This document shows positions 1 to 64,000 of a stretch of 64,000 bases of DNA, piece by piece. Under the pieces are notes generated by a model that was not told where the DNA came from, ran no database searches, and worked only from the letters and a program-made list of their open reading frames with translations. Where the stretch lies: positions 23,944,464-24,008,463 of the forward strand of contig NC_043011.1 of NCBI RefSeq assembly GCF_006345805.1. The letters are read 5' to 3'. Position 1 is the first letter of the stretch, and each line of letters begins with the position of its first letter. A program made the translations under genes and the position numbers. This DNA is from Octopus sinensis. Lineage: Eukaryota.

Positions 1-134
1 TGGAAGTAAGTTTGTATTCCTCGGCATCAGACCCAAATTTCGGCTTCTATAAAATCAAACTCCTGTAATGTGAATCATAGATTCAGGAACAGAGGCGCGC
101 AGCTGGTGCAAACGCACACCCTATATATATATAT

Positions 135-181
<47 letters not shown>

Positions 182-274
182 AAATTATAATATATATATA
201 TAGTATAACATATATATATATATATATATACATATATAATAATATATACATATATAATAGTATATATATTATAT

Positions 275-305
<31 letters not shown>

Positions 306-308
<3 letters not shown>

Positions 309-520
309 ATTATATATAGTAATCCAACATGAAAACACCAAGAGAAAACACAACAACGCGAGGATGTGGAACAAGTATAGTATTATTGGACGCTCAGGAA
401 AGAAGGAAAAAAGGAGGTTAACGTTTCGAGCGGAGCTCTTCGTCAGAAACGTACGGGAAAGGAAGAGATCCAAGGAAGGAAAGACGGAGGAAAAAAATCG
501 CCAACGGTACACACGCGATC
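306..520 (-). mobile_element. Penelope-like terminal repeat (pLTR) fragment carrying a hammerhead motif
   Basis: Homologous to 8575-8706 (opposite strand) and related to the 3' end of the Neptune-type PLE at 29670-29800; contains CTGACGA...GAAAC on the minus strand. Confidence 0.65.
417..450 (-). ncRNA. Minimal type I hammerhead ribozyme, short-stem-III variant
   Basis: Minus strand reads GTTT-CTGACGA-A-GAGC-TCC-GCTC-GAAAC-GTT-AAC: intact core, 4-bp stem II, loop-less palindromic AACGTT stem III, 2-3 bp stem I. Confidence 0.6.
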
Positions 521-623
521 ATATATATATATATATATATATACATATATATATAATATATATATATATATAATATATCTATAGATATATATATATTATA
601 TATATATATATGTATATTATATA

Positions 624-753
<130 letters not shown>

Positions 754-1639
754 TGGTGAGGGAGATAATGAAAACGCTTTGAACATCCACCTAAAAAACT
801 GAGTTTGCATCTCCTAAGCAAAGTTAGTTCCCTCGCTTATTCCTTGAATGGGTTTATTTTATCGGCACTCAGTGAATGAATGGTCACTGTAGGATTTGAA
901 CTCAGAATCTAAAGGGATGAAACTAAAAACCGAAAAGTATTTTTTGCCTGGTACTCTACTGAGTTTTTCATGCATTTGTCTCACTCAGAATAAGGAATTT
1001 TTAAACATAAGAATAAGGCCGCTTAGATGCAGAAAAAAAGTAACTTGACGTAATTGTTAGCGTTGAAGACACGTGGTCTAGCGGTTTGGGGAACGGCCTC
1101 TTGGTTGTAATGTCATAGATTCAATTCTCACACCTATAAGAAGCTTTTTACCTACTAAGTGCATAGATCAGTTATGAGCAACTTGCAGCTCACTGGACTT
1201 TCTGCTTGGCACGCCAAATGAAAAAATGACCTTAAATTTTTCTTAGTAGTGTGCCCTGCCTGATGATGATTTATGTTCCATGCAGTATACTTCTCGAAAA
1301 AGGTTTCCCATGCATGCTTCGCATCAAATTTATAATACATCTTTGTATTTTGTATATGACAGATGCCTACTGGTGTGCTCATAAACCCTCACATGCTACC
1401 TGTTGCGGACTCCTGCCGAGCTAACTGTATGGGATTGTTATGTATGCGGTACTCCGTGTAGCGTAGAATAAATATATTAATAACGAGAAATACTTCACAG
1501 ATGGAGAAAATCTCCATCTGTGAAGTATTTCTCGTTGTTAATATATTTTATTATATATATAAGATTCTAGAGTTTTCTGTGTCTGTATTTCCGGGGTTTC
1601 TGATGCTCACCGCAATACTCGTTGTTTTCTTTTTTCTAT

Positions 1640-2188
1640 ACCTTTTACTTGTTTCAATCATTGGACTGTGGCCATGCTGGGACACTATCTCTAAGGGTTT
1701 ACTGGAACAAATCGATCCCAGTACTTAATTTTTTTCGCACGGTCTTATATTTATTCTATCGCTCCCTTTTGCCAAACCGCTAAAATATAGGGTCCTAAAC
1801 ACAAATACAGAGGCACACGCATATTTACATAAATTCGTACATGCATACATATATACATGCATAGATGCATACGTACATATATACATATATGTGTGTTTGC
1901 ATGTATGTATACACATATACGCACTAACACACACACTCACACACATATATATACATATACACAGCTGGCTTATGTGTATGTATGTATGTACACACACACA
2001 CACACACACTCACGCACATACATATATATATAACTGGCTTCCACACAGTTTCCGTTAACCAAATTCACTCAAAAGACATTGGTTGGCATGGGTGTATATT
2101 AGAAAAATGCCTGTCCAAATTGCAGTGCAGTGGGACTGAACCCAAAACCACGTAGTTGCAAAGCGAGCTTCTTAACCACACAGCCATG
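1640..2188 (-). mobile_element. tRNA-derived SINE family A, degenerate copy
   Basis: Homology to the intact copies (gactgcggccatgctgg ... gggactgaaccc ... accacacagcc) with the internal (CA/TA)n tract. Confidence 0.75.
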
Positions 2189-3049
2189 TTTGTGTCTTGA
2201 GCAAGATACTTTATTTCACGTTGCTTGATGTCACTCGCCAAAAAATGGCTAAAATCGACAGCTGAGGTGTCGCTTAGCCATACGACGAACTTGCTTTCTG
2301 TTTTGTGAGATGGGAATCAACTGGCATAATCTCTGTTTCAATGGGTTTGTAGACTCGAGACAGGTTTTCACTTTAGCTTTAATTGTTGGCAACTTTCAAA
2401 GGGTTGGGGTCATGATATTGGGTGTTGGGGAATGAAAAAAGAACTAATTTTGCCGAAGATTATATATTTTCAGTCGTAGGAAGTAAAATCTATGTTGGTA
2501 GGCTAGGCAATAGATATGGACATGTTTTGATCTTATTAAACCTCATCAGCGAAGCAAAGTTATATCAAGCCTGCACGCCGAGTGAAGATAATAGAGAAAG
2601 AGTTACGAACAGTTTAGGCCAGTAACTCAAGTGAATTAATGGCATGAAATTAGATAAACCAGACAGATGGTGATGTATTGAATGATTTGCATAGAAAAAT
2701 TCTCAGTCAAATGACATTTCCTTTCAGTTGAAGAATGTGACTGAAATAGGTTTTAGGAACGCTGAGGTTAAGCCTTTGTTGCGGTACAGTGCCTTGGGTG
2801 TCTAAGTGGGATTCTAATGCTGGACAGGTCAAAGGGCAGAGGCCGGACTAAAATGGACCACTGTTTTCCAGAAAAGAAAAATGGGCTGGTGTAGGATCAA
2901 CACTTCTAATTAGAAATGGAGCAAAGTTACAGAAGCATCGATAACAAATAGAGACCAACAAGATCTGGGAGAGGAAGGTGTTGCCTTAGGGAAATGTGAT
3001 GCAGTGCAGCAGAAAACCAAAAGAAAAAAAAACCATCATCCTGCATTAC

Positions 3050-3497
3050 ATATCTGGGCCTGACCCTGGAGCCCACAAAGGAAGCAGAAGAGAGGATGTT
3101 CTAAAAATAACTTGAGGCAGGATACTGAGGCAGAGCTGAAGAAGCAGGGATCCAACTGGAGAGTAGCAGAAAAAAAACAAAACAATCTAGAGTCGAGAAT
3201 GATGGAAAAAATCATCAATGGCCTATGCTCCATGGGGAGCAAAGGGCTTAAGAAACAGTGTCTACAGCAGCAGTAGTAGCAGCAGCAGCAATGGTAGTAC
3301 ATGCACATGCATACACTCTGGAAAACAGAAGGGAAGCAAAAGAGAGTGCGCTAAAAAAATAACCGGAGGCAGTATATTGAGGCAGAGCTGAAGAAGCAGG
3401 AGTTCAACTGGAGAGATGCAGAAAAGACTATAGAGTTGAGAACAGTGGAGAAAAGTTCTCAATGGCATGTATTCCGTGGAGAGCAAAGGGCTTTAGT
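3050..3497 (+). mobile_element. RTE-clade LINE 3' end, locally duplicated (3050-3255 and ~3340-3497)
   Basis: Translates to W-SPQRKQKRGCSKNNLRQDTEAELKKQGSNW...IINGLCSMGSKGLK, resembling the RTE C-terminus (WNPxGKRKRGRPK...W...GLC); a second diverged copy follows. Confidence 0.65.
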
Positions 3498-3639
3498 AAA
3501 AGTAAAAAAGGTCCATGCAGATTAGGTTGAGAAACAGGGGTGAGCTTATTCATATATCACCAGCTGAATTACCCGTCATTGCCCGGGTTACTGCTGCTCT
3601 TATTCAGATTAGTAAACAATAAATAAGAAGATATTTTTT

Positions 3640-4026
3640 TTTTCCTTGTTTCAGTCATTTTGACTGCGGCCATGCTGGAGCACCGCCTTTAATCGAGCAA
3701 CTCGACCCCGGGACTTATTCTTTTGTAAGCCCAGTACTTATTCTATCGGTCTCTTTTGCCGAACCGCTAAGTAACGGGGACATAAACACACCAGCATCGG
3801 TTGTCAAACAATGCTAGGGGAACAAACACAGACACACAAACATACACACACACATATATATGCATATATACGACGGGCTTCTTTCAGTTTCTGTCTACCA
3901 AATCCACTCACAAGGCTTTGGTCGGCCCGAGGCTATAGTAGAAGACACTTGCCCAAGGTGCCACGCAGTGGGACTGAACCCGGAACCATGTGGTTGGTAA
4001 GCAAGCTACTTACCACACAGCCACTC
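3640..4026 (-). mobile_element. tRNA-derived SINE family A
   Basis: Minus-strand head with A box TGGCTGTGTGG and B box GGTTCAGTCCC; central microsatellite; tail GACTGAAACAAG. Confidence 0.9.
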
Positions 4027-4209
4027 ATCTTTTTTCCTTATAATTATTTCAAAATATCTATATTTTATTTTAAAAATATCGAAATTGTAATGATAATAGA
4101 ATTTAGAACTGAAAATCTGTCGATCTTGAAGTATCTCAGAGTAAAAAATATTCATTGTGTAATTTTATGTTGGTGTCCAAATGAAATAATTGTTGCTGCT
4201 TCCAACTCG

Positions 4210-4716
4210 TGAGCATCAACATAGAGTTGGCTGTTGGAGAACATGTAGTAGAGAGAAGAAGTTCAATTATCTTGTAGGATTGACCCTGAGATTTATTAAT
4301 TGAAATGCTAAACTTAGTTTGACTGGAAACTGAAGCCCCTTAAATTCAAATGGAACATCTGTAGGTATGAGAGGAAATTTTGAAAGAAAGACAGCTTCTT
4401 CTTTGTGACTACCTGTTATGATTGTTGCCTGTAGGACATGGGACTTCATGGAAGTAACAATTAAGCGAGTTCCATTACACAGGCAAGGTGGGTTAAGATT
4501 CCTAGTCAACTTAATGGGAGCATCCAGCTTTAGTGTTAAGTTATGCGGTGGCATCCCAGTGGGTTTAAGAGTGTTCAGAAATTCAACAGGATATTGAACA
4601 GCCTGATCTTGATCGACTGTTGTGTGTATTGAAGGAAAAGTCATTTCTGATGAATCTGTTAACTTTTGAAGAAGTTTATGATTGAGCTTATCAACCATTT
4701 CATTTGTTGGAGCCAA
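4210..4716 (-). pseudogene. Helitron PIF1-like helicase C-terminal fragment
   Basis: YPVEFLNTLKPTGMPPHNLTLK...RNLNPPCLCNGTRL...FPVKL, then after frameshifts INKSQGQS and SQLYV (helicase motifs V/VI). Confidence 0.9.
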
Positions 4717-5760
4717 TATACCTCTTTCACAGCCAGTTTACAACAGTGTAATTGACAATCACAATACACTCACACACACATACACTCTCACATACACTGA
4801 CACGGTCATGCACTTTCACATACACTCAAATACATATACTAAGACAGACACACACAGACAAACATTTACGTAACGAACGCGCAAACACACACACAGACTG
4901 ACAGACATATATACACTTATATACCGAATGTGTCGTCGTCGTCGTCGTATAAAATATCCTTTACTATGTCGTATGTAACGGTCGCGCAAACAGACACACG
5001 CTCACAGATACATACACACTCATATACGAAATGTGACACCGTCGTCGTGGTTTAAGATGTCCTTTACTATAGTTGACTATAGAAAGATTATTTTCGAGAA
5101 GAGTTATATTATTTTAATCCAAATGAAAATAAAAATTACATGTCGACACTCGCGGGGTCTAATACTATTACTTTGTAAAATTTGATTTGATTTGGTGGAG
5201 AAGTTTGAGAATGCATAGGGGACAGATAGATAAAGAATTTTATATAGAGAGAGCTAATAAAGGAAGCAACAACCTAGAATCAATTGTTGGCAATTGCCAA
5301 AGAAAGAGGAAAATAATTTGAAGGATTTAACGGTTCATTTTCATAGAAAGTTACACATTTTCATAATTAAGGTTTTATAATTAACGTGGTGGAGGCAGTT
5401 GATTTGTTAACTGACAAAATGATAGCTACAAACGCAAATGTCAATTCATTGAATTTTTATATTTTGTTTTACGCTTCATGCTTCACAATATTCTCAACTT
5501 AAATAAGGAAAAGTTGCGGATATTTACTCTTCCGGATTGCTACAATAATTGATAAAAATCAAACTGAAAATAATTGATCTTGTGACGACCTTATATATAT
5601 GGTTCAATAGGAATAAAAGACATTAGATATTTTATAGCCGGAATAGATTGTCAATAATATACATTTATCAATCAATGAACACACACACACACACACACAC
5701 ACACACTGAGCTGAGGCTACGACAAAGCGCAACAGCGACTCAACAAGGAAACATATACTT

Positions 5761-5954
5761 CAGTGGTTCTCAACGTTTTTAATATCGAAGAGCCAAATCC
5801 CAATGCAGTGATTTTTTTAGGGGTGCACCATAAAACGTAAAACATATCAATTAAAAAAATAAAATATGTCTATAAAGGGAAGACCATTTGGGGGCTGTCG
5901 GAAGGATACTCGAAAGCCGCATGCAGCCCTGGGAGCTGTGGCTCAGAACCGCTG
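5761..5954. mobile_element. hAT-type MITE
   Basis: TIRs CAGTGGTTCTCAAC / CTCAGAACCGCTG; 8-bp TSD ATATACTT / TTATACTT (7/8). Confidence 0.75.
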
Positions 5955-6051
5955 TTATACTTAGTCGTTTGACACTAGAAAAAGCAGCCAAATTATCATC
6001 AAATCATACCGACTATCTAAATAAAATGGATGAAAAAAAAGGTAGGAGAAA

Positions 6052-6448
6052 TCTATATATATAAAAGTGAGGTTGTGTGCTGTCTGTCTCCTACGATTTA
6101 GATTCCTAACTACTCCCACATTTTGCGGTGCAGTTTAACCAAAACCGGGTATCTTATAGTCGTGATTCATATCGAGCCCTTCTGGGTATTAGCGCGCGTC
6201 TACGATGAGTCTACGATTAAAAAAAAATTACCATCATTTTTTCCCATTTTTAATGCATTTTTGGCATATATAAGGGAAGTAACTCTCTAAAAATGTATTA
6301 TTAAATCTCAGAACGTAAAAAAGCTACAGTAACCCCCCCCCCCTTTGTGGTTAGCCATATTGAGATGGCTATTATACTTTACATCTCTAAAAATGCTTAT
6401 ATAGTTATTTCCCTTACAAACCCGAGCAACGCCGGGCGATACTACTAG
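6052..6448 (+). mobile_element. Non-autonomous Helitron family HelA, copy 1
   Basis: A|TC 5' end; CCCG-AGCAACGC-CGGG subterminal hairpin; CTAG|T 3' end; near-identical copies at 17497, 18972 and 62485. Confidence 0.9.
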
Positions 6449-7104
6449 TCTAATATAGATTAATCCTATATACTGCTGGAGAGACGTGAATTCACGTTGC
6501 CATGCCTATAATTGATTACAGTCCTGCTTGATGTGGGATGACTTCTGATTAAACAACAACATCAACAAAGCACTCTGAATTAGGCAAAACTGTACGACTA
6601 TATTAAAAGCTAACCTTCACCTTTACTGCAAGCTGCTTAACTTTAATACGCGTGGGTGAGATTGAGAACGGATCGTTGTGTATGTGTGTGTGTGCGCGCG
6701 TGGGTGCTTATGTGTGCGCGTGCGCCAGTCTGTGTGCGTTTGTGTGTGTGCGTGTGTGTGCGTGTGTTAGAGATGCAAAGAGTGAAAGAAAAAAAGATGA
6801 AATATGCGTTATATCATAATTTCGTGCTTTGCATTAATGAGAGTATGTGTGTGAGTGTGTGTGTGAGTGCGGTGTGTGTGTGCGTGTGGGTGTGTGTGAG
6901 AGAGAGAGAAAGCCTTCAAACTATCGGGGAGGAGGACGCACAATTAAGGAGATGGTCCCCTCGTGTGTATGTGTGTGTGTATGTGTGTATATATATAAAT
7001 ATATAAATACATATATATACATACATAAATACATACATACATACATCCATACACACACACACACCACACTCACACACACAACACACACATATATATATTA
7101 TATA

Positions 7105-7142
<38 letters not shown>

Positions 7143-7209
7143 GGGAGTTATGGTAAGACAACAAAAGAATGAAAGAAACCTCGATATTATGTAAATAGAT
7201 GAATTTATC

Positions 7210-7358
7210 TGTAAATATAATATGTGACAATTACGGTAGCCATGATAAAACTTTTTCGATGCTGGATAACAGAAGAGATGGCGGCGTGGGTTTCCGCCAC
7301 GACATCCGAAACTCGGAGTTTTATCATGGCAACCGAATAATTGGCACATATTATATTT
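7210..7358. mobile_element. Small fold-back element (~40-bp inverted arms) with a hammerhead remnant
   Basis: AATATAATATGTG...GCCATGATAAAACT (7210-7249) is the inverted counterpart of AGTTTTATCATGGC...CACATATTATATT (7317-7358). Confidence 0.7.
7265..7325 (+). ncRNA. Type I hammerhead-like motif with core substitution (CAGAAGA)
   Basis: GATAA-CAGAAGA-...CATCC-GAAAC-TCGGA-GTT-TTATC: 5-bp stem I, ACT/AGT stem III; U4->A and an imperfect stem II suggest it is inactive. Confidence 0.5.
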
Positions 7359-7372
7359 GCACACACACACAC

Positions 7373-7437
<65 letters not shown>

Positions 7438-7551
7438 AAAGATAAAACTTACTTGGAAATGGATGCGTGGCGTTCAATCATATAGTAATATAAATAATAT
7501 ATAAATATATATGTATACCTACACATATATATGTGTACATACATATATTTG

Positions 7552-7850
7552 TATATACATTCATATATGGGCACAGGACACCACGGAACGTAAAGAACAT
7601 AGAAGAAACATAAAATACGAAAACAACAAGAAATACGAAATGCAACAACATGGAATACGAACTTTTTTTGCGAACAACGAAAGAAACAAACTGAAAAAAA
7701 GACAAGCAACGCGAAAAAACGACCCTTCATCAGTTGTTGGTTTTTTTTCTACTTCGTATTTCAAGCATTTTCACGTTGTTTTCGTATTTTATGTTTATTT
7801 TATGTTGTTTATGTTCCGTGGTGTCCTGTACCCATATATGCATGTATATA
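7552..7850. repeat. Inverted repeat (~85-bp arms), PLE-pLTR-like
   Basis: CATATATGGGCACAGGACACCACGGAAC... (7552-7640) vs ...GTTCCGTGGTGTCCTGTACCCATATATG (7767-7850); related sequence at 8375-8415. Confidence 0.65.
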
Positions 7851-7887
7851 CATGTGAGAGATTTTGACAATAAAATAGTAAATTTGA

Positions 7888-8028
<141 letters not shown>

Positions 8029-8232
8029 TGAATTGGTATTTTACAGAAAACAAACCAAATCTCAATCTTAGAATAACTGTAAATAGAATCCTGTATCTAA
8101 GGCTCGATTATCTGTAGCAGCTTAATGGCCTCTTTTCCCGTTTTCTAAGAGTATTACCCGATCTGCTAGCCTTCTAGTCTATTGTCACGGCTATTCTTCG
8201 TATGATGTTTACTTTATTTTCTGTTATTATAT

Positions 8233-8288
<56 letters not shown>

Positions 8289-8574
8289 AGGTGATAAATA
8301 AATATATGCATACATAAAAAATATGTACGTACCGACATCTACATGTATATATACATGCATATATAAATAATTATACGTGAGTACAGGACATCACAATAAG
8401 ACGTAGAAACGGAAAAAACAAAAAAACAAAAAACAAGAAAACGAAAAACGAAAAGCAAGAAAACGAAAAAACAGTTACAAGACGAGCTACACAAAGACAA
8501 AACCCCCGTCATCAGCTGTCGCTAGTGGAGTCAAGCATGTTTCGAAGGCAGAGACAGAACACTAATCCAGTGTG

Positions 8575-8706
8575 TGTTTCCGACGAAGAGCTCCGCTCGA
8601 AACGTTAAACCCTCCTTCTTTCCTTCTTTCCTGAGCGTCCAATAATACTATATTTGTTCCACGTCCTCGCGTTGTTGTGTTTTTTGCGTTTTCTTGTTTG
8701 GATTAA
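8575..8706 (+). mobile_element. pLTR-like repeat (same family as 306-520) with hammerhead motif CCGACGA at 8576-8610
   Basis: GTTT-CCGACGA-A-GAGC-TCC-GCTC-GAAAC-GTT-AAAC; about 120 bp of clear homology to the reverse complement of 330-450. Confidence 0.7.
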
Positions 8707-8777
8707 CTTTATATATATGTATATATATATATAACATATTAGCAGAGATACCCAGCGTTGCTCGGAATTAAAATGGC

Positions 8778-8818
<41 letters not shown>

Positions 8819-9079
8819 TATAATATATATATTAATATATATATATATATATTACAGTTATGTTGAAACAGGTGATACGGGAAAGTGGAGCATGACGACA
8901 AAATATTGTGGAGTAAATGATGGGCTAATTCGATTAAGCAACATGCCATGCATCCGTTTGGAGTATTCCAGACCCTAACCTTGCATGGAAAATTGGGTGG
9001 TGTGGTGGGGTATTTGATTTTTGGACGTACCGAAAAGTTGTCAGTGGATATATTCTCCTTGCGGCTGTCGGCGCTGCGT

Positions 9080-10190
9080 CTAACATGATCCATCATCTGA
9101 TAGTTTGATACCTTCGTCGGGTTTGTTGTCCCACATCACTTATTAAGTAAATTTGGAGGAACTGTGGTTGTTCATTTGTGGGTTACAGGGAACCAATGAG
9201 GTGATAGACTTGCCCTTGAACTTTGATGTTGACATAAATTCATGTTTAAGTATCTTCTTAGATGCAGTAAACGATGTCATTTGAAATGCAGAGTTGTATT
9301 GTCTGATATTGTTCAGAAAATCCTTTGACTGGATGGAAGTGCCTCCCAGAAGATCCATAAGAGGTTGAGGAGGAGGTGGTAGTGGTGGCAATCTTACCTA
9401 ACCGCCTGAGCAGCACATGCCATTTGTTTCATTTGGAAATTTTAGAGCTTTCCAGAAACGACTGTATGAGTTTAACACAGCAATTTAGACTAAATTGTCA
9501 ATTCTATAAGAATGGGATGTTTCATATCTGGAAGCAGCTCCAGAAGTTGTGAGGAACGAATTTGTACGTAGTCTGTTTCTCAAAGCTAATCTATTGGACC
9601 TCTGTCTAATCATTAAAACGTTGTTTTAATGATCCAGCATTAAGCGTTGCAGCATGCATTTGTTAATCTTGGGAAAGTCTCATCTCCCTTCTCTCTTGAG
9701 ATTCCATCTGGCGTACTGCAGCATCCCTTTGCTGATCTTGAGTAAGTCGCATCTCACTTCTGTCATGAGATTTCATTTGATGTGCTGCAACATGTGTTTG
9801 CTGATCTTGGGAAAGTCTCATTCCCCCTTCTCTCTTGAGATTCCAACGCAGCATGCGTTTGATGATCTTGAGAAAGACTCATGTCCCTTTTGTATTGAGA
9901 GTTCATTTATTTATTTCAAATATAATAGAAATAAGATGATCTTAGTGCTATCACAGTAGAATTAAAAGTGAAACTATTATATCACATTACAACATAGATC
10001 TTATTCTCTCACTTTTGACACGTAATAGCGAATCAGTGCCAATGTTATATTGTTTTAATCCAAACGGAAAAAAAATTTCCATGTTGACACTCACGAGGTC
10101 TGATACTATTACCGTGTAAAATTTGATTTGATTTGGTCGAGCGTCGTTTGAGAATTGCATAGAAAACAGAGAGACTAAAAATTTATGTGT
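9080..10190 (-). mobile_element. Helitron 5' end and Rep N-terminal coding fragment
   Basis: N-terminal repeats RLSQDQQ..RQMESQERREMRL; LPPPPQPLMDLL...FLNNIRQYNSAFQMTSF; GQVYHLIGSL after a frameshift. 10050-10190 is homologous to 5105-5250. Confidence 0.8.
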
Positions 10191-10432
10191 ATATATAATA
10201 TATATTATAATATATATATATATATATATATTATATGTATGTATGTATGTATGTATAGTATATATATATATATAGATATATATATGTATGTAGTATGTAT
10301 GTATGTATATATATATATATATATATATATAGATGTATGTATTATGTATGTATGATGTATATATATATATATATATTATATATATATAGTATAAATATAT
10401 GTATGTATATATACATACATATAGATAATATA

Positions 10433-10464
<32 letters not shown>

Positions 10465-11443
10465 GTATATGTATATATATATATATATATAATATATATA
10501 GATGTATATGATGTATAGTATGTATGTATGTATGTATGTATGTATGTATGTATGTATGTAGGTGTATGTATATAAATTGGTGTTCCAGTGTACGGCAGAT
10601 AAAATTCTCTAATAGATAAAGTGATTATGACAGACATAACATCAATGATGTGGAAAAAGGTTCCATTCAGTTCTTTTATAATACTGTTGAAATTGAAATG
10701 CAACATCGATATTTCGGGACGTGAACTTTTCTGCGTTTAATGTTCGAAGCTGAAGGGCATCAATCATGTAGATCCTTCTTTAATTATGGTAGGTACTTTG
10801 TTGAAGGATTCTTGGGTGTTATGTCGAAGACGAGAAAGTATTGTGTAGAAAGCTCTTTCTGGGTTTGCTTTAATAGTATTATTATAGACAGAAAACGTGT
10901 AACAAGTACTTTGAATGCAGTAGAAAACCACTTGAAGGTGATATAGTTGCTATATTAAGTAGGAAAATCTATTGAGTAGTAGCTACCTATCAGAGTTTAG
11001 TTTCATGTATAATCTATCTGTACCATAGGTAAACTGTAAGGAGTTTGCGTGCAATAAAAAAATCGAGAGAAATATTCAAGAAACGAAATGCAGTCAAAAG
11101 TAGTTAGCAAAGTTCAATGAATATTGCATGGTCAAATGGTTAAATGGAGTACTCTTTGAAGAGTGTAGGCGAACTGGGAAATGAAAAGGATACGTAAGTG
11201 TGGAACTATTGTGTATGTAGTAAAGCAATTATATTCATATTACATTTTCGTTCACAAAGAGGCACACAACAAAAATTATATCTTTTCAGTTTATAATAGA
11301 AAGTTTTTCAAGCATTATTTGGAAATTTGTAATTTAGAATGGAGGCTAAAGATTTCTTTGTATTGTTTAGTAATTAAGAACTTAATTACCAACGTATTTA
11401 ATGGTTTAAAAACTGAAGAAAAGGCGACATGTACATCACGTAA

Positions 11444-11481
<38 letters not shown>

Positions 11482-11785
11482 TATATATATATATAATATA
11501 TATATAATATATTTTGATGATTATGGGGGCGTGCTGGACTGTCTCGTGTACATATGTGAATCCATATATAGTATTCTTAATACGATTCTAAACTAAATCT
11601 TGGGTTACTTTAAATGAAATGTTATCCACGGTATTTTATTACATCATATAAATCTGTCGGAGAGTCAACACCCTTGATGCATTTTTCTCTAGTTGTTCCA
11701 CTTCGCTGGAATGGCGCTTTCTATGCTGGTTGAAAGAGTTTCTCAGAAAAGTCTCTCACCATTGGACATATGCAACAAGTATTAA

Positions 11786-12215
11786 CTTGACAGAGCAAAA
11801 AATTGGTATGATCACGAACCTGAAGGCATCGTCGAAAATAGAAATGCAAAGATCCTATGAGATTTTATGATTCAGTGCGACCATGAGATTGAAAATAGGA
11901 AGCTAGACATAGTCTTAATCGAGAAAGAAAAACAAACTATGCTGGATCATAGACATAGCATACCCAGCTGACAAGTTATGCGATAAGGAAGAAAGAAAAG
12001 TCGAGAGATATGACAGGTTAGCTTAGGAAGTTCAGCAGTTGTGGTCGTTGAAAAAAGGTAGCCGTAGTACTAATAATTGTGGGAACCTGGGAACAGTGAG
12101 CAAAAATCTTGAGAAGTACATTGAACAAATAGGGGCTGCAATAAGGGTGGAGCACTTGCAGAAAACAGCACTGCTTGGAACCGCTCGAATACTCCGGAAG
12201 GTGCTCGAAAAATAA
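11786..12215 (+). pseudogene. R4/Dong-like non-LTR retrotransposon C-terminal restriction-like endonuclease fragment
   Basis: WYDHEPEGIVEN..KIL*DFMIQCDHEIENRKLDIVLIEK..CWIIDIAYP..KEERKVERY..L..LQKTALLGTARILRKVLEK* (with stops and frameshifts). Confidence 0.85.
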
Positions 12216-12293
12216 GAAGTGTTACCTTAGTTCACTGGTAGTGAACAGCTGATACCGTAGTACATCTTCAGTGTTAGAAGCTGTGCAAAGGCA

Positions 12294-12326
12294 ATGATGA
12301 TGACGACGACGACGATGATGATGATG

Positions 12327-12358
<32 letters not shown>

Positions 12359-12392
12359 AATGATGATGATGATGATGATGATAATAATGATG

Positions 12393-12453
<61 letters not shown>

Positions 12454-12465
12454 TAATAATAATAA
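12294..12465. repeat. (GAT)n-(AAT)n compound microsatellite
   Basis: Direct observation; immediately follows the R4/Dong-like 3' end. Confidence 0.95.
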
Positions 12466-12469
12466 ACGA

Positions 12470-13580
12470 AAAATTTCATCATATGCACAGCGTTGTTCTT
12501 TAAGAAGTTTAGGTTCATTCACAAATGCAGCCAAGTCTGTGATGACATAATTTGTCTCTCTTGCTATGTCTCATGAAGTTAAATCACTAATTTTATGGTT
12601 TGTTTTTGCCATGTTTTGCCCCTGATGGCCAAAACGTTATCCTCAATTTCTATCAGTGCTTGGTTAAAAATTGTTTCAGAGAAGTGTATATTGATATCTG
12701 GGTTTGCCTGTTGAACTGCATGCTTTAAGTCTTCAGCCATGTCCTCACGATATTTCACCCAAAGCTAAAGGAGACTGCCAAGTTGACACAAGTTCAGTAT
12801 AATTGCAAAAAGGTTACGGATTTTCCTTAGAGAATCTGATACTGATGCTTCGGTCAATACAAGGTCCCAAAGCTCATCATTATCTAAACAAAAAAAACCC
12901 TTCTTGATAGCTTGCTTCCCTATAAGTTTCACACACATGATCATTTACCCTTCTCGAATTTTGGAATGATTTAGGACCACGTACTTCATGCAAAAGGAGC
13001 CGTAAGTAATAGCATTCTGCTTGGCTTGGGTGGACACTGTAAACTCTTGCAAGAGCGTCAGCCCCACGTTTCCTCTTGTGCCATTTATCGTTTCTCCAGG
13101 TAATTGTGGGTAAAGGAGTTTTCTTGCATCTTTATGTTCTTGCCACAACTTAAAAAAGGCACTAAGGGTAGTTTCTTTTGGAGAACGTGCTGTTCTTTGT
13201 TTTGTAAAGATAACCCTGTGGCCATTCCTTAGATGGACACTCAGATGAATGATGGCTGGGTGCCTCTCATGAATGGGAAAATTAAAGATGCACCGAAAAA
13301 CCTCGTTGGTACTGATGATGTATCTTCCTCTGTCATACTGTGATCTTCGTCATTTTTATTTGTCTGCTGACTGCCATTCTGCATAAGAGTGTATGTTGCA
13401 GCATCTAAACCTTTGTTTATACATTTGTAAACACACTTAAGAGTTAATAGAGTTGCGAAATTCAACAGAGAGGGAGAACATTGTCCTCGGAAACTTTTTC
13501 GAAAATTAAAATGGGGATTACATGAAAAAATGAGTTACGTGAACATCTTCACAAGAGTGATTGAAATAAATGGTGATTGT
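12470..13580 (-). pseudogene. Helitron Rep/helicase linker coding fragment
   Basis: KCVYKCINKGLD (cf. KYLYKYxxKGxD), DARKLLYPQLP, CLDNDELW..VLTEA..RNLFAIIL, LLKEQRCAYDEI; multiple frameshifts. Confidence 0.8.
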
Positions 13581-13761
13581 GGAACGCCTCACCCCCCGCA
13601 CACACACATACATACAGTATCAAACATCAGATGAAATGGACGTGTGAGAGAGAGAGAGAGAGAGAGAGAGAAAGGGAGAGAAGGGGTGTGTTGTCATGTA
13701 TACGTACATACATAAATAAATATGCATACGTCTTTTTTGTATGTATATGTGCGTGAGTGTA

Positions 13762-13798
<37 letters not shown>

Positions 13799-14074
13799 TA
13801 AACCTTTGACTGACTGATTCTCTCTCTCTCTCTCTATCACACACAAATACGATAACTTTAACACGAAATACTTTCTAAAATACGAAATTTTGCCAAAAAT
13901 GTTGAAAGTAAACCGTGTTCAGCTTGAGAAATTACACCAGTATACGATGTTTCAAGCTGTTCAGTTAACAATAATTAAAAAAATATGTGATCGAAACTGA
14001 ACAGACCCTTTAGTAGCTTCAAATATGGCTATCTATATAAGTAATTGTTTTTGGTTGCTGTTGATAAGGCAGAC

Positions 14075-14174
14075 NNNNNNNNNNNNNNNNNNNNNNNNNN
14101 NNNNNNNNNNNNNNNNNNNNNNNNNNNNNNNNNNNNNNNNNNNNNNNNNNNNNNNNNNNNNNNNNNNNNNNNNN
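14075..14174. other. Assembly gap (100 N)
   Basis: Run of exactly 100 N; true distance unknown. Confidence 1.
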
Positions 14175-14434
14175 TTATCGCGCCCGATATAAGTCAACGG
14201 AAGAAAAGAAGGTGAAGATCTCTCTAACTTGCAGCGTTATCTTTCAGTGTGTGGTGCAAGATGAGCTCTAAATATAGCAGAGAAATAACTACGTTTGTAG
14301 CCAAAGCAGTAAAAATTGTTTCTTTTTTAGAAATGTAATTGATTGGAAAAGACTGGAATAGCCCAGAATAAATATTTACGAAGTGCTGGTAACATGGAGA
14401 CAAACTGAGTAGAAACGAAAATACTATCTTTTAT

Positions 14435-14610
14435 TTTGTTTTTACTTGTTTCGCTCTTTGGACTGCGGCCATGCTGGGGCACCACTTTGAAGGATTTAGT
14501 CGAACAAATTGACCCCGGTTTTTTTTAAAGCTTGGAATATATTTTATCATTCTCTTTTGTCGAACTGCTAAGTTGTGAGAACGTTAACAAACCATGACAT
14601 AGACATAAAC
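14435..14610 (-). mobile_element. SINE family A, 3' part
   Basis: ttttacttgtttc...gactgcggccatgctgg...gaactgctaag homology. Confidence 0.7.
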
Positions 14611-15235
14611 ACACTTGTATATATATATATATGTAGTGACTTCATTTAGGAAAAGAGTAGATTCGAACCTGAATCTGATAATTTCCTTTAACATTTCAAC
14701 ATCACTTTTCTCACAGAAAAGCAAGAGTGACAGCAGTTACAATGAAAACATGGCTTCGCTAAACCGATTTATGTCTTTGCCACTTGACCCTTCTAACCTT
14801 TTGTATGCGGTGGAAAGTTGAATTGAGATAACAATCGACCTCCAAAGAACATCTTTTGTTCGCTGCAATATACCTATTTTTCTAGCTAGTTTTGTATAGT
14901 TATAAATACAAGAACTCCGTAAGCCAAAGTCAGTGAGAACCCACTAATAAGAGAGTAGGCAGACCGGCTGAACGAAACACCTTCAACGGAATGAAAAGGC
15001 ACAGAGGGAAAACTATGGTAACTCACCAAACGAAGCTCACTCACTCACTCTCTCACACTCACTCTCACTCACTCACTCTCCCTCACTCACTCTCACTTGC
15101 TCATTTCTCTTCTCTGCAGCGTCACCCTTTCTCTATTTTTTTACTGCTACAATGAGAACGTGTACACACTTACATAAGAAGAAATTAACTATCTTAACCT
15201 GGCACGCTTTACGAATTATATTATACCAGCCCGTC

Positions 15236-15383
15236 TAGAAACAATTACTGCCTTCTAATACTACATGTTACATTTCGTCGTTACATACATTCATACATAC
15301 ATACATACATACATACATACATACATACATACATACATACATACATACATACATACACATATATATATGCATATATATATATA

Positions 15384-15423
<40 letters not shown>

Positions 15424-15483
15424 AATGTAGGTATGTAACGATGAAATGTAACATGTAGTATAAGAAGGCAGTAATTGTTTCTA
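15236..15483. repeat. Inverted repeat (~55-bp arms) enclosing a (CATA)n/(TA)n microsatellite
   Basis: TAGAAACAATTACTGCCTTCT..TACTACATGTTACATTTC.TCGTTACATAC matches the reverse complement of 15428-15483. Confidence 0.85.
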
Positions 15484-15773
15484 TATATATTATATATATG
15501 TATATATATATATAACATATATATATATATATATATATAATATATATAGCGTCGTATTTTTACGTTCGCTATTTCCAGTAAAATCGGTACTTTGTTGTGC
15601 CATTTATTTACTAATTTGTGTATTTTTTCCTCACGGCTACTTTTTACTGGAAGGCAATACTTTGTATTGCATTACTGATATTTTGAAACTTCTTCACCGT
15701 TTCTCGTACTGTTAGCGTTCCGTATTTCAGTCGAGTGTGTTAGTATTTATGTGGTAACATCGTAGTTTCGTCT

Positions 15774-15862
15774 TGGTATATGTTTGGCTGAAGAAGGTAA
15801 AGCAAATATGGGTGAGAGACATATCTTGCAAAACCTGAAACCTGCAGGTACCACATTATCCA
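15774..15862 (+). ncRNA. Type I hammerhead ribozyme (intact), predicted cleavage after GUA at 15850
   Basis: TTGG-CTGAAGA-AGGT..GCAA.ATATG[GGTGAGAGA]CATAT.TTGC..ACCT-GAAAC-CTGCAG-GTA-CCAC: exact core, extended stem II, perfectly palindromic stem III ACCTGCAGGT, bulged stem I. Confidence 0.85.
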
Positions 15863-16200
15863 TTTTCCGGGTGTTTCATCTTTCAGATGTTCTCCCTGGA
15901 GGTAAGACGGTTTTTTTTCTCTACTTTGTTGCACACACGCATTTTACTAATACATACGCGGTGAAGCTACACTTTAGCGTCGTATTTTTACGTTCGCTAT
16001 TTCCAGTAAATATCGGTACTTTGTTGTGCATTTTTTACTAATTTGTGTATTTTCCCTCACGGGCTACTTTTTACTGGAAGGCAATACTTTGTATTGCATT
16101 ACTGATATTTTGAAACTTCTTCACCGTTTCTCGTACTGTTAGCGTTCCGTATTTCAGTCGAGTGTGTTAGTATTTATGTGGTAACATCGTAGTTTCGTCT

Positions 16201-16287
16201 TGGTATATGTTTGGCTGAAGAAGGTAAAGCAATATGGGTGAGAGACATATCTTGCAAAACCTGAACCTGCAGGTACCACATTATCCA
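16201..16287 (+). ncRNA. Type I hammerhead ribozyme, second copy (GAAC instead of GAAAC), predicted cleavage after 16275
   Basis: Same as 15774-15862 apart from single-A deletions in homopolymers, one of them in the GAAA core (consensus error or real inactivation). Confidence 0.7.
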
Positions 16288-16644
16288 TTTTCCGGGTGTT
16301 TCATCTTTCAGATGTTCTCCCTGGAGGTAAGACGGTTTTTTTTCTCTACTTTGTTGCACACACGCATTTTACTAATACATACGCGGTGAAGCTACACTTT
16401 AGCGTCGTATTTTTACGTTCGCTATTTCCAGTAAATATCGGTACTTTGTTGTGCCATTTATTTACTAATTTGTATATAACATATATATATATAACATATA
16501 TATATAAATATATATATATATAACATATATATATATGCCTATATATATGCATGTATGTATGTGTATATATATATAACCACTAGGCCACGCGCCTTCACAC
16601 ACACAATATATATATAATATATATATATACCAATATATATATAT

Positions 16645-16724
<80 letters not shown>

Positions 16725-16725
<1 letters not shown>

Positions 16726-17166
16726 CTTATTATAAAAGGCAGATTTTATCTGCCTCCCTTTGGAGTTATACAATATAGGATTTCTTCAATTACAATTTAC
16801 CTACCAGTTTTAAGAGTACAATGCATCGCGTCATGCCAGGTCCAGTTTTTAAAATTTAAACTCCAATTAAGCAAAATTTACAGAAACTCACATTCTGGTG
16901 TGTGTGTCAAATGCTTTTCTTAGTCTGGTTTACACCACACGCAAACGCACACACACAGTGGGCAACGAATAAAATGAAAGTAAATGTAATATTTGTTTCT
17001 GTCTATCACGCTGATAGATACATGAGTAAAATGTATGGGAAGCTAACAGATAACAGTGAGTGAAAATGTTCTTGGAAGAGAGTAAATTAGCGACAGAGTG
17101 ATTGAGGAAGACTAAACTGAAAGTATGAAACAGTGTTTATGTATAAACAGACGACACTTATATAAA
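16725..17166 (+). mobile_element. Helitron-like family HelB 5' part (second copy 17891-~18135)
   Basis: A|TC start TCTTATTATAAAAGGCAGATTTTATCTGCC; about 240 bp shared with 17891-18135; no own 3' end seen. Confidence 0.55.
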
Positions 17167-18859
17167 CCCTTTCGTTACCAAACGCGCCGAATTTACCTAT
17201 TCATATTTAAATGAGAATATCAGAGTAAATCTCTTTAGTACATTCGTGAAAACACGTATTATACTTCGTAAACACTTCAAATACAGTTTTTGTACAAAAA
17301 TCGAAGTGTAATTTTAATTCCGTGAATTATGGGAGATTTTTTTCCGAAATTTGTTCCTATTGTGTTGTTTTCAAAATTTGTAATTCTGACAAAAAAATGA
17401 TACGAATTTCATTATATCAAGCAGCGAGTCAGAATTCGAAGGATTTTCTACTGAAGACCTTCATAAATCTAACTCTATGACTGAAAAAAAAAAGCATCTT
17501 TATATAAGAGTGAAGTTGTGTGTCTGTCCCCTTCGATTTACATTCGTAATTACTCCCATTTTGCGGTGCAGTTTAACCAAAAGCGGGTATCTTATAGTCG
17601 TGATTCATATCGAGCCCTTCTGGGTATTAGCGCGCGTCTACGATTGTCTACGATTTAAAAAAAATTTACCATCATATTTTTCCATTTTAATGCATTTTTT
17701 TTTCGCTTTTATATAAGGAAAGTAACTCTCTAAAAATATCTACGATGTGTCAACGATTTTTTAAAAATTTACCTTAATTTTTTTTCAATTTTTAATGCAT
17801 TTTTGTTGCTATTTTTTGGCTATAACTCTCTAAAAATGCTTATATAGTTATTTCCCTTACAACCCGAGCAACGCCGGGCGATACTGCTAGTCTTATTATA
17901 AAAGGCAGATTTTATCTGCCTCCCTTTGTATCTTATAGAAATCTACAATATAGGATTTCTTCAATTACAATTTACCTAGCATTTTTAAGAGTAGAATGCA
18001 TCGGGTCATGCCAGGTCCACTTTTTAAAATTTCAACCCCAATTAAGCAAAATTTAGAGAAAACTCACATTCTGGTGTATATGTCAAATGTTTTTCTTAGT
18101 GTGGCTTACACCACACGCAAACGCACACACACACAAAGGGAGCGAATTGTTTCACTGACGCTATCACCCTTCTCCTCCTTTGTCTTTGCAAGTTTGCAGC
18201 TATTAAAGTGAAAACAGTGAATCCGACAGCGATTAAGAAAATGAATTGGTACCTGAATGGAGTGAAAATTTAAAAACTGTTTCTTTTCGGTGATTTTTTC
18301 TGAAGAAACTGCACCAAGCCACAGACTTTCCCAGAAGAGTAAAGCCTTAAATTATTTCTATTTACTTTTTCGAATGAGCCCATAGAAATCTTTACGGCAG
18401 AAGAACCGTTACGCGCTAAACGTAAACAAAGGAAAGAAAGGATAGTTTGTTATTTCCCACAACCTTAATGAAATTAAGACTATTTTGCCATAAATATTAT
18501 TATGGGTATCAGAAAGTTACCCAGAATAACAATTCTATCGTAAAATTTGTTGTATACCCAATTGAAATATTAGCTAATAACCCATTTTCTATAGCGATGT
18601 TTGAACAAAATTTTAATAATTTTATATTTTGTGGAATTTACCTGTATCTACCTGCAATTAGAGTCACTTTGGGACAAAAATGATAGTATAGAATGGTTGA
18701 GGACATTTCATTAAATTATCTTCCAAAATTCACGTTAATATATCGATAAATAAAAAAGTTATAGTTGTTTAATGAAACCAGACTAAATTTTGATTACGTT
18801 AGAAATTAATTGAAACACATAAGGGGTGTATTTTGGTCAGAAATATAGTAACGAAAGGG
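17167..18859 (+). mobile_element. piggyBac-like relic with nested Helitrons
   Basis: Perfect 12-bp TIRs CCCTTTCGTTAC (17167-17178) / GTAACGAAAGGG (18848-18859); TTAA on the right and TAAA on the left; coding remnants SSESEFEGF (~17425) and NYFYLLF..E.IEIF..E.NRYA (~18345-18415). Confidence 0.7.
17497..17890 (+). mobile_element. Non-autonomous Helitron HelA, copy 2
   Basis: A|TC ... CCCGAGCAACGCCGGG ... CTAG|T. Confidence 0.9.
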
Positions 18860-18971
18860 TTAAGAAAAACCAAAAAATATTTTATTCTTTATAAATGTTG
18901 TATTCAAAATAACATTTTCTTTTAAGAATGTGTATATAACAAAGTATGTGTATATAACTACGTAACTTATA

Positions 18972-19364
18972 TCTTATATATAAGAGTGAAGTTGTGTGTC
19001 TGTCTCCTACGATTTAGATTCTAACTACTCCCACATTTTGCGGTGCAGTGTAACCAAAACCGGGTATCTTATAGTCGTGAGTCATATCGAGCCCTTCTGG
19101 GTATTAGCGCGCGTCTACGATGAGTCTACGATTTAAAAAAATTTACCATCATATTTTTCCATTTTAATGCATTTTTTCGCTATTATATAAGGGAAGTAAC
19201 TCTCTAAAAATATCTACGATGTGTCAACGATTTAAAAAGAAATTTACCTTAATTTTTTTTCCATTTTTAATGCATTTTTTCCCTATTTTTTGGCTATAAC
19301 TCTCTAAAAATGCTTATATAGTTATTTCCCTTACAAACCCGAGCAACGCCGGGCGATACTGCTA

Positions 19365-19365
<1 letters not shown>
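18972..19365 (+). mobile_element. Non-autonomous Helitron HelA, copy 3
   Basis: A|TC ... CCCGAGCAACGCCGGG ... CTAG|T. Confidence 0.9.
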
Positions 19366-19396
<31 letters not shown>

Positions 19397-19465
19397 GTGT
19401 GTGTGTGTATATGCATATGTGTATGTGTGTGTGTTTATACTTATATATGTTGTATTTTGGGATAC

Positions 19466-20511
<1,046 letters not shown>

Positions 20512-20659
20512 TGGAGTGGTCATTTTTTAGAGGCCAAATACACAGAGACACACTATTTATTCATTCTTCAGTTATTTATTATTGTTCTTATTTTATCTTA
20601 TGTCCATTGTCTAGAGATTTTTTTCCCTCACACATCTGCGACCTCTTCAGCGACCTCTC

Positions 20660-20799
20660 CCATCCAAGTGTCTCATCCTGCTCCACTTAGTCCGCTGGCA
20701 AACAAAATATGGAAGAGTTCGGAGACACAAAGGTTGCACTGCCTTCTGCCCCTATCAAATGGGAGGGCCACCGACAAAATTGACCATGGTCAATTTTGT
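20660..20799 (-). pseudogene. PLE GIY-YIG C-terminal fragment of the 52-kb PLE family, ending in a 26-bp palindrome
   Basis: Minus frame WSILSVALPFDRGRRQCNLCVSELFHILFA vs WSILSVSFPFDKGKKFCGICNSELFHILFA at 52341-52432. Confidence 0.75.
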
Positions 20800-21599
20800 A
20801 AACGGATGGTAAACGGGCTTTTACAGTCGGCTTTTCGATGTCCCCATTGGCGGCGTTACACTTATCTGGCTTTTAAATAGCGTTTATAATAATACCGGCA
20901 CCCATAGCCCTTGGTAACTAATTCTGAAATAGCCTTTAAGATCTACGATTAACCACTGCAAGGGGAATTACTCCTGTAAGATAAACGGGGCTTGGTTTTT
21001 TCACAACGGGGGGTTTCCTTGACAAGGTTAGGCTAGATGAACACCACAACACATAAAAACATAATATATATATATATTTTTTTTTTCTGCCACCCACGGT
21101 TCTCACTGCAGTAGCCACTGACAGCCGAACGATCAAACGCACACACGTACACAAAAAATTTTTCTACCCCTACGCCAGCACACACATATTTAGAACAGTA
21201 GACACACACACGTCTCTAAGTAGATTTTTTCTCGCCCCTTATAAACATCCAATATTCCTTAAATAGTCAGAACTTTATTCTCGGTCACAAAGAACATCTA
21301 CACACCCTCACCCATGATTGACCGATGCCCGACCCGTTAAATTCTTCAGCCACCGGTTCTCACATACACTGATAAACAGTTTCGCCATGGGCTCTTAGGA
21401 GCCTAGTTCGATTTGTTTTTGCTCCGCCTCTGTTCTGTTTTTGTTTTTTCCAACGGATTTCCTATTTTCTTCCTGAAGAGAAAGACACAATATGGTCCCA
21501 TTATTCAATCGGATTTTGGTAAATTGTGCCTTTCGAAACACGTGTAGAATGAAATAAAACGATTTCTGTTCAATCTGCGTTCAGCTCCATTTCTTCAAT

Positions 21600-21876
21600 T
21601 CACCAATAATATTTCTTCAATTCACAATGCACTTCGCATTGTTTTACCCTTAAATGACGCCACCCCATTGGCTAAGCGAGCGGGCCAACGGAAGAAAGAG
21701 TAAGAGAAACTTGTAGCGAAAGAGTACAACAAGGATCGCCCCCCCCCCTGCCGGAGCCTCGTGGAACTTTAGGTGTTTTCGCTCAAAAAACACTCACAAT
21801 GCCCAGTCTGGTAATCGAAACCGCGATCCTACAACCGCGAGTCCGCAGCCCTAACCACTGGGCCATTGCGCCTCTA
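21600..21876 (-). mobile_element. tRNA-derived SINE family B
   Basis: Head GGCGCAATGGCCCAGTGGTTAGGG...GGTTTCGATTACC; homologous to 44547-44845. Confidence 0.85.
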
Positions 21877-21877
21877 C

Positions 21878-21923
<46 letters not shown>

Positions 21924-23685
21924 TATATATATATATATATAAAAATGAAACAAAAACGCAATAGAGGGCATTAAAACGTTCAGACAGATAGACGACACAT
22001 AGGCAAACAAGAGAAACACCAATTAGATGGACAGGTAAAAAAGACGGGTAATTCTTGGCTTTCTTTCTTCAGTCAAGTACCAGAAGTCACGACCATTTCG
22101 TATAGTTACACTTGAGATTGTTTGATTTGGTTGTCCCCCAAAAATTCTAAGCTAAGAGCATTAGACCTCTTTGCCAGGTCTAATGTGTACAGCAACAAAG
22201 ACAAACAAACATACAAAAAAAAAACGGAGAACATGGTACAGAATTACGAATACAAACATCAAGAAATATCAACAGGCGTCTTTCGACTGAGAACGATTCA
22301 AACTGAGCTGGCGTGAATAAATAAGTAGAAGTAAAATATGGAGTGAAAGCCTAAGGCAGGAACATGGGAGATGGACACTGGCAGGCTTCTTTCAGCTCCC
22401 GTTTACCAAATCCACATACGAGGTTTTGTTCGGCCGGTGCTATAATAACAGATATCTGTCCAAGGTGCCACGCAGCGGAATGGAACCCAAGATTACAGGC
22501 TAAGCTCGCTTCCCAGTCTGTAGTTTCACAGACATGCTAGCGACTACTTAATATAAATTGAAAGATTATTTAGCGAATGTCCCATTTAAAATATCTACAA
22601 GATGTAAACACCATAGAAAAAAATAGCAACAACAAAACAGCTAGAAACACATCTCTGTGATAACTGCTCAGAGAAACCAGCCGCATGAAAAAGATTAAGT
22701 CAGTGTTAACATTTTTGAAGTGGTAAGTAATAAATATCGAAGTAGATACACGTATGCGATGTGGAAAAGACAATAGCAATTTGAAGACTAATATTATTTT
22801 AATCCCCGTAGTTATTAGAGGGAATAACAAAGGACATGTTTCCGTATTATTATTCTTCCTCAGTGTTGCACAAAGTCCAGTGTACTTGCCAAAATAGTAA
22901 TATATATTTCTTTATTACCCACAAGGGGCTACACAGAGAGGGGACAAACAAGGACAGACAAACGGATTAAGTCGATTACATCGACCCCAGTGCGTAACTG
23001 GTACTTAATTTATCGACCCCGAAAGGATGAAAGGCAAAGTCAACCTCGGCGGAATTTGAACTCAGAACGTAACGGCAGACGTGAAACGAACTTAATGTGA
23101 AGTGAAATCCTAGTGCACTTTTGGGGTGCACAAAGCAATCACTCACTAGCCGTTGCTTTAATAATCCAGAATTCTACTAGTCAGAAACAACAGGAGCAGA
23201 CGTAAAATATACATATAACTACTTTATTCTCTTTCTTGTAAACAATAACAATAAGTGTGTTATCTGATGTCCTAGGTTCGGGCGCGCACCGCTATAAGTT
23301 AATAGATTGTAATATTTACAATGTCCAGCCCAAAAACAGAAAGGGGTCAAAATGGCGTCGAACAGGGAAGTGAAATGTGGTCGGCAACAATTTGGTTAAA
23401 GGTATTTCGGCCGACTGCTGCTAGAATCAAGCCCTGACGGAGAGAGAATATACGCGTGACCGTCGCCTTCAATCGCTGGTTCCCAAGTCACCGAGGACTG
23501 GACGCTGGTAGTCAACGTCTTACGACCCCCTTGCCTCGCTAACTGCTACGTAGGCAATAGGGTCGTGCTACCGTGGTTCGCGCATGCGCGAGAGGGCCTT
23601 CCTTTCTGTGCCTTGGTAAAGGCACCAACACGCGCAAAATACAAATGGGCGGTGCGCGAGCGCGCGCCGTTGTCGGATCACTACA

Positions 23686-23697
23686 GGCTCCCCTCCA
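23686..23697 (-). promoter_or_regulatory. Polypurine tract
   Basis: Minus strand GGAGGGGAGCC immediately precedes the TGTAG of the 3' LTR. Confidence 0.75.
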
Positions 23698-25214
23698 GTG
23701 CGTACGCACGAAAGGAAACTTATTGTAGTGACTGCAAAACTCAAGGTGGACACCAGATAACAAATAGCACACAATAATATAATGGCAAAATTTATAACAT
23801 ACACAAGAAATTTACTAAAGGAAAAAGAGAAAAAATACTCAATGAGCAAAAATCAAGAGTGCATGCATGAAAGTGTATACGTCCACAAAAGTATAAACCC
23901 TTCCGCTGAAAGGAGCGGAGGGAAAAGCAAAACTCACAGTTAATGTACCTAGGCGAAATTAAAATCCAACTTCTCTAAAGGTAGTTGATCCTGCAAATTA
24001 GCAGTTAAATCAATTGCTGCAGGAGAGGAAATGGAATTGACAGAAGATCGCTAGTAACACAAAAGGCAAAAGTGCAAACATGCTGGTGTGATGCGCGACA
24101 CAGATAATTTTCTGTTAATTTACGTGACCAACAGCGGTCTAACAGGGAAAAATAATTACACCTATAAATCGGCGCAGCGCATTTGAACATCCGACGTCTA
24201 TGAGTCGGGAAAAGAATTAGGCTAACGCAAACGTGTTGCAAAAAACAAGGCAATACACGTGCGAAGCAAAAGGCGCATGAAATGCAATAGTGCTTGCCAG
24301 ACCAAAAAACAGCAAATGAATATGCCAGTGGTTAAGCGATTATATGCTTCGTTTGTATAGGAACAAAAGTATGACATGCTGGCGCGTTATAATGAACAAA
24401 CAACCCTCTCTATGTATACGTGACCGACCTAGGGTCTATAGAAATGAGGGGTGTCCACAAAAGGCAAATTCAGCATGGAAAAAAAAACAAGCGAGAAAAG
24501 CATGTGTGACGTATGTATGTGAGAGAGAGCATTTATGTGTGTGTACGTGTGTGCGACATAAATACATACAAGGTGAATGCGAGCAAAATATAAAAAACAG
24601 CGCATAGAAAAAATGTCTCTCGGGCTATTCCAGACAAGAATTAATTTACCAGTCTGTAATAGCCTGATGTACAAGAGCAGTTCGTTCTGTAACAGAAGTG
24701 TTGAAATCACAAAATGCAGATGCCGGTTGAACACATATCGTGTAGCGGTTGTGGCTTCAATGCTGTGACAGGTTAAACTGACAGAAGAATCTCGTAGATA
24801 GACGGTGCTGTGAATCCTTGGTGTGCATATGCACAAACGGCAAGTGGACCAAACTTCCGCGAGTTGCTATGTACATCTTCGTGGAGGTCGACGGTGTTGA
24901 AAGGCGACGTTGGTGGTGGAAGGCGACTGTAGTGGACTTGGACAACATCGTTCTTAGTGATGATGGCGACGAAGATAACGACGACGTGAAGTAGACAGAC
25001 GACGATGTCGATGACGAAGGTGGAGAAAAGGCATCGAATATATGATGGCGTCCGTCATCATGGCTGTAGAAGAAGAAAGAGGCTCCTTCTACAACTGTTT
25101 GTGGTGGCCGGAAACAAATCGTCGAAAGATGAATGCGTAGAGTTAAATCGTGTTCCGACTTCGCAGAAAAACTGGATTTTTTTTGTTGTTCAGTGATTTC
25201 TGGTTTTAGACCAG

Positions 25215-25235
25215 AATCACGTCGGGAGTCCACCA
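25215..25235 (-). promoter_or_regulatory. Primer-binding site complementary to the tRNA-Trp 3' end
   Basis: Plus strand AATCACGTCGGGAGTCCACCA vs eukaryotic tRNA-Trp 3' end AATCACGTCGGGGTCACCA (two 1-nt insertions), 1 nt from the LTR. Confidence 0.8.
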
Positions 25236-26221
25236 GTGTAACGTAACTTGTGTGTGTGAATATCTCTTGTGCACTTTTGGGGTGCACAAAGCAATCACTC
25301 ACTAGCCGTTACTTTAATAATCCAGAATCTCTACTAGTCAGAAACAAACAGGACGCAGACGTAAAATATACATATAACTACTTTATTCTCTTTCTTGGTA
25401 AACAATAACAATAAGTGTGTTATCTGATGTCCTAGGTTCGGGCGCGCACCGCTATAAGTTAATAGATTGTAATATTTACAATGTCCAGCCCAAAAACAGA
25501 AAGGGGTCCAAATGGGCGTCGAACAGGGAAGTTGAAATGTGGTCGGCAACAATTTGGTTAAAGGTATTTCGGCCGACTGCTGCTAGAATCAAGCCTGACG
25601 GAGAGAGAATATACGCGTGACCGTCGCCTTCAATCGCTGGTTCCCAAGTCACGAGGACTGGACGCTGGTAGTCAACGTCTTACGACCCCCTTGCCTCGCT
25701 AACTGCTACGTAGGCAATAGGGTCGTGCTACCGGTGGTTCGCGCATGCGCGAGAGGGCCTTCCTTTCTGTGCCTGGTAAAGGCACCAACACGCGCGAAAT
25801 ACAAATGGGCGGTGCGCGAGCGCGCGCCGTTGTCGGATCACTACAGACGAAATACTGCTATGCATTTCGCCCGGCGTTTCTGCCAGCTCGCCGCCTTTGC
25901 CAGTTACGCGAACGAACAAGTGGAAGTAAACAAGCAACAGCGACTCACTGAGGTTACCTACTCAGAGATGCCGTCTGCAAGAAGAACAATAATTAAGTTA
26001 GTGTCAATATAATTAATGTAGTCAGCATTAAATAACTAATTAGAAATACTTGTATGGTAAAGAAACAACATAAGATGAATGTCTAATATCATTGTGCACA
26101 TTTCAATAAATAGAAGAGACAACTTCGAACATGTTTCGGTTATCTTTTACCTCATCACGTACATGTTTCTTAATAAATTTACCCCAGTGACACTTTGATG
26201 GCACGCACTGCTCTCTCACTC

Positions 26222-26270
<49 letters not shown>

Positions 26271-26279
26271 CAACAACAT

Positions 26280-26460
26280 CGAAAAATACCTCAGGAATGA
26301 GAAGCCAGGTTCAAAATTTCCCCAAGACACCTGATGAAGGCTGGAGGGTATATCAGCCGAAAGGTTGTTAACAACAAACAAGATGAGGACAAATATCCGT
26401 CAACTGTAAATAATGTAAATAGTGTACATAATTCCCCATCTCTTAAATATAGAACCAGTT
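26280..26460 (+). mobile_element. pLTR-like repeat with hammerhead remnant at 26326-26368
   Basis: GACAC-CTGATGA-A-GGCTG-[GAGGGTATAT]-CAGCC-GAAAG-GTT: 5-bp stem II, but GAAAC->GAAAG. Confidence 0.55.
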
Positions 26461-26636
26461 AATATTATTAATGAATGTTTACTATCCATTTACTTCTCTT
26501 TGGGAGGAGTAAATGAGGCAAATAATGTCCAAAACAAAGGAACCTGAAGTGCTCCAAATATTTGGAGCTTGAGAATCCTTAGAACCCACTACTTTTGATA
26601 GCATCATCCGCTTCACCTGAATGTGGTGTGTGTGTG

Positions 26637-26690
<54 letters not shown>

Positions 26691-26714
26691 TTTCGCATCC
26701 ATTAGAACAAACAT

Positions 26715-27148
26715 GGGATCTTTTCGGTTTGAACGACAGTTTTTAACATAATTTCTAGGTAACTAAAAAATTTTTAACTTCGTATAATAGTAGAATGTGT
26801 TTATAAAACATCTTTTTCTCTTGGCTTTATTGAGAAAATTCTATAGTTAGTAAGATATTTGTTGTTTTTTTTTCTTCAGCTTCTGCAATTTCAACCAATC
26901 ACTGACGTCCATTGAGGTAAAAAAAAAACATTCTGTGCCGCATGAATATGTCCCTCGTTTAAGAAACAGATTGGGTTTATTTACATTTCTGAAGTAAAAA
27001 AAGATACCCTTCCCCTCACCCCTAACCCTAACAACCCTAACCCTAAAACAGATTGAAATGCAATAGATCAATACTAGGGTCATAATTATGGGTGACAATT
27101 TCATATGACACCGCTAGAAAAAACTGCCGTTCAAACCGAAAAGATCCC
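26715..27148. mobile_element. MITE with GGG termini, ~28-bp TIRs and 6-bp TSD
   Basis: TIR GGGATCTTTTCGGTTTGAACG(A/G)CAGTTTT; TSD AAACAT on both sides; internal CCCTAA hexamers at ~27021-27046. Confidence 0.85.
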
Positions 27149-27697
27149 AAACATGTTATATTAAAGATATTTCCAGCATGCCGAATAACCAACGAAACTG
27201 TTTTCGTCGCCGCGGTCACCGACATAATCCTTCTACAGAAATAACCATCCACACATTTTAATATGACCATGCTCATCTACACCACTCCGACACACATGCA
27301 AACATACCCATTTACAGACAAAGGCAGGCAGGTGTGAATGTATAACAGGAAGAAAGTGAGGTGGAGAGAGAAAGGACAGCGGAATTTGAGAATTAACAAA
27401 GCGAGTTCTCCCATTATATTTTATCATTATGAAATAGCACACCATTCTGCGATTTGTTTTCTATTCCAGTGGAAAATATAAAATTTAACTCTTGAACAAT
27501 GGCAGTGAAATAATCATAAAAGCAAATATACATTAAAAAAAAAAAAATTATGTTGATTCTTCTGTTCAATGTTTAAAAACATCCACGCAAACGTAACGTG
27601 ATTAATTTGAATGCTTCGCTCAAAAATATATTATCTCTTGTATAAGGAAACACGGGTATTTCTGTATGTTACCCCACTTTCTCTCTCTCTCACTCCC

Positions 27698-27752
<55 letters not shown>

Positions 27753-28120
27753 AGTGTGTGTGTAGAATTCAGTTGTAAACATGCTGTGAATACATTTCAC
27801 GTTATCATGCAACCATTTGAATATAATTTTACAATAGAAGAATCGATAAAACACTTCATAAAAGTTATTGTCTAATCATGTACACATACACAGACAATTA
27901 TACATTTAGAAATAAATGGCAAAAGAGTAGGAGTTACGTAATCATATATATATATACAAACCTGCGCGCACGCATATACACACGTATACATACACATACA
28001 TACATACATACATACATACATACATACATACATACATACATACATGCATATATATATATATATATATATGTATGTATATGTATATGTGTACATACATATA
28101 CACACACACACACACACATA

Positions 28121-28268
28121 CTTTATTTAAAAGCAGCAGAAATATAACAAAAGCTGTTACTCAGAGTTTCACATTTCCGTTCGTCGGACAGTTTTTAACA
28201 AAAAACTTTCACAGGAACATGAAACTCTGAGTAACAGCTTTTGTTATATTTCTGGTTTTTAAATAAAG
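28121..28268. mobile_element. Fold-back element (~50-bp arms) with hammerhead-like motif on the minus strand (28154-28191)
   Basis: Arms CTTTATTTAAAA..CAGAAATATAACAAAAGCTGTTACTCAGAGTTTCA; minus strand CTGT-CCGACGA-AC[GGAAAT]GT-GAAAC-TCTGA-GTA-ACAG. Confidence 0.7.
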
Positions 28269-28355
28269 CATATTACTCTACCTCTGGTATTTGAGTACTC
28301 TTTTTCCACCTTGTTTCACATTTATGTGCTTAATCCGGTAATATATATACTATAT

Positions 28356-28412
<57 letters not shown>

Positions 28413-28619
28413 TATATGTGTGGTGTGGTGTGGTGTGTGTGGTGTGTGTGTGTGTGTGGTGTACATACACACAGCAACACACACACACCAACACAACACA
28501 CACACACATGTATATTCTTTTATCCTTTTACTTGCTTCAGTTATTTGGAGTATCGCATTAAGGGGTTTTCGTCAAGAAATCGACCCCGGGATAGCAAATC
28601 TCTTTCCCGAAACTAATCC

Positions 28620-29420
28620 TGACTTCATAAGCACGGCCTCCACTTCAAATCAATCAACCAGGCCCATAAAAAACCCACTTTTAATCGTACTCGTTTACAC
28701 CATAGGCCATCCAGAACTTATAATAATTATAAATCTCCTCTTCCTGACCAGTCCAATGTAGTCACATATTCTCAGACTAGAAAATGAGAAATCCTATGGT
28801 ATGTACCGCCCTTCTCTCTCCAGGTTAAATCTTTACCTAAAATATTTTTTATAATTCTGAAATCCAATTTTCCGCAACATCATAAATACTACTCTATTTT
28901 TAACAAATCATCAGTGAAATTATCTTACTCCACACCAAACTTAGGATCTATAATAGCCTTTCTTAATAGACGTAAACTCCAACTTCAGACAGCTACATAC
29001 CTAAATTCATATACTGCACTCCGTCTAAGTCCAGTCAATAAAAGCAACACAATCAATAATTACAGTGGAATAAGAAGGAAACTCTGTAATTGTCGCATTC
29101 CTAACGCATGTCCGCTTGCGAGTTTTTGTCGGCGCAAAAACATGATTTATAAAAGTTGTGTAGAAACAACTGACACACACCAAGCAAAGGGTCTATATTG
29201 GCAGTACCATAGATTTTAAGCGTCGTTATCAAGCTCACTTAAATTCCTTCACCGAGACATGTGCAATATACACTAGCTTGGTCCATAATAAGAGAAGCTC
29301 ACCCTTACAATACAAACATTGATAAATGCAAATTATGCATAAAAGAATCACTAATTATTTTCCGTATCCACAACTCCTCATACATACATAAAACAAAAGG
29401 TACAGATCTGCACATGCACT
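28620..29420 (+). pseudogene. Penelope-type PLE linker and GIY-YIG endonuclease relic
   Basis: LWYVPPFSLQVK...SIFNKSSVKLSYS.PNLGSII...CNCRIPNACPLASFC..KNMIYK...VYIGSTIDFKRRYQAH...CKLCIKE (frameshifted). Confidence 0.88.
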
Positions 29421-29669
29421 GACTCCTAGTACTGCATATATACGCATATACATCATAACACGCACGAAATAATATCAGTAGATATTGTTTAAATTCCAAT
29501 GAAGGAGTGTTGGATCTAGGTTAGAAATCGGCTCTTTCTCTATTGGCAAGAAATATTGAAATAAAACTGGATAATAACACGCACGCGCACACCTAAACAA
29601 GACCATTTTTCACACAGTTTCCGTATACCAAATTCACTTTTAAGCATTGATCGGCTTATAGTATATATA

Positions 29670-30678
29670 TGGGGAGAATTCACAAAAAAAAAAAACAAGA
29701 CGAAGACAGGTGGTGTAGACAACAAACAGATGTATTAGTTTAACGCTCGGGAAGTGAAAATGTCTTTAACGTTTCGAGCCTACGCTCTTCCATAGAAAGG
29801 AACGCAGAAAGAAGCAAGGAGAGAAAATAAAGAATGTGTAGTGGCTAGCGATCTATCTTGGCGAATGCCGGACAGAGGGGTTACACAGGAGAGCTAGGAA
29901 GAAGGGGAGTGATCCCAAAACGAAGGTATGCGTGCGTGTGTATAAGAGAGTATGTATGTGTGTGTGGAAGAGGGCTGGTGACCTTGACGTGTGCGTGTGT
30001 GTATGTGTAGGTGTGTGGATGTGTGGCTGGGAAGTGGTCAGTGCTAGTATGTGCGTGGTGGTATGACGTGATGTGATGTGGTGTTGTGTGGTATGGTGTA
30101 GAGGTGTATGGTGTGGTGTGATGGTGTTGGGATGTGGGGGAGGTGAGTGGGGAAAGCAAGGGAGGGGTGTGGTTAGGCTGAGGGGGTGTAGAGGTGGGGG
30201 TATGTGAGTAGGCTGAAATGGGGTATGTAGGAGTGGGTGTAAGGGATGGGGTGGGATGGGATGGATAGGGATGGTGGGGGTTGTGTGGGGTGGGGTGGTG
30301 TTACGAGGGAGGGGTGACGATGAAGGGAGAGGGAAGGGAGAAGGGGGTAGGAGTGAAGAGAAGAAGTAGGAGTCGGAGCAAGAGAGGAGAGGTGGGTGGG
30401 AGGAAGTAGGTGTGAGAAGGAGAGAGGAGAGGGGAGGAGAGTTGAGCCCATGTGGTGCAAAGGAGCGAAGAGAGAAGATTAATCCTTGTTCACGGCGCAA
30501 ACAGGAGTCCGGATGGCCCCTGTGCAAGGACAATCCGAACACAGACAGGTGTTGCAAAGATTGACCGGTAGAGCGGAAATGGCGCGAGACCGGGGTGTCA
30601 TTGCCGAGTCGATGTCTCGGAGGTGTTCCGCGAACCGGTCAGCCAAGCGGCGTTCCGTTTGCCCGATGTATAGAGAAG

Positions 30679-30733
<55 letters not shown>

Positions 30734-31490
30734 CAGGAGATAAAGTAGATGACATTGGTAGAAGTGCAGGTGAAGGAGTCGGTGATATGATGGGTGCCGG
30801 TGAGGATGGTGGTGTTGGAGAGGTAAGGGCAAGTGCAGCAGCGTGGACGGGAGCAGGGGAACGAGCCGGGCTGGGAGGTTGTGTTAGGGAAGAAGCTGTG
30901 GACCAAGATATCTCGTAGGTTGTGAGTTCATTTGAAGGATGGAAGGGCTCGGTTAGGGAAGATGTGCGAAGTGGAGGGGTCGGATTGGAGTCGACGGAAG
31001 GTTCGGAGAATTGTGCGTTCGAGAGGTAGGGTGGTGGGGTGGTAGGTGAGGGGAAACGGGAGGTGGGAGACGGCGGGGCGGGTGCGGGAAGGGGAGAGCA
31101 GATACACGGTCCACGGAAGTGCTCTGGCAAGGGTGGTGTGGATATTGGTGAGGGGATATCCATGTAGGATGAAGTGGCGAGCCATGAGTCGAAACTGAGT
31201 TTCAAAGTCATGGTCGTCACTTTAGAGCCTGCGTAGACGGGGGGATTGGGAATAGGGGATGGAAAGCTTGGTGTGTTTAGGGTGGGAGGAGGAGAAGTTG
31301 AGGTATGAGTGTGAGTTTGTGTGTTTGTAGTGGATGGAGGTGGTGAGAGTGGAGTGATGAATGCTGACCGAAATGTCAAGAAAGGAGACAAAGGTGTCAA
31401 TGATAGTGCAGAATGGGAGGGCAGGATGGAAAGATTTGACAAAAGAGAGGAAGGAGTCTAGATGTTCGCGGGAGAGTGAGGTTTCACCGC
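29670..31490 (-). mobile_element. 5'-truncated Neptune-type PLE: RT thumb, linker, GIY-YIG, purine-rich UTR, pLTR with hammerhead remnant
   Basis: FLDISVSI..TTSIHYK..SHSYLNFSSSHP; GYP; LQSDPSTSHIF; CSRPRCCTCP; FTCTSTNVIYFISC-[microsatellite]-CPSLYIGQTERRLADRFAEHLRDI; REQGLIFSL..APHGLN. Hammerhead-like CTATGGA-A-GAGC-GTAG-GCTC-GAAAC-GTT at 29764-29799. Confidence 0.9.
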
Positions 31491-31750
31491 TGGATGTAGT
31501 GCGAAGGTATCGTAAATTTAAAACAACGTAAATGAATTATTAGTACCTTTGTGACTTTTGGGCCATCCGTGACATTTGGGCCACCCAATATTACCACTAA
31601 AAGTCAACATATTTTAATAGCGAAGCACATTGTCACCGGAAGTAAAGACGTTTTAACAGTTATTCATATATCTGTGAAAGTGAACATATTTTAACTGCTT
31701 TTCATATTACCACCGAGCGATCTATGTAAACTCTAAAGTCAACATATGTA

Positions 31751-31967
31751 CGAGGGGATGATGAAAAGTGCCGGTTTGTGGGTAAAAGAAAATACAGGAG
31801 GATCAGTTAATTATGATTTTATTGAACATAATCCTCTCTCAGATTCACACACTTATTGCAACGACCCTTCAATTTTTCTAAGCCCTGTAAAAGAATTCGG
31901 AAGTTTGGGTCTTTAATCAGGCCTTTCGCCATATCCTTAAAACCAGGAATTTTTCAGCATCCTCTCG
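31751..31967. mobile_element. mariner-type MITE
   Basis: TA|CGAGGGGATGATGAAAAGT ... TTTTTCAGCATCCTCTCG|TA; inserted in a degenerate ~36-bp minisatellite (31590-32090). Confidence 0.8.
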
Positions 31968-32344
31968 TAATTGTTCTTCACATTACACCAAAAGCCAACA
32001 TATTTTAACAGCATTGCATATTGCCACCAAAAAGTCAACATAATCAAACAGCTATTTACTTTACCAACAAATGTCAACATTTTAACGACTTTTTATATCC
32101 ACTATTCCTGGGAAGGTCGTGGGGTAGAGTTCTCTGTCACCTATTCCATGGGATCCTATCTGAAGTAATTCCCATTAGACTTCCTGATAGGCATCCCAAG
32201 CGCGACCAACTGAGACATGGATTATATCCAACCATATCATTCTTAGTTTGCTCCTTGGTCTCCTACCAGTTGGCTTGGCTTGAAGAGTCCGTTTTGCAAT
32301 TCTTTCATACAACATTCTAATCACATGTCCGCAGTACCGGAGCT

Positions 32345-33490
32345 GTGACGTGACGTCATAATGTGAAGAAGTAACAACTCTGCCTGAAGAGATTCCCTGA
32401 TCATCAAGCCACGCACCCTGTCGAGTAATGTTACCCTAGAGACCTAATGAAGGAACCTTTTTCGGCCGCCTGTATTCGGAAACGTACTCTTTCGGTCATT
32501 TTCCAGCATTCATGACCGAAATGAAAATTGCAAGTTGGGCATTTTTACCAACCTCTTTTGAGGGTCGAATGCTGGAGCTGGCACATTACTGTATCACCTC
32601 TCTAGCATCCAACTCAGCAACGTGCTTCCCATCTTTTCGTGAATAAGGCCCCAAAATACTCACACTTTCTCCATTTGCTTCAGTGATGTTCCACCAACAT
32701 AGAAAGTGCACTGGAAAGTTTTCTTGAGAGGACCAATTTCTCAGTCTTCGCAAAACTAATTCTCATCTCTGCTTTGCAACACTCGGCTACGAACCCATTT
32801 AGTGCATGCTGGAGATTAGCTTCTGATGAGCCAAGTAGCACCATGTCATCTGCAAATATCAGCCGACCGATCCTACTCCCACCAGTTGTGATACCCCTTC
32901 TACAACGGCCGCGCATGTCAATCCAGTTCATAAAAATTATGGAAAGGGAAAGTACCAAAATCGTACCCCGGCTGAAGTCTAACACCCACACTGAAAGCTT
33001 TAGACTTAGCACCATTAACCTAAACACAAACATCTTGACATTCGCATATGAACTTCACGGCAACCAGAAGTTCATTAATCCGAAACTTCTGCAAAACATG
33101 CACAGCATGTCCTGCGGCACGCAGTCATATGCCTTTTCGAGGCTTACAAAGCAAAATTTCCACAATTTCTCGAAGAACTATTGTAGAGTGAATACTCTGT
33201 CGGTTGTGCTGCATCGAGGAAGGAAGCCACATTGTTTTTTTAACAAGTTTGAGCTCGACGGTTTCGTTACATCCCTTTTCCAGATTCCTAGCGTAAACTT
33301 TGCCGGTGAGATTCAGCAAAGAAATTCCTCTAGGATTGGAATACTCTTTAAGCGCTTTTTAAAAATTGGGATTATCACTCCGGATTGCCATTGCTTTGGT
33401 ATCTTACCAGTAGTCTACGAGTCACTTGACACATACGAATCAGCCAAAGAATACTTCTCAAAGGCTTTTACCAGAGGAGGAGGAGTGAGC
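32345..33490 (-). pseudogene. RTE-clade (Rex3/Expander-like) reverse transcriptase relic
   Basis: LTGKVYARNLE; IIFMNWID...GSRIGRLIFADDMVLLGSSEANLQHALNGFVAECCKAEMRISFAKTE (FADD motif); frameshifted. Confidence 0.85.
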
Positions 33491-34369
33491 AATGTTAAGT
33501 GGGCGGAAGTAGCACCAGCGTGGGATGGTGAACCGGGAGGTAGGTGAATCGCATTTTGTTCCTCATATTACACTTATTACACCTATTCTCAGCGTAGTCA
33601 AACCAATCCCTCCAGCCAAGCATATTGTGTGAAAACTGTTTGTTACAGTATAGTGCTATTTAAAATTTTTTTTGTACTCAGTTCTTAATGAAAGAGTTAC
33701 TGGTAAGTTCTTTTGCATTAAGCAATTATGATAAAATATTAAGAATAAAGTTTTTTTTTTCCAATCACCGGTAGAGCATACATATTTCTGGAAAGTTATA
33801 GTGGTGCCTAGGGCAAAAATAGGTTGGGAAGCATTAGTCTAGATGCTGAGCAGATGAAAAGACATCAAAGTGACAACGGCCAGGATAAACCGGTTTAGTT
33901 AGCGAACTACTGAAATCATCTGTTGTCGTGAGTGTTTTTATTCAATTCCAACATTTTATTCAAAACTTTGTAGTTTAATAACCAGAGATGTTAGTAGTTA
34001 AAATTCCTTTTCTCTGATAAGTGAAACGAGAATTGAAAAGCCTGAAACAGGAATTGCAAAACGAAACTTTAAAGTGTAATGAGACGAAATGAAATGAAAG
34101 CAATTGAAATTAAATAAGTAAAAAAGTGATAATAACAATAATGTGGGAATTAAAATATTAGAGGAATAATTACTATTCTTGATGTGAATTATATTCAAGA
34201 GCGAAACTATTTCTGTGTCTCATCATCCTCATTCATTTTATTCAAGTTATTCAATTCAAATGCGACAATAAAAATATAGAGTGACTTTGTGTATGACTAA
34301 GGGAACATTCATTCCACTGGCTATTGTGTTCTTTGCTAATGACACAGTGTTTTGTGTACACTTTGATCA

Positions 34370-34457
34370 TGTATATGTATGCTTGTATGTATGTATGTAT
34401 GTATGTATATATGTATGTATGTATGTATGTCTATATTATATATATATATACATATAA

Positions 34458-34499
<42 letters not shown>

Positions 34500-34851
34500 T
34501 ATATATATATATTATATCATATATATTTATGTATGTATATATGTATATATTATATCATATATACGTATATATATATACATGTATATATTATATAGCTATA
34601 TACCATATATATATCATATATATGTATATACATACATATATATATAGTATATATTATACATATATTATATCCTATATATGCATATATGCATATATATATA
34701 TATATATATTTACATATATATAAATACATATACATATATAATATATATGTATATATATAGTATATTTGTATCATATATATATGTATATATGTATGTGCAT
34801 AAATATGTATGTGGGTATTGATATAGATATATACACATTCACACCTACACC

Positions 34852-34897
<46 letters not shown>

Positions 34898-35172
34898 TAT
34901 ATTTATACATACAGACATATATACGTACCCCCCACACACACATACACACACACACTTGAACATGCGTATGGAGATAAGGAGAGAAAAGTTTAGTGATGAA
35001 AAGAATGAAATCCCAAAAATCCATCTCAATGTAACCAGCTATCTGTTGATGGAAGGGCGTGTTTGAATCCGTTTGCGTGAGTGAGTGAGTAAGTGAGTGA
35101 GTGTGTGTGTGTGATGTGTTTTTATGACGAAAGTCTATAAGTGTGAATGTATATGAGTGTTTCGTTGTATAC

Positions 35173-35260
<88 letters not shown>
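34370..35260. repeat. Compound (TATG)n/(CA)n/(TA)n microsatellites
   Basis: Direct observation. Confidence 0.9.
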
Positions 35261-35261
<1 letters not shown>

Positions 35262-35703
35262 TCAAAATAAGCAACAAGAATGACTTCGATAATTTGGTAC
35301 AATCATTTTTGCTGTCTTCTACTTAAATTCCTTATATGGAGCTCTGAAATCCCCTTTACCCCATTTCTATAATTAGAAAATTCGTTATTGTCTCTTTCCA
35401 CTTATTCTTCCCTCTCAGAATCTTACAGTAGTGTGGAGCAACCGAATCTTAGTCAGTCAGTGGATGGGCTCTACTACTTCAAATGTTCTTAAAATTTAAA
35501 TCCACATCTTTGTCTATATATCTACCTTCTCTATAACGTTGCCACTTGATATGAACATTTTTGTATTAATGGAAAACCTCTATAATTGGCTGATGAGTAC
35601 TCAGCATTTTAAAACTGTTGTAATACTTACAACATTTAATAAAATGATGTAGTACGAAACGATCGTACCAAATTACCGGAGTCATTCTTGTTGCTTATTT
35701 TGA
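35262..35703. mobile_element. Solo pLTR-like element bounded by ~45-bp inverted repeats
   Basis: TCAAAATAAGCAACAAGAATGACT..G.TAATTTGGTAC.ATC (35262-35304) matches the reverse complement of 35661-35703. Confidence 0.7.
35583..35675 (+). ncRNA. Type I hammerhead ribozyme (intact), predicted cleavage after GUA at 35667
   Basis: TAATTGG-CTGATGA-GTAC..CATTTTA..TGTTGTAA[TAC]TTACAACA..TAAAATG..GTAC-GAAAC-GATC-GTA-CCAAATTA; palindromic stem III ACGATCGT. Confidence 0.88.
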
Positions 35704-35803
35704 TTATAATCACCCCAAGAATTTTTATGGACAACACCATACAGAATTCTGGTGCATCTAAATTAAGTACCATATTCATTTGAATCTAAATTTTTGCTGA
35801 ACT

Positions 35804-35837
<34 letters not shown>

Positions 35838-36469
35838 TATATGTATGTGGGGAAGTATGTTTGTGCTATAAGCATGCAACGGAGAAAAAAAAAAAAGATT
35901 GCGAAGCAATTATTTAAAAAGTAAAAGGGAAAAACCGTGGGCGAGGGACTTTAATCTGAACGGGTTGTATATATATATATATATATGGCCTTTAGCGGAG
36001 AAGAAAAACATTGAGAATCTTCGATTTGTGACTCTCCTATGGACAGACGCAAGTTGGAATCGAAAAGGGTTTTTTGTTTCTTTTTTTTTTTTAAGATGGT
36101 GATAATACTGATTTTTTGTTCTTGTTTTTTGTTCATTCTGAAGGGAGTGGTATAATCAGCTTTCTTCTGCAGATACAAGACCTGAAATTTCGGAAAAGAG
36201 AGTTACTCGAATACATGGACTTCGAAAGGAAGAATTTGAACTCATTAAGCATTGCGTCCGATGTGCTAACGAATCTGCCAATTCACCGCCTTAATCGATT
36301 TCAGTATAATTCTTTCTACTATGGGCACAAAACCTGAAATTTGCGGGGTGGAGTCTTGCTGATTATATCGACCTCTGTGATGCACTTTTTTTCTCTCTAA
36401 TTTCATCTCAGAGCTGCGGCCATGCTGATGCACCGCCGTTTTGCTACACTGTTATCATTAAGAGCCTCC

Positions 36470-36945
36470 TCTAATATGTGGCACTTGGTGAAGAATGGAG
36501 TTTGATATAGCTACCCTCATTTGCACCTCTTGCCGTGAGGTAAGTTCATCTCGGACTCTCGACAGGAAGATGTCCAGCTTTGATTTAAATACCCCTACAT
36601 CTACTTTGTGCAAGTTCCTCAGACTCTTTGGGAGAATAGTAAAAAAGCTGTGGGCCCTTGAAACCCAGGCTGTTGCAGTAACTGGTCTCGAAGCGTGATG
36701 GCGTTGCTGGGATCTTTGGCACTATGCAGTGTCGTCTCGTTCTAGCATTGGTGTAGCTTACAATGCCAAAATGTGGCATAATTCCTTCTAGGATCTTTCA
36801 GATATATATTACTGCATACCCCTCCCGTCTTCTCTCCAGGGAGTAGAGTCTTAGCTGTTTCAACCTTTCCCAGTAGCTGAGCTGTTGCAAAGAGACGATC
36901 TTCTTTGTGAATCTTCTCTGGATTGCTTCAAGGTCACTTGTACAT
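36470..36945 (-). pseudogene. CR1/L2-group LINE 3' end
   Basis: DLEAIQRRFTKKI..LSYWERLKQLRLYSLERRR; HCIVP...NSLGFKGPQLF. Confidence 0.85.
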
Positions 36946-38239
36946 TTTTTTTCATCGACCCTCCTAAAAATGAAAGGCAAAGTCGACCTCGGTAGTATTT
37001 GAACGCAGAACGTAGAAATGGACGAAATGCTGTTCGGTGAGTTAAATTGACCCTCATCATTGCAATTTCTTCTCGTATTGACCACAATATGAGAAGAAAT
37101 TGCAATGAGGAGGGTCAATTTAACTTTGATGGGATTTTAACTCAACCTAGATTGGGGAAATATATAATAGTTTCAAAGTTTAGCACAAGGCCAGCAAATA
37201 TTTAAGGAGGAGATTAAGTCGATTACATTAATTCCAGTGTTCAACTGCTGTTTATTTTATTGTCCATCACCCAAAGGATGAAATGCAAAGTCGACTTCGT
37301 AGGAATTTGAACTCAAAGCCTGTTGATGACGGGGTTCAATAAAGTGCTGGATGGTTCCACTTTTTATTTTTTTGCACTTGTTGACACTGTTGGATTTTCC
37401 AAGTTCATCATTCTGTTTTTCCGTCTTTGCTACACCTAAATGCAAACAGAAGTCACTTCCGGAAACGAAATATAGGAGAGCAAAAGCTGAAAGTACTTCT
37501 AAAATTGAAATAATAGTTCTTGAAGGAAGTTGTCGAAATCGTAAAATGTAATACTTTGAACTTAGATGTCGCCAATTCCGTGTTTGTGAATGTTATATTG
37601 CCCGTCGACCCTATTGTGAACATAATATGGTAATTTGTTATTGTTATTCATGAAAAATACTCTGCTTTTTATGTATGTGGTCGATGTCCATTTTTAGAAA
37701 TTAAAGATATTATAATAGACTCGTATCATTCCTACCAGTATGATTCTCCTCTACATCATCGCCTGCAGGAGGATCATGCCGAAGTGATGAGTAAAGCTAT
37801 ATTCTCGAGAACAGTAGCTATATTCTTGAGATTAGACATAAAAATTGAGTGTGCTTTTGTCATGAATACAATGAAAGATGAGTCATAGTATCCTTGGCAA
37901 AATAACACTCTCTCAGCACTTATCTGCAGGGTTCATCAAGCGTTACGTAACAGCCATGACTAAATATACAATACTCAAAGTAGGAGGCGTAATAGCTTCA
38001 AATATGGCAACAATTCAGGAGATAGGAGCATTATAGCGATAGGAGCTATATCAGGAGAGAGGAACAAGACAGGAGCATGATAGCGACTCGGGCTACCCTT
38101 GAATTTTTCGCCCCCCTTCGCCTCCTAAGCTTATAAAAATTCATAAAAGTGTTGCCGGGAACGGACTACCCTTTTACTACGCTATTAGGACATTAAATAA
38201 ATAAACGAAATTAAATTAAATAAAGAACCAATTATATAC

Positions 38240-38515
38240 GGCTTTGTAGAATCGTTAGAGAACCAGACAAAATACCTTGCGGTATTTTTTTCTGGCTCTT
38301 TACGTTCTGAGTTAAAATCCCGCCGAGATCAACTTTACCTTTCATCCTTCCGGGGTCGATAAAATAAAGTACGAGTCAAGTACTAGGGTCGATGAAATCG
38401 ACTGACTCCTCCCCCAAAGTTACTGGTCTTGTACTATAAGTTGAACTCACTATTATTGTTGTTGTTGTTATTATTATTATTATTGTTGTTGTTGCTGTTA
38501 TTATTATTATTATTA

Positions 38516-38574
<59 letters not shown>

Positions 38575-38597
38575 GTTGTTGTTGTTGTTGTTGTTGC

Positions 38598-38678
<81 letters not shown>

Positions 38679-38790
38679 GGCAGTGAGCTGGCAGAATCGT
38701 TAGATTGCCAGACAAAATGCGGCATTTATTCCGGCTCTTTATGTTCTAAGTCCAATTTCAGCTGAGGTCGACTCTGCCTTTTATCCTGTC
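38240..38790 (-). mobile_element. Two SINE family D fragments (38240-38400, 38678-38790) separated by a (TTA/TTG)n tract (38452-38677)
   Basis: CCTTTCATCCTTCCGGGGTCGAT and GTCGACTCTGCCTTTTATCC homology to 22905-23075. Confidence 0.7.
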
Positions 38791-39014
38791 ATCGTCATCA
38801 CCGTCACCGTGGTCGTCGTCACCGCCGCCACCGTCGTCGGCATCATCATTATTTAACGTCCACGTTCCATGCTGGCATGCGTTGGACGGTTTGACGGGAT
38901 CCGACAGGTCCAATGACTGCGTCGTGCTCCAGTGTCTGCTTTAGTACAATACTTTTACGGCTGGATGCCCTTCCTAACTCCAAGATCATTATATTTTATT
39001 AGAAAAATCTAGTA

Positions 39015-39198
39015 TAGGCGTAGGAGTGGCTGTGTGGTAATTAGTTTGCTTGCGAACCACATGGTTTCGGGTTCAGTCCCACTGCGTGGCACCTTGGTCA
39101 AGTGTCTTCTGCTATAGCCTCGGGCCGACCAATGCCTTGTGAGTGGATTTGATAGATGGAAACTGAAAGAAGCCCATCATATATATATATATAGATAT

Positions 39199-39252
<54 letters not shown>

Positions 39253-39264
39253 GCATATATATGC

Positions 39265-39295
<31 letters not shown>

Positions 39296-39560
39296 TGTAT
39301 GTATGTATGTATGTATGTATGTGTGTGTGTATATGTTTGTGTGTCTGCGTTTGTCCCCCACCAACATCGCTTGACAACCGATGCTTGTGTGTTTATGTAC
39401 CCGTAACTTAGCAGTTCGGCAAAAGTAACCGATAGAATAAGTACTGGGTTTACAAAGAATAAGTCCTGGGGTCGATTTGCTCGACTCAAAGGCAGTGCTC
39501 CAGCATAGCCACAGTCAAATGACTGAAACAAGTAAAAGAGTAAAGAGAGTAAAAGAGAGT
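39015..39560 (+). mobile_element. SINE family A, full length
   Basis: GGCGTAGGAGTGGCTGTGTGG...GGTTCAGTCCC head, microsatellite core, GTAAAAGAG tail repeats. Confidence 0.9.
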
Positions 39561-39651
39561 ATAACTGTGGTATTGTGAAAATAAGCGTGCTTTTCAAATA
39601 TTTGTTACATTTTTAAGTGGAAATATTGGGTTACTTGTTGTAATACTAGAC

Positions 39652-39940
39652 CAGTGTTTCTCAATCATGTTTGGCCTGTGGATCCTTTTGATTCCTATTC
39701 TACTCGACGGGACCCTTACAGCCATTTGAAGTTTTAATAAAATCTCATTGCATTTTTATAACTGAATATTATTAGGAATTGCATTAAAAAAATGTTAACA
39801 TATTTTGAACCACATGGTTCCGGGTTCAGTCCCATTGCGTGGCACCTTGGGCAAGTGTCTTCTACTATAGCTTTGGGCCGACCAAAGCCTTGTGAGTGGA
39901 TTTGGTAGACGGAAACTGAAAGAAGCCCGTCGTATACATG

Positions 39941-40010
<70 letters not shown>

Positions 40011-40315
40011 TGTGTCTGTGTTTGTCCCCCAACATCACTTGACAACCGATGCTTGTGTGTTTACGTCCCCGTAACTTAGCGGTTCGGCAAAAGGGACCGA
40101 TAGAATAAGTACTAGGTTTACAAAGAATAAATCCTGGGGTCGATTTGCTCGATTAAAAGGCGGTGCTCCAGCATGGACACAGTCAAATGACTGAAACAAG
40201 TAAAAGAGTAAAAGAGTATTTATGGGAGTATAACCGTTTTATTGAAGAGAAATTTTAACAACAAAACCTTATATGAACCCCTAAGGGTCATATGGACCCC
40301 GGTTGAGAACCACTG
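39652..40315. mobile_element. hAT-type MITE with nested 5'-truncated SINE A (39806-40217)
   Basis: TIRs CAGTGTTTCTCAATC / GGTTGAGAACCACTG; 8-bp TSD TACTAGAC / TACTAGAT. Confidence 0.8.
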
Positions 40316-40324
40316 TACTAGATG

Positions 40325-40655
40325 AAAAAAATGGCACTCCGTCGGTTACGATGATGAGGGTTCCAGTTGATTCGATCAATGGAACAGCCTGCTCGTGAAA
40401 TTAACATGCAAGTGGCTGAGCATTCCACAGACACGTGAACCCTTAACGTAGTTCTGGGGGAGATTCAGCGTGGCACAGAGTGTGACAAGGCTGGCCCTTT
40501 GAAATACAGGTACTACACATTTTGCCAGCTGAGTGGACTGGAGTAACGTGAAATAAAGTGTCTTGCTGAAGGATACCACGCATCGCCGGGAATTGAACTC
40601 ACGACCTTGGGGTCGTGAGCCGAATACCCTAACCACTAAGCCACGCGTCTTCAGA
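40325..40655 (-). mobile_element. tRNA-derived SINE family C
   Basis: Head GACGCGTGGCTTAGTGGTTAGGG...GAGTTCAATTCCC; partial copies at 1070, 2195, 42105 and 43660. Confidence 0.8.
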
Positions 40656-40830
40656 TGAAAAAAGATATACTATGATGAATTCCTCTGGTGTTACAAATAG
40701 TGTTAATTCTGCTGTAATTCTGGTATTTTGTTGGGGTTCTAGGAGTCTTATGTTGCTTTACTGAACAGCAGGTGGGGGCAGATATGTCCTGTTATATCTA
40801 TTACAGTCGACATCACTTTTGAGTAAATAA

Positions 40831-41197
40831 TAGGCGTAGGAGTGGTTGTGTGGTAAGTAGCTTGCTTCCCAACCACACAGTTCCGGGTTTAGTCCTACTG
40901 TGTGGAACCTTGGGTAAGTGTCTTCTACTATAGCCTCGGGCCAACCAAAGCCTTGTGAGTGAATTTAGTTGGCTGAAACTGAAAGAAGTCCGTCGTATAT
41001 ATATATATGTATATATATCTCTGTGGGTGTGCCTGTTTGTCTTCCCAACACCACTTGACAACCGGTATTGGTGTGTTTACGTCCCTGTAACTTAGCCAGG
41101 CTTAAAAATTAAGTTCTAGAGTCGATTCATTCGACTAAAAATTCAAGGCGTTGCCCTAGCATGGCCGCAGTCTAATGACTGAAACAGGTAAAAGATA
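40831..41197 (+). mobile_element. SINE family A
   Basis: Head and tail homology. Confidence 0.85.
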
Positions 41198-41261
41198 AGC
41201 GACAAATATTCCAAAGCATAACGGCAAACCTAGCGTGATGTGTCTTTCATCGTCTATCTTT

Positions 41262-41618
41262 CACTCGTTTCAGTTATTGGACTGCGGTCATGCTGGAGCA
41301 CCGCCTTGAAGATTTTAGTCGAACAAATTGACCCCAGTACTTAATTTCTAAGTGCAGTATTTATTCTATCGTTTCTATTTTGCCGAACCGCTAAGTTATG
41401 GGAACTTTAACATAGCATCTCCGATTGTCGAGCGGTGGGAGAGAAACACACACACACAAGAACACATATATACGACAAGCTTCTACACAGTTTCCGTCTA
41501 CCAAGTTTACTCACAAGGCATTGGACGGCTCTGTACTATAGTAAAAGACATTTGCTCAAAGTGCCGCGCAGTGGATTTGAACCTGAAACCAAAGCGACCT
41601 CCTTAACCGCACAACCTT
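41262..41618 (-). mobile_element. SINE family A (tail-to-tail with 40831-41197)
   Basis: Head and tail homology. Confidence 0.8.
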
Positions 41619-41789
41619 AGCTGCTCACCCCATCGAGAGCTAGCTTAGAATATATATACCTAACTGCTGTGATAAAAATTGCATCTTTGCATATCGACGT
41701 ATGTAGATTAAAACATTTTCCCTGTTATTTTTAGGTGTCAAAGATGGTTTTTAGAATATCCGTTGGAATGACATACTGTAAATGTGCAT

Positions 41790-42001
41790 AGATCATCATC
41801 ATGATCATCATCATCATCGTCGTCGTTGTAACCGTCGTCATGATCATCGTCGTCGTTGTAACCGTCATCATGATCATCGTCGTCGTTGTCGTCGTCATCG
41901 TCGTCGTCATCATGATCATCGTCGTCGTCATCCTCCTCCTCCTCCTCCTCCTCCCCATCATCATCATCATCATCATCCTCATCCTCATCCTCATCATCAT
42001 C
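41790..42001. repeat. (CAT)/(CGT)/(CCT) compound trinucleotide repeat
   Basis: Direct observation; source of the His/Arg-rich and Ile/Val-rich spurious ORFs. Confidence 0.9.
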
Positions 42002-42289
42002 AGCTATTGGACATTACCGTCTCAACTCCTAAGAGTCACAGGGCCAGTTACATGGTTTCCAAGGCGTATAAATGACCATGCTCATTTAAACGAGACATCA
42101 GTCCTTTTATTAGGCTTACTCATTTACAGCTGAGTAAACTGGAGCAACGTTAAACGAAGTGTTTTTCGTTAAGAACACACAAAAAAAAAATCACCAGGTC
42201 CGGGAATCGAAACCAAGACCTTGCATGAACGCAGCACCCTAACCCCTAGGCCATGCCCTTTCCCTCAAAAACAGACCACAGTCTCATAA

Positions 42290-42650
42290 CTTTTGCGTTC
42301 TGCTGGTTATGCTCTGTATGCTTAAATTGCTGTCGTCGTCGGCATTGACTCGTATCCGAGTAGTTAATCTGCAGCGAGTGATTGAGCCTCTACATCCTGA
42401 TGGGTGCGAAGGGTGCCGGTCCCTGAGGTTGCTATTCAGGCCAAGGACTGTATAAAAGAGCCGGGGGCATTTATCGCAAGGATGAGTTGGCAGGTGACGA
42501 GGAAATGCAAGTCGCTCTTTGCGCCTTCGACGTCTGATCTCTACCTCTTGACATCTGTTATTTTCCATCTGGTCAGTTTCCTCGGCAATGACCTGCCGCT
42601 ACTTTGGGTGGTCGTTGGCAATTGTCTCCCAGGTATTTGGGTTAATAGAG
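42290..42650 (-). pseudogene. RTE-clade LINE C-terminal zinc-finger fragment
   Basis: RRRRKER...HPCDKCPRLF..LGLNSNLR matches the RTE C-terminal CxxC...GLxSHxR motif. Confidence 0.65.
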
Positions 42651-42689
42651 CAGTAACCAAAATTACTGTCACAATTTTTATTTATTCGT

Positions 42690-43075
42690 TTATTCTTTTA
42701 CTTGTTTCAGTCACTTGCTTGCGGCCATGCTGGGGCACCACCTTGAAGAATTTTAGTCGAACGAATCGATCCCAGTAAGCTTTTGTAAAGCCTGTTACCT
42801 ATTCTATCGGTCTCATTTGCTGAACCGCTAAGTTATGGGGACGTAAACACACCAGCATCAGTTGTCAAACGATGGCGGTGGGGAACAAACACGCACACAC
42901 TCACACACATACAATAGGCTTCTTTCAGTGTCCGTCTACCAAATCCATTCACAAGTCTTTGGTCAGCTCAAGGCTATTGTAGAAGACACTTGACCAAGGT
43001 TCCACGCAGTGGGACTGAACCCCGAACCACGTGGTGAGAAAGCAAGCTTCTTACCACAGAGCCATGCCTGCGCCT
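42690..43075 (-). mobile_element. SINE family A
   Basis: Head and tail homology. Confidence 0.85.
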
Positions 43076-44546
43076 TATTTTCTGTTGATTGCCCTGCAAA
43101 TATATAGACCAATCATGAGAAAACTGCTGCCCGCTTAACTTTCTGAATGGGACCCCTAACGAAAAACTACCTTGAATTGTTTTACTAGAACGGCCCGCCT
43201 GATAATGAACCATGTTTCATGCAACTTGCATTTCGAAAAGATTGCCCTTGCCTGATATTGACGTTACAAATAAAAACATTTTATTTTTCAGACTTGTATA
43301 AAATCTCATATTCATTCAAACACTACCTTCGAGCAGAAATCATAACTTTCCTCTGATACATCACAAATATTGAAATAACATCGAAAATTATTGAAGCCAC
43401 TGAACCACCACGGATATTTAAACCTATTTTGGAGTTATGATAGCGTTAGAGTTAAATCTGAACATATACTTCTGTGTTGTTATAAAGGAAAGCGAATCAT
43501 CATCAACAACAACAACAACAACAGCAACAAGTCCTGCAAATTGCTGTCTCATATTCTCATGCTCATAGGATCGGTTACTCATGTTCCATGGCGTATAAGC
43601 GACCGAGATGATATCATTTCTCGCTGAACGGGCGGAGCAAATGATGTCATCTTATGGTAGGGTTACTCATTTACTGCTGTCGACTGGAGCAACGTGAAAT
43701 AAAGTGTTTTTTTAGTCATGTCCGGGAATCGAAATCAAATTTTGCGGACATGGAGTGCAAACCCTAACCACAAGGCCACGCGCCTTCAATAAGAAAGTGA
43801 AAGACACGATGAATTCTGAAATACTCTGAAAAGTATTCTTTCTTATATGGAAGTACTATTGGATATACTGATAGGTATAAATTTGGGGGATTGGCAAACA
43901 ATAAATATTTCGTTACCCTATCCACATCTTTAAACAGGGAAACTACGAGCCAGGAATATTCAATTGTCTTCAATAATTTTGATGTATAAGACACCCATAA
44001 TTTCATTTATAACCAGAACTCCATTTATATTTTAAATTTATAGATATTTTCTATATTATCTATAATTTAATTTTAAATTTTTTTGGTATTGCTTCTAGAG
44101 TTTTCCTTTGAGGAATGTTGACGTGGTACATGCATTTCAGTAGTTGGTTAGTTTGAATGCATGCTGACAGGGTGTGCGTGCATATATGCTGAAAATCCCT
44201 TTGTGTTAATATGAAAGAAGTGTTATATTCACACAAAGCGTGTTGTACATTGGTGAAAGCCTTTTGTACTTGCCTCAAATGTAGAAAGAAATGAAAATAA
44301 TTTCAATGGTTCTATGTCAATTGTTATTTAGCAAGGGAATGTTTAGCCTACATGTGATGTAGATATTAACTAATCCAGTTCCATTGACCTGTAAGTTGTG
44401 TGAAAGTCACTTATTGAAAATGGTCAATGGTACATCACATTTTCCAGACAAATAAAACCATTGTTCTGATTTGTGAATTAAAACCATTGTTCTGGATATT
44501 TGTGAAGAAAATGAAATAAAGTACACATACATATACTATTAGTATG

Positions 44547-44845
44547 TGGAGGCGTAATGGCCCAGTGGTTAGCGCAGCGGACTCGCGGTCGGAGGATCGC
44601 GGTTTCGATTCCCAGACCAGGTGTTGTGTGTGTTTATTGAGTGAAAACACCTAAAGCTCCACGAGGCTCCGGCAGGGGGGGGCGACCCCTGTTCTACTCT
44701 TTCGACCCAACTTTCTCTCACTCTTTCTTCCTGTTTCTTGAATAACGCTGCAATGGACTAGCGTCCCGTCCAGCTGGAGGGAATACATACGCCACAGAAA
44801 CCGGGAAACCCGGCTAGGCTTGAAAAGAGCGCATAAAAATAAATA
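44547..44845 (+). mobile_element. SINE family B with 14-bp TSD
   Basis: A box TGGCCCAGTGG, B box GTTTCGATTCC; perfect TSD ATACTATTAGTATG (44533-46 / 44846-59). Confidence 0.92.
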
Positions 44846-45647
44846 ATACTATTAGTATGCTCAGAAAACAATGTGTGTGTGTGTGTGGTGCAGTGTGGTG
44901 GTGGTGGTGGTGTGTGTGTGTATGCTTATCAATTCGGATACACTTTGATAAAATGGCCCCTGTTCTGCACTTGTGAATACACCACTGAATTGGTTGCTCT
45001 GGATAAATTTTACAAACAAAGCACCGTCAACCAAAACTGTCTGAAATGCATGCAGGGCGACGAAACCGCCTTGTAAGCGTTTGTGTAGTGTCCGAGCTTT
45101 GCTGATTTGCGGAACGATGGCGTACAACCGTTGTATGAAGGAGGGATTCGGTCATTAGCTAAATGCATTGTAAAAAGATACCTTTATTACTTTACTTTGG
45201 CCAGGACACAGGCAGCTTTCCTCAGTGTGGTGAGCGTTATTGGGAGGACTGGGAACATATACTTTATTTATCGGCCAAGTCCCTATCAATTTCTGTATGT
45301 GAATGTGAGGGCAGAAAATGTGTTGGTGAGGTGGGTATGAAGAGAGAGTGTTACCTATATGAGTGAACCGAGTCTTAGTATGCGTCTGTATGTTGCATAA
45401 CACAACTGAGAGAGGATTTGTTTTGATTTCTGATGGTTGTTCCCATATCAGGAAGCGTTTTTCTTTCACTTCTTTTATGTTTATGCTGCGGTTTTGTCAT
45501 ACCAATTTTCTCATACTCAATCCTATAACCCCATCTCAAACTTCTTAATAATTTGTCCTCGTTATTTGTCACTCATCTGTCACTTATAGAGGATTATTAT
45601 TGTTTTAGGTTAGAGGTAGGCCTTGGTGGTCAATAAAGAAACCCTTC

Positions 45648-45762
45648 TTCTTCTTCTTCTTCTTCTTCTTCTTCTTCTTCTTCTTCTTCTTCTTCTTCTT
45701 CTTCATCATCATCATCATCATCGTCATCATCATCAGTAGTAGTAGTAGTAGCAGCAATAGTA
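45648..45762. repeat. (TTC)n(ATC)n(AGT)n compound microsatellite
   Basis: Direct observation; lies at the 3' end of the second R4/Dong-like fragment. Confidence 0.95.
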
Positions 45763-45823
45763 GTATTTTCATTCACTCAGTGTTTCTTGTTGTTCTTCCA
45801 TCATTTGATTACTAGTTATCAAG

Positions 45824-46160
45824 TTACATCCCACAGCCATTGGTGTCTAGCACCTTCCTTATTGCTTTTGCTGTGCTAAGTAAACAAGATTTCTATAGAG
45901 TAAGTAGACTCAGGAAATCCCTCACAATATCCAGCATCCTTGACCAACCGTTCAAATTTCTTGCAACTCTTCCTAAGATTCGAATTACTATTGGGATAAC
46001 GATGGCTATACTGCAATTCAAGATTCTTTGAAGTCTCTATTTTAGGTCTTGTTATTTTTTGTTTTCTTATGTTCTTTGTCTTTCATACTTTTATCAAACG
46101 AATAAGCCACATCAATTAAGAGACACTTTTCCATCTTTATTGAGTACAACAATATCCGGA
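45824..46160 (-). pseudogene. R4/Dong-like RLE C-terminal fragment
   Basis: PDIVVLNK..CLLIDVAY.FD...KE.KK...IVIPIVI..LG...L*KSCLLSTAKAIRKVLD. Confidence 0.8.
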
Positions 46161-46162
46161 TG

Positions 46163-46583
46163 TACTCTTTTACTCTTTTACTTGTTTCAGTCATTTGACT
46201 GCGGCCATGCTGGAGCACCACCTTTAGTCGAGCAAATCGACCCCGGGACTTATTCTTTGTAAGCCCAGTACTTATTCTATCGGTCTCTTTTTACCGAACC
46301 GCTAAGTGACGGGGACGTAAACACACCAGGATCGGTTGTCAAGCGATGGTGGGGGGACAAACACAGACACACAAACATATACACACACATACATATATGT
46401 ATATATATATATATATACATATATAAGACAGGCTTCTTTCAGTTTCCGTCTACCAAATCCACTCACAAGGCATTGGTCGGCCCGAGGCTATAGTAGAAGA
46501 CACTTGCTCAAGATGCCACGCAGTGGGATTGAACCCGGAACCGTGTGGTTGGTAAGCAAGCTACTTACCACACAGCCACTCCT
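46163..46583 (-). mobile_element. SINE family A, near-consensus
   Basis: Full head, core and tail. Confidence 0.9.
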
Positions 46584-47055
46584 GAATGTTCTATTTACTT
46601 ATCCATTTGAAGTTTCATATCCCGTAGTACTTTCATGTGATCATTTTCAAGGATGTATTCTGTTTGATGATCATAAGCATTTTTTTTTCATATGTTAAAA
46701 TCAATGTAGATTTGTAAATTTATGATTGTAGCAACATTGCCGAGTCTTCCGTTTTCACAGAGCATCTGAGCAAACGTCTATGTTCTTCTTGATGTATCTT
46801 GTCTTGAATGCTTAATCCTCTGTGACCGGAGTCAAACCTCTCCTTCCGCTCCCTTCGTTAACTACTGGGATTGTGTGTGTGTGTGTGTGTGTTGTGTGTG
46901 GTGTGTGTGTGCGCGCGCGTGCGCGCGTGTATGTTTGGGAACATGTCCATGTTTATACTGTTTAACTTCGATGCTTTTATATATATGTATATATATATGT
47001 ATATATATATGTATGTATATATGTGTATATGTATATGTGTGTATATATATACGTA

Positions 47056-47110
<55 letters not shown>

Positions 47111-47168
47111 TATATATTATGTATATATATATATATATATATAGATATATGTATATATAATATATATG

Positions 47169-47228
<60 letters not shown>

Positions 47229-47244
47229 ATATATAATATATATA

Positions 47245-47288
<44 letters not shown>

Positions 47289-47295
<7 letters not shown>

Positions 47296-47935
47296 ATATG
47301 TATAGTGATTTACTGAACGCTATTAATATTGTTTGAAAAAACGTTATATGATATAACGTCAGAGGTAGCTTATAGAAAGAGTAGACATATTAATTGTGAA
47401 TGTTAAATATAAAGAAAATTAATGTTTAAATTATATATAATGAAAGAGATTACTTATATGCACTAAAGGTGTGTTTTTGCCAATGTTTACACCGATATAC
47501 ACGCTCTATAACCGTGTTTACTAGAGGATTTTTAGAAAAAATAATGAAAAATAGTTCAGAATTACAGAGAAGACAGAATTCCTTGCCTTTGTCATAAGGT
47601 ATCGAGATTGAGAGAATCAACCATTCTAAATTAAATTGTTCATTGTAGTCTTTTAGATCCCAAATTAATTTACTGATACCGGTACTATTACGTTTATTTC
47701 TATCCCTAAATGTTGAGTAATGGATAGAAATTCTTTTAGATAACTCTAGCGATGTGCTTCCAATGTAAAATTGTACTTTATTCCTTTATATAATTTAAAA
47801 ATTAATTTCCTTTATATTTAGCATTCACTATTAATATCTCTACTCTTTCTATAAGCTACCTCTGACGTTATGTCATATAACGTTTTTTCAAACAATATTA
47901 ATAGCGTTCAGTAAATCACTATACATATCCATCAT
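47289..47935. mobile_element. Fold-back/MITE with ~150-bp terminal inverted repeats
   Basis: ATGATGGATATGTATAGTGATTTACTGAACGC... (47289-47440) is nearly identical to the reverse complement of 47785-47935. Confidence 0.85.
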
Positions 47936-47968
47936 TTTTTGCAAAAATGTCTTATTGACGAGTTTCGT

Positions 47969-48065
47969 TTTTCACTTCCCTGAAGAAAAGATTACATTGT
48001 TTTATACCATTTATTCTTTTGAATAATATCAGTGAAATCTTCGAAACATGTGTCGAAAGTAAAAG
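47969..48065 (+). ncRNA. Type I hammerhead ribozyme (near-intact), predicted cleavage after GUC at 48054
   Basis: TTTTCACTTCC-CTGAAGA-A.AAGATT.CATTG...CAGTG.AATCTT.C-GAAAC-ATGT-GTC-GAAAGTAAAAG; the first stem II pair is an A.C mismatch. Confidence 0.72.
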
Positions 48066-48250
48066 TATTTGATTTATACCTGCGTTAAACTCCATTTATT
48101 TATATATTATACAAAAAATTCCACGTAAACACGAAGTTTCTACCTTTAAAATCAAGGAGTTATAACCTATTTACTCGTGTGATTTTTTGCTACCCTGATA
48201 ACTATTTATTTATTTTTTCCGTGTTAATTGTTAACAAGGCAAAAATATAC

Positions 48251-48381
<131 letters not shown>

Positions 48382-48469
48382 ATATATATATATATATAAA
48401 TAATAATAATAACTACAATAATAGTAATTACAATAATAGTAATAATAATAATAACAATAAAAATGAACA

Positions 48470-49575
48470 TAAGGAAATTATATGGCTAATTATGCCTTAA
48501 GGGGCCCAATTTAAAACTAATATTATTAAAGAAATTTTGAACATAATAAAAACATCATTTAAATAGAACAATACGTACTCGAAAATATTCTCCAATAAAA
48601 CTACAACAAGAAATGTAAGAAGTATTATATCCTCAATAAACAATTTTAAATTAAACAAATTTTATAATAATAATTTAACTCATATTAACCATAGCTACAC
48701 CAGAACTATCACAAACAATAAACAACCGTATTTTAAATAAATGCACATGTAAAGACAAATCCATAATAATTGCAATCTAGATAACGTAATTTATAAATGT
48801 ATAGTAACCTCTAATAATAATAATAACGATATTAATAATAAAGAATATCTTGGATCCACAGCGACCGAAATTAAAAGAAGAATTTCCTAGCATTATCAGT
48901 CTTTCAAAAATCTCAAATTAAAATATTCTACAGGTCTAAGTAAATACATATGGTAGTTAAAATCTAATAAAAAAGAATATAACCTTAATTGGTATATTAT
49001 TTGTAGAGCGAACTTACATAAAATAGGTAACAAAGCGTGCTTATTATATACAACAGAGTTTATAAAAATACTCCAGTCAAGACAGTTATTATTAAAAACT
49101 AATGAAGAGAGAGGAATAAAATGCCGACATAGGAATAACTTTACGCATAATAAGATGAAAAACATATAAAATACACCCCCCAGCATATCATCTCCACACA
49201 CTTATGATGAATATAGTTAATAAAAGTTTTAATAATATTTATAGTAGTATTATATACGAGTACACTAAGAAATAAGTATTAATTAAACAATATTAACTTT
49301 AAATGAATAGGCCACATTTATGTAACATAAATCTCAAAATCTACAACACTTTAAAACTCCATTTATAGCTAGCTTTACGGTTATATATATTTGATTGATG
49401 GTTATATATATTTCTAGTAATTATCTAGTAATTATCCCCTTGACTTCAACCTCTCTTATAATATTAATATTTTTAGAGTATTTTTCAGAGTATTTTATTT
49501 TATTATTTTATGCCGATCTTGTCTGATCGATGTTTTTTTCCTTGTTAAGTTTCTTTTGCTTTTTTTTTTTTGCAT
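48470..49575 (+). pseudogene. Penelope-type PLE linker, GIY-YIG and 3' UTR relic
   Basis: KEIIWL...KTNIIKEIL..SKIFSNKT...NVIYKCIV...EYLGSTATEIKRRIS*HYQSF..YSTGLSKYIW*LK...KCRHRNNF; 49510-49570 is homologous to 54210-54270. Confidence 0.85.
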
Positions 49576-49793
49576 ACTCTCTTTTACTCTTTTACTTGTT
49601 TCAGTCATTTGACTGCGGCCATGCTGGTGCACCGCCTTTAGTCGAGCAAATCGACCCCGGGACTTATTCTTTGTAAGCCCAGTACTATCGGTCTCTTTTA
49701 CCGAACCGCTAAGTGACGGGGACGTAAACACAGCAGCATCGGTTGTCAAGCAACGCTAGGGGGACAAACACAGACACACAAACACACACACAC

Positions 49794-49828
<35 letters not shown>

Positions 49829-49970
49829 CGACGGGCTTCTTTCAGTTTCCGTCTACCAAATCCACTCACAAGGCATTGGTCGGCCCGAGGCTATAGCAGA
49901 AGACACTTCTGAACCCGGAATCATGTGGTTGGTTAGCAAGCCACTTACCACACAGCCACTCCTACGCCTA
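49575..49970 (-). mobile_element. SINE family A (small internal deletion)
   Basis: Head and tail homology. Confidence 0.88.
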
Positions 49971-50652
49971 TGTATTTTTATAATCATAGATCATCGTTTA
50001 ATGATCCTCAGAAAGAAAGTAGTGCTAGTTTATCCCAAAAGGTAAGGCAACTTAAAAGAGACCACATAAACGTCTCAATTTCTTAGAATTTTGTTTCTTC
50101 TGCCCCCACTTATAAGATTAGAAATAGAACGTACCTTTTACGCCTTGAAGACTCTTATATAATTATGAAAAATGAACGGTTCTATCTTAAATTCGAGAGA
50201 TGAAAGAATTTCTCTCTTGTAGACATTTGTCCAAATTTATTTTCATTGACCTTAAATAGTTTTATTGATTACCTCTTTGTCATTTTCTCATTAGTTCTTA
50301 TTGCGCTCTTAGGTTATGTGTATGTATGTATTCTCTGTGTGAGCATGTATGTGTGCTTGTGTGGGTATGTTTATGCACGTGTTTTTATATGTATGTGTAT
50401 ATATATATATAATATTATATATATAATATTATATATATATATATATATATATTTGAGTAGTTGAATGAATTATCTTATTAAGGATAATTCGAAAGATAAC
50501 CGATACCTGGGTAGCAAATTCACATCAGAAAGAACACGGTTGAAATTACGTCCCTAGGGCATAGACTACGTGTCTTCGTGCGGAAATTTGTATGTTTATT
50601 TTAAAATTATAAGTATATGAAAGAATGGAGTTGAACGACTAGTTAACAAATA

Positions 50653-50749
50653 TCCTTTATTCTCGACATATGTTTCGAAGGCTGCATATTCCTAATTCCG
50701 AAGGAATAAGGAGTACATTATGCAGATTTCTCATCAGGAAAATCAAGGA
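50653..50749 (-). ncRNA. Type I hammerhead ribozyme (intact) in the left pLTR
   Basis: TCCTTGATTTTC-CTGATGA-GAA..CTGCATA...TATGCAG..TTC-GAAAC-ATAT-GTC-GAGAATAAAGGA: 12-bp stem I (1 mismatch), palindromic ACATATGT stem III. Confidence 0.9.
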
Positions 50750-51602
50750 ACTTATGTCGACATCAAAATGCATAAAAAAACTTTTAGCTGACCGCTCTCA
50801 AGGAGCCCATGGCGATAATGAGTGTCTCTTTATAAGGAGTGACGTCAGAGTGGCTGAATGTAGAAGAATCTAGAAGGTTCTAAAGGTTCAAGGGTTCAAA
50901 CGAAGTAGGAGGAGGGAGGCTTAAGAATAGTAAGGTGAGAGAGTGCAGGTCAAAAGAATGGTGGGTTTAAATGATTTCTTTTATGAATGAGTGCCTGTGT
51001 GTGTGACTGTATATAACTGTCTTAATGTGTGTATGTGTGTGTCTGAATGCGTGATTGTGTTTGTGGATGGGTAGATGTCAGAAAACTGACAGCTGTGAGG
51101 TGAGAGGTCTGTGTCTGTGTGTTCGATTATGTTTACTGTAGAGAAAAGAAAGTAGATAGCGAAAGGGAGAAAGAATCGGGCGAGGTGAGAGGCAACGCAA
51201 GAATGGATAGTTGTAATTGGGAATATAAGAAAATCTTTTTGACTATTGGGGTGAAATATAGCAAAAAATTTTTGGGGAAATCGAGGGGTTCTCTATATTA
51301 GTCACTATTTATATGAGTGAAAGGTGTGTCTTTTCCAGTGTAAATACCTGTAGGATCTTTCGACGATTGTATTTATTAAAGGGACTTTGGCGAACAAAAT
51401 ATGAAAAAGTTCGGAATTACAGATACCACAAAATTTTCTGCCTTTATCAAACGGGAAGGACACCGACAAAATTCGAGCTTGAACGTAGTGTTATTGTTCT
51501 TCAGACGCCAGACTAATTTGCTTAGCCCCGTGCTGTGTTGCTTTCTCTTATCTCTGAAAGTGGAATAATGGTTGGAACCAGTATTTAGAATTGCTCGAGA
51601 AG

Positions 51603-52515
51603 GAAATACAGAAGAATTACAGAACTACGAATAAGGATACAACTTGGAAATTAAGAAAATCATGGTTGCTCATGGTTTGCAAATGAAAACACAACCACTC
51701 AACCCAAGGCAACCAAGATTCATCGTCAAGGACCATAAACCAAACTTCCAAACCAACCAGCATTAAGGCTCATTCGCCCTTCTAGTTCCGACATCGGTTC
51801 CATCAGTAAGTACATTTTAGATAAATACATACCTAGATTAGTTAATAAGCTTAAACTCAACATATGGTCTAACTCCACTCAAGTCGTAGAATGGTTCTCT
51901 TCCATTTCTAATAAAAATAGCACTAAATTCATTCAATTCGATATTTCCAATTTCTACCCTTCGATAAACCCCAGCGTGCTCAATAAGGCCCTAAAAATTA
52001 CAACTAATAGTAATGATAATAAGATGAATAGTATCGTGGCCAAAGCCAGCAACAATTTTTACACCTATCACAACAATAAAAACTCTGTCTTAGTATCGGA
52101 AACCAACCGCAACAGATTAAAGTTCTTATCCAAAAATTCCAAAATTAGAAACACCACTTACCAATGCAAAATCTCTTCTGGAACCGATGTCTACTTCTAC
52201 ATTGGCACAACCTCTTCTAAATTATCCCAAAGGATCTCCAACCATTATTCCACTTTCAGAGATAAGAGAAAGCAACACAGCACGGGGCTAAGCAAATTAG
52301 TCTGGCGTCTGAAGAACAATAACACTACGTTCAAGCTCGAATGGTCCATTTTGTCGGTGTCCTTCCCGTTTGATAAAGGCAAAAAATTTTGTGGCATCTG
52401 TAATTCCGAACTTTTTCATATTTTGTTCGCCAAAGTCCCTTTAATAAATACAATCGTCGAAAGATCCTACAGGTGTTTGCACTGGAAAAGACACACCTTT
52501 CACTCATATAAATAG
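51603..52515 (+). pseudogene. PLE RT N-terminal fragment fused in frame to GIY-YIG endonuclease
   Basis: RFIVKDHKPNF(fs)RLIRPSSSDIGSISK...FIQFDISNFYPSI..KAL then TYQCKI...YIGTTSSKLSQRISNH..F..STGLSK.VW.LK...C..C..E; frame open from 51739 to 52515; no YxDD region. Confidence 0.9.
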
Positions 52516-53068
52516 TGACTAATATAGATAACCCCTCGATTTCCAAAAAAATTTTTGCTATGTTTCACCTCAATAGTCAAAATGATTTTCTTATATTCCC
52601 AATTACAACTATCCATTCTTGCGTTGCCTCTCACCTCGCCCGATTCTTTCTCCCTTTCGCTATCTACTTTCCTTTCTCTACAGTAAACATAATCGAACAC
52701 ACAGACACAGACCTCTCACCTCACAGCTGTCAGTTTTCTGACATCTACCCATCCACAAACACAATCACGCATTCAGACACACACATACACACATTAAGAC
52801 AGTTATATACAGTCACATACACAGGCACTCATTCATAAACGAAATCATTTAAACCCACCATTCTTTTGACCTGCACTCTCTCACCTTACTATTCTTAAAC
52901 TTCCCTCCTCCTACTTCGTTTGAACCCTTGAACCTTTAGAACCTTCTAGATTCTTCTACATTCAACCACTCTGACGTCACTCCTTATAAAGAGACACTCA
53001 TTATCGCCATTGGCTCCTTGAGAGCGGTCAGCTAAAGGTTTTTTATGCATTTTGATGTCGACATAAGT

Positions 53069-53165
53069 TCCTTGATTTTCCTGATGAGAAATCTGCCTAA
53101 TGTACTCCTTATTCCTTCGGAATTAGGAATTTCCAGCCTTCGAAACATATGTCGAGAATAAAGGA
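53069..53165 (+). ncRNA. Type I hammerhead ribozyme in the right pLTR, predicted cleavage after GUC at 53153
   Basis: Same core and stems I and III; the distal stem II helix is weakened (CTGCCTA/TTTCCAG). Confidence 0.85.
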
Positions 53166-53204
53166 TATTTGTTAACTAGTCATTCAACTCCATTCTTTCA
53201 TATA

Positions 53205-53326
<122 letters not shown>

Positions 53327-53890
53327 TGTATGTATGTATGTATATGTGTGTGTGTGTATGTGTATGCATGTGTATATATATATATATGTACATATTTATA
53401 TATTTGTGTGTGTATATTTTTATGTGTATGTATACTTATGTATGAATATATGTATATATATATATATATATTTGCTTGTAGGTATGTATGCATGTTTTAC
53501 TTGTATGTTTTTGTGTTTGCGCATGAATGTATTTTATGTTTTTTGTCTACATATGTATATACAAGTATATGTAGCTGTGTATGTATGTATTTTTTGTCTG
53601 TATATGTATATTTTTGTGTATGGATACATTAATACGTGTGTATATCTATGTATGTATATATGTGTGTATTTCTATATTTTTATATGTTTTTTCTTTGGTG
53701 CATTTTGCATGCACATTTGTGTTTTTTGTTTTGGTAGATGTGTATATATTATGTGTATTTTATGTATGTACATGTGTGTGTATGCGTATATATATGTATT
53801 TATTTATTTATATATATGTATATATATGTACATGTGTGTGCGGGTACATGTATGTGCATGTTTATGTTTTATGCATGTGTTTGTAGGTGT

Positions 53891-53940
<50 letters not shown>

Positions 53941-54059
53941 ATATGTATATATATTTATTTATATTTATATAGTCTTATGTGAATACGTACTTCTTTATAT
54001 TACTTGTATGTTATCTCACACTTGAACCCCTGTGTGTGTATGTATGAGTGTATGTGTAT

Positions 54060-54900
54060 GACTGTATATTCTTATGTGTTAAGTGTATACGTTTTTATAA
54101 CACTTGTAATTTTATAATAATTTACTCCATATATTCGTTTTTTGTTCCTACTTTCTGATTGTCTCCCCTACCCCAGGCTAGTTTTTTAGTAAGGTAACTA
54201 TCTTGAATACACCGGCCGGTCTTGTCTGATCGATATTTTTTCCTTGTTAGGTTTTCTTAGTTTTTTTTCTCTGCCTGTATGTTCATTTTTACTTTAATAT
54301 TGTAACTTTTTCAAACATAGTCTTGCCTATCACTTTTTAGCCCCGTGTAAAATACATTTTCGTTTTTCGACATTAATATGTATATGTATAACTCTCTATT
54401 TTTCTACTAGTCCACCTGTTACGTTATATTCTACTATTCACACGTGGTACTGTTTATTATACTTTGTCTCGACCTGTTACCATTTTTTAAAACATACCGT
54501 TAGCTTTTTATTCTTATTCTTATTCTTATGTTATAGTTTACCGCACATATAGACGCACATACACATTGATATGTCTATCTTTTTTCTCTTTCGTCTCTCT
54601 TACTGTTATTATTACTGTTTTTTTTTTGCACTTTTATAACTTGCTTGTAAATATCCGATTTTTCCCCTATTACCCCATTTGTAGTCTCCTTTATTATATC
54701 TTATCTTAATTTATTTTATTAAGCCTTTTTTGCTGTCTTTACAAAAATTCCTCACACTGATGAAAATGACAATGCATAAATTTAATTATAATTACTATGG
54801 TTATAATTTTTTCTTACATATTTGTATTGTCCTTTGAAACGCGCGTATGTATTGAATCCTATTTTCTTTTAAAGTTAATTTTGATTCAGCATCTTTTTTT
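54060..54900 (+). mobile_element. PLE 3' UTR/pLTR relic
   Basis: 54210-54270 is homologous to the UTR of the 48.5-kb PLE; ends with a hammerhead. Confidence 0.55.
54747..54857 (+). ncRNA. Type I hammerhead ribozyme (intact core), predicted cleavage after GUA at 54847
   Basis: ATTC..ACA-CTGATGA-AAA.GACAATGCA...TGTATTGTC.TTT-GAAAC-GCGC-GTA-TGT..GAAT: 12/13-bp stem II, palindromic ACGCGCGT stem III. Confidence 0.8.
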
Positions 54901-55661
54901 CTTCAATTGTTTATGGTATATTTATAGCTATAATGATATTTTCAACTACTATTTTCATATTCTTATTACTTGCACTGGCTGTTTTTCCATGAATATGATG
55001 AATCATTATTAGAAGTCATTGCTTCTCTCTTTTTGGACCTCTCACAAAGTTTGAATTGGTTCTCTTTTCAACTTATTTTCCCCATATATGTATATATGTA
55101 TGTATGTAGATATATAATATATATATATATAATATATATATATATATATGTATATATACATGTATATATGTATATATATATGTGTGTATGCATATATATA
55201 TGTATATATATATATATGTATTATATATGTTGTATGTATATATTAAATATTGTATATATATTATATTATATATATATGTGTATGTATATATAATGTGTGT
55301 ATGTATATATATATGTATATGTGTGTATATATATATGTATATGAGTGTGTATATATATATATGTGCGTGTGTGTATATATATATGTATGTATATATATAC
55401 ATGTGCATATGTATATATACATATATATGTATATATATACATGTGCATATGTATATATACATATATATGTATATATATATATGTGTATGTATATATATAT
55501 ATATAATATATATCTATATATATGTATGTATATATATGTGTGTATATATATATATACATGTGTATATGTATATATACATACATATATGTTTATATATGTT
55601 GTATATATATTGTATATATATACATGTATACATATACATATATATGTAGATACATATATAT

Positions 55662-55693
<32 letters not shown>

Positions 55694-56024
55694 CACACAC
55701 ATATGTATATATATATATATAATATATATATATATATTAAATTAGAGATAAAACCACTATTAGGCAAATCAACAGTGAAAAACATAAGCCAATACATAAA
55801 TTAATTTTAAAATATGAAAGTTAAAAATTTAAAAAATTATTTAAATAATTTAAACTTATAAATTTTAAATATATATTCAAATATATATATATATATATAT
55901 GTATGTATATTTTAATCTATATATTATTTTATTAATTAATTAATCAATTAATTAATTTATACTATAAAATTGAATTTTCCTAAATCTAGTTTTTCCCTGT
56001 AATTTGGATTTATTCCCTAATATT

Positions 56025-56073
<49 letters not shown>

Positions 56074-56096
56074 ATATATATATATATTATATATAT

Positions 56097-56372
56097 GCTA
56101 TAGCCTCAGGCCGCCCAAGCCTTGTGAGTGGATATCGTACACGGAAACTGAAAGAAATATGTATGTATTTGTGTGTGTGTGTTTTGGTGGATATATTTTC
56201 ACTCTCACCATCGCTTGACAACCGATGCTGCTGGGTTTACGTCCCCGTAAATTAGCGGTTCGGCAAAAGATACCGATAGAGTATGTACTAGGCTTACAAA
56301 GAATAAATCCTGGATTTGATTTATTTGACTAAAGGCGGTGCTCCAAAATGGCCGCAGTTACATGTCTGAAAC
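56097..56372 (+). mobile_element. SINE family A, 5'-truncated
   Basis: gctatagcctc...cgtccccgtaa.ttagcggttcggcaaaag homology. Confidence 0.75.
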
Positions 56373-56504
56373 ATCCAAAACAATAAAAATCTATGCCGTT
56401 TTATTCCCAAGCAACGCCGTATATCCCTGTTAGTATATTATATTCCATCATAATGTTAAACCGTTAATCCCAACATTTTTTCTGTCTCCGTTATTTTACC
56501 TCTC

Positions 56505-56615
56505 AATCCTGTCTGTCGAAGAGCGTAGGCACGAAACAGCAAAGACGTTTGCATTCTTCCAGAGCGTTAAACTAATACACCTGCTTGTTGATCCTTTACC
56601 GTTCTTCGTCTTTTG
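56505..56615 (+). mobile_element. Neptune-type pLTR remnant with degenerate hammerhead (56513-56544)
   Basis: CTGTCGA-A-GAGC-GTAG-GCAC-GAAAC...gagcgttaaactaatacac, homologous to 29715-29795 (minus). Confidence 0.6.
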
Positions 56616-56632
56616 CTTTCCGCAAATTTGAG

Positions 56633-56681
<49 letters not shown>

Positions 56682-56683
<2 letters not shown>

Positions 56684-58590
56684 AGAATCCCTCGCTTTTT
56701 GGAAGCAATATGTTCCTGAAAATCTGGCCAAAACGCGAAATCCCGTAATGTGAAATTAATTTTCCTATTGATTTTCATTTTATGAAGTAAAATTGCTTTC
56801 CCTACGGACTTTTTAAAAAAAGACAAGCACAAGAAAATAGAACAAGCAACACGATCACATGTATAACAGATACGGTGCAATATAGAGATATTAAAAAGCA
56901 AAACCAGTTCAAGAGGAATACGTAATGGTATTAATATGCTTCGTGAATCCACAGAGTACGTTCTTACCACAAAAGACGTTAACTACTGTGTGGTGGATGG
57001 TGGTGAAATGAGCGTTACTAGGAGTTTGCGAAATATTTACTATCTTATTGCTCATTATCACGAATATCAGCTTGATGGGTGAAGAACTTATTCAAAATTG
57101 TTTGTTGTTTACGACGCATCATCTCTTTGTACAGCTCAGCGTAGGAACTGAGCACATTGTAAACTCTTCTTGTAATTTTTATCTTATGTTCGCGATTAAG
57201 ATTATTATCAACAAAATCCTGCAGACATTTCTCTATAAATGCCATTTCTGAAGCAATAATTTTAGTAGTCGATTTAAGTGGTGTACAAGGAATTCCCGTG
57301 GTCTCATCTGTATTCTCAGCTTGTTCGTTTTCTAACAGCATCAGCTTATCGCTAGATAAACTTTCTCTCTGAGACACTAGTAACTCGATCACATCATCCT
57401 CTATGATTTCTTTAAATCCTACAGCCTTTGCAAGTGTCACAATATATTTCCGAATCTGATGGAGACTTTTTCCTTGTGAAAAACTTGTAATTTCACGAAC
57501 ACAGTTTGGCCATATATTTTTCCAAGTACTGTTCAAAGTTGAGGTTTCGCTTCATCCTATGACTCAGCTATATTACTCACAGCACTCACTATGCTGAATT
57601 TCTTCCAGAAACATCTAACAGTATGTTTATTTTCTCGGTCGATTGCTTTCATAAGTTGTTTGAATGTTTTTCTCATATGATCTCTTGAAGTTAGCAATTA
57701 CACTTTGATCAATTGGCTGGAGCGACGAAGTTGTATTGGGGATAAATTCTACTCGTACATTATTAGAAAGGTCATCTAAGTGCGCTGGGTGGCACGGTGC
57801 ATTGTCTGAATGAAGGAATGCTTTGTTGAAAATATGTCTGGCACTGTATCTTTCGACGACAGTACGAAAAATGTTTGTCGACCACTCTTTGAAAAGGCTC
57901 TTAGTCGTCCATGCCTTCTTATTTGAACGCCAAATCAGAGGTCGATTAAAGTTTGTGTAACCCCTGAGAGCCCGTGGGTTTTTGGAAGGGTACACGCGTA
58001 GGGGTTTTAATTTCATATCACCAGTGGCATTGCCTTCTACAAGAAGTGTCAGACGATGTTTGGAAGCTTTAAAATCCTGGTGTTGATTTTTCTTCTCGAG
58101 AAAACAATGATTTTCTTTCACTGCTCAGAATAATTAGTAGCAGCCTCTGTATCAGCGCGTGCAGTTTCACCAGTCACTTTTATGTTGTGCAAACTCATAC
58201 GCTCCTTAAACCTTTCAATCTAGCTTTTAATAGCCAAAAAAGGTTTTTCATAAGTTTTACCTTCCTTTTTCCGCAAATCGTCATATAAACTTTTAAAAAA
58301 TTACTATTGTGTTTATCGACATATTACGCCGATTCTGATGCATTCAAGATTAGATCTAAGGAAAAATAAGGCCCGGTCAATAAACGGAGTGGCTTTTTGA
58401 GCACTCGACATAATTTCCTCTCTGTTGTTACGTATTCTTCCTACTGTAGACGTCACAAGATTTAATGTTTTGGCAATATAACCTAGTTTTTCTCCCGGAT
58501 CAAGTTTAATATCCAATGTTATGTCATTACGGTTCCTTTTTGCACTACTTCCTTCAGGTCTACTTGATAGCTTCTTTCATGACATCTTAA
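56682..58590 (-). mobile_element. pogo/Tigger-like DNA transposon relic (CENP-B-like HTH and DDE_1 transposase pseudogene)
   Basis: KRNRNDITLDIKL..LNLVTSTVGRI; FKASKHRLTLLVEGNATGDMKLKP..YPSKNPRAL..IWRSNKKAW..DNAPCHP..PNTTSSLQPIDQSVIANFK; C-terminal acidic region. One end TA|CAAGAATCCCTCG; the other TIR was not found. Confidence 0.88.
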
Positions 58591-58884
58591 ATTGAAGGTA
58601 GATACAACAACAGGGAGATTAATTATCTAATGTGTAGCAAAAAATTGTGTTATTCCAACGGATGTAATAATGAAAATGAGATTGAGAAAGAGAAAGTACT
58701 ATGGGATTAGTTAGTTCAAGGGTCAGCAGCTTTTATACGTAATTCACCCCTTGCACACTTAAAACACACTCACACTTACAGCACACACACACACACACAC
58801 ACACACAAAAACAAGCACACACATGTTGGCGCACATGCTGATGATGTCTGTTGTAGCCAGTCGGATCCAAAAGCTGATGGGTTG

Positions 58885-59580
58885 ATGGTACTTCTCAACC
58901 ACATGGTTCCAAGTTCAGTCCCATCAAATGGTATCTTGGACATGTGTCTTCTACTATAGCTCCGGGCCAACTAAAGCCTTGTGAGTTGATGTAATAGACA
59001 GAAACTGTATAAAACCCGTCGTATGTGTATATGTGTGTGTATGGGTGCCGTCATAGCTGTGTGGCAAAAAGTTTGTTTCTCAACCACATGGTTCTAAGTT
59101 CAATCCCATTGTGTGGTATCTCGAGCAATATTTTCTGCTATGGGCCCGAGCCAACCAAAAAGCCTTGTGAATTGATGTAATAGATACTGTATGAAGCCCG
59201 TTGTCTGCGTATATATATATATGTGTGTGTGTGTCTCCCACCGCATGACAATCGGTGTTGGTGTGTTTGCATCCCCCAAATGAGTCAAACAGGTATCAAA
59301 GTGGGGCCTATAAGCAAAAAATGGTTGAGAAACACTGTTGTAGACAAAATAGTGCATAATAAATGGTATCTAGGTACTCTACAGATTTTTATAAGAATAA
59401 CTTAAGGCTTAAAATATGTTTTCTATAATGTTAAATACAGACAGGACTGTGAGGTTAAGATGTTTGCCACCCAACCACATAGTTTTGGGTTCAGTTTTAA
59501 TGTGTGCCACCTTGGACATGAGTAAGTGGATTTAGTTGATGGAAGGTAAAAGAAGCTCATTGTATTCATATGTGTGTATG
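58885..59580 (+). mobile_element. Cluster of degenerate SINE A head fragments and one hAT MITE end (59285-59338)
   Basis: Repeated CTCAACCACATGGTTC..GTTCA.TCCC; GGTTGAGAAACACTG TIR. Confidence 0.6.
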
Positions 59581-60742
59581 TAAGAGAGTGTTTGTGCCTA
59601 CTCCTCCTCATCGTTTAACGTCTGTTTTCCATGCTGCCATGGATGGAACACAATTTCATTGTCATGACATTGCATGATAGTTGTAAGCAAGTGTCATTGT
59701 TATGCGAGTGGTGACTTTTTGTTTCCAATTTTCCACAAAAACCATGTCTGGCCATGGGAAAATACTACCTTACTTGGAAATAGGTGAGCTCTAGCGACAG
59801 AAAGGGCTTCTGGCTCAACAAATTCTGTTCAACCCATGCAAGTATAGAAAAGTGGACATTATCGATGATGATGATGATAATCACTGATGCCGAGTATGAT
59901 TAATAAAACAAGAGAAGCAATAGTTTTTCTATATTTTTTTCTAAAATTTTAACTTTAAAAATAAAACTTTTTTTTTTCATTTTCTCTTTGACTTCCATTG
60001 CATCACAATAACAAAAAACAAAAATGCCTGAAATCGACTGATGCAGGCGACAGCCCATCATGTTGAATTGGTCGGCTGTCACTTTACTTACAATGTATTA
60101 TGAGAAATAGATGTGACTAGTGAAAATCTATTCAATGTTGCTATGAAAAATGAAGAGCACCATGAACAATAGATGTAGGTAAACAGCATTTACATAATAT
60201 TTTAATTCTGTAGAAGAAAAAGAAAATGAATGTTGTTACAATGAATATTATCATCAAAGCTTTAAAAAATGTGATGAATTTTAATTTATTTTTAAAAAGG
60301 TTTAATCAATTGTCTGAAAGAAGTAGTTAGACTTTTGTTAATATGATGCAGTAATGCTATGAGACAGGCCTCTATGTGGTTGACTGTAGTGCTAGATATA
60401 ACAGCCAAGTCTTCTTCAAATAACTCCCAACTGTCTTAAAGGACACTGAATAATGTGGTTCTTTTTAAACACCCTTTGATCATAGGTCTGCTTTTGATTT
60501 GGGTTGATATGGAGCTAAAGAACGACAAGAGGCACCACCACAAAAGTTTCCAGCAAGGCAGTCTTTATGAAGTTAGAAATAGCAGCCAAATTCTTTCAGA
60601 TTATTTCCTATATCTTTCATCACAAGTATTCTCAGTTATGGCTGCCTTGGGGCTAAACACAGTAATATCACAAGACTAGGAAAGGCCTTTGTGATCCTTT
60701 GACACTCACACATATATATACATATACATACATATATATATA

Positions 60743-62347
60743 CAGTTGAGGCCAAAATGTTCAGAATGGCATTGTTTTCGTCAGAAAAGTAGATATAATT
60801 TTTTATCAAAGTTGTTTAATATTCTATAATTTTCACAGACAATAAATACGATATTATTTGTTATTGCCTGAGATATTGGTGTAATTTGAGAGGATAATAC
60901 AAAAGTTATGCATGATTTAGTGATTTACTGCAAAACCCACAGCGGCCAAAATGATCAGAACGGTTGCTTTTACTCCGTGTTTTAGTATATTTAACCGGCG
61001 AACTCTAATGTTTTGAATTTGTTACGTGACGGTTCGTTTACTAAACATTAGTAAGAATATTTGCAGTGTACTTTATTAATATAATGCCTCTTACTCCGTT
61101 ACCAATTCGTCAGCAGATTATTTAGCTTCGAAGGAAGGATAATTTAAGTATTGGATCTATTGTAAAGATTGTTAACAAGTGAACAAGTGTTGTACACGGT
61201 ATACTTAAGGTATACGATGATTGTGGTTCGTGTGAAGCAAGAAAGTTTACAGGTAGGCCAAGAAAAACGACCAAGAGAGAAGATCGTGCTATGGTAAAGT
61301 TGGTTAAAAAGGACAGATTTAAAACTGCTGCTGCTGTTACTCGGAAAATGAGCATTGTATTGAAGAAAACTTTATCTCGAAAAACTGTCTCGTCGTTTAG
61401 TTGAATATGACCTACAAGCAAGAGCACCTGCAGTGAAGCCACTGATCAGCTCCAAGAATAAAAAGTGTCGTCTTACCTTTGCAACCGAACATGTGTTGTG
61501 GTCTCAAGAAAAATGGCAAACGGTGCATTTCAGTGATGAATCTAAGTTTATGTTATTTGGCTCAGATGGGAAAAGGTACGTTCGTAGAAAAGTAGGTGAA
61601 AAATTGTCGCCTAAATGCCTTAAGACTAGTGTTAAATTTGGTGGAGGAAATGTCATGGTTTGGGGGATGATATCTAGAGATGGTGTGGGCCCTTTGGTGC
61701 GATTACATGAAAAGGCAAATGCAGGAGTTTATAAACAATTTGTAAAAGATCATATCTTGCCTGTGCTGAGAAATTCAACTAAGCGACCACCCATATTCAT
61801 GCAGGACAATGCCCCATGTCACAAGGCTAAGGTGGTCATGAACTTCCTCAAGGCTGAAATGGTTATTGTTATGGATCTCAATCCTATTGAAAATGTGTGG
61901 AATATTCTAGGAGAACGTTTGAAAGCCAGAAATCCTAAAACAACTGAGCAATTATGGAATGCCCTTCAGGAAGTATGGAATAAGATCACCCAGCAAGAAA
62001 CTGAAAATTTAATATCCTCATGCAGTCGAAGATGTCAGAGTGTGATTGAAGCTAAAGGGCTTCACACTAAATATTAAATAATTCCACTATTCTCTGTCAT
62101 TTTTTATTATTCTGTTATTTTTTCAACCATTCTGATCATTTTGGCCGCCATGGGTTTTGCAGAAAATCCCTAAATCATCCATAACTTTTGTATTATCCTC
62201 TCAAATTACACCAAAATCTCAGACAATAACAATTAACATTGTATTTATTGTCTATGAAAATTATAGAATATAAAACTACTTTGATAAAAACTTATACCTA
62301 CTTTTCTGACGAAAACAATGCCATTCTGAACATTTTGGCCGCAACTG
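60743..62347 (+). mobile_element. Tc1-family transposon with ~220-bp IR/DR terminal repeats
   Basis: TA|CAGTTG...CAACTG|TA; outer DRs 60750-69 and 62321-40, inner DRs 60944-63 and 62127-46. Confidence 0.95.
61084..62077 (+). pseudogene. Tc1 DDE transposase (stops, frameshift, 7-codon deletion)
   Basis: GRPRKTT, FSDESKF, QDNAPCH, DLNPIENVW; the WPxxSP segment is missing. Confidence 0.93.
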
Positions 62348-62421
62348 TATATACATATTCATACACACACAGACACACATATATATATATATATACATAT
62401 TCATACACACACACACACACA

Positions 62422-62452
<31 letters not shown>

Positions 62453-62484
62453 TGCACATATATACACATATACATATATGTATA

Positions 62485-62878
62485 TCTTTATATATAAAAG
62501 TGAAGTTGTGTGTCTGTCTCCTACGATTTTGATTCCTAACTACTCCCACATTTTGCGGTGCAGTGTAACCAAAAGCGGGTATCTTATAGTCGTGATACAT
62601 ATCGAGCTATTATGGGTATTAGCGCACGTCTACGATGAGTCTACGATTTAAAAAAAATTTACCATCATTTTTTCCCATTTTTAATGCATTTTTTGCTATT
62701 ATATAAGGGAAGTAACTCTCTAAAAATGTATTATTAAATCTCAGAACGTAAAAAGCTTCAGTAACACACCCCCTTTGTGGTTAGCCATATTGAGATGGCT
62801 ATTATACTTTACATCTCTAAAAATGCTTATATAGTTATTTCCCTTACAAACCCGAGCAACGCCGGGCGATATAGTTAG
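62485..62878 (+). mobile_element. Non-autonomous Helitron HelA, copy 4
   Basis: A|TC ... CCCGAGCAACGCCGGG ... TTAG|T. Confidence 0.88.
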
Positions 62879-62918
<40 letters not shown>

Positions 62919-62935
62919 CATATATATATATATAG

Positions 62936-62968
<33 letters not shown>

Positions 62969-63307
62969 TATATGTATATATATACACATACACACGCATA
63001 TATATATAAATACACACATACATATATATATACATACACATATATATACATATGCATATATATATTACACACACACACACATATATATATATAATAAAAT
63101 AGGGTAATAATAAATTATTATTACCAGTGGCCTAGCACAAAAAACGAATTAGTCATTAGACTATATATTATTCATATAGAAATACAATAAGAGGCTTCCA
63201 AATAGGAAAGTGTTGTGCTAGAAGGAGCAGTAGAAATCTCAAGACCACAAAAAAGGATAAATTCACGAAAGGAATGAAAATTAAAAATGTTTACCATCTC
63301 AACTATT

Positions 63308-63377
63308 TCCCAGACCACGGTTTCTAACTAATTCCAGCAAAAAAATATTTGCTGAAGGCCAGTTTTCTTCAGTGGGA
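63308..63377 (-). ncRNA. Type I hammerhead ribozyme (near-intact) in the pLTR of the terminal PLE
   Basis: TCCCA-CTGAAGA-A.AACTGG..TTCAGCAAA[TATTTT]TTTGCTGGA..TTAGTT.A-GAAAC-CGTG-GTC-TGGGA; the first stem II pair is A.A. Confidence 0.72.
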
Positions 63378-63559
63378 CAGCCTTTAGATTTCAGACATAC
63401 AGACCGCCAGATCCACACGTAGAACTAACGGTTTGTAAATCCTAACTTTTCAAACCACTGCACAGACGCAGATTATACCCGGCGACAGAGAGGATGCCGG
63501 TAAAAATTTCGAACATTTTTGTTCAGAAGGGGTTGTTTAGCTGTAAGTATACCTAGGCG

Positions 63560-64000
63560 TTCCGATATGCAAAGATCTCAGCGTCTATTTGTTGTGTTAT
63601 AAGAGGTTGTTTTTGTGAGTATACGCCAGTTTAAGCTAAAATCTATTTTTTTATCCTTAAGTCTGCAAATGTATATACTTAGCCCAGTTGAGCTAGCCTT
63701 ATTCCTACTTCTGAAGCTCGATTGGTGTGCATTATATCTGAGATTATAAATTCTTTTAGATAACTGAGAAGAAGAACTACCTATATATATATAAAAAAAG
63801 ACATCGGTACCTGAAGTAATTTTACACTGGTATATAGAGTTTTTAATGTTAGAATTACTTGACATAAACTTAATTCTGTTGGAATTGACTTCAGAGACAA
63901 TAACCTTGTTATTAATATTTCTAGGGGGATGGATGGTATTAGCTAAATGTTAGTATTAGTAAATGGATTCTTATTTAACAGGCTAATATTATGTGAGGAG
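63560..64000 (-). pseudogene. PLE linker and GIY-YIG relic (related to the 52-kb family), running off the window
   Basis: SSHNISLL(fs)...NKVIVSEVNSNRIKFMSSNSNIKNSIYQCKITSGTDVF..YIGSSSSQLSKRI...STGLSIYICRLK..NWRIL. Confidence 0.88.

What the first reader, a model, noticed from the sequence alone, without database searches (positions are those of the whole stretch)
15548..16473. Candidate cephalopod retrozyme: ~425-bp tandem repeat with one type I hammerhead per unit
Seen: 2.2 tandem copies of a non-coding unit inserted in (TA)n. Unit 1 carries a complete hammerhead (CUGAAGA / GAAAC / GUA, palindromic stem III ACCUGCAGGU); unit 2 has the same motif missing one A. Cleavage at 15850 and 16275 would release a 425-nt monomer. 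Established: metazoan retrozymes are tandem repeats of a few hundred nt with a type I hammerhead that yield circular RNAs (reported in cnidarians, bivalves and amphibians) and are thought to be copied by Penelope-like RTs. Inference: this is such an element, and the non-integer copy number fits reverse transcription running more than once round a circle. PLE relics are abundant nearby. I know of no cephalopod description but cannot check novelty.
Basis: partly seen in the sequence, partly recalled or inferred. Interest (0 to 1): 0.92.

Follow-up and report, generated by a model that had tools for sequence, protein, structure and literature searches.

The report
Octopus hammerhead-ribozyme tandem repeat element
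A 925-bp stretch of octopus DNA holds 2.2 head-to-tail copies of a 427-bp non-coding unit carrying a self-cutting hammerhead RNA motif; it fits a known class of genomic parasites (retrozymes, which ride on Penelope-like retrotransposons), so it is an ordinary, apparently unlisted example and not a new kind of thing.

Summary
TRF finds one 427-bp-period array (15547-16477, 2.2 copies, 97% matches) lying inside a (TA)n microsatellite. Unit 1 carries every invariant hammerhead (HHR) core base, with three helices in the right register. Unit 2 lacks one A of GAAA, and cutting at 15850 and 16275 would give 425 nt. The motif is not chance: the window holds six such motifs with a palindromic helix III, against none in 300 shuffles, and the helices covary among them. 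A model built from the other four motifs ranks the candidate as best outside hit (17.2 bits, E~0.07). Weak points: Rfam's Hammerhead_1 never detects it, the 10.1-11.1 pair is A-U rather than G-C, and no second copy of the unit could be found. The best reading is a non-autonomous, Penelope-like-element (PLE)-dependent element of the non-LTR retrozyme type, inserted as a longer-than-unit copy into AT-rich DNA. Rolling-circle copying of a circular RNA is possible but not needed, because PLE machinery copying multimeric transcripts gives the same partial tandem. Units 1 and 2 differ by 1 substitution and 7 one-base indels, a spectrum that suggests unpolished assembly errors, so the "broken" unit 2 is not secure. 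It is a new member of a known kind, of modest interest.

The parts
15293..15548 (.). Left flank: imperfect (TA)n/(TACA)n microsatellite, taken to be the target of insertion
   Evidence: TRF rows 15282-15413 and 15293-15548; sequence read
15549..15975 (+). Unit 1 (427 bp), non-coding, 38% GC, T-rich
   Evidence: TRF; alignment A1; blastn; composition
15780..15856 (+). Complete type I hammerhead motif of unit 1. Helix I 5' strand 15780-15787; core CUGAAGA 15788-15794; helix II 15795-15836 (42 nt: 4 bp, AAA/AAA internal loop, 9 bp with a C bulge, 9-nt loop); G12A13A14 15837-15839; palindromic helix III 15840-15849; A17 at 15850; helix I 3' strand 15851-15856. Predicted cleavage falls between 15850 and 15851
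   Evidence: Motif scans; enrichment over shuffles; covariation with four other window HHRs; 17.2 bits, E~0.07 with model R1 built without it; constrained fold. No Rfam hit
15976..16401 (+). Unit 2 (426 bp), 98% identical to unit 1; differs by 1 substitution and 7 one-base indels
16207..16283 (+). Hammerhead motif of unit 2. As assembled, the core is broken (GA instead of GAA before A15.1, 16263-16264) and helix II is one base shorter. The equivalent cleavage site is 16275|16276
   Evidence: model R1 gives only 10.4 bits, E 5.4
16402..16473 (+). Partial unit 3: the first 72 nt of the unit (the boundary is ambiguous up to 16477). It ends 18 nt after a small hairpin, GGUAC-UUUGUU-GUGCC (16440-16455)
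16474..16725 (.). Right flank: (TA)n microsatellite with the same AACA interruptions as the left flank
   Evidence: TRF 16473-16725; sequence read

Best explanation
This is a non-coding, non-autonomous retroelement of the non-LTR retrozyme type, that is, a short HHR-bearing derivative that depends on Penelope-like elements (PLEs). It sits in an octopus genome as a 2.17-unit head-to-tail copy inserted into a (TA)n microsatellite.

Inferred mechanism: a tandem donor copy is transcribed into a multimeric RNA. Two neighbouring HHRs pair through the palindromic helix III (ACCUGCAGGU) into a dimeric ribozyme that cuts after GUA and releases 425-427-nt monomers. These fold into a strongly self-paired structure and may be ligated into circles. 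A PLE RT/GIY-YIG protein nicks AT-rich DNA and copies more than one unit length of the RNA, either a circle or an uncut multimer, which gives the partial tandem.

Shown here: the tandem structure, the microsatellite context, the HHR motif and its kinship with other HHRs in the window, the excess RNA foldability, and a PLE relic in the window.

Inferred: transcription, cleavage, circularisation, dependence on PLEs, and membership of a multi-copy family.

As assembled, this copy has one intact HHR and could not process itself. That defect may be an assembly error.
For: Tandem of 427 bp x 2.2, the only array in 64 kb with a period above 103 bp.

Both flanks are (TA)n. The other HHR-bearing pieces in the window also abut microsatellites, which cover only 10.8% of the window. 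PLE endonuclease prefers AT-rich DNA, and a microsatellite insertion bias is reported for the related Naiad/Chlamys PLE clades (PMC11167929; PMC8557442).

HHR: all invariant core bases are present. The strict motif occurs 6 times, against 0 in 300 shuffles. On the trimmed alignment of five window HHRs, 84.6% of cells pair against 60.9% when shuffled, and 9 of 13 pairs carry compensatory changes. Helix I, which the scan did not require, is 80% paired. It is the best non-training hit of a covariance model built from the other four HHRs.

Helix III: -1.4 kcal/mol as a hairpin against -19.7 kcal/mol as a dimer duplex. This is the behaviour described for metazoan type I HHRs (PMC4209133; PMC3088659).

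Monomer RNA: circular MFE -112.3 kcal/mol against -89.5 +/- 5.2 for 200 shuffles, z = -4.4. The HHR fold costs only 4.8 kcal/mol above the MFE.

GC is 38% and there is no ORF with relatives.

No PLE ORF is attached. The flanks are microsatellite, and the nearest RT/GIY-YIG relic is 14 kb away and unrelated in sequence.

The repeat period equals the 427-bp unit and not a PLE-sized unit of about 3 kb.
Against: Rfam Hammerhead_1 does not detect the motif at any threshold tried. A neighbouring HHR at 35585-35673 is detected at 19.6 bits.

The 10.1-11.1 pair is A-U. G-C there is the most conserved pair after 15.1-16.1 (PMC3088659; PMC4209133).

The covariance-model E-value is only about 0.07, with rough calibration.

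Unit 2's core is broken as assembled.

No second copy of the unit was found in the window, in 20 kb of O. sinensis, in the protein collection or in JGI metagenomes. A dispersed family is therefore not shown.

No expression or cleavage data could be obtained. The canonical loop I-loop II contacts used to define bona fide retrozyme HHRs were not identified.
Confidence: 0.55

Rival explanations
1. Ordinary debris of an autonomous PLE. The 925 bp would be a 5'-truncated 3' end, or solo pLTR, of an element whose pLTR carries an internal 427-bp duplication with tandem HHRs. It would not be an independently mobilised small element.
For: PLE pLTRs carry type I HHRs, often in tandem, and most genomic PLE-HHRs are dispersed single motifs from truncated copies (PMC4209133; PMC7761336). 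The candidate's HHR has the PLE-style long helix II and palindromic helix III, like the five single HHR relics in this window. Retrozyme consensus sequences are themselves close relatives of pLTRs (10.64898/2026.07.22.740005).
Against: No PLE ORF adjoins it, and it has no similarity to any PLE relic in the window. None of the other HHR-bearing relics here contains an internal long-period tandem. The repeat period equals the whole inserted unit.
Confidence: 0.2
2. A single HHR-bearing insertion, like the monomeric 35.2-kb element, that was later duplicated at the DNA level by replication slippage or unequal exchange next to an unstable microsatellite. No longer-than-unit reverse transcription would be involved.
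For: Single-unit HHR elements in (TA)n exist in the same window at 35262-35810. The microsatellite context is recombination- and slippage-prone. The units are nearly identical.
Against: A DNA duplication of 427 bp plus a further 72 bp in phase needs two events or an odd breakpoint. Partial head-to-tail tandems are the expected direct product of PLE or retrozyme insertion (PMC8557442; PMC7229834).
Confidence: 0.12
3. Assembly artefact: one unit was falsely duplicated during long-read assembly.
For: The units differ almost only by one-base indels (1 substitution, 7 indels). A diverged inverted-repeat pair in the same window shows 22 substitutions and 2 indels (Fisher p = 8e-5). This is the signature of consensus errors. 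A scaffold gap lies 1.4 kb upstream at 14075-14174.
Against: The indel spectrum is explained at least as well by two truly identical units that short reads could not polish. The array lies inside a contig with unique structure on both sides. A 2.17-copy structure with an in-phase partial third unit is not a typical collapse or expansion error.
Confidence: 0.06
4. A chance hammerhead-like motif in an unrelated minisatellite.
For: No Rfam hit; A-U at 10.1-11.1; helix I is interrupted by a bulge.
Against: No strict motif occurred in 300 shuffled windows. The candidate is the top outside hit of the local HHR model. It shares the architecture of the other window HHRs, with compensatory changes.
Confidence: 0.04

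Closest known systems
Metazoan non-LTR retrozymes (Cervera & de la Pena 2020, PMC7229834; review PMC7761336)
   Same: Head-to-tail repeats with a 150-450 bp monomer, from dimers upward. One type I HHR per unit, GC below 45%, no ORF, LTR, PBS or PPT. Self-paired monomer RNA and co-occurrence with PLEs. Helix III is a short stem capped by a tetraloop, as in invertebrate examples.
   Different: Helix II is far longer (42 nt) than the canonical 4 bp plus loop, and no loop I-loop II contacts were recognised. The 10.1-11.1 pair is A-U. Only one intact HHR is present as assembled. Copy number and circular RNA are unknown. No paper found in the two searches run describes one in a cephalopod.
[quoted passage not shown] 2017, cited in PMC7761336)
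   Same: Helix II larger than usual, a short or poorly defined helix I, a palindromic helix III that implies action as a dimer, and high sequence variability within one genome. Five such motifs lie in this window, one pair within the inverted-repeat relic that carries the ORF read as GIY-YIG.
   Different: This copy is not attached to any RT/GIY-YIG ORF. Its repeat period is the 427-bp unit itself. Helix III is longer (3 bp plus tetraloop) than in minimal PLE-HHRs. The conserved G10.1-C11.1 pair is absent.
Repeat-type hammerheads of Aedes aegypti and newt satellite 2 (PMC3088659, Fig. S8; Epstein & Gall 1987 as cited there)
   Same: Palindromic stem and loop III that can form a 10-bp intermolecular helix in a dimeric ribozyme. 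They are embedded in tandem genomic repeats.
   Different: Those occur in long, abundant arrays with canonical short helix II. Here only 2.2 units are seen and the abundance is unknown.

Membership tests
Non-LTR retrozyme | Head-to-tail tandem repeat, monomer about 150-450 bp, at least a dimer | tested here: met
   427 bp x 2.2, 97% matches
Non-LTR retrozyme | A complete type I HHR in each unit (operationally: at least 2 consecutive units with complete HHR, 10.64898/2026.07.22.740005) | tested here: not met
   Unit 1 is complete. Unit 2 has GA for GAA and a shortened helix II as assembled. The defect may be an assembly error, given the indel-dominated differences.
Non-LTR retrozyme | Low GC (<45%), no ORF, no LTR/PBS/PPT | tested here: met
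   GC 38-39%. The longest frame is 91 aa and has no relatives. No terminal repeats other than the tandem itself.
Non-LTR retrozyme | Monomer RNA predicted to be stable and highly self-paired | tested here: met
   Circular MFE -112.3 against -89.5 +/- 5.2 kcal/mol, z = -4.4, 0 of 200 shuffles as stable. However, the fraction of paired bases (59%) is no higher than in shuffles.
Non-LTR retrozyme | Expressed and processed into linear and circular monomer RNA | not testable with these tools
   No octopus RNA data were reachable. The unit's longest ORF is absent from the protein collection, which includes Logan assemblies, but this is not informative.
Non-LTR retrozyme | Dispersed multi-copy family in the genome | not testable with these tools
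   No other copy in the 64-kb window, in 20 kb of O. sinensis or in JGI metagenomes. No cephalopod genome could be searched.
Non-LTR retrozyme | Co-occurrence with autonomous PLEs | tested here: met
   The relic at 30601-31536(-) has 44 relatives, some carrying RVT_1 and others GIY-YIG domains. A motif-read GIY-YIG ORF at 51739-52512 is 78% identical over 85 residues to an O. sinensis protein. Only relics were seen, not intact elements.
Hammerhead ribozyme, type I (Rfam RF00163) | Invariant core C3-A9, G12-A14, A15.1-U16.1, H17, with three helices in register and helix I open | tested here: met
   Unit 1, 15788-15850
Hammerhead ribozyme, type I (Rfam RF00163) | G10.1-C11.1 closing pair of helix II | tested here: not met
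   A15795-U15836. The same A-U occurs in the window HHR at 54757.
Hammerhead ribozyme, type I (Rfam RF00163) | Score at or above Rfam's gathering threshold (34 bits) | tested here: not met
   No hit at gathering score, nor at E<=10 on 1.2 kb or 121 nt. The neighbour at 35585-35673 reaches 19.6 bits with a 51-nt helix II insertion.
Hammerhead ribozyme, type I (Rfam RF00163) | Site-specific self-cleavage | not testable with these tools
   Needs in vitro transcription of monomer and dimer constructs.
PLE pseudo-LTR (part of an autonomous Penelope-like element) | Direct repeat flanking, or continuous with, an RT + GIY-YIG ORF | tested here: not met
   Both flanks are microsatellite. No RT or GIY-YIG-like frame between 13.6 and 19.3 kb. 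No similarity to the PLE relics in the window. This is tested for this copy only.

The most novel reading that the evidence does not exclude
The unit is a very young copy of a currently active cephalopod retrozyme family. If the one-base indels are assembly errors, units 1 and 2 differ by a single substitution. Such a family would produce abundant ~425-nt circular RNAs through a dimer-only hammerhead with an unusually long helix II and an A-U 10.1-11.1 pair, mobilised by octopus PLEs into (TA)n microsatellites. No hammerhead or retrozyme in a cephalopod turned up in the two literature searches run here.
Probability: 0.25. Interest if true: 0.5.

Novelty: new member of a known kind. Interest (0 to 1): 0.3.

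Why it matters
If confirmed genome-wide, it would add cephalopods to the animals that carry hammerhead-bearing retrozymes. It would also give a natural HHR variant (42-nt helix II, A-U at 10.1-11.1, 10-bp dimer helix III) for testing how much the PLE-type ribozymes tolerate.

The window is a compact illustration of the retrozyme-PLE link. It holds one tandem HHR element, several single HHR relics, an inverted-repeat relic carrying a frame read as GIY-YIG, and a confirmed RT/GIY-YIG relic. All the HHR elements abut microsatellites. This does not open a new question, because the class, its ribozyme, its association with PLEs and its presence in molluscs are already published.

Tried and rejected
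(1) Rfam. No hammerhead hit for the candidate at the gathering threshold or at E<=10. The low-scoring miRNA and other hits in the flanks are TA-repeat artefacts.

(2) Looking for relatives of the unit. blastn within the window found nothing. The 91-aa frame had no relative among 5.8 billion proteins. An exact 22-mer spanning the G12-A14 core bases, helix III and the cleavage site found nothing in JGI metagenomes. Two O. sinensis loci, fetched through the relative of the 51739-52512 frame, held no copy. No cephalopod genome is searchable with these tools, so copy number stays open.

(3) Pfam and NCBIfam on the suspected PLE frames gave nothing significant, and neither did the PDB sequence search. 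The PLE identity of 30601-31536(-) was established only through homologues carrying RVT_1 and GIY-YIG.

(4) An inverted 'tail' like that of the 35.2-kb element was sought at the ends of the array and not found.

(5) tRNA and SINE-type features: no tRNA-like gene in the window. The bacterial promoter/terminator scan is irrelevant for this organism.

(6) A second ribozyme on the minus strand: none found.

(7) The plain MFE fold of the 111-nt HHR region is no more stable than shuffles (z = 0.33). The short motif's thermodynamics alone therefore say nothing.

Full report
**What is there.** TRF finds one long-period array at 15547-16477: period 427, 2.2 copies, 97% matches, score 1795. blastn of unit 1 (15549-15975) recovers unit 2 (15976-16401, 98.1%) and a partial third copy (16402-16473/7). 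Nothing else in the 64-kb window matches it. It is the only array with a period above 103 bp in the window.

Both flanks are (TA)n with the same AACA interruptions. The array therefore looks like an insertion that split one microsatellite, and no target-site duplication can be read in such sequence.

The unit is 38% GC and T-rich. Its longest stop-to-stop frame (91 aa) has no relative among 5.8 billion proteins. The host is an octopus: a frame at 51739-52512 is 78% identical over 85 residues to an Octopus sinensis protein.

**The hammerhead motif.** Unit 1 reads as follows:
- helix I, 5' strand: AUGUUUGG (15780-15787)
- core: CUGAAGA (15788-15794)
- helix II: 42 nt (15795-15836), made of AGGU/ACCU, an AAA/AAA internal loop, 9 bp with a C bulge, and a 9-nt loop
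- G12-A14: GAA (15837-15839)
- helix III: ACCUGCAGGU (15840-15849)
- A17 at 15850
- helix I, 3' strand: CCACAU, giving 3+3 bp with a UU bulge

These assignments rest. All invariant core bases are present, and helix I is the open one, which makes this a type I motif. Unit 2 has GA for GAA and one base fewer in helix II. Cuts at 15850 and 16275 would give 425 nt.

**Is it chance?** My scan required CUGANGA, at least 3 bp of helix II, GAAA, an A-palindrome-U helix III and a non-G base at position 17.
- It finds six sites in the window. The mean is 0.0 and the maximum 0 in 300 dinucleotide-preserving shuffles. The looser version gives 7 sites against a mean of 0.31.
- The other sites are 21473-21546(+), 35590-35667(+), 53081-53153(+), 50737-50665(-) and 54757-54847(+). 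All have a long helix II (about 50-77 nt) and a 6-nt palindrome in helix III.
- On a trimmed alignment of the five distinct motifs, 84.6% of cells pair against 60.9% after shuffling and 28-42% when partners are slid. Nine of 13 pairs show changes on both sides.
- Helices II and III are partly paired by selection. Helix I was not required by the scan and is still 80% paired, with four covarying pairs.
- A covariance model built from the four other motifs and run over the whole window without filters ranks the candidate as the best non-training hit. It aligns full-length in the right register at 17.2 bits, E about 0.07. Unit 2 drops to 10.4 bits.

**Evidence against the motif.**
- Rfam's Hammerhead_1 never reports the candidate, not even at E<=10 on 121 nt.
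- It does report the neighbour at 35585-35673, at 19.6 bits. That is below the gathering score of 34 because of a 51-nt insertion in helix II.
- The candidate also has A-U at 10.1-11.1. G-C there is the most conserved pair after 15.1-16.1 (PMC3088659; PMC4209133). The 54757 motif shares this A-U.

My conclusion is that this is a real member of the octopus HHR population. It is a divergent one, and its catalytic competence is unproven.

**Properties of the RNA.**
- The 425-nt monomer, folded as a circle, has an MFE of -112.3 kcal/mol. Two hundred shuffles give -89.5 +/- 5.2 (z = -4.4, none as stable). The fraction of paired bases is not raised.
- For a circular permutation of unit 1, the HHR-constrained fold (-107.9) lies 4.8 kcal/mol above the MFE (-112.7). 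The large self-paired domain closes helix I.
- Helix III alone is worth -1.4 kcal/mol as a hairpin. Two copies form a 10-bp duplex of -19.7 kcal/mol.

This is the classical signature of metazoan type I HHRs, which cut as dimers in multimeric transcripts and stay quiet in monomers (PMC4209133; PMC3088659 Fig. S8; PMC7229834).

**Context.**
- A PLE relic lies at 30601-31536(-). Its joined frames have 44 relatives (E down to 1e-53). One of those re-scanned carries RVT_1 upstream and two carry GIY-YIG downstream.
- The inverted repeat 50608-51472/52348-53210 is 97% complementary. It carries a frame that I read as a GIY-YIG endonuclease from its sequence motifs alone, since Pfam gave no match. It has an outward-pointing HHR 57 nt from each outer end. 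This matches the inverted 5'-truncated arrangement described for PLEs (PMC8557442).
- The piece at 35262-35810 is a single HHR unit in (TA)n. Its 5' end carries a 39-nt inverted copy (37/39) of the sequence that begins 3 nt before its own cleavage site.
- All the HHR-bearing pieces abut microsatellites, which cover only 10.8% of the window. PLE endonuclease prefers AT-rich DNA (PMC11167929), and a microsatellite insertion bias is reported for the related Naiad/Chlamys PLE clades (PMC8557442).

**Interpretation.** The anatomy meets the structural description of non-LTR retrozymes (PMC7229834; PMC7761336). It also fits the recent conclusion that these are non-autonomous derivatives of PLE pseudo-LTRs (10.64898/2026.07.22.740005). 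Because the period equals the whole 427-bp unit and no ORF is attached, a small non-autonomous element is more parsimonious than a fragment of a 3-kb PLE.

That is allowed but not required. Neither end of the array coincides with the cleavage site, which excludes a cleaved linear monomer as template. An uncut multimeric transcript copied from an internal initiation site would give the same product, as shown in vitro for a Poseidon PLE where HHR cleavage was dispensable (PMC11167929).

Units 1 and 2 differ by 1 substitution and 7 one-base indels, five of them in homopolymer runs. The diverged inverted-repeat arms in the same window differ by 22 substitutions and 2 indels (Fisher p = 8e-5). This is not the spectrum of ordinary divergence.

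The likeliest explanation (inference) is residual long-read consensus error in a region that short reads cannot polish because the units are truly near-identical. RT slippage at birth is an alternative. Either way, the missing A of unit 2 is not secure.

The insertion is probably very young. With one substitution per 427 nt, and the calibration of JC 0.09 to about 25 My in PMC13282606, it would be well under a few million years old. This is a rough estimate.

**Novelty.** My searches found no paper describing hammerhead ribozymes or retrozymes in cephalopods, and the O. vulgaris repeat annotation does not mention them. Against that:
- retrozymes are characterised in a mussel and reported bioinformatically in many invertebrate phyla (PMC7229834);
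- HHRs are reported as universal in canonical PLEs (PMC8557442);
- the O. vulgaris repeat annotation lists 30 Penelope families (PMC13282606).

This is a new member of a known kind. What remains open is copy number, continuity with PLE ORFs elsewhere, read-level confirmation, self-cleavage and circular RNA. All of it needs a cephalopod genome, reads or bench work that these tools do not provide.

Noticed in passing
window 35262-35810: A single HHR-bearing non-coding unit of about 550 bp lies between two (TA)n tracts (HHR 35590-35667; Rfam Hammerhead_1 19.6 bits). Its first 39 nt (35262-35300) are an inverted copy, 37/39 identical, of 35665-35703. That stretch starts 3 nt before the predicted HHR cleavage site. 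It may be a PLE-type 'tail' or a snap-back at an HHR-generated RNA 5' end.
   Followed up: partly
window 50608-53210: An inverted-repeat relic. The arms 50608-51472 and 52348-53210 are 97% complementary (22 substitutions, 2 indels). Outward-pointing HHRs lie at 50737-50665(-) and 53081-53153(+), 57 nt from each outer end, and (TA)n follows directly. The central frame 51739-52512 has an RT-motif-like start fused to a domain read as GIY-YIG from its motifs (no Pfam match). It is 78% identical over 85 residues to an O. sinensis protein annotated only as 'uncharacterized'. It may be an internally deleted PLE of the short 'Hydra'-like type, but the clade was not tested.
   Followed up: partly
window 21473-21546 and 54757-54847: Two further complete HHR motifs with a long helix II and a 6-nt palindromic helix III, each in a non-coding stretch bounded by microsatellites. 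The motif at 54757 shares the unusual A10.1-U11.1 pair with the candidate. Weaker, possibly decayed motifs lie at 34014-34076(+) and 48011-48062(+).
   Followed up: partly
window 29800-31536 (-): A Penelope-like element relic (RT C-terminal region, Cys/His-rich linker, start of GIY-YIG) is broken by frameshifts and cut off by a (CT)n-type microsatellite inside the endonuclease domain. Its homologues carry RVT_1 and GIY-YIG. My scan found no HHR downstream of it.
   Followed up: partly
window 15549-16401: The differences between the two full units are almost all one-base indels (7 indels, 1 substitution). The inverted repeat at 50.6-53.2 kb shows mostly substitutions (22 substitutions, 2 indels). 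This suggests locally unpolished assembly in the tandem.
   Followed up: yes
window 14075-14174: A run of 100 N (scaffold gap) lies 1.4 kb upstream of the array.
   Followed up: no
window 3826-4047, 20302-20523, 42867-43088, 46381-46602, 49784-50005 (+); inverted copies near 39808-40001 and 40840-41040: A ~220-bp interspersed repeat family, 63-87% identical to its reference copy. Several copies lie next to CA/TA microsatellites (seen for 3826, 20302, 39808 and 49784; the others were not checked). It is probably an octopus SINE and was not classified.
   Followed up: no
window 4270-4737(-), 57630-58124(-), 61364-62074(+), about 32000-33600(-): Other transposon relics: a Pif1 2B helicase domain (Helitron-like), a DDE_1 pogo/Tigger-type transposase, a Tc1/mariner transposase (DDE_3 plus HTH_Tnp_Tc3_2), and a LINE-type RT frame recognised by eye only.
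   Followed up: partly
window 16440-16473: The array ends 18 nt after a small hairpin (GGUAC-UUUGUU-GUGCC) that also occurs at the same place in unit 1 (15586-15601). PLE RT is reported to initiate inside a stem-loop of its template (PMC11167929). Whether this hairpin marks an initiation site is speculation.
   Followed up: no
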